Part shown: positions 1 through 18,845 of the stretch, in pieces
Layout of the letters: the number at the start of each line of letters is the position of its first letter
Position numbering within the stretch: the stretch's first letter is position 1
DNA from: a virus
Virus record (IMG/VR): IMGVR_UViG_3300013383_000091
Length of the DNA stretch: 18,845 nt
Strand: one strand, 5' to 3'
Program-made: the position numbers and the translations under genes
The notes under the pieces: generated by a model
What the model was told of the DNA's origin: nothing
Database searches by the model: none
What the model saw: the letters and a program-made list of their open reading frames with translations, nothing else

Positions 1-188
1 GGTGGGAGGCATGGGCGTTTGGGAATTTTTTCCCAATCTGTTTTTTATTTGTGTTTTTTGTTTTTTGCTTTTTGTTGTTTTTTTTGGTTCTAATCATTTT
101 GTTATCTCCTTTGTTTTCTATTTATTATGATACCACGTTTTTTATTTTCCGCACGGCGTGTTTAAAAAAATTGCCGTATTTTTTTTGT

Positions 189-234
189 TACGGTTACGTA
201 ACCGTAGGTCATATAGGCTAATGACCATTAGCCT
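189..234. promoter_or_regulatory. Two palindromes upstream of the ITR promoter (candidate operator or origin-protein binding sites)
   Basis: TACGGTTACGTAACCGTA (189..206) is a perfect 18-bp palindrome. AGGCTAATG-AC-CATTAGCCT (215..234) has 9-bp arms. Both lie 65-110 bp upstream of the candidate -10. Function is inferred. Confidence 0.4.
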
Positions 235-275
235 TGTTTCGGGAATATTCGTTCTCTTTTTTCGGCGTGTCGCGC

Positions 276-304
276 TTGTTTTGTTTCTAAGTTTGTTGTA
301 TATT
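276..304 (+). promoter_or_regulatory. Candidate early promoter of the left ITR
   Basis: -35 TTGTTT (276..281), 17-nt spacer, -10 TATATT (299..304). It lies ~45 nt upstream of the first ITR gene in an AT-rich leader. The match was judged by eye only. Confidence 0.4.
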
Positions 305-351
305 TATTTATGTCAGCAAAGGTTGCTGGCGAAGTTAGGGAAGGTTGCACA

Positions 352-549
352 ATGCTGAATATCAATATGGCTACCGCTAGGGATTACGTCGAAAACTACA
401 TCACCAACAGCGGCATGGACGTTTCCGACTATTGCATCGATCAGGCGGCATCCGACCTTGTGGACTACGTGGACACTTACGGCGTTGACGGCTATGATGG
501 CGTCCCGTCCGATGAATTCACGGATATCGTGGCACAATCTGCTCGCTGA
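352..549 (+). CDS. Hypothetical very acidic 65-aa early protein (ITR copy 1)
   Basis: ATG at 352 is preceded by GGGAAGG (338..344) with a 7-nt spacer; stop TGA at 547..549. The product has 11 Asp + 2 Glu versus 2 Arg and a recurring (V/S)DY motif. The longer track ORF from 310 has no RBS. An identical copy lies at 18297..18494. Confidence 0.7.
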   Translation: MLNINMATARDYVENYITNSGMDVSDYCIDQAASDLVDYVDTYGVDGYDGVPSDEFTDIVAQSAR

Positions 550-565
550 AAGAGAGGATCATATC

Positions 566-811
566 ATGGCAACGAAGAATGTGGCTCGCTTTATCATTTG
601 GAATGACGGCTATAGGCTTGAAATGTTCAATGCGGGGGATGATGTCGATGTTTCGCTGGACGGTGTTCAGCCGCTTGCGAGAATGTTGAAGGGCATTATC
701 GACGTGGCTCAGACTCGCTACCCGCATCATACCATTGAGCTGAATCGTGCGAAGTTCTGCGAGGAAGAGGTTGGTAAGCCGTTTCTCGTGGGTGTGGTGA
801 GTATCGTATGA
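566..811 (+). CDS. Hypothetical 81-aa early protein (ITR copy 1)
   Basis: ATG at 566 is preceded by GAGAGGA (552..558) with a 7-nt spacer; stop TGA at 809..811. The track ORF from 458 overlaps the previous gene and lacks an RBS. An identical copy lies at 18035..18280. Confidence 0.7.
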   Translation: MATKNVARFIIWNDGYRLEMFNAGDDVDVSLDGVQPLARMLKGIIDVAQTRYPHHTIELNRAKFCEEEVGKPFLVGVVSIV

Positions 812-870
812 CGCCGCGCAAGGGGCGTCCCTGCCGCCTGTATGACGTTCGGATTGACGATGGTGACTGA
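808..870 (+). pseudogene. 20-codon remnant of the third right-end early gene, cut by the ITR boundary
   Basis: An ATGA stop/start overlap occurs at 808..811, exactly as at the right end (18035..18038). Codons 1-4 (MTPR) match the 81-aa gene 17793..18038. The sequence then diverges at the ITR edge and stops after 20 codons (MTPRKGRPCRLYDVRIDDGD). Confidence 0.4.
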
Positions 871-890
871 TCGTCAAGTCTCTTGGTAAA

Positions 891-924
891 GCAAAAACCC
901 CGGCCGTATGGTCGGGGTTTTTGC
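891..924. terminator. Bidirectional rho-independent terminator between convergent left-ITR genes and the lysis cassette
   Basis: GCAAAAACCCCGGCC / GGTCGGGGTTTTTGC forms a 15-bp stem (one G-U pair) with loop GTAT. A5/T5 runs at the stem base give a U-tract in either orientation. Confidence 0.8.
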
Positions 925-937
925 TTGTGACTACCTA

Positions 938-966
938 GTGGGACGTAAGAGAGTGAACCGTCCCAC
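938..966 (-). other. Additional hairpin just downstream of the endolysin stop
   Basis: GTGGGACG (938..945) pairs with CGTCCCAC (959..966), giving an 8-bp stem and a 13-nt loop. Function unknown. Confidence 0.4.
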
Positions 967-979
967 GTTAGCTAGTATA

Positions 980-1624
980 TCACTTGAGGTAGGGCGTGCC
1001 GTTTGCCGGCCGATATGCGAGATAACGTGTTTTGCCGCTTGCTCCGGTGTAGTGCGCCCACTCATAGCCGTCCGCAATAATAGTGCCGCTTGCGAGATTC
1101 ACCGTTTCGCCACGCCGGTAGGTGGCTACGATTCTGCCGGATGTGCTTGGCCTGTCGCGCACGTTGAGCGCCGTCACGTTGACTGTGTACTTGCGTGTCG
1201 TAACACCGGCTGCGGTTTTATCCAGCACGCGGGGGTGGAGGTAGCCGATGATCCCGTTTTTGCCGATGTTCATGGCCTTGGCCTTGTTGGGGTTCTGGCT
1301 CACGCAATGGACGGTGTTGCCGTTGTCCTTCAGCACGATGGCCACGTGATTCATTCCGGCGCGTTTCCAGAACGCCACGTCACCTTTTACCGGCGTGTAG
1401 GACGCCGGTTTTTTGGAGAACACGCGCTGTAGTACGGTATCCTGAGCATATTTGGTGAGGTACACGCTTGCCGCGTATCCGTCCGTGGTGTTTGTGTCCC
1501 GTTGGGGAACATTGTATACGTGTTGGGCGTAGTGGCTCCACAAGTCCCAGCATTGCCCGCCATATGCGTGATCTACGTCTATGGTCTTGCCTTCGATCGA
1601 TTTAATCCATTCGTCTATGGTCAT
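980..1624 (-). CDS. Endolysin, N-terminal CHAP peptidase/amidase plus C-terminal SH3b-like wall-binding domain
   Basis: 214 aa. CHAP signature AYGGQCWDLW (catalytic Cys) with a downstream NHVAIV His. The C-terminal YTVNVTALNVRDRPSTSGRIVATYRRGETV...GYEWAHY is SH3b-like. RBS AAAGGAAGGA lies 7 nt before the ATG. Terminal position after the holin. Confidence 0.9.
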   Translation of the reverse strand: MTIDEWIKSIEGKTIDVDHAYGGQCWDLWSHYAQHVYNVPQRDTNTTDGYAASVYLTKYAQDTVLQRVFSKKPASYTPVKGDVAFWKRAGMNHVAIVLKDNGNTVHCVSQNPNKAKAMNIGKNGIIGYLHPRVLDKTAAGVTTRKYTVNVTALNVRDRPSTSGRIVATYRRGETVNLASGTIIADGYEWAHYTGASGKTRYLAYRPANGTPYLK

Positions 1625-1639
1625 GGTGTCGTCCTTCCT

Positions 1640-1825
1640 TTAGATTCCCGATATTTCGACCATGCGTGCCAGTCCGATCATGTAGCAGACGGCGATGACC
1701 GCCAGCAACAGTCCGGCGTAGAACCATGCTTCGCGTGTCTTGGTGGTGAAACGGCTGATGCCGAACACGGTCAGTCCGAATATCAGCAGCATGGTCAGCA
1801 CCCAGAATGCCATGATCTGATTCAC
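1640..1825 (-). CDS. Small two-TMD membrane protein (lysis accessory or second holin-like component)
   Basis: 61 aa with two hydrophobic helices. The GTG start overlaps the holin stop (GTGA), with AAGGA 6 nt upstream. An alternative ATG lies at 1813. It sits between holin and endolysin. Confidence 0.6.
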   Translation of the reverse strand: MNQIMAFWVLTMLLIFGLTVFGISRFTTKTREAWFYAGLLLAVIAVCYMIGLARMVEISGI

Positions 1826-2193
1826 TTGCTGTCCTTATCGGTTTTTGTGGTCACGGTTGCGAAGATGTGCATGAACGGCGCTTGGTCGAGTTCGGGGCTG
1901 ATGGCGGTGATGTTCTCCAGAATCGACGTGAGTTCGATGAGACAGATACCGCCGACCACGCACGCGAACACGTCCACGGGGAGGCCGAGTTGCGTATGCA
2001 CGTTGAACGTGTCGATGGCGTAGGCCACGAATACGAGCATGAGATAGGCGAATTTGTGCCCCAGTCCCTCACGCATTTTGCGGCTGCTGAGGTTGTTCGC
2101 CATGACGGCCTTGACTACGCCGGTGACGTAATCCATGATGATGAAGAACGCGACGGCTAACATGCACCATTCGTCGGTTGTGCTGATCTGCAT
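1822..2193 (-). CDS. Holin (phage_holin_4/TcdE-like family)
   Basis: 123 aa with three hydrophobic segments. The N-terminal pattern IIMDYVTGVVKAVMANNLSSRKMREGLGHK is typical of this holin family. RBS AGGAGG lies 8 nt before the ATG. The C-terminus is charged. Confidence 0.85.
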   Translation of the reverse strand: MQISTTDEWCMLAVAFFIIMDYVTGVVKAVMANNLSSRKMREGLGHKFAYLMLVFVAYAIDTFNVHTQLGLPVDVFACVVGGICLIELTSILENITAISPELDQAPFMHIFATVTTKTDKDSK

Positions 2194-2211
2194 TTATGTT
2201 TACCTCCTGTA

Positions 2212-3276
2212 TTATTTGCCTAGCAAATCGCCCACGATGAGCGCAAAATCCGATTTGACCTGTGGCGTGTCGAAACGCAGCCGTCCCAAGCGATAGCCGG
2301 TGGTGAGCCGTCGTGTCACATCGTCCGATTTTTTGATATACCACGTGTCTTCGTCAACGTGTGTGGCGCACAGTGTGTAGGTGGGGCGATGGTTGTCCTT
2401 GGGGATACGACGTGACACGTATTGGCTTACGGTGCCGTCCGTGTCCATGCTGACCCAGATGCCGAAACGCGCGTAATCCTCCGTGTCCAGCACGTAGGAA
2501 AGTTCCGCCGTATCGGGTATGTCCGCGATCAGGCCGTCCGTTTCGTCCCGGAATTTGTTACGTATCGCATAATCGGCATAGTCTGCATCATATGATTCAA
2601 GGAACCGCCCGAACTTGGATTGAGCGACTTTCGCACTGAAGCCGCCATAGTCCGCCAGCTCCAAGCAGATGAAGCCGCCACAATACAAGCGGTATTGCTG
2701 TTGCTTGGACTGCTGCACGCCGATATCCAACCGGTATTTCGCAAAATACGGATTAGCCTTCTGGACGGCATTGGACAAAAATAGAACCTTTGTCCTATCC
2801 TGCCACCTGTCCACGGTGTTGTAGAATTCGGAAAAAGAATTGACCTCATTGCTGAGGAAACGCAGATTATCTGGGAATATCTCGTCGAAAATGATGAGAT
2901 GCACTTTGGGGTAGGCCACGGACTTCAGCCCCCCGGCCTGTGATAGGGCAATGAAGTAACAGCATGTGCGCCAGTCCTTCTCGTCCCAATCGCACTTGTG
3001 CAATTGGCCTTTTTCCCCGTTGACGCGAAACTCGTAGTCGGGGAAAAACGCCTGTATGTCCTTGAAGAACGTCTCTTTACGGTGCTGTTCCACGTCGGTG
3101 CGGCGCAGATAGATGAATTCGTGGCCGTGCTTCAGATATTCGCGGATTCCATACCTTTTCGCGGCAAACGTCTTGCCCAGTCCGCGCGCGCCGATCACGA
3201 AATTCCACGGGGCATTCCGGGTGAGTAGATTGTGTAGGTCGTAGTAATCGCCTTCGTTCAGCGTCTTCAACGCCAT
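2212..3276 (-). CDS. DNA encapsidation (packaging) ATPase, phi29 gp16-like
   Basis: 354 aa. Walker A NFVIGARGLGKT is nearly identical to the remembered phi29 gp16 NFVIGARGIGKS, followed by FIYLRR. Walker B is HLIIFDEI. RBS GAGAGGTGG precedes the ATG. Confidence 0.93.
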   Translation of the reverse strand: MALKTLNEGDYYDLHNLLTRNAPWNFVIGARGLGKTFAAKRYGIREYLKHGHEFIYLRRTDVEQHRKETFFKDIQAFFPDYEFRVNGEKGQLHKCDWDEKDWRTCCYFIALSQAGGLKSVAYPKVHLIIFDEIFPDNLRFLSNEVNSFSEFYNTVDRWQDRTKVLFLSNAVQKANPYFAKYRLDIGVQQSKQQQYRLYCGGFICLELADYGGFSAKVAQSKFGRFLESYDADYADYAIRNKFRDETDGLIADIPDTAELSYVLDTEDYARFGIWVSMDTDGTVSQYVSRRIPKDNHRPTYTLCATHVDEDTWYIKKSDDVTRRLTTGYRLGRLRFDTPQVKSDFALIVGDLLGK

Positions 3277-3299
3277 GTCCCACCTCTCTTTATATCAAG

Positions 3300-3396
3300 A
3301 TACCCCGCGCCACATGACCGCGCGGGGTATTCTCTGACTGCCCATGCATGTCGCTGAAGCCAAGCGCGGGCAAGGTTGCGAACCCGCCGACATGCA
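3300..3396 (-). other. Structured intergenic element (two strong stem-loops) between tail lysin and packaging ATPase genes
   Basis: Stem-loop A: 3300..3310 pairs with 3320..3330 (11 bp, GC-rich, 9-nt loop). Stem-loop B: an outer 9-bp stem 3345..3353/3388..3396 encloses an inner 5-bp stem 3366..3370/3383..3387 and a possible 3-bp side arm. Neither has a clear U-tract. Confidence 0.5.
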
Positions 3397-3403
3397 CGAT
3401 TTA

Positions 3404-3412
3404 ATTATATCA
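3404..3412 (-). promoter_or_regulatory. Candidate extended -10 promoter (TGATATAAT) directly after the tail lysin stop
   Basis: The minus strand reads TAG-TA-TGATATAAT-TAAATCG. This is a perfect TGnTATAAT with no obvious -35. It would start a transcript at about 3397, at the foot of stem-loop B. Confidence 0.3.
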
Positions 3413-3414
3413 TA

Positions 3415-4635
3415 CTAGAAGGCTGGTGGATTACTTTTCCCGTCCCACACGCTCAGCAGACTATAGGCGGTATTATAGCGCGTCGTATACGGCGTGAAGG
3501 GGTAGGTGGCTAGGATATTCGCCTTCAGCCCCGTAAGATCGCTTGCCTTGGGCACCTTCAAAGCGTTCGCCGGTGACTGATGATAGGCCGTGACCCAAAG
3601 AATCTGCATCCTCATATCGTCATATGTCTTCGGATATCCGGCGTAATCCTCCGCGAACTGCCTGCGCTGGCCTTCGCGTGATTCGCTTCTCGCCGCCCAT
3701 GTGCGGAACGCGGCCGCTTCGGCGGAGGTCATGGCGCGACTGAAGTCACCACCCGATTCCATGAGCGCCGCCACCTGCGGGGCGGCCGTTTTGAACGCCT
3801 GATAGCCGGTGGCGTCCGCTTCCCTCATTTTTTTCAACACCTCTAGGCGGCGTCCGAAACTCCATTGCGCTATCCCAATGCCCTGAAGGTTCGATTCCAC
3901 GGCGTCCCACCGGCATGATGATTCCACCGAGCCGACCACATACAAGGCGTAAGAGTTTTCCGAGCTTACCGAGCTGGACGGCGTGGAGTGTCCTTTGTCG
4001 TCCGTGGGCTGTGACTGCGACGCCTTTTCCACCCAATTGTTGGCCGTTGATTTCCAGAAGGTGCGTACTTTGGAGCCATGGTTGTCTGTCTCATGGAGGT
4101 AGAGGTGATCGCCCTCACTGTGAATCCACGCGCCGCCACGGGTTGAATCGGATGAGCCTTTGTTGTCGTCCCCGGTGGGGTTATTCTCGGTGGGCGTGCT
4201 ACCGCCACCGGTGCCCAAGTTCTTGGGGTGGAGATAGCCGAGAAACGCGGTGAGCGTGAAGGTCATGCGTTGCGCGGGGTTAGGGTTCTGCGACAATACC
4301 GTTATACTGTTGTCGTGCACGCCGTCTTCGAGCACTATGCTCACGTGCGAGCCGGTGTGTTCGCTGGAGAAATTCCAGAACGCCACATCACCTTTCACCG
4401 GCGAATAGTCGGCGGGCTTCTTCTCGAATATCTCTCCCATTTTCGCATTCGTGGGAAATCGTGTGTAATTGCCTTCCGCATAACCAGTGGGCGTAATGCA
4501 TTCGCTGACCGAGCAGCCATATAAGTCCATGCAGTATTTCGCCCACAAGTCCCAGCATTGCGCACCATACGCGCCGTCCATATCCCAGTAGCGCCCCTGC
4601 GTTTGCGCTACCCATTGGTCGAAAGTAATAGCCAT
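3415..4635 (-). CDS. Tail-associated cell-wall hydrolase: N-terminal CHAP plus C-terminal phi29 gp13-like lysozyme domain
   Basis: 406 aa. The N-terminus is a paralogue of the endolysin CHAP (AYGAQCWDLW, KKPADYSPVKGDVAFW, SQNPN, GYLHP). A Gly/Ser/Thr linker follows. The C-terminal VESSCRWDAVES...GIGIAQWS resembles the gp13 lysozyme motif SES...GLVQW. Its position corresponds to phi29 gene 13. Confidence 0.85.
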   Translation of the reverse strand: MAITFDQWVAQTQGRYWDMDGAYGAQCWDLWAKYCMDLYGCSVSECITPTGYAEGNYTRFPTNAKMGEIFEKKPADYSPVKGDVAFWNFSSEHTGSHVSIVLEDGVHDNSITVLSQNPNPAQRMTFTLTAFLGYLHPKNLGTGGGSTPTENNPTGDDNKGSSDSTRGGAWIHSEGDHLYLHETDNHGSKVRTFWKSTANNWVEKASQSQPTDDKGHSTPSSSVSSENSYALYVVGSVESSCRWDAVESNLQGIGIAQWSFGRRLEVLKKMREADATGYQAFKTAAPQVAALMESGGDFSRAMTSAEAAAFRTWAARSESREGQRRQFAEDYAGYPKTYDDMRMQILWVTAYHQSPANALKVPKASDLTGLKANILATYPFTPYTTRYNTAYSLLSVWDGKSNPPAF

Positions 4636-4663
4636 GTCACCATATTATAGTGACATGGCTATT
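4627..4663 (-). other. Perfect 14-bp hairpin enclosing the tail lysin start codon, with TATAAT in the loop
   Basis: AATAGCCATGTCAC (4627..4640) pairs with GTGACATGGCTATT (4650..4663). The 9-nt loop reads TATAATATG on the minus strand. The ATG at 4633..4635 lies inside the stem, and no SD precedes it. Confidence 0.6.
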
Positions 4664-4679
4664 GCTGTTATGTGATTTC

Positions 4680-6206
4680 CTAGAAGCCTGCCGGTACTAC
4701 AAGAGAGCCGGAGAGAATGCCCGTCGCGTCCATATTGGCGGTGTTTTGTACGCTAAGTGTGCTGCCATCCAGTGCTGTAAAGCACTTGCCGTCATAGGAC
4801 GGGAAGTATTGCGGATTCCCGACAGCAGCCCACGAGGGGAGCTTGAAGACGCGGTTCCCGTTGGCCGGTTTAGTGGTGTAGTTGCACTTGTATCCAATAT
4901 ACAGCATACCGTCGCGCTCGAAGATGTTAACGTAATCCCATGTGCCGAGAATCTGCGAAGCGTCAGGCATACCGTAGTTTGTCGGCCACAGATCGCAATT
5001 GGCTGCAACACAATGCGCAATCCAATTGCCGGCAAGAGCGTAGCCAGAGCGGTTGAGGTGTGCGCCGTCACCGTCATCGCCGCCACCTTCGCCCTGAGAG
5101 GCCACTACGCCAATGCGGTAGCCACCTTCATGGATGCGGACGTAATCATAGCCGCAGTCTTTGAGGTTTAAGGTCAGGACACGGTAGACGCCGAGACGGT
5201 CTGATCGATTGGTGCCATGTGTCTTGTTTTGCGTCAACGTCTGCCCTACTGCCAAGGTCATGGGGCATACGTGGATTTCAGCATTGGGGGCGTCGCTGTG
5301 GATGGATTCCATGAGATTGCGTGCTCTGTTCATCACAAACGCTTCGGTGGTCTTGTTTTGTGCAATGCCTGTCGCGTCGTTTTGTCCTCCAATGATGATT
5401 ACAGCGGAAACCTTGTCTTTGTCTGGCACGTCGTTCCAAATATCAATGAAACGTCCATCATCCCCTATGACGGCGAAGCCTCCAGCCGAAGATCCCTTGT
5501 AGTAAAAACGAGTCGGATTGAGCCGGTTTTTGATAGCGACGGCGGGCGATTCGTCGATATGCTTCGCGCCGGAATAGTATCCATCCACCCAACTGTCACC
5601 CAATACCACGACATAGTCCTTGAGCTTTGCCGGTACGCTGGCCAATTCGAGAGCTTCCGTGGCTTCGGTGCTAGCCTTGTCCCACTTTGTCCTTGCGGCT
5701 ATAGCTTTGTCCGTGGTTTCGGAGCCTAGTGCTGTCAATGCCGATTTGGAGGCGGTTGCGTCCGTGCCGGCCTTATCCCACTTGGCCTTGGAGGCGCTGG
5801 CTTCATCTACGGTTTCTGTGCCGAGTGCGGCTAATGCCGCGCCATTCATGGCCGCGTCCGTGCCGGCCTTATCCCACTTGGCCTTGGAGGCGCTGGCTTC
5901 ATCTGCGGTTTCCGTGCCGAGTGCGGCTAATGCCGCACCATTCATGGCCGCGTCCGTACCCGCCTTGTCCCATTTGGTCTTGGCTGCTTTGGCGGCGTCC
6001 ACGGTATTGTCTCCCGTCAGTGTTTTCAGTACTTCCGTGTCGTGCGTGTCGGTCGCTTCGAGGGTTTCGATGCGGTTCAAATGCTTGCCGAGCGTATCGT
6101 CGATGGTATGCATTGAATCGTTGTAGCCGTCGCGCAAGTCGGCGGGGTCATCGTCCCCATAGAGATTCAACCCATAATTGTTGGTTTTCGTGTAGGTGGT
6201 TGCCAT
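4680..6206 (-). CDS. Tail fibre/appendage protein: N-terminal anchor motif, 32-aa tandem-repeat stalk, SGNH/GDSL esterase domain, C-terminal putative receptor-binding domain
   Basis: 508 aa. It carries 3.5 repeats of KWDKAGTDAAMNGAALAALGTETxDEASASKA. SGNH blocks are present: VVLGDSW (block I), GGQND (block III), DGAHLN (block V). Its position corresponds to phi29 gene 12 (appendage). Confidence 0.85.
   Translation of the reverse strand: MATTYTKTNNYGLNLYGDDDPADLRDGYNDSMHTIDDTLGKHLNRIETLEATDTHDTEVLKTLTGDNTVDAAKAAKTKWDKAGTDAAMNGAALAALGTETADEASASKAKWDKAGTDAAMNGAALAALGTETVDEASASKAKWDKAGTDATASKSALTALGSETTDKAIAARTKWDKASTEATEALELASVPAKLKDYVVVLGDSWVDGYYSGAKHIDESPAVAIKNRLNPTRFYYKGSSAGGFAVIGDDGRFIDIWNDVPDKDKVSAVIIIGGQNDATGIAQNKTTEAFVMNRARNLMESIHSDAPNAEIHVCPMTLAVGQTLTQNKTHGTNRSDRLGVYRVLTLNLKDCGYDYVRIHEGGYRIGVVASQGEGGGDDGDGAHLNRSGYALAGNWIAHCVAANCDLWPTNYGMPDASQILGTWDYVNIFERDGMLYIGYKCNYTTKPANGNRVFKLPSWAAVGNPQYFPSYDGKCFTALDGSTLSVQNTANMDATGILSGSLVVPAGF
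5637..5975. repeat. In-frame 96-bp tandem repeats (3.5 units) inside the tail fibre gene
   Basis: Units 5758..5853 and 5854..5949 differ at only 3 of 96 positions. Flanking units are progressively diverged. Confidence 0.9.
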
Positions 6207-6217
6207 TTGCCTAGTCC

Positions 6218-6382
6218 TTACTTGTTTTCGCGTGATTGAATGTCGAGTTGGTGCAATAGTTGGTCGATCATGCGCATGGCGCGATTGTAGCCGTCGCGTA
6301 AGTCTCCAACGGTTTCGTCTGTATAGAGGGGTAGTTGGTAGTTGGGCGTGTGCTCGTAAAGGTCGGTGGTGTCGTTCGGCAT
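6218..6382 (-). CDS. 54-aa ORF (below the track cut-off) paralogous to the tail fibre N-terminus
   Basis: ATG at 6382, stop TAA at 6218..6220. RBS GGAAGGA lies 7 nt upstream and overlaps the stop of the preceding gene. Product: MPNDTTDLYEHTPNYQLPLYTDETVGDLRDGYNRAMRMIDQLLHQLDIQSRENK. It shares NY-L-LY-D---DLRDGYN--M--ID--L with residues 10-45 of the 508-aa fibre. Confidence 0.55.
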   Translation of the reverse strand: MPNDTTDLYEHTPNYQLPLYTDETVGDLRDGYNRAMRMIDQLLHQLDIQSRENK

Positions 6383-6385
6383 GTG

Positions 6386-6907
6386 TTAGTCCTTCCGTGG
6401 GGTCACGCGCGGGTCAGCGTGGTTGAAGATGGTTTTATTGCCGATCACAGCGGTTTCGAGACATGTGTGCGCGGCCGCCTGTTTTGCGGTGATGGTGGCG
6501 AGCTGATCGACGCGTGCGCCGAACACGGCGAGTTCCCGGTATATATCCCTATTGGTCTGCTGGGTGTTCTCATACACGCCACGCGTGGGATTATATGAGA
6601 TGCTGGTGTTTTCGAGTTTGCCGACCTGCTTGGCGAGATTGCCGAGCGTTTCGTCGATGGCGTCGAAATGCTCTTTGAAGCCGAGCACCGAATTTTTGAC
6701 TTCGGTGATGTCGGCCGCTTCATCCTTTGCCAGATCGTCCAGACTTTGCCGCACTTCCTCCAGATGGCCGGCCACCTCATTCAAATAGGCGAGCACCGTT
6801 AGGGTGTCGCGATAACTGAAGGGCTGTGTGGTGGTGTAGTAGCGTTGGCGTGGGTCGATGTCCAACGGCGCGATGGGCGGCGCGCCCTGTGCTGTGTCTC
6901 CGATCAT
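6386..6907 (-). CDS. Coiled-coil structural protein (putative fibre/appendage component)
   Basis: 173 aa. Strong RBS GGAGGT lies 6 nt before the ATG. The central region is heptad-like (LEEVRQSLDDLAKDEAADITEVKNSVLGFKEHFDAIDETLGNLAKQVGKLE). Located between lower collar and fibre genes. Function is inferred from context. Confidence 0.7.
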   Translation of the reverse strand: MIGDTAQGAPPIAPLDIDPRQRYYTTTQPFSYRDTLTVLAYLNEVAGHLEEVRQSLDDLAKDEAADITEVKNSVLGFKEHFDAIDETLGNLAKQVGKLENTSISYNPTRGVYENTQQTNRDIYRELAVFGARVDQLATITAKQAAAHTCLETAVIGNKTIFNHADPRVTPRKD

Positions 6908-6933
6908 AAATTTACCTCCATGACGATTATACT

Positions 6934-7746
6934 TCAGTGGCCGAGATCGTAGGCGAGCGATGTGGCGTACATGGCGGGCATGTTGGTCATGTTGTCACCG
7001 CTACCCCAAATCTGCATGAAGCATGGTTCGAGGGAATCGATCACCATGAGGTCGATGTTGAGCATGGTGTTGCGCCAGTCGGTCAATAATTGGGATTGTG
7101 AGCCGCTGGTGCCGCTGGTGTGGGTCTGCGTCTTGCCGGTGTCCGACTGGTGCGAGTAGTCGGTATTGCTCTGACTGGATGCCGTCTGACTGCTGTCCTG
7201 TGTGCTGGATGTGTGCGTATTGCCCTTGCTGTCCGTCTGGGATGCCGACGTGGCGTATTTACGAAAATCGTCCAGCCGTGTTTGAGGGAATTCGCTGTTT
7301 ACCGTCATGCTGGAATTGTCGGCGGTGGTGTCGCTTGAGCTTTTCGACGTGCTGGAATTGTCCTGCCGTCCACTGCTTTTCGCGCTTGATTCGTTGGTGT
7401 TGCTGCTGTCCGTGGTCTGCCACATGTCGGAAGTAAGGAACGGGTCGAATTTCCTTTGAGCCGACGAATAGAGTTGATTGTAGTACTCCATTTGCTCCCG
7501 CATAGTGCGGCCAAGGTAGAACACGAACATCTGCCCCGTCTCGCTACCGATCTCACGCATGAGGTAATGCTGCACGATCTTGTCATTGAGCTTTGTGCGG
7601 TATGATTCATCAAAAATCGGGTACCATTCGGCGGATAGATGGAGTTTTTCGTCCGTATCGTATCCGGCCGCGATGAGCTGACCCAAGGTGAGCGTGTAGT
7701 CCGCGGCCATGTCCTTCAAAGCGTATTGACTGAAGTCCTGTACCAT
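6934..7746 (-). CDS. Lower collar (tail tube) protein, phi29 gp11 position
   Basis: 270 aa from the ATG at 7746. The RBS GGAGGA lies inside the portal C-terminal codons, 5 nt upstream. The track start at 7833 overlaps the portal gene. N-terminal motif IVQHYLMREIGSETGQMFVFYL. Lies directly after the portal gene, as in phi29. Confidence 0.72.
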   Translation of the reverse strand: MVQDFSQYALKDMAADYTLTLGQLIAAGYDTDEKLHLSAEWYPIFDESYRTKLNDKIVQHYLMREIGSETGQMFVFYLGRTMREQMEYYNQLYSSAQRKFDPFLTSDMWQTTDSSNTNESSAKSSGRQDNSSTSKSSSDTTADNSSMTVNSEFPQTRLDDFRKYATSASQTDSKGNTHTSSTQDSSQTASSQSNTDYSHQSDTGKTQTHTSGTSGSQSQLLTDWRNTMLNIDLMVIDSLEPCFMQIWGSGDNMTNMPAMYATSLAYDLGH

Positions 7747-7747
7747 G

Positions 7748-8680
7748 TTATTCCTCCATATTCCCGTCCGTATCCAACAGTCCGCCTGAAGTGGTGTCGT
7801 TCCATTCGATTCCCACCGGGAGTTCGAATTCAAATAATCGGTTGATCGTGTCGCAAGCTTGTTGGCGTGCCTTGAGGTAAGAGAGCCGGAACACGTTGGT
7901 TTTGCTGTTGCCGGCCGTGACTTCCGATTCCAACAATCGCTCCTTTTTCTCGGTGGTGCTGTTGTCGATGCCCATGTAGTTCACAAGCTCGTTCCAGATC
8001 TGCGTTTTCGTGGTGATAAGCTTATCGGCCATGAATGGCGTGATGTTGGGGAATGTCTGGAAAAGCCCGGTGATGTCCGCACTGTCGTAAGCATAGATAT
8101 AGGGATCACCGTCCTCTCGCGCCTTCATAAGATTCTGGGCGGTGAGCTTGCTTGTTTCCGATGTGGCGATGATCAGCGGCACCGAGAGATTGTCGAGGTT
8201 CACGTCCAGCGCCCTGTCGGCCATGGCCAATCGTGTGGCATAATTCCACATGACATCGATCATGGTACAGCGCAAACCGTTGTCCCATATGGGCACGCAC
8301 TGTTTCGAGCCGATCTGAGGATGCGAGTAATTCGTGGCCAGCGGCTGAAATGTAGTGGGATTATTGTAGTTGTTGACGCCGCCGATGTTCCCGGCCGTGA
8401 CCATGAACCGGTGCAGTCGCTTATCCGCGAAAAACAGCGCCAAACCGTTTTCAAACAGAGTCAGCTCCAGATACCGTTCATCGATGTAGGGTGGAAGGTT
8501 CTTCCATTTGAAGCGCGATATGGCCAGCATTTCGATGAGCTTCATATACTGGTTGATGCGCAGACTTTGCCGCATTTCCGGTAGATTCAAGTTGCCCCAC
8601 ATGGAGCCGAGAACGCTCTGATTGTCCCAGTGTGCGGCCTTGCGTGCGCTGTTTCGTTTTCCTCTGCTCAAAAGTTTCAC
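7748..8680 (-). CDS. Portal (head-tail connector) protein, phi29 gp10-like
   Basis: 310 aa (phi29 gp10 is about 309 aa). FKWKNLPPYIDERYLE matches remembered gp10 FEWENLPPTINPSFLE. KKERLLESEV matches KKERMVTDEV, and RQQACDTINRLFE matches REEACEKINELYG. The N-terminus is basic. The GTG start has a weak RBS, so the start is uncertain. Confidence 0.92.
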   Translation of the reverse strand: MKLLSRGKRNSARKAAHWDNQSVLGSMWGNLNLPEMRQSLRINQYMKLIEMLAISRFKWKNLPPYIDERYLELTLFENGLALFFADKRLHRFMVTAGNIGGVNNYNNPTTFQPLATNYSHPQIGSKQCVPIWDNGLRCTMIDVMWNYATRLAMADRALDVNLDNLSVPLIIATSETSKLTAQNLMKAREDGDPYIYAYDSADITGLFQTFPNITPFMADKLITTKTQIWNELVNYMGIDNSTTEKKERLLESEVTAGNSKTNVFRLSYLKARQQACDTINRLFEFELPVGIEWNDTTSGGLLDTDGNMEE

Positions 8681-8691
8681 CGCCTAAAGTA

Positions 8692-8725
8692 ATGGAGAGA
8701 GACATACGTATTTGTCTCTCTCCAT
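8692..8725 (-). terminator. Hairpin between tail knob and portal genes (possible attenuator)
   Basis: A 13-bp stem pairs 8692..8704 with 8713..8725 (ATGGAGAGAGACA / TGTCTCTCTCCAT). The loop contains TACGTA. Only a weak U-tract (UACUUU) follows. Confidence 0.4.
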
Positions 8726-8741
8726 AATACCTTGTGGCTGA

Positions 8742-10979
8742 TCAGTAGACGATGCCGTCCAACGGCGCGTTGTCCGCGTAATCGGTGACGCCTATCTTGC
8801 TTGGGTCAGTCCATACGGTGACGCCGCTCTCAAAAATACCTTTGATGGTGAGCCGGTACTCCTCCGGGCACGTGGAACTTCTCACATACAGCTCATGCAC
8901 CTTCCAATATGTGAAATTAGACATTGCCATAAGATTCGCCGGCAACATCATGAAGCGCTGGACGTAATACCCGTATCTCAACCACACCTCTCCGATACTT
9001 CGCATTGCGGCGGGCGTGATCTGGCGGAAGCGTACAAGCACGCCGATCAGACCGTTGGCAAGGTTGAAGCTATCGCCGCCCAATGCGCCGGACGTGGTGG
9101 GCGCAACCGTCTGCGTCTGTTGCACTTGGGCGTTGATGCCGGCTATGGTGTTCTCGTAATCGCCTTTTGCGGTGGCCTGTGCGAGCGCGCGGTTCATATC
9201 AGCGAGTTGCATGGTCTGCGAGTTGGAGAGATTCGTAGACGCCAAGGCATAGGCGTTGGCCTGTGAAGTGGTGGCATTGTTCGTGGCTGTCTGATTCGCT
9301 AATTGCGTGTTGGCCGTGTCCACGTTGTTCTGGTAGGTCTGATCATTCGCCCATGCGCCGATGGCCGCACCGGCCACCGCGCCGACCGCGCCGCCGACGT
9401 TGCCGCCTGCGAGATTGCCCAACGCGTTCGCCGCGCCGCTTCCGATGGTATTAAGTTGGCTCATGGAGTTGCTGAAGCTCAGGTTTTTCAGCGTAAGATC
9501 GTTGCCCATTTGCGCGGAAGTGTTTGAAATGCTGTTCATGGCGTTGCGGTTGGACGTGGCCAAACGATTCGCGGCACTCGAATAGCTGGTGCCGACTTCG
9601 GCGGCGCGATACGCGTTGTTGATGCCCATTTGCGTTTTCTGCTGTGTCCAGTCGGCCGACTTGCGGGCATATGCGCGCGTGTACGAGCTGTTCGCCAATG
9701 CTAGTGCGGAGCCGTTGTTGACGGCCATGAAGGTGGGGAAATTCGTCGTACCGAAGGCGGCGTTCAACATTTCGCCGCTATCGATGGGTAGCCCAAGATC
9801 ATTCGCAAGCGGGGAACGCTGGGAGAGAGCGGAGGCATGATAGCCGCGAGCGTAGAAGTTCAGGCGGGGGGACGGTGGCGCGTAATCCCACGATTCCCTG
9901 ATCACTAAATCATTCGACGGTACCTGTTCCGGCTCGTATGTGATCACATCGCCGTTCAGGCATGAGCACTCCACATAGGAGTATGGCGCGGTGCGGAATT
10001 TTTTTAGGTATTTGTAGCGGTCTGGTAATTTGAAGTTGTCGCGGAAGTTTTTGATGGTGATGATGTCCGTATAGCGTGAATCGGACTTGCCGGTGCGCAC
10101 GCGCATCCGATAGCACTTGCCGTGCCAATCAACGCCGGTTTTGAATGCGGTGTTGACCGACTCCTGTTTTTCCAAGAGTCTCGCCGGCAATGGGGGGACG
10201 GCGTAGATGCCGCAGATCCCTTGTGTGACCCATGGGTAATCCGCGCCGGCCGCAAGCAGTGCGCCCAAGTCGGTTGCCACCGTGAGATAATAGACGGCGG
10301 TGCCGTTCAGGTGGCTCTCGAATGCGCCGCCGTCCGCCGTGGTGGTCTTGGGTGCGCTCTCGGTGCCGGGGTCGGCTTCGAGCTGGGTGGTGCTGACCAC
10401 GATCACGCCAAAATCATATTGCGTGCCATTCTCACTCACCGGGATAAGCGACTTGTATTGTTCGCCGGCGATAACAGTGGTTTTACCGGTGTCCAAGCCT
10501 TCCGGCAAATCGAGATATTCACGACCATAATCCGCCCACTGGTTTTCATTCGCCACGCCGACGTGTCCGCGCTCCACGTAGGCGTTGCCGAGCGTTATGT
10601 TGAATTGAAAGCTCTGCCACACGTCGAGCTGGATGTTGAGTTGCGTGGTCTGCGCGTTGACGTAATCGACCGTCTGAATGAAGTAATACCAGCTGCGAGG
10701 CGTGTCAAAATCGTATTCGTTGGTGGCCACAAGGTAGTTGTATTTGGACGCTTGGGCGAACGGCACGGGGACGCGCACGGGTAGACCGTATTTCGCCATG
10801 GTGCACCCCTTGAATTCAAGACCGTCGAGCGAATCGAAATAATCCTGTTGCGCCTTTTCGTCCACGAAGCGCACGATATCCCTATATCCCATATCCCATG
10901 TGACGTTACAGAGTTTGAATGTCGTGCTCGGTGGCCATTTCGCATAGCTGAAGTTGACGGGTAGATCATTGGCACTCAT
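8742..10979 (-). CDS. Tail knob / distal tube protein, phi29 gp9-like
   Basis: 745 aa from the ATG at 10979 (RBS AAAGGAA 6 nt upstream). YNYLVATNEYDF...WYYFIQTVDYVNAQTTQLNIQLDVWQSF...YVERGHV parallels remembered gp9 SYIMFQNADYGNKWFYAFVTELEF...FEIDVLQTWMF...IVREHV. A Gly/Ala-rich hydrophobic loop (GGNVGGAVGAVAGAAIGAW) and the C-terminal YGYYVQR...GVTVWTD also parallel gp9. Confidence 0.9.
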   Translation of the reverse strand: MSANDLPVNFSYAKWPPSTTFKLCNVTWDMGYRDIVRFVDEKAQQDYFDSLDGLEFKGCTMAKYGLPVRVPVPFAQASKYNYLVATNEYDFDTPRSWYYFIQTVDYVNAQTTQLNIQLDVWQSFQFNITLGNAYVERGHVGVANENQWADYGREYLDLPEGLDTGKTTVIAGEQYKSLIPVSENGTQYDFGVIVVSTTQLEADPGTESAPKTTTADGGAFESHLNGTAVYYLTVATDLGALLAAGADYPWVTQGICGIYAVPPLPARLLEKQESVNTAFKTGVDWHGKCYRMRVRTGKSDSRYTDIITIKNFRDNFKLPDRYKYLKKFRTAPYSYVECSCLNGDVITYEPEQVPSNDLVIRESWDYAPPSPRLNFYARGYHASALSQRSPLANDLGLPIDSGEMLNAAFGTTNFPTFMAVNNGSALALANSSYTRAYARKSADWTQQKTQMGINNAYRAAEVGTSYSSAANRLATSNRNAMNSISNTSAQMGNDLTLKNLSFSNSMSQLNTIGSGAANALGNLAGGNVGGAVGAVAGAAIGAWANDQTYQNNVDTANTQLANQTATNNATTSQANAYALASTNLSNSQTMQLADMNRALAQATAKGDYENTIAGINAQVQQTQTVAPTTSGALGGDSFNLANGLIGVLVRFRQITPAAMRSIGEVWLRYGYYVQRFMMLPANLMAMSNFTYWKVHELYVRSSTCPEEYRLTIKGIFESGVTVWTDPSKIGVTDYADNAPLDGIVY

Positions 10980-10998
10980 ATGTCGTTCCTTTCGATAT

Positions 10999-11036
10999 GG
11001 AAAATAGGATGCAGTGTTATCGCACTGCATCCTATT
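10999..11036 (-). terminator. Leaky rho-independent terminator after the major capsid gene
   Basis: A 14-bp perfect stem pairs 11003..11016 with 11023..11036, with a 6-nt loop. UUUUCC follows on the minus strand. It lies immediately upstream of the tail knob RBS. Confidence 0.6.
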
Positions 11037-11057
11037 CTAGTAGGCCGCTTCCGCCTG

Positions 11058-12785
11058 TCAGGCGGTGACGGTGACGTTGTGCGAAGCGGTCACGCCGGCG
11101 AATTTCGCGGTGACGGCCACGGCACTTGCGTTGGCCGTTTCGCCGGTGACTACGCCGGTTGGTGAGACGGTGGCGTTCTCGCCGCTTGCCCAAGTGGCGA
11201 GTTTGGTCACGTCTTCGGTGTTGCCGTCGTTCTTGGTGACGATGGCTTTCAGGCTGATATTCTGACCGACCTTGACGGTGCTTGCGCCTTGCACTTCGAG
11301 CTTGGTGATCGCGCCGGATTTGAATCCGCCTACCCATGTTCCGACCACCGGCACCGCAAGGGATGCGGAAATGGTCTGGTCGATTTCCGGCGTGCTTGGG
11401 TTGATGTACGTGGCCTGTGCGGTGACGGTGATCGTGTCGGCGGTTTCGTCAAGGCCGCACCGGATGATGCCGTCGTTATCCACCGAAGTAAACTGGGAGC
11501 TTGCACCGGTGAGCTTGTAGGTGATGCCGACCGGCTGGAAGCTTGCGCTTGCCTTGTTGTCGCTCGAAATATCGGACACAACCTGAACCAAGTCTCCACG
11601 GTACACGTTCTGCGGGGTGGCGCTGTTTTCACCGTATTTCTTGAGCCTGATCTGGAATACCGGCTTCGACGTGGTGAGCGTATCCGGGAGCGTGACGGAA
11701 TCGGTGGAGCCGGTGCCAGTCCAGAAGAGCACCGCATTGGAGAACGGGTTCGGGGTGACGCTACCCCTGTGCTTGTAGAATATGTTGCGCGTGCCGTCGA
11801 TGGGGTTGACGGGGCTGTTGGTGGTTTCCAACATCTCATCCCAGCAGAAGAAGAAGTCTTCCGTGGTGAGAATGGCCTGCACCTTGCCTTCGGTGCCGCC
11901 AATGCCAAACATATCCTCAGGAATGGGGATGATGCGATAGGGCACGTTGGCGCGGTCGATGTTGAACGCGGCCGCCAATGCTTCGACGTTCAGGGCGGCG
12001 ATCACCTGCGGCGTGGCGAAGAGAATGGCTTCACTGTCACGCCATGGAGTGACCCAGCTCATGGCGTTGTAGCGGGGCATGGCCGACATAGGGGATGCCT
12101 TGAGTTCGTTCGCGGTCTGCTGGATGAGACGAAGAAGATTCTTTGCGTCCGTTTCGGTGGAATTGGCCGCGCCCACGTCGGCGGTATGCACGCGCCAAAA
12201 TCCGCCCTTGCGCGCGTATTCCGCGAAACACTGCGTCTTCATGACATACATATCATTACGGTCGCTCAAAATCGGCGCGTTCATGATCTCGGCAATGTAA
12301 TCCGACATGCCGCTTTCCCCGTCGAAAGCCGTCAGCAAAGCGTCTTCCGGGATGGTGACGGGGTAGTAGTGATCGAACGTGAGCGGGTGGAACACACTCG
12401 CAGTTGGCACGTTGTAACGCCCGTACACGTCATCGCCCAAGTACTCCTTATTGAAATTACGGGTGCGAGCCTGTACGAGGCCGACCGCCGCCTGCTCGTA
12501 GGTGGAGCCGTAGCGCTTCAGTGTGCGCGGGGAGCCGATCAGCCTCAAGGGGTCATCCCAGTCCGCGTGCTGGACATAGAGCCCGATCAGGCGCTGAATG
12601 AGTACGCCGGTGAATTCATCGCGCAGATACGGAAAATTGCGCATGGTGTCCACGGCGTTCCTGATGTTGCCCTGTGTTGCGGCGGGGATACGGGTCTGGA
12701 ATTGCGGTGAGGTGGCGTTGCGCACGGCGTTGAAGATCTCAACGTCCCCCTTGCCGGCGAGCGGCCTTACATTGGTATCGGTCAT
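11058..12785 (-). CDS. Major capsid protein, phi29 gp8-like, with C-terminal Ig-like (Big_2-type) domains
   Basis: 575 aa. RBS AGGAAGGA lies 7 nt upstream. VEIFNAVRNA..., DEFTGVLIQRLIG, ALLTAFDGESGMSDYIAEIMNAP and LNVEALAAAFNIDRANV parallel remembered gp8 segments. The last ~85 aa (KLEVQGASTVKVGQNISLKAIV...VTAKFAGVTASHNVTVTA) is Big_2-like, preceded by a second Ig-like segment. Confidence 0.92.
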   Translation of the reverse strand: MTDTNVRPLAGKGDVEIFNAVRNATSPQFQTRIPAATQGNIRNAVDTMRNFPYLRDEFTGVLIQRLIGLYVQHADWDDPLRLIGSPRTLKRYGSTYEQAAVGLVQARTRNFNKEYLGDDVYGRYNVPTASVFHPLTFDHYYPVTIPEDALLTAFDGESGMSDYIAEIMNAPILSDRNDMYVMKTQCFAEYARKGGFWRVHTADVGAANSTETDAKNLLRLIQQTANELKASPMSAMPRYNAMSWVTPWRDSEAILFATPQVIAALNVEALAAAFNIDRANVPYRIIPIPEDMFGIGGTEGKVQAILTTEDFFFCWDEMLETTNSPVNPIDGTRNIFYKHRGSVTPNPFSNAVLFWTGTGSTDSVTLPDTLTTSKPVFQIRLKKYGENSATPQNVYRGDLVQVVSDISSDNKASASFQPVGITYKLTGASSQFTSVDNDGIIRCGLDETADTITVTAQATYINPSTPEIDQTISASLAVPVVGTWVGGFKSGAITKLEVQGASTVKVGQNISLKAIVTKNDGNTEDVTKLATWASGENATVSPTGVVTGETANASAVAVTAKFAGVTASHNVTVTA

Positions 12786-12800
12786 TGGTCATTCCTTCCT

Positions 12801-13082
12801 TTAGAACAGATCTTCGATTGTTTCGGTGTGATCGGCCGGCTCTTCGGGTTCCGGCATGGCCGGTTCCTCGTAGCCGAGCGTGTCCAGCATGGCCTTCAGT
12901 GTGGAGAGTTCCTTTTCCAGCCTATCCAAGCGTTGTTCCACGCCTTCGGTCGCATTGTCCGATTCCGGTTCGCTGTTGTCGTTATCCGGTTCCACTGGGT
13001 CATTCGGCGTCTCCACCGTCTTCTCGTCTTCGGTCGGTTCGTCCGGCGCGGTGTTGTCGGTGGTGTCGCTGTTGTCCGCCAC
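12801..13082 (-). CDS. Putative scaffolding protein (phi29 gp7 position)
   Basis: 93 aa, highly acidic N-terminal half, with a C-terminal helix (QRLDRLEKELSTLKAMLDTL). GTG start with GGAGGA 3-4 nt upstream. Lies immediately upstream of the capsid gene. Function is inferred from position and size. Confidence 0.65.
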   Translation of the reverse strand: MADNSDTTDNTAPDEPTEDEKTVETPNDPVEPDNDNSEPESDNATEGVEQRLDRLEKELSTLKAMLDTLGYEEPAMPEPEEPADHTETIEDLF

Positions 13083-13117
13083 GTTTCCTCCAATCCTCTA
13101 AATGGGTTTCGCTTCTG

Positions 13118-13126
13118 ATTCTACCA
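13118..13126 (-). promoter_or_regulatory. Candidate late promoter (extended -10 TGGTAGAAT)
   Basis: The minus strand reads AATGGTAGAATCAG, located between the post-polymerase terminator and the scaffold RBS. No clear -35. Confidence 0.35.
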
Positions 13127-13136
13127 TTCGAGCATG

Positions 13137-13163
13137 AAAAAGGCCGCACAATCACGTGCGGCC
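13137..13163 (-). terminator. Rho-independent terminator ending the early/replication operon
   Basis: GGCCGCAC / GTGCGGCC forms an 8-bp GC-rich stem (13142..13149 / 13156..13163) with a 6-nt loop. UUUUU (13137..13141) follows on the minus strand. Confidence 0.75.
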
Positions 13164-13306
13164 AAAACTGTCTTATGAGAGTGCGGGTTGATGCCGTAAG
13201 GCCGGCATACCACATGCACGAAATGTCACGATGGGCGGCGTTTTCAGCCGTGGTTGTCCCGTCGCGTTTCTCCTAGTCGGCTATCGGCACTCCGAAGACA
13301 CGCATA

Positions 13307-14767
13307 TTATAGCATGACGGGTGTACCGTAATCGTCCATGACCTCCACGCCATGACGGAATTGATCGTAGGGGATGGGACGCCGGAAGAGGTTGCCGGCC
13401 ATGACCACATCCACGCCGCCGTCAGTCCGCCACCCTTGATAGCGGTTCAGGGCGAGTATGGTCACTTTGTCATATTCGGCGCTGATCTTCCATTTCCCTA
13501 ATTCTGTCGGATGCAATGCGCACGCCTTGGGCGGTTCATGGCCTAAAAGTATGCACCCGTCCGTGTTCGCATATATCAGTCGGCCGGCGTTCGCTCGGCA
13601 TACGCCGATCAGTCGGCGGCGGGCGTAGGCGTTGACCCACATTGGCACTGGGAGATAGTCGGTTTTTAGGGTTGATTCGTCGCGTGTGGCGGGAGCCCAT
13701 TCCAAGGTTTTCCCGTCCGTGCTTTTTGGCATGAGCACCGCGCCTTTGGGGAGTGCGGCCATTTTGCCTACAAGAGCGTTCATGATGAGTTTCGCCATTT
13801 GACGCCTGTTGCCTGTCTCGCGCTGTTTTCGGGTGCCCCATTCGTCCACAAAGCCGGTGAAAAAGCCTTTGGACTGGCGGAATTTCCACCCGCCAAGACG
13901 GCGATAGATCGACACGTCGTAATTCTCTTCAAGCAATCTTTGGTCGATGTCGGTGAGCGTCATGGTGATGTATCCGTGCGTGCTGGTTAGTCGGGTCGCG
14001 CCACGTGTCAAGGTGTGCCCGTCGCTCAAAAAGGGGTAGCCGTCCGGCTTGAGGTCGGCACGGAAGGTCATGGTATCCGCGTGCAATGGCATGTCACTGT
14101 CAGGCTTGTATTCGCCGTCATAATGTTCCGGTGTCCCGTATGGTAAAAATTCGTCTCGTAGTATGGATGGGTACATGCTGTTGCAATCGATGTCGATGGC
14201 TGCACCCCAATGCCCTTCCTTGGCGGTCATGAAGCCGCCGATATATCCGCCGTGCAGCGTCTTTTTCGTCTCGGATTCGAGCTGGGGGAAGCGGCTTAGG
14301 TACCATGGGTAATCGCCGCCGTGATAGGCGCTCATGCTTGCCGCGCCGGCCGTGATCTTCGCCAGTCCCGCGTGTTCGTACATGCGTAGGATGTCCAAGA
14401 GTTGCGTGTCCGTGTTATCGTCTTCGTCCAAGGTGACGCGGTAGCCGTCCCTCAGCAGATTGGACACTTCATGGAATTTCAGCCAATTATCCTTGTCGAT
14501 CATGACGGAAAACATGAAGAAACGGCCGGTTTTCGACACTATCGCGTCCCAGCTCATGTAGGCGCGGTGCTGATTGTGGGGCATGTGCGCGGTCACGTGC
14601 GCCATGAAGCCCGACAGTACGCTTGGGTCGCTCACGTATACCATAGTCTTACCGCCTGTCGTGGCGTGCGCCAATAAGGCGGTGGGCGTCGTATCCGGCC
14701 ATATGGTGCGGTCGGTGAAGCGTATGATGTTGTCCGCGCACCATAGACCGATATGTTCTCGTGTCAT
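13307..14767 (-). CDS. Protein-primed family B DNA polymerase (phi29 gp2-like), compact and motif-divergent
   Basis: 486 aa from the ATG at 14767; the track TTG start is 3 codons upstream. Motif A is DIDCNSMYPS...LPYGTP. Motif B is KLIMNALVGK. Motif C is IYANTDG. The TPR1/TPR2-equivalent insertions align with remembered phi29 sequence. See the finding on exonuclease motifs. Confidence 0.93.
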   Translation of the reverse strand: MTREHIGLWCADNIIRFTDRTIWPDTTPTALLAHATTGGKTMVYVSDPSVLSGFMAHVTAHMPHNQHRAYMSWDAIVSKTGRFFMFSVMIDKDNWLKFHEVSNLLRDGYRVTLDEDDNTDTQLLDILRMYEHAGLAKITAGAASMSAYHGGDYPWYLSRFPQLESETKKTLHGGYIGGFMTAKEGHWGAAIDIDCNSMYPSILRDEFLPYGTPEHYDGEYKPDSDMPLHADTMTFRADLKPDGYPFLSDGHTLTRGATRLTSTHGYITMTLTDIDQRLLEENYDVSIYRRLGGWKFRQSKGFFTGFVDEWGTRKQRETGNRRQMAKLIMNALVGKMAALPKGAVLMPKSTDGKTLEWAPATRDESTLKTDYLPVPMWVNAYARRRLIGVCRANAGRLIYANTDGCILLGHEPPKACALHPTELGKWKISAEYDKVTILALNRYQGWRTDGGVDVVMAGNLFRRPIPYDQFRHGVEVMDDYGTPVML

Positions 14768-14788
14768 GATTTGCAACCTTAGCCAATG

Positions 14789-15730
14789 TCAGGCGAGTTC
14801 CTTGGCGAGTTTCAGAAACCCCTCGAAACTCTGGCGTGCGCGTGCGTGCGCGGTGCTGTCCTGTCCGAAACGTGACGTGATTTTCCCGGTGGGTGATTCC
14901 ACCCAGTTGAAGACGGTTTGCGCCACGTCGGTTTGCTCGATCAGCGCGCGTTTCCGCGCCGTGGAGAGTTGGCGGAATCGCTTCAGTCGTTTGGAGCCTA
15001 CGGACGCGGCGATGGCCTTTTCGAATGCGGCGTAGCGGTTCGCTCTCATATATTTCGGCCACGTGCCCTGATCATAGGGTTGCCCACTGCGTCCCGTCTT
15101 GGTGGCGGTGGGCTCTCTGCCGACCTTGTGGCCGAGCATGGCCGCGGTTTCGCGGATGTCCCTGATCAATTCCTTGCGGTGGCCTGATTCCAGCTGGCTC
15201 ATGACATATGCCCTGTCCTGTAGTGTATTGGTCATGCGCAAAAAGTCGGTGAGCTTGCTGTCTGTGATCTGAGCGCTCTCGTAGGCGTCTCCGGTGGTGC
15301 CGGCCAATTCCGCTTGACGGCGTTCCAGAACACTTTGTTTCGGCAATGCCTGTACTTTGTTCCATTCCGCTATCTTCGCTTGCGCCGTCCTGATCTTACG
15401 CTGCTGTTGGCGCAACAGTTTGCGTCGTTTTGCCACGGGTTCGGCGGCGATCTGCTGATCGGTGATGGGGGCGCGACTGGCGAGCATCCTGTCTTTGCTT
15501 GTGGGCTTTTCGACGGCGCTTGGATGCCATTCGGTTTTTGCGGCCGTGTTGATGGCCTGTTGTTTCTGCTGTTCCCATTCGCGGCCGAGCGTGTTGGCGA
15601 TGTTGGCAAGCTGTTTGTCGGCGGTTTTCGCGAGATTGCCGGTGGAGTACACGCCAAGTTGCTTGATGTTGCGCGCCATGCGAGCCTGTGCGGCCTGTTT
15701 CGCCTTGACGTGCCGCTGTTTCTTCGCCAT
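14789..15730 (-). CDS. Putative terminal protein (replication primer)
   Basis: 313 aa, basic and Lys/Arg/Gln-rich. It lies immediately upstream of the polymerase gene, as TP genes do in phi29-like phages. RBS AAGGCGG lies 7 nt upstream. No motif was recognised, so function is inferred from position only. Confidence 0.6.
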   Translation of the reverse strand: MAKKQRHVKAKQAAQARMARNIKQLGVYSTGNLAKTADKQLANIANTLGREWEQQKQQAINTAAKTEWHPSAVEKPTSKDRMLASRAPITDQQIAAEPVAKRRKLLRQQQRKIRTAQAKIAEWNKVQALPKQSVLERRQAELAGTTGDAYESAQITDSKLTDFLRMTNTLQDRAYVMSQLESGHRKELIRDIRETAAMLGHKVGREPTATKTGRSGQPYDQGTWPKYMRANRYAAFEKAIAASVGSKRLKRFRQLSTARKRALIEQTDVAQTVFNWVESPTGKITSRFGQDSTAHARARQSFEGFLKLAKELA

Positions 15731-15751
15731 TGATTACCGCCTTGGAATATG

Positions 15752-15789
15752 AAAAACCCACCCCGCCACCGTAAGACGGTGGGGTGGGT
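15752..15789 (-). terminator. Imperfect GC-rich hairpin plus U5 between SSB-like and terminal protein genes
   Basis: The minus strand reads ACCCACCCCACCG-UCUUA-CGGUGGCGGGGUGGGU followed by UUUUUC. The stem has two small bulges. Confidence 0.55.
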
Positions 15790-15819
15790 GCAATGTGGGA
15801 AAGAACCGTTTTTAGTGTA

Positions 15820-16275
15820 TCACTTGGTCGGCTTCGCTTCGCCGTCGTTCTCGACGGGTTCGATACTGAAGAACTTGAAGCCGCGACGGGAGCGACGTTC
15901 CACGACCTTGATGGCGAGCGGTTCAGCCCACGTGTCGGGCGTGCCGAAAATGCCGAACATGGTGTTGAGTCCGGCCGCGAGGGTGGGGCTTGTGGCGGCG
16001 TAGGCGGTGCCGTCTTCGGACACAATGATCACGCGGACGGTGTTTGAAATTTCGCCCGTCTGATCGTCGGTGACCTGTACGGCCTGTGCGATGGCGTTGA
16101 CCATGTCGATCTGCTCGTTGAGGTGTTCGTCAAGCTTGACGGCGTTCTGGAGTGCCGCGTACAGCCTGATCTTGCCCTCACGGGTGGAAGTGTCGATGAA
16201 GTGCTGGACGGTGCCGAGCGTGGTGTTTTCGGTGTTGAAGGCCACGATCTCGGTGTTGGCGGTGTTGTTTTCCAT
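15820..16275 (-). CDS. Hypothetical early protein, possibly a phage SSB
   Basis: 151 aa from the ATG at 16275 (RBS GAAAGG 9 nt upstream). The pattern VRVIIVSEDGTAYAATSPTLAAGLNTMFGIFGTPDTW...IKVVERRSRRGFKFFSIE resembles the lactococcal/staphylococcal phage SSB family as I remember it. It sits upstream of TP and polymerase. The functional call is weak. Confidence 0.55.
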   Translation of the reverse strand: MENNTANTEIVAFNTENTTLGTVQHFIDTSTREGKIRLYAALQNAVKLDEHLNEQIDMVNAIAQAVQVTDDQTGEISNTVRVIIVSEDGTAYAATSPTLAAGLNTMFGIFGTPDTWAEPLAIKVVERRSRRGFKFFSIEPVENDGEAKPTK

Positions 16276-16334
16276 GATGTTCAACCTTTCTTAGTTGTTT
16301 GTTTCGAGCTTTTGCTCTAAAATTTTTTATAGTC

Positions 16335-16631
16335 TTACTCGTTGTTTTTTTCAAGCTCGGCGTGTCGCTTATGTTCACCCGGTTCCCACGGTTGCGGCGC
16401 GTCAAAAACCGCATTGCCGTAAAAATCTTTTTCCGACATGTGCACACGTTGGCTCATGATGTGGATGGTGCGCGGAATGAAGTTCGGCCACAGTTTCTTG
16501 GCGCGTGCGGCATAGGCTTCACGGCTGTTCATGCGGCCGTCCACGACATGTTTGCAGGCCATAAAATCGCCGTCCACAAGCTCCATGCCCTCTACGACGG
16601 CGTAGACGCGGGTTCTGACGATATCGGACAT
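16335..16631 (-). CDS. Hypothetical early protein (98 aa)
   Basis: ATG at 16631 with RBS AAGAGG 6 nt upstream. It follows the stop of the preceding gene closely. No similarity was recognised. Confidence 0.6.
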   Translation of the reverse strand: MSDIVRTRVYAVVEGMELVDGDFMACKHVVDGRMNSREAYAARAKKLWPNFIPRTIHIMSQRVHMSEKDFYGNAVFDAPQPWEPGEHKRHAELEKNNE

Positions 16632-16643
16632 TTGCAACCTCTT

Positions 16644-17303
16644 TCACTCGAATTTTTTCATACTATCTTCAGTATAGCGTTTTAAATCAAGCTTGTCAAA
16701 ATTTTTAAAAACCGCGGTTATGACATTCAGCGCCTTACGGGACGAAAACAACATGCAACAGTCATACGATTCCGCGCCCTTGACGGCGCACACGGCACAC
16801 CACGCCACAAGATTCGCCACATCGATATCACCGTCAAGAAACCCGATGTCATACGTGGCACTCAACGCGGGAGCCAGACTTGACTCAGGCTTCAAAGTCC
16901 GGCAAATACGGCACGCTTCAAGCACGCCACGGTTGAAATAGGCGTTATCCGCGCCACTGTACAATTCACACAACATGGTCACGGAACGACATAACGTCTC
17001 ATAATCGCCCTTGCCATAATCCAGATCGCGCACGCCGGCCACACGTTCCCAGCCCTTAAGCGCCTTCTGGACGCGCGACGTTTCCATGACGCCGTCATCG
17101 TACCGGCGCAAGCGTGGTATGGGCGTAAATTCATCCTCGCCAAGTGATTCGTCCCACAGATGCCCCATTGTCGTAAAACCTCTCTTCAATCCGATAGTAG
17201 GCGATACGCCGGCCAGTATCCAGATCAGCGTATCGCCATATGGTGCGCTCGGCTTCGCCATATGATTCGCCGTGGCCGATTTCAACAGGCTCTCGGCTAT
17301 CAC
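16644..17303 (-). CDS. Hypothetical early protein (Cys-rich, up to 219 aa; start uncertain)
   Basis: Long ORF with a codon-position GC pattern like other genes here. Candidate starts are GTG 17303 (no RBS), ATG 17261 (no RBS) and ATG 17168 (RBS AAGAGAGG 10 nt upstream). No similarity was recognised. Confidence 0.55.
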   Translation of the reverse strand: MIAESLLKSATANHMAKPSAPYGDTLIWILAGVSPTIGLKRGFTTMGHLWDESLGEDEFTPIPRLRRYDDGVMETSRVQKALKGWERVAGVRDLDYGKGDYETLCRSVTMLCELYSGADNAYFNRGVLEACRICRTLKPESSLAPALSATYDIGFLDGDIDVANLVAWCAVCAVKGAESYDCCMLFSSRKALNVITAVFKNFDKLDLKRYTEDSMKKFE

Positions 17304-17339
17304 ATGGTATGGCGAGCGCGGTAAAAACGGTGCGCATGG

Positions 17340-17549
17340 TCAGAATTCCAGACTGCTTTCATGTTCTTCGATCTTGGCGTCATGCCCCAGCACCCACGAT
17401 GTGTGCCACACGTCTTCACGTGGACACCGGTAGGGAGCGTAATAGCTGATACCGCGATACCCCGCCCAATAGGCTCGCAAAGTCCAGTACCGCGTGGCGC
17501 GATAGCAGTCACCGCACCACCAAGAGTGCACCCAGTCCCAAAAATACAT
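17340..17549 (-). CDS. Hypothetical Trp/Tyr-rich early protein (69 aa)
   Basis: ATG at 17549 with GAAGGTGA upstream, overlapping the previous stop. Third-position GC is about 65 percent, as in confident genes. 7 Trp, 8 Tyr, and CGDC...RCP. The track TTG start at 17564 is less likely. Confidence 0.5.
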   Translation of the reverse strand: MYFWDWVHSWWCGDCYRATRYWTLRAYWAGYRGISYYAPYRCPREDVWHTSWVLGHDAKIEEHESSLEF

Positions 17550-17560
17550 GTGCTTCACCT

Positions 17561-17791
17561 TCAATCCCTTGCATCCAATGGCGTCCTAGCCAAGGCGTAG
17601 GCGTCAGACAGCATGATACCCAGCTCATCCGGCATGACGTCCGAATAGCATACCATACCGTCAAGCATATTGCCGTCATCCTTAATATTGTACTCCATGC
17701 GATAAGTGCGGGAATGAGGGCAATACCACATTTCGATCTTTCCGTGCTTGAATCTGGACGGGAACACCGCCACCATGTAATCATCCAACAT
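17561..17791 (-). CDS. Hypothetical early protein (76 aa)
   Basis: ATG at 17791 with RBS GGGAAGAGG 6 nt upstream. It is coupled to the previous gene (TGAAATG). Third-position GC is about 66 percent. Confidence 0.6.
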   Translation of the reverse strand: MLDDYMVAVFPSRFKHGKIEMWYCPHSRTYRMEYNIKDDGNMLDGMVCYSDVMPDELGIMLSDAYALARTPLDARD

Positions 17792-17792
17792 T

Positions 17793-18038
17793 TCAAACCT
17801 CTTCCCTAAAAGGGCTGTCCGCCCATTGCCGGGCGAATTTCAACATATCCATTGCATCAATGATCTTCATACCATCGTCAATGGCAAAGGCGTCGCATAT
17901 CCACGTCCAAGTCCAGCCGTCGATACACACCCAGAATTTGTAGTGCGGTATATCGCCGCCACGGTAGGCGTACCGGTATCGATAGGGGTAGCCGGTACGC
18001 CGATCATAGCGGGTAAAGCGCCCCATGCGCGGCGTCAT
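17793..18038 (-). CDS. Hypothetical Arg/Tyr/Trp-rich early protein (81 aa) whose first 4 codons lie inside the right ITR
   Basis: The ATG at 18038 overlaps the stop of the ITR gene (ATGA). The N-terminus is RFTRYDRRTGYPYRYRYAYRGGD. Only a truncated 20-codon version exists at the left end. Confidence 0.6.
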   Translation of the reverse strand: MTPRMGRFTRYDRRTGYPYRYRYAYRGGDIPHYKFWVCIDGWTWTWICDAFAIDDGMKIIDAMDMLKFARQWADSPFREEV

Positions 18039-18280
18039 ACGATACTCACCACACCCACGAGAAACGGCTTACCAACCTCTTCCTCGCAGAACTTCGCACG
18101 ATTCAGCTCAATGGTATGATGCGGGTAGCGAGTCTGAGCCACGTCGATAATGCCCTTCAACATTCTCGCAAGCGGCTGAACACCGTCCAGCGAAACATCG
18201 ACATCATCCCCCGCATTGAACATTTCAAGCCTATAGCCGTCATTCCAAATGATAAAGCGAGCCACATTCTTCGTTGCCAT
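18035..18280 (-). CDS. Hypothetical 81-aa early protein (ITR copy 2)
   Basis: Mirror image of 566..811; identical translation. Confidence 0.7.
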   Translation of the reverse strand: MATKNVARFIIWNDGYRLEMFNAGDDVDVSLDGVQPLARMLKGIIDVAQTRYPHHTIELNRAKFCEEEVGKPFLVGVVSIV

Positions 18281-18296
18281 GATATGATCCTCTCTT

Positions 18297-18494
18297 TCAG
18301 CGAGCAGATTGTGCCACGATATCCGTGAATTCATCGGACGGGACGCCATCATAGCCGTCAACGCCGTAAGTGTCCACGTAGTCCACAAGGTCGGATGCCG
18401 CCTGATCGATGCAATAGTCGGAAACGTCCATGCCGCTGTTGGTGATGTAGTTTTCGACGTAATCCCTAGCGGTAGCCATATTGATATTCAGCAT
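18297..18494 (-). CDS. Hypothetical very acidic 65-aa early protein (ITR copy 2)
   Basis: Mirror image of 352..549; identical translation. Confidence 0.7.
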   Translation of the reverse strand: MLNINMATARDYVENYITNSGMDVSDYCIDQAASDLVDYVDTYGVDGYDGVPSDEFTDIVAQSAR

Positions 18495-18541
18495 TGTGCA
18501 ACCTTCCCTAACTTCGCCAGCAACCTTTGCTGACATAAATA

Positions 18542-18570
18542 AATATACAACAAACTTAGAAACAAAACAA
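18542..18570 (-). promoter_or_regulatory. Candidate early promoter of the right ITR, likely driving the whole early operon
   Basis: Mirror of 276..304 (TTGTTT-17-TATATT). Confidence 0.4.
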
Positions 18571-18611
18571 GCGCGACACGCCGAAAAAAGAGAACGAATA
18601 TTCCCGAAACA

Positions 18612-18657
18612 AGGCTAATGGTCATTAGCCTATATGACCTACGGTTACGTAACCGTA
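18612..18657. promoter_or_regulatory. Right-ITR copies of the two palindromes
   Basis: AGGCTAATGGTCATTAGCCT (18612..18631) and TACGGTTACGTAACCGTA (18640..18657), mirroring 189..234. Confidence 0.4.
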
Positions 18658-18845
18658 ACAAAAAAAATACGGCAATTTTTTTAAACACGCCGTGCGGAAA
18701 ATAAAAAACGTGGTATCATAATAAATAGAAAACAAAGGAGATAACAAAATGATTAGAACCAAAAAAAACAACAAAAAGCAAAAAACAAAAAACACAAATA
18801 AAAAACAGATTGGGAAAAAATTCCCAAACGCCCATGCCTCCCACC

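Follow-up and report, generated by a model that had tools for sequence, protein, structure and literature searches.

A phi29-like Bifidobacterium phage with a perfect 820-bp inverted terminal repeat holding two genes at each end, probably lengthened by copying of one genome end onto the other

The inverted terminal repeats (ITRs) of phi29-like phages are usually regarded as short non-coding replication origins. The ITR of phi29 is 6 bp (PMC11476376), those of Clostridium perfringens podophages are 25–30 bp (PMC3362512), and that of Microbacterium phage Curie is 90 bp (PMC11320940). Adenovirus and PRD1, which belong to different virus lineages, are also protein-primed linear genomes with two ends kept identical, and homogenisation has been proposed for them (PMC11886824), but their repeats are non-coding and ~100–200 bp. 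Lactococcus phage asccphi28 (EU438902) is, like the genome described here, a phi29-like podophage of 18.8 kb with a long ITR and putative inward promoters at both ends; it differs in gene order and host, and its ITR, annotated as 577 bp and traced by BLAST over 609 nt at 98.7%, contains no CDS. Streptococcus phages Cp-1 and Cp-7 are protein-primed podophages with promoter elements in the ITR, but the perfect repeat of Cp-1 (236 bp) is non-coding and the first genes lie outside it. Poxvirus ITRs and the repeats of Streptomyces linear replicons hold whole genes twice, and their boundaries shift by recombination. Poxvirus ends, however, are hairpins without terminal protein, and the Streptomyces repeats extend over kilobases to hundreds of kilobases and involve end patching; their likeness to the present case is functional only, with no homology and no shared end chemistry. 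Gene-bearing terminal repeats are not new in principle; the novelty lies in how far it goes in a phi29-like phage and in the clear scar.

The DNA analysed (“the window”, the whole stretch of 18,845 nt) was compared with its own reverse complement. Bases 1–820 and 18026–18845 formed a perfect inverted repeat, as the earlier note had reported, and self-comparison found no second long inverted repeat elsewhere in the window. Beyond base 820 there was one mismatch, at 821, followed by six further matches, giving 827 nt at 99.9%. A match of 820 bases by chance is effectively impossible. The two arms were as follows.

1–820, plus strand: left ITR arm, identical to the right arm and recovered in independent contigs; at least three terminal nt (CCC) are absent from the window.
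18026–18845, minus strand: right ITR arm, running into a long minus-strand operon of early, replication, structural and lysis genes.

The repeat had been called unusually long for this phage type. It was the longest among ~125 phi29-like genomes checked (~70 IMG/VR contigs and reference genomes, ~50 metagenome contigs and three further isolates), followed by that of asccphi28 at 577 bp, in a survey where many assemblies were k-mer-limited (e.g. repeats of exactly 119 nt) and may hide longer repeats. None of the surveyed genomes had a repeat of more than 609 nt (the BLAST extent in asccphi28), and none had one enclosing a complete gene. The ITRs of the further isolates were 259 nt (BadAztec1), 211 nt at 95% (Av-1) and 16–19 nt (Anjali).

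The gene content supported the window as a near-complete linear genome of a phi29-like Bifidobacterium podophage. The phi29-type gene set seen at first reading was confirmed; completeness was not, as CCC is absent from each end. The nearest isolates were Bifidobacterium phages BP1 and BD811P2, with 74–78% nucleotide identity over parts of the genome. Nearly all genes lay on the minus strand. The packaging, structural and SSB modules matched PF05894, PF05352, PF25622, PF20934 and PF17427, the adaptor/lower collar was identified by PHROG, and a holin was present. The main genes were:

980–1624, minus strand: CHAP endolysin (Pfam).
2212–3276: gp16-type packaging ATPase (Pfam).
7748–8680: connector (Pfam).
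8742–11030: tail knob (Pfam).
11058–12785: phi29-type major capsid protein (Pfam).
13307–14776, minus strand: protein-primed family-B DNA polymerase (PF03175, E 1.7e-22; phi29 polymerase 1XHX, E 2.2e-35).
14789–15730, minus strand: candidate terminal protein (TP), 313 aa, pI 10.6, from its position only.
15820–16284: phi29-type SSB (Pfam).

The matches to PF03175 and 1XHX agreed with the earlier call of a protein-primed polymerase, and protein priming is well supported by this predicted polymerase and the gene set; a terminal protein would then cap the ends. The putative terminal protein was in keeping with such a role in position, size and pI, and the order SSB-TP-Pol was the same as for the annotated TP of Actinomyces phage Av-1, but homology was lacking, with no match in Pfam, PHROG or PDB and no similarity to the Av-1 terminal protein. 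A pRNA inside the repeat, as at the left end of phi29, was considered and rejected, as no match to Rfam RF00044 was found anywhere in the window; a candidate structured RNA, conserved and showing 31 covarying pairs, was located elsewhere, at 13136–13306 on the minus strand.

Exact matches to the ORF-B, endolysin and gene 3 proteins were sought in public assemblies, and dozens of independent contigs were obtained. Both repeat/unique junctions recurred in more than 15 public metagenome assemblies from three assemblers (MEGAHIT, SPAdes and Logan). At least five samples contained the left junction (repeat to stub, terminator and endolysin), and at least 13 contained the right one, JGI and Logan assemblies among them. 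MEGAHIT contigs of 17,443 nt consisted of the unique part (17,205 nt) flanked on each side by 119 nt of repeat, which is the k-mer length (k=119) of the assembly. Both ends were read in ERZ27300232 k119_133571 and in ERZ27300231 k119_84760, each of which carried both junctions on one contig; the ends started at repeat position 702, and each led to a different junction. SPAdes contigs of 17,205 and 17,203 nt contained the unique part alone, starting at base 821 or 822, and repeat-only contigs (823–875 nt) broke exactly at base 820. Coverage in ERZ26858499 was 2373 for the repeat contig and 1644 for the unique contig; the repeat was deeper, as anticipated for a sequence present at both ends, although the ratio was 1.44 and not the expected ~2. 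Such a junction pattern over many samples and several assemblers cannot be explained by a fold-back or a single-sample chimera, and in place of the artefact or the single supported junction against which the earlier note had cautioned, two recurring junctions were found.

The window ends were set by assembly, a single collapsed repeat edge having been used twice. Four other contigs carried CCC before window base 1, and other assemblies began CCCGGTGGG; three MEGAHIT contigs from different samples began CCCGGTGGGAGG, three bases outside window base 1. This extension indicated a repeat of at least 823 nt. The 5′ terminal GG, taken before as compatible with one-nucleotide sliding-back, is an assembly end, and the argument built on it loses its basis. 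Three identical terminal bases (CCC) would still fit sliding-back, and a rule of three identical terminal bases has been noted for phi29-like phages (PMC6266182). The terminal bases of the relative L057 differed from those of the window. In one SPAdes contig (L014) the CCC was preceded by 52 nt matching Lachnospiraceae MAG contigs; this extension was rejected as a phage end or integration site, since the Lachnospiraceae contigs diverge after CCC, which marks a chimeric join.

GC content was 54.7% for the genome, 34.7% for bases 1–300 and 50.9% for bases 301–827, indicating a repeat with a non-coding, T-rich outer third and coding-like sequence in the remaining two thirds. The outer part contained the following elements.

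1–36, plus strand: terminal origin region, with hairpin-forming TTGGGAATTTTTTCCCAA at 19–36.
37–130, plus strand: T-rich tract, 69% T and 21% GC.
189–206: perfect 18-bp palindrome TACGGTTACGTAACCGTA, inside a conserved 21-nt segment (187–207).
263–304, plus strand: predicted promoter region, with motif CGGCGTGTCG at 263–272 and TG plus a TATATT −10 element at 297–304.

The sequence GGTGGGA and a GGGAA..TTTTT..CCC hairpin were common to the window and the end of L057. By analogy with protein-primed systems, the outer repeat (terminal bases, hairpin and AT-rich tract) would act as a replication origin, in which the T-rich tract may be a DNA-unwinding region. Segment 187–207 was the best-conserved non-coding stretch of the repeat in the relatives L004 and L006, and its palindrome is likely a binding site for a dimeric protein. 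The motif CGGCGTGTCG was over-represented in the window (11 matches with at most one mismatch, 3.3 expected) and adjoined the −10 element on its upstream side in the repeats of every relative examined; the putative activity of 263–304 as a promoter is suggested by this conservation. A generic promoter/terminator scan (sigma-70, pattern rules) called neither this clade promoter nor the terminator at 889–926. Its pattern rules having missed both, the promoter was called by conservation and the terminator by folding. Inward early transcription from both ends, proposed in the earlier note, agreed with the presence of a promoter-like element in both arms, but is not special to this genome: a promoter-RBS-ATG cassette occurred in both repeats of every relative with assembled ends, so that inward firing would be a trait of the clade.

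The inner part of the repeat and its two junctions contained the following genes and signals.

352–549, plus strand (second copy 18297–18494, minus strand): ORF-A, 65 aa, acidic (pI 4.05), with an SD site; predicted three-helix bundle.
566–811, plus strand (second copy 18035–18280, minus strand): ORF-B, 81 aa, with an SD site; predicted beta-beta-beta-alpha-beta-beta fold.
17793–18038, minus strand: gene 3, 81 aa; complete at the right end only, where the repeat covers its first 13 nt.
808–870, plus strand: 20-codon stub ORF, its first four codons (MTPR) from gene 3 and its last 16 (KGRPCRLYDVRIDDGD and a stop) a late-gene relic.
889–926: bidirectional intrinsic terminator with a 17-bp self-complementary stem, between the left cassette and the minus-strand lysis-gene end.

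ORF-A and ORF-B lay wholly inside both arms, so the early promoter and two ORFs first noticed in the repeat correspond to a promoter-like element and two real genes, each in two copies. The start of ORF-A had been placed at 310; the most likely start is at 352 (65 aa), the only one with a conserved SD and one also kept in homologues. The ATG at 310 was rejected because it coincides with the predicted start of the transcript, precedes a stop codon in L005 and lacks coding-type conservation. The dN/dS ratio was 0.19 for ORF-B (against a 78%-identical homologue) and 0.135 for gene 3; for ORF-A the synonymous sites were saturated and dN was 0.215. AlphaFold models had pLDDT values of 86 (ORF-A, three-helix bundle) and 84 (ORF-B, beta-beta-beta-alpha-beta-beta). 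These substitution patterns and predicted folds mark ORF-A and ORF-B as real genes under purifying selection. Neither had a match in Pfam or PHROGs even at E 10, and Foldseek searches of the models against PDB and BFVD gave nothing below E 0.25. In a collection of 5.8 billion protein clusters (~15 billion sequences), each occurred in only two to three, and these belonged entirely to this phage group. Foldseek gave no support to the idea that ORF-B and the late-end gene have a HicB-like fold.

The ORF-B stop codon overlapped ATG 808, which is the start of gene 3 on the right arm and of the stub on the left. At the joint, gene 3 read CGCGCATGGGGCG and the left end CGCGCAAGGGGCG, both encoding R-(M/K)-G-R in frame, and a junction patch (815–827) was identical at 12 of 13 positions between the two ends (CGCGCA(T/A)GGGGCG). 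From base 821 onward the window was orthologous to the last 16 codons of a late-end gene of sister phages and then to its terminator (821–926). An in-frame scar of 16 codons at a 12/13-nt microhomology indicates that one end was copied onto the other. The predicted folding energy of the terminator was −31.6 kcal/mol on one strand and −28.8 kcal/mol on the other (z about −7), a hairpin occurred at the matching position in L004 and L118, and beyond it lay the 3′ end of the minus-strand endolysin gene. The bidirectional terminator first placed at 891–924, facing the left copy, was thus recovered with a slightly longer stem (889–926) and strong folding on both strands.

The Bifidobacterium/Actinomyces phi29-like clade shares with the window its architecture, the CGGCGTGTCG motif, inward cassettes at the two ends and, at the late end, a small gene with a bidirectional terminator behind it. 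It differs in the repeat, which ends at the first start codon or at most ~29 codons in and encloses no whole gene. ITRs of relatives with assembled ends were 55–514 nt and stopped on the first gene's start codon or soon beyond it; which gene came first behind the repeat differed between the two ends:

L004: repeat 322 nt, first ATG at 319.
L045: repeat 357 nt, first ATG at 354.
BadAztec1: repeat 259 nt, first ATG at 256.
BD811P2: repeat at least 55 nt, ending ATGAA.
L085: repeat 487 nt, first ATG at 479.
L057: repeat 514 nt, first ATG at 466, reaching 16 codons into the gene.

The GenBank record of BP1 was set aside for ITR length, as its ends look misassembled: the repeat arm begins only after 379 nt, part of which repeats 662–903 at 88% identity. 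In L047, at least 29 codons of the first gene lay inside the repeat, and the gene at the late end was an in-frame chimera. The inner repeat boundary is mobile within the clade. In the window the repeat extended 465 nt further than the boundary of the relatives and ended 13 nt into gene 3.

Sister phages (~86% nucleotide identity) likely represent the ancestral state, judging from their gene order. Their early end reads ORF-A′-ORF-B-gene 3-gene 4 (L114–L116); their late ends (L117, L118) carry an ORF-A paralogue, an 85-aa gene ending in RKGRRCRLYTVSIDDGD or CRSRKGRRCRLYTVSIDDGD before its stop, and then the terminator. The sister contigs break 27–55 nt before the ATG of ORF-A, about one k-mer, which places the boundary near base 355 in the sisters. 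The expansion of the repeat in the window appears to be recent and to have overwritten an older gene. ORF-A of the window was closer to the late-end paralogue of the sister (71% aa) than to the early-end one, which points to more than one exchange between the ends or to a different ancestor. A single copying event from the early to the late end does not explain everything, and at least one further exchange, or a different ancestor, is needed.

The two arms also varied together. One SNP, C716T, was found on the left and right arms alike of k119_133571, and both arms of k119_84760 lacked it. Had the arms differed at this site, assembly at k=119 would have yielded longer, asymmetric contig ends, so the arms truly co-vary. 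This covariation agrees with panhandle or homology-restoring repair, models considered for adenovirus and PRD1 (PMC11886824), and a similar mechanism may homogenise the ends here.

Taken together, we favour, at a probability of roughly 80%, a genuine ITR of a protein-primed, phi29-like Bifidobacterium podophage that was lengthened by end-to-end copying and whose arms are homogenised. The outer repeat would provide a replication origin at both ends and the inner repeat an inward-firing early expression cassette, made up of the 18-bp palindrome, CGGCGTGTCG, the −10 element and an RBS. Elsewhere in the clade this cassette normally stops where the first gene starts, and that gene is not the same one at the two ends. 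The repeat would then have grown by ~465 nt, when ORF-A, ORF-B and the first 13 nt of gene 3 were copied from the replication-gene end to the lysis-gene end; the tract copied would have included ORF-B and the gene 3 start, and possibly ORF-A. The likeliest route would be a template switch by the polymerase, or illegitimate recombination, at the 12/13-nt microhomology. The copy would have replaced most of the small late-end gene, leaving its last 16 codons fused in frame, and the arms would since have been kept identical by end-to-end homogenisation (panhandle or strand-exchange repair). The left copy would be transcribed toward, and stopped by, the terminator at 889–926. The outcome would be two promoter-driven copies of ORF-A and ORF-B per genome and the loss of the ancestral late-end gene.

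Whether the duplication is adaptive, and not a neutral by-product, is a separate question, to which an affirmative answer is doubtful. On this account the phage would gain a doubled dose of ORF-A and ORF-B and their expression whichever end enters first; the acidic ORF-A product might be a DNA or protein mimic, and both genes might be immediate-early. Both are under purifying selection and stand first behind a terminal promoter, the variant is widespread across many samples, and the left cassette occupies the place of the right-end early operon of phi29, the end which enters first. However, Pfam, PHROGs and Foldseek gave no function for either gene, sister phages cope with single copies, and the expansion destroyed another conserved gene.

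The order of events could also have been different, although we consider this somewhat less probable still. The repeat would first have advanced at both ends as far as the third gene's start codon, and the left-end gene would later have suffered an in-frame internal deletion. Such a history would leave an identical scar; in relatives the boundary lies just past a start codon, as it does here (ATG 808, boundary 820), and the ORF-A types hint at repeated exchange between ends. Against this, an extra event is required, the late-end gene of the sister begins MMNLNAY and not MTPR, and the joint falls exactly on the 12/13-nt patch common to gene 3 and the late gene, as predicted by a single switch at microhomology. 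An assembly artefact (a fold-back amplification chimera, or an assembler duplicating one end of a genome in which ORF-A and ORF-B are really single-ended) is very improbable: short-read assemblers do merge inverted repeats into one, the window owes its symmetric ends to a single repeat edge used twice, and L014 illustrates that chimeric joins happen at the terminus (52 nt of Lachnospiraceae sequence joined at CCC), but an artefact would have to produce the left junction in at least five and the right in at least 13 samples with three assemblers, single contigs bearing both junctions, and repeat-only contigs that break at 820 with higher coverage, and a fold-back would not yield a left-unique flank orthologous to the late-end gene of relatives.

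Copying from end to end, followed by homogenisation, remains our preferred account of the window. More tentatively, and at odds that we would still place below even, the repeats of the whole clade may be moving conversion tracts, whose inner edge shifts by in-frame recombination between the end genes and lets the phages duplicate, swap or overwrite immediate-early genes. The position of the inner edge differs from genome to genome: 29 shared codons with a chimeric late gene in L047, 16 codons in L057, and two genes plus four codons in the window.

The window represents a natural, widespread gut phage whose repeat carries a full early expression cassette with two genes, and the scar points to the route by which the repeat grew. 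It offers a case for studying how the ends of protein-primed genomes are maintained, lengthened and homogenised and how early genes located there are gained and lost, and it bears on the ITR length that such replicons, phi29-based orthogonal replication systems included, can tolerate. As short-read assemblies routinely truncate or collapse such repeats (here into the 17,443- and 17,205-nt versions), catalogued ITR lengths and genome completeness are underestimated in viromes. If the moving-tract proposal is true, these phages would have a built-in means of duplicating, swapping and overwriting immediate-early genes, possibly anti-defence genes, and such genes would be expressed from whichever end enters the cell first.

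The relative IMGVR_UViG_3300045988_025728 carried at both ends a repeat of at least 119 nt (k-mer limited), which took in codons 1–29 of its first gene. Because the repeat covered these 29 codons, the late-end gene (at the lysis-gene end) was chimeric, an in-frame fusion of the N-terminus of the early-end gene with the conserved C-terminus of the late gene. This was a second case of the repeat boundary shifting within genes. In sister phages (L114 and L118, both from ERR10692696, and L117), diverged paralogues of ORF-A, a small gene lying within both arms of the 820-nt repeat, were the first gene at both ends and sat outside the perfect repeat. The presence of these paralogues at both ends suggested that an inverted duplication arose earlier and has partly decayed since then.

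The metagenome contig ERZ26858499 NODE_22171, a repeat contig, carried CCC before base 1 of the window; its first 52 nt matched contigs of Lachnospiraceae MAGs with full or almost full identity and met the phage end at this CCC. Bases 1–55 of the contig are a chimeric assembly join at a genome terminus of very high coverage. In the deposited genome of the Bifidobacterium phage isolate BP1 (PQ571273), 379 nt lay beyond the left arm of the repeat, and bases 1–242 were a direct copy of 662–903 (88%). The left end of this record (bases 1–527) looks misassembled or mixed.

Three further features were located:
189–206 and 18640–18657, both within the repeat: perfect 18-bp palindrome TACGGTTACGTAACCGTA
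16358–16367, plus strand: third exact copy of promoter motif CGGCGTGTCG, with a T-rich tract upstream
13136–13306, minus strand: conserved structured RNA candidate of ~170 nt, between the stop codon of the DNA polymerase gene PolB and the scaffold gene

The palindrome was kept in the relatives L004 and L006, and the flanking non-coding sequence was not; it is likely an operator, predicted to bind a dimeric regulator.

The third motif copy lay antisense within the 3′ end of ORF 16335–16637, immediately upstream of the SSB gene, and was conserved at that position in BP1, L004 and L006. Its role could be that of a promoter for antisense transcription or of a site for a regulator; alternatively, its conservation could simply reflect that of the coding region.

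Two repeats were seen in the tail-fibre region. A 21-nt inverted repeat (4624–4666, 90% complementary, 1-nt spacer) separated the tail-fibre gene from the CHAP/lysozyme gene (406 aa) and may be a terminator or operator. Within the SGNH/GDSL tail-fibre gene (508 aa), a 96-nt tandem duplication (5758–5983, copies 94% identical) encoded repeated AKWDKAGTDAAMNGAALAALGTET units.

The RNA candidate near PolB was predicted to fold into a multi-helix junction with a long closing helix and a terminal hairpin, the latter with an invariant GUGAUU loop and a U-run. Compensatory changes were found in 31 of the 48 predicted pairs in an alignment of nine relatives, and a −10 element, TGGTAGAAT, came after the candidate. 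A search of Rfam gave no match. This RNA may be the packaging RNA of the phage clade.

What the first reader, a model, noticed from the sequence alone, without database searches (positions are those of the whole stretch)
13307..14767. Compact protein-primed DNA polymerase with no ExoI DxE motif and non-canonical residues in motifs B, C and KxY
Hand alignment to remembered phi29 polymerase is convincing across the polymerase domain (LPYGxP, KLxxNxLxGK, PMxVxxxAxAR, IYxxTDx, LGxW). The conserved residues deviate repeatedly. The N-terminal 190 aa contains no D-x-E at all; phi29 CDFETT aligns with CADNII. ExoII HNLKFDGAF aligns with SDPSVLSGF, so the Asp is lost. ExoIII Yx3D has no Tyr. Motif B NSLYG is NALVG (Tyr to Val). 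Motif C YCDTDS is YANTDG (first Asp to Asn, Ser to Gly). KxY is NRY. The ssDNA-binding SLxxh-like segment (EVSNLL) and overall exo-domain length are partly retained, about 55 aa shorter. This suggests a structurally kept but catalytically dead proofreading domain. A proofreading-deficient replicative pPolB would matter for mutation rate and for terminal-protein deoxynucleotidylation fidelity.
Basis: partly seen in the sequence, partly recalled or inferred. Interest (0 to 1): 0.7.

Follow-up and report, generated by a model that had tools for sequence, protein, structure and literature searches.

The report
Proofreading-dead compact phage DNA polymerase
A small gut Bifidobacterium phage, related to phi29, copies its linear genome with a shortened protein-primed DNA polymerase; the proofreading domain is still folded and conserved but has lost its catalytic residues, so the phage probably replicates without error correction.

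Summary
The window is a complete 18.8-kb phi29-like podophage genome with 827-bp inverted terminal repeats. Its closest isolates are Bifidobacterium phages BD811P1-3 and BP1.

ORF 13307-14767(-) encodes a 486-aa protein-primed family-B polymerase:
- Pfam PF03175 scores 80 bits.
- A family profile matches phi29 polymerase at E=3e-49.
- The AlphaFold model (pLDDT 95) superposes on phi29 polymerase over the whole chain (TM 0.82).

The N-terminal 135 aa are homologous to the phi29 exonuclease domain (HHalign 99.2%). They lack Glu14, Asp66, Lys143 and Tyr165 equivalents, because of substitutions and a ~30-aa deletion. Only the Asp169 equivalent (D120) clearly remains. The domain is under the same purifying selection as the polymerase domain (dN/dS 0.12 vs 0.11).

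NALVG, YANTDG and NRY are invariant in 121 relatives. The corresponding Asp456 and Lys498 are 117/117 in the nearest full-length relatives.

The trait defines an exclusive clade of 454-496-aa polymerases that includes the BadAztec phages. Av-1, Ayka and CH17P1 keep every motif.

Best reading: an active replicase whose dead exonuclease fold is kept as scaffold for terminal-protein binding and strand displacement. I found no report of this in tailed phages. Loss of activity and low fidelity are inferred, not measured.

The parts
13307..14767 (-). [quoted passage not shown]
   Evidence: ORF list and translation. Pfam PF03175 80.4 bits against a 25.8 cutoff. phi29 polymerase E=2e-35 and 2.9e-49. 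AF2 pLDDT 94.9 and Foldseek TM 0.82 to 1xhx.
14363..14767 (-). N-terminal exonuclease-like domain (aa 1-135): fold retained, active site lost
   Evidence: HHalign 99.2%, E=6e-20 to the phi29-like exonuclease-domain profile. dN/dS 0.117. No conserved carboxylate set across the compact clade.
14729..14749 (-). No D-x-E. D12 sits in the loop between strands 5-9 and 15-17 of the model.
   Evidence: Profile and MAFFT alignments place it on phi29 beta2 RVWAYGYM. DSSP of the model. D-G/D-N pattern in the wider clade.
14606..14638 (-). ExoII remnant YVSDPSVLSGF (aa 44-54). The Tyr59 equivalent (Y44) is invariant and F54 (at Phe69/Ile70, depending on the alignment) is near-invariant. The Asn62 position is variable. 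Asp66 is lost.
14450..14470 (-). EVSNLLR (aa 100-106) at the position of phi29's (S/T)Lx2h ssDNA-binding motif. N103 is invariant in 23/23 compact-clade sequences and R106 in 19/23.
14396..14416 (-). ExoIII remnant NTDTQLL (aa 118-124). D120 aligns with phi29 Asp169 and is retained. The Tyr165 and Lys143 segment is deleted just upstream.
   Evidence: D120 is invariant in 121 close relatives but not in the wider clade.
14165..14194 (-). Motif A DIDCNSMYPS (aa 192-201). Catalytic D194 (phi29 Asp249) and steric-gate Y199 (Tyr254) are conserved.
   Evidence: D194 invariant in 148 sequences.
13865..14152 (-). TPR1 insertion equivalent (aa ~206-301)
   Evidence: Continuous alignment to phi29 261-358. 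Secondary structure of the model.
13763..13792 (-). Motif B KLIMNALVGK (aa 326-335). phi29 Tyr390 is replaced by V333.
13685..13753 (-). TPR2 beta-hairpin equivalent (aa ~339-361)
   Evidence: Alignment to phi29 396-420. Strands 343-348 and 356-361 in the model.
13556..13573 (-). Motif C YANTDG (aa 399-404). The metal-ligand Asp458 equivalent D403 is kept. The first Asp (Asp456) is N401 and Ser459 is G404.
13439..13447 (-). KxY motif as NRY (aa 441-443). Lys498 is N441 and Tyr500 is kept as Y443.
13310..13390 (-). Shortened thumb (aa ~460-486). It lacks the C-terminal part of the phi29 thumb beta-hairpin.
   Evidence: Alignment. Model secondary structure.
14789..15730 (-). Candidate terminal protein (313 aa), immediately upstream of the polymerase gene
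   Evidence: The order SSB, this gene, polymerase is shared with BD811P2, BP1, BadAztec1 and metagenomic contigs, and matches the terminal-protein/polymerase order in phi29, Av-1 and Ayka. Identity as terminal protein is inferred: no Pfam, PHROG or PDB sequence match.
15820..16284 (-). phi29-type single-stranded-DNA-binding protein gene
   Evidence: Pfam PF17427 E=9e-18 and PHROG 6243.
1..827 (.). Left inverted terminal repeat (replication origin region of a protein-primed linear genome)
   Evidence: 827 nt, 100% complementary to 18019-18845.
18019..18845 (.). Right inverted terminal repeat

Best explanation
The gene encodes the phage's only DNA polymerase. It is a phi29-type protein-primed family-B replicase. 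It starts synthesis on the terminal protein encoded just upstream, at the 827-bp inverted terminal repeats, and copies the 18.8-kb linear genome by strand displacement.

The polymerase core is intact. It has the two metal-ligand aspartates D194 and D403, the steric-gate Tyr, motif-B Lys and Asn, and the TPR1 and TPR2 insertions.

The N-terminal domain descends from the DEDDy 3'-5' exonuclease domain and keeps its fold. It has lost the Glu14, Asp66, Lys143 and Tyr165 equivalents and about 50 residues, so it cannot carry out two-metal exonucleolysis.

I infer that the domain is kept as scaffold. In phi29 the same domain forms part of the downstream-template tunnel that gives strand displacement, and it also contacts the terminal protein.

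Without an editing site competing for the primer terminus, residues that stabilise the primer or nucleotide at the polymerase site have drifted or been remodelled. These are motif-B Tyr, KxY Lys, the first Asp and the Ser of motif C, and the Thr of Tx2GR.

The expected result is replication without proofreading, and possibly with relaxed base selection. An 18.8-kb genome may tolerate this.

What is shown: homology, fold, motif loss, clade-wide conservation and purifying selection. What is inferred: absence of exonuclease activity, the scaffold role, and the fidelity consequences.
For: Identity and context:
- phi29-type capsid, portal, tail knob, gp16 ATPase and SSB genes are present, with a single PF03175 polymerase.
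- Perfect 827-bp inverted terminal repeats.
- phi29 polymerase is the only strong PDB sequence hit and the best structural hit, TM 0.82-0.83 over the whole chain.

Dead exonuclease site:
- HHalign 99.2% to the exonuclease domain, with Asp66 on a gap and a ~30-aa deletion across phi29 ~130-165. MAFFT gives the same picture.
- No D-x-E in residues 1-190.
- No conserved carboxylate set across the 23 compact-clade sequences.
- phi29 needs Asp12, Glu14, Asp66 and Asp169, plus Tyr165 and Lys143 (PMC4974454).

Domain still functional:
- dN/dS is 0.117 against 0.105 for the polymerase domain.
- Equivalents of Tyr59 (Y44, invariant) and the IISRxGxWY segment containing Arg96 are retained, and F54 lies at Phe69/Ile70 depending on the alignment. 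In phi29, Arg96 contacts the terminal protein and Tyr59, His61 and Phe69 are reported essential for terminal-protein interaction (title cited in PMC1635332).
- In phi29 the exonuclease domain helps form the strand-displacement tunnel.

Polymerase likely active:
- D194 and D403 are invariant in 148 diverse sequences.
- piPolBs lack the first motif-C Asp and still polymerise efficiently (PMC7544198).
- Asp and Asn alternate at that site within the clade.
- BD811P1-3 and BP1, which carry the same enzyme type, are isolated, plaque-forming podophages.

Clade trait:
- 28 compact sequences form an exclusive clade on the polymerase domain alone.
- BadAztec1 polymerase is the best BFVD structural match.

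Fidelity hint:
- The phi29 Y390S mutant has a discrimination factor of only ~3x10^2 (PMC1976434).
Against: - No biochemical data exist for any member.
- I could not read the coordinates of the model. I therefore could not test whether the acidic residues conserved in the close family cluster into a rebuilt metal site. These are D12, D19, D74, D91-x-[D/E]93 and D120.
- The ExoI register is ambiguous. Profile alignment says beta1 is deleted. The model's three short N-terminal strands could instead be a shortened beta1-beta3, which would put D12 near the old ExoI position.
- If V333 behaved like phi29 Y390S in an enzyme without proofreading, the error load for 18.8 kb might be too high. Compensating changes are likely, so low fidelity is not established.
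- The NJ tree has no bootstrap support and is midpoint-rooted.
Confidence: 0.8

Rival explanations
1. The N-terminal domain is still an active 3'-5' exonuclease that uses a rebuilt, non-canonical set of acidic residues.
For: The close family keeps several invariant or near-invariant acidic residues in the domain: D12, D19, D74, D91, D120, and D/E at position 93. The domain is under strong purifying selection.
Against: None of these residues except the D-G turn residues is conserved in the wider compact clade. D74, D91 and D120 vary freely there. The segment carrying Lys143 and Tyr165 is deleted. D12 and D19 lie in loops between strands of the model and follow a D-G turn pattern. D91-x-D/E93 lies in the loop between strands 83-91 and 94-100. 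Purifying selection is equally well explained by a scaffold role.
Confidence: 0.07
2. The protein is a catalytically dead pseudo-polymerase and a host polymerase replicates the genome.
For: Three residues invariant or nearly so in the nearest full-length pPolBs are replaced: Asp456 to Asn, Lys498 to Asn and Ser459 to Gly. The Salas group counts Asp456 among three catalytic carboxylates (PMC1635332).
Against: The two metal-ligand aspartates named for phi29 (Asp249 and Asp458) are invariant here (D194, D403). piPolBs lack the first motif-C Asp and are efficient polymerases. dN/dS is 0.105 across the polymerase domain. Terminal-protein and SSB genes and long inverted terminal repeats are conserved. 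A linear terminal-protein-capped genome cannot readily be replicated by host machinery (established knowledge).
Confidence: 0.03
3. The exonuclease site is dead but replication fidelity is not reduced. Either the remodelled polymerase site is intrinsically more selective, or a host exonuclease or mismatch repair edits in trans. In that case the phage has no mutator phenotype.
For: Error-load argument (inference): an enzyme like Y390S with no proofreading would make too many errors per 18.8-kb genome. Many polymerase-site residues changed together, which could be compensation. Close relatives still share 90% protein identity with normal dN/dS.
Against: Pfam and PHROGs find no phage-encoded exonuclease or helicase, and no Walker-A motif was apparent on reading the unassigned early proteins. 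In phi29, loss of the aromatic ring at Tyr390 lowers discrimination. Trans-proofreading of a processive strand-displacing enzyme that encircles its DNA would be mechanistically awkward (inference).
Confidence: 0.3

Closest known systems
Bacillus phage phi29 DNA polymerase (gp2; PDB 1XHX, 2PYJ and others), the prototype protein-primed PolB
   Same: Same fold over the whole chain (TM 0.82-0.83). It shares motif A, the Lys/Asn/Gly of motif B, the second Asp of motif C, the Tyr of KxY, and TPR1 and TPR2. The gene context is the same: terminal protein upstream, an SSB gene, and phi29-type capsid, portal and packaging genes.
   Different: It is 89 aa shorter. ExoI, II and III are not functional (Glu14, Asp66, Tyr165 and Lys143 equivalents absent). 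Tyr390 is Val, Asp456 is Asn, Ser459 is Gly, Lys498 is Asn, Thr434 is Asn and His461 is Ile. The thumb hairpin and a palm loop are truncated. The inverted terminal repeats are 827 bp against 6 bp in phi29.
DNA polymerases of Bifidobacterium phages BD811P1-3, BP1 (59-64% identity) and BadAztec/BadAargau (34%)
   Same: Same compact exonuclease-less architecture and the same synteny. BadAztec1 polymerase is the best structural match in BFVD (TM 0.83-0.86, rmsd 2.7).
   Different: The window's enzyme is a new species-level member; its closest database protein is 90% identical. BadAztec keeps DTDS and a basic residue at the Lys498 position. The records annotate these simply as 'DNA polymerase'. The papers I could search do not mention the loss of the exonuclease motifs.
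Polymerases of Actinomyces phage Av-1, Curtobacterium phage Ayka and Hungatella phage CH17P1
   Same: These are the nearest isolated-phage relatives outside Bifidobacterium phages, with 28-33% identity in the polymerase domain.
   Different: They are 558-571 aa and keep DFETT, HNLxFDG, Yx3D, motif-B Tyr, DTDS, KxY and the full thumb.
Mavirus-type virophage pPolB and PLV pPolB-S1H
   Same: These are protein-primed PolBs that have lost exonuclease function (PMC11161782).
   Different: In them the exonuclease domain is mostly or wholly deleted, and the loss goes with gain of a helicase (S3H or fused S1H). Here the domain fold is retained under selection and no helicase is encoded. They belong to eukaryotic Varidnaviria, not tailed phages.
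Pol alpha, Pol zeta and archaeal PolB2/Dpo2 (RNA/DNA-primed PolBs with inactivated exonuclease domains)
   Same: The exonuclease fold is retained with its catalytic residues replaced. PolB2 and piPolB also lack the first motif-C Asp (PMC7544198).
   Different: They belong to a different PolB assemblage and are not protein-primed. Pol zeta is a translesion enzyme and Pol alpha an initiator working beside high-fidelity replicases, whereas this enzyme is the phage's sole replicase.

Membership tests
[quoted passage not shown] | Significant match to the family profile and to phi29 polymerase | tested here: met
   PF03175 80.4 bits against a 25.8 cutoff. phmmer E=2e-35 and profile E=2.9e-49 to 1xhx. 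Foldseek TM 0.82.
[quoted passage not shown] | TPR1 and TPR2 insertions specific to protein-primed PolBs | tested here: met
   Gap-poor alignment across phi29 261-358 and 398-420. Beta-hairpin 343-348/356-361 in the model.
[quoted passage not shown] | Polymerase metal-ligand aspartates (motif A Asp249, motif C Asp458) | tested here: met
   D194 and D403 are invariant in 148 sequences.
[quoted passage not shown] | Full motif signatures: Kx3NSxYG, YxDTDS, KxY | tested here: not met
   The motifs are NALVG, YANTDG and NRY. The canonical residues are 100-117 of 117 in the nearest full-length relatives.
[quoted passage not shown] | Linear genome with inverted terminal repeats and an adjacent terminal-protein gene | tested here: inconclusive
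   827-bp perfect inverted terminal repeats are present. The upstream 313-aa gene is syntenic with terminal-protein genes but has no detectable sequence similarity to any.
[quoted passage not shown] | Protein-primed initiation and processive strand displacement shown biochemically | not testable with these tools
   Needs purified polymerase and terminal protein.
DEDDy (DnaQ-like) 3'-5' proofreading exonuclease domain | Homologous fold | tested here: met
   HHalign 99.2%, E=6e-20. Whole-chain structural match to phi29.
DEDDy (DnaQ-like) 3'-5' proofreading exonuclease domain | Four metal-binding carboxylates (ExoI D-x-E, ExoII D, ExoIII D) | tested here: not met
   No D-x-E in residues 1-190. 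Asp66 falls on a gap, Leu or Val. Only the Asp169 equivalent D120 is kept.
DEDDy (DnaQ-like) 3'-5' proofreading exonuclease domain | Catalytic Tyr of ExoIII and auxiliary Lys of Kx2hxA | tested here: not met
   Both lie in the ~30-aa segment deleted in the whole compact clade. Their roles are described in PMC4974454.
phi29-like small podophages | phi29-type capsid, connector, tail knob, gp16 packaging ATPase, SSB, and a ~15-20 kb linear genome | tested here: met
   PF25622, PF05352, PF20934, PF05894 and PF17427. Genome of 18,845 bp.

The most novel reading that the evidence does not exclude
A whole, abundant clade of gut Bifidobacterium podophages may replicate with an obligately proofreading-free, minimal (~55 kDa) strand-displacing protein-primed polymerase. 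Its nucleotide and primer pocket is also remodelled: no motif-B Tyr, no KxY Lys, and Asn for the first motif-C Asp. On this reading these dsDNA phages have a constitutively high mutation rate, a natural mutator lifestyle. The enzyme would also be a naturally optimised exonuclease-minus scaffold of the kind that sequencing technologies now obtain by mutating phi29 polymerase.
Probability: 0.2. Interest if true: 0.75.

Novelty: new variant of a known kind. Interest (0 to 1): 0.55.

Why it matters
phi29 polymerase is the textbook accurate, self-sufficient replicase, and it is also a workhorse of DNA amplification and single-molecule sequencing.

A natural lineage that discarded proofreading but kept the exonuclease fold would separate that domain's two roles, editing and scaffold. 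The scaffold role covers terminal-protein binding and the strand-displacement tunnel.

It would also test how much fidelity a ~19-kb dsDNA virus needs.

It could give a compact exonuclease-minus enzyme that evolved to work that way. Exonuclease-minus phi29 mutants are required for sequencing by synthesis, and one abstract notes that the mutation has drawbacks (PMC10661337, seen).

These phages are common in human gut metagenomes: more than 200 90%-identity clusters, some with hundreds to more than a thousand member sequences. Their mutation rate therefore bears on Bifidobacterium-phage co-evolution.

Tried and rejected
- AlphaFold with the shallow family alignment (121 sequences, at least 62% identical) failed, with pLDDT 41. 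A diverse 148-sequence alignment was needed.
- Model coordinates are not exposed. I could not superpose residues on phi29 or measure clustering of carboxylates (one search shows only FASTA files).
- I looked for a separate phage-encoded exonuclease or helicase among all larger ORFs with Pfam and PHROGs. None was found.
- I tried to tie the 313-aa upstream protein to known terminal proteins by Pfam, PHROGs and a 6-sequence profile against the PDB. Nothing matched; the best E-value was 0.59 to an unrelated Cas7.
- I considered a mis-called start or a frameshift hiding ExoI. I rejected this because only 21 nt separate the upstream stop from the ATG and all relatives have the same length.
- I considered that the polymerase is a pseudo-enzyme, and rejected it (see rivals).
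- Literature searches for a prior description of exonuclease-less pPolBs in tailed phages found only virophage/PLV cases and RNA/DNA-primed PolBs.
- One MAFFT run timed out and was repeated with faster settings.
- The BP1 record gave no clean inverted terminal repeat for comparison. Its repeat arms are at 380-527 and 19316-19463, which suggests a shifted or incomplete end.
Full report
**1. What the window is**

The 18,845-bp window is a complete linear genome. Its ends are an 827-nt, 100% complementary inverted repeat.

Pfam finds phi29-type proteins:
- major capsid protein
- connector
- tail knob
- gp16 packaging ATPase
- holin
- CHAP/SH3 endolysin
- phi29-type SSB

At the DNA level the nearest records are Bifidobacterium phages BP1 and BD811P2, at 74-78% identity over 10-28% of the genome. 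Both were isolated on Bifidobacterium strains, and BP1 has podovirus morphology. The window is therefore a new species-level member of a group of gut Bifidobacterium podophages.

**2. The observation**

ORF 13307-14767(-) encodes 486 aa. The upstream 313-aa gene stops 21 nt before the ATG, and an AAGG lies about 10 nt upstream of it. All 120 listed relatives are 482-487 aa. The short N-terminus is therefore real.

Evidence that it is a phi29-type polymerase:
- PF03175 matches only residues 159-384.
- phmmer against the PDB finds only phi29 polymerase (E=2e-35, query 108-438 against phi29 155-495).
- A 121-sequence family profile raises this to E=2.9e-49.

Within those 121 relatives (62-90% identity), NALVG, YANTDG and NRY are invariant.

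I compared these positions in the 117 nearest full-length (530-640 aa) pPolBs from a 1.8-billion-protein representative search:

| phi29 residue | Conserved in 117 |
|---|---|
| Tyr390 | 100 |
| Asp456 | 117 |
| Ser459 | 115 |
| Lys498 | 117 |
| Asp12 | 105 |
| Glu14 | 103 |
| Asn62 | 110 |
| Asp66 | 108 |
| Tyr165 | 104 |
| Asp169 | 106 |

A systematic scan adds more changes:
- Thr434 to Asn (Tx2GR motif)
- His461 to Ile
- Glu486 to Ala/Ser
- Phe393 to Met
- Arg223 to His

**3. The N-terminal domain**

Sequence-to-profile searches do not reach it, but profile-profile comparison does. The N-terminal profile of the compact clade matches the exonuclease-domain profile of phi29-like enzymes with 99.2% probability (E=6e-20, query 13-175 against phi29 28-226). 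The close-family profile matches with 95.9% (query 3-164 against phi29 21-215).

In these alignments, and in independent MAFFT alignments:
- YVSDPSVLSGF lies on YFHNLKFDGAF. Asn62 becomes a variable D/N/A, and Asp66 falls on a gap or an aliphatic residue.
- About 30 residues corresponding to phi29 ~130-165 are absent. This removes Lys143 (Kx2hxA motif) and Tyr165.
- phi29 Asp169 aligns with D120. phmmer and hmmsearch agree.
- GLWCADN aligns with phi29 strand beta2 (RVWAYGYM), not with CDFETT. This implies the ExoI strand itself is missing.

The query has no D-x-E in its first 190 residues.

An AlphaFold model built with a diverse 148-sequence alignment is confident (pLDDT 94.9, pTM 0.93). Its best PDB matches are the nine phi29 polymerase chains (TM 0.79-0.83 over 546-573 aligned columns).

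The model has three short strands before the first helix (5-9, 15-17, 22-23). A miniature beta1-beta3 meander, with D12 near the old ExoI site, cannot be excluded. D12 and D19 lie in the loops between strands and follow a D-G/D-N turn pattern in the wider clade.

Under either register the Glu is missing. phi29 needs Asp12, Glu14, Asp66 and Asp169, plus Tyr165 and Lys143 (PMC4974454).

**4. The domain is not decaying**

I compared the window with a 90%-identical metagenomic relative (L008). dN/dS is 0.117 for residues 1-135 and 0.105 for residues 166-486.

The best-conserved pieces are:
- the Tyr59 equivalent (Y44, invariant), and F54 (near-invariant), which lies at Phe69/Ile70 depending on the alignment
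- the IVSKxGxFF segment, aligned with phi29 IISRMGQWY, which contains Arg96
- a clade-invariant N103-L-h-R106 motif, at the position of phi29's (S/T)Lx2h motif

In phi29, Arg96 contacts the terminal protein. The exonuclease domain, with TPR2, palm and fingers, forms the narrow tunnel that forces strand displacement (PMC4974454). Tyr59, His61 and Phe69 are reported essential for terminal-protein interaction (title cited in PMC1635332).

The genome encodes no helicase or separate exonuclease detectable by Pfam or PHROGs, and reading the unassigned early proteins showed no Walker-A motif. I infer that the fold is kept for these scaffold roles.

**5. The polymerase is probably active**

- D194 and D403 (phi29 Asp249 and Asp458, the catalytic carboxylates shown in the structure) are invariant across 148 diverse sequences.
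- The steric-gate Tyr, motif-B Lys/Asn/Gly, TPR1 and TPR2 are present.
- The Salas group counts the first motif-C Asp as a third catalytic carboxylate. However, piPolBs lack it and polymerise efficiently (PMC7544198). Within the compact clade the motif alternates between NTDG, DTDG and DTDS.
- Isolated phages with the same enzyme type replicate productively.

**6. Scope**

The representative search shows a set of 454-496-aa relatives at 25-44% identity. All of them lack ExoI-III and the motif-B Tyr and have the short thumb.

A neighbour-joining tree built on the polymerase domain alone puts all 28 compact sequences in an exclusive clade (no bootstrap). One distant member sits in the same SSB, terminal-protein-like gene, polymerase, capsid synteny.

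Among isolates, only Bifidobacterium phages have this type: BD811P1-3, BP1, and BadAztec/BadAargau from honeybee gut. BadAztec1 is the best BFVD structural match. Av-1, Ayka and CH17P1 keep every canonical motif.

About 13% of the 117 full-length neighbours also show degraded DEDD motifs, for example AYFLTT in P0159. Loss of the motif-B Tyr is associated with this (odds ratio 7, Fisher p=0.002, not corrected for phylogeny).

**7. Consequences (inferred)**

phi29 Y390S discriminates against wrong nucleotides only ~3x10^2-fold (PMC1976434). An aliphatic residue at this position in an enzyme without editing therefore suggests low fidelity. Taken literally, that would overload an 18.8-kb genome, so compensation by the other polymerase-site changes is likely. 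Fidelity has to be measured.

**8. Comparison with the literature**

- Inactivated exonuclease domains are known in Pol alpha, Pol zeta and PolB2.
- Among pPolBs, mavirus has only a remnant of the domain and PLV pPolB-S1H lacks it. Both losses go with a helicase gain. That paper states that the domain is otherwise conserved in family-B polymerases (PMC11161782).
- The 2024 review of phi29-like phages and the papers on BP1 and related isolates do not mention any loss.
- Targeted searches found no report for tailed phages.

I therefore class this as a new variant of a known kind. It is a real, clade-wide feature of moderate interest, and it still needs biochemical confirmation.

Noticed in passing
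window 1-827 and 18019-18845: The inverted terminal repeats are 827 bp and 100% identical, against 6 bp in phi29. Each arm carries an inward-reading 79-aa acidic ORF (310-549 + and 18297-18536 -), so this ORF is present twice per genome.
   Followed up: partly
window 41-87 (mirrored at 18759-18805): A T-rich tract with reiterated TTTTTTG/TTTTTGT units lies near each genome end, inside the terminal repeat. It might be an origin or DNA-binding-protein site. The extreme end reads GGTGGGAGG, with no obvious phi29-style terminal homopolymer.
   Followed up: no
L001 (BD811P2, OP172659) 10003-11340 and L002 (BP1, PQ571273) 13200-14615: The deposited polymerase CDSs are 445 and 471 aa. tblastn shows homology back to query residue 5-6 in both genomes. 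Their annotated starts are probably ~38 and ~12 codons too far downstream compared with the 482-487-aa family.
   Followed up: partly
proteins P0156, P0159, P0188, P0216, P0225, P0232, P0253: Several full-length (536-564 aa) metagenomic pPolBs outside the compact clade also lack a DxE at ExoI, for example AYFLTT in P0159. Loss of the exonuclease site in pPolBs may have happened several times independently.
   Followed up: partly
window 14450-14470 (aa 100-106 of the polymerase): N103 is invariant and R106 nearly so across the whole compact clade (motif N-L-h-R). They sit where phi29 has its (S/T)Lx2h ssDNA-binding motif. This clade-specific conserved motif has no assigned role.
   Followed up: no
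window 4680-6206 (-): A 508-aa tail-region protein carries a GDSL/SGNH esterase domain (PF00657, E=1e-8). BP1 has a pectate-lyase-like protein at the same position. It may be a receptor-modifying depolymerase or esterase that determines host range.
   Followed up: no
window 4624-4666: A 21-nt inverted repeat, 90% complementary with a 1-nt gap, spans the start of the 406-aa tail-lysin-like gene (3415-4635 -). It could be a regulatory hairpin or a terminator for the upstream gene.
   Followed up: no
window 16644-17303 (-) and neighbouring early ORFs 16335-18388: A 219-aa early protein and several 70-117-aa early proteins have no Pfam or PHROG match. None shows a Walker-A motif or nuclease signature on inspection.
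   Followed up: partly
window 11289-12710 (+): A 473-aa open frame runs antisense to the major capsid gene (11058-12785 -). It is most likely a by-product of G+C-rich coding sequence and not a gene.
   Followed up: no
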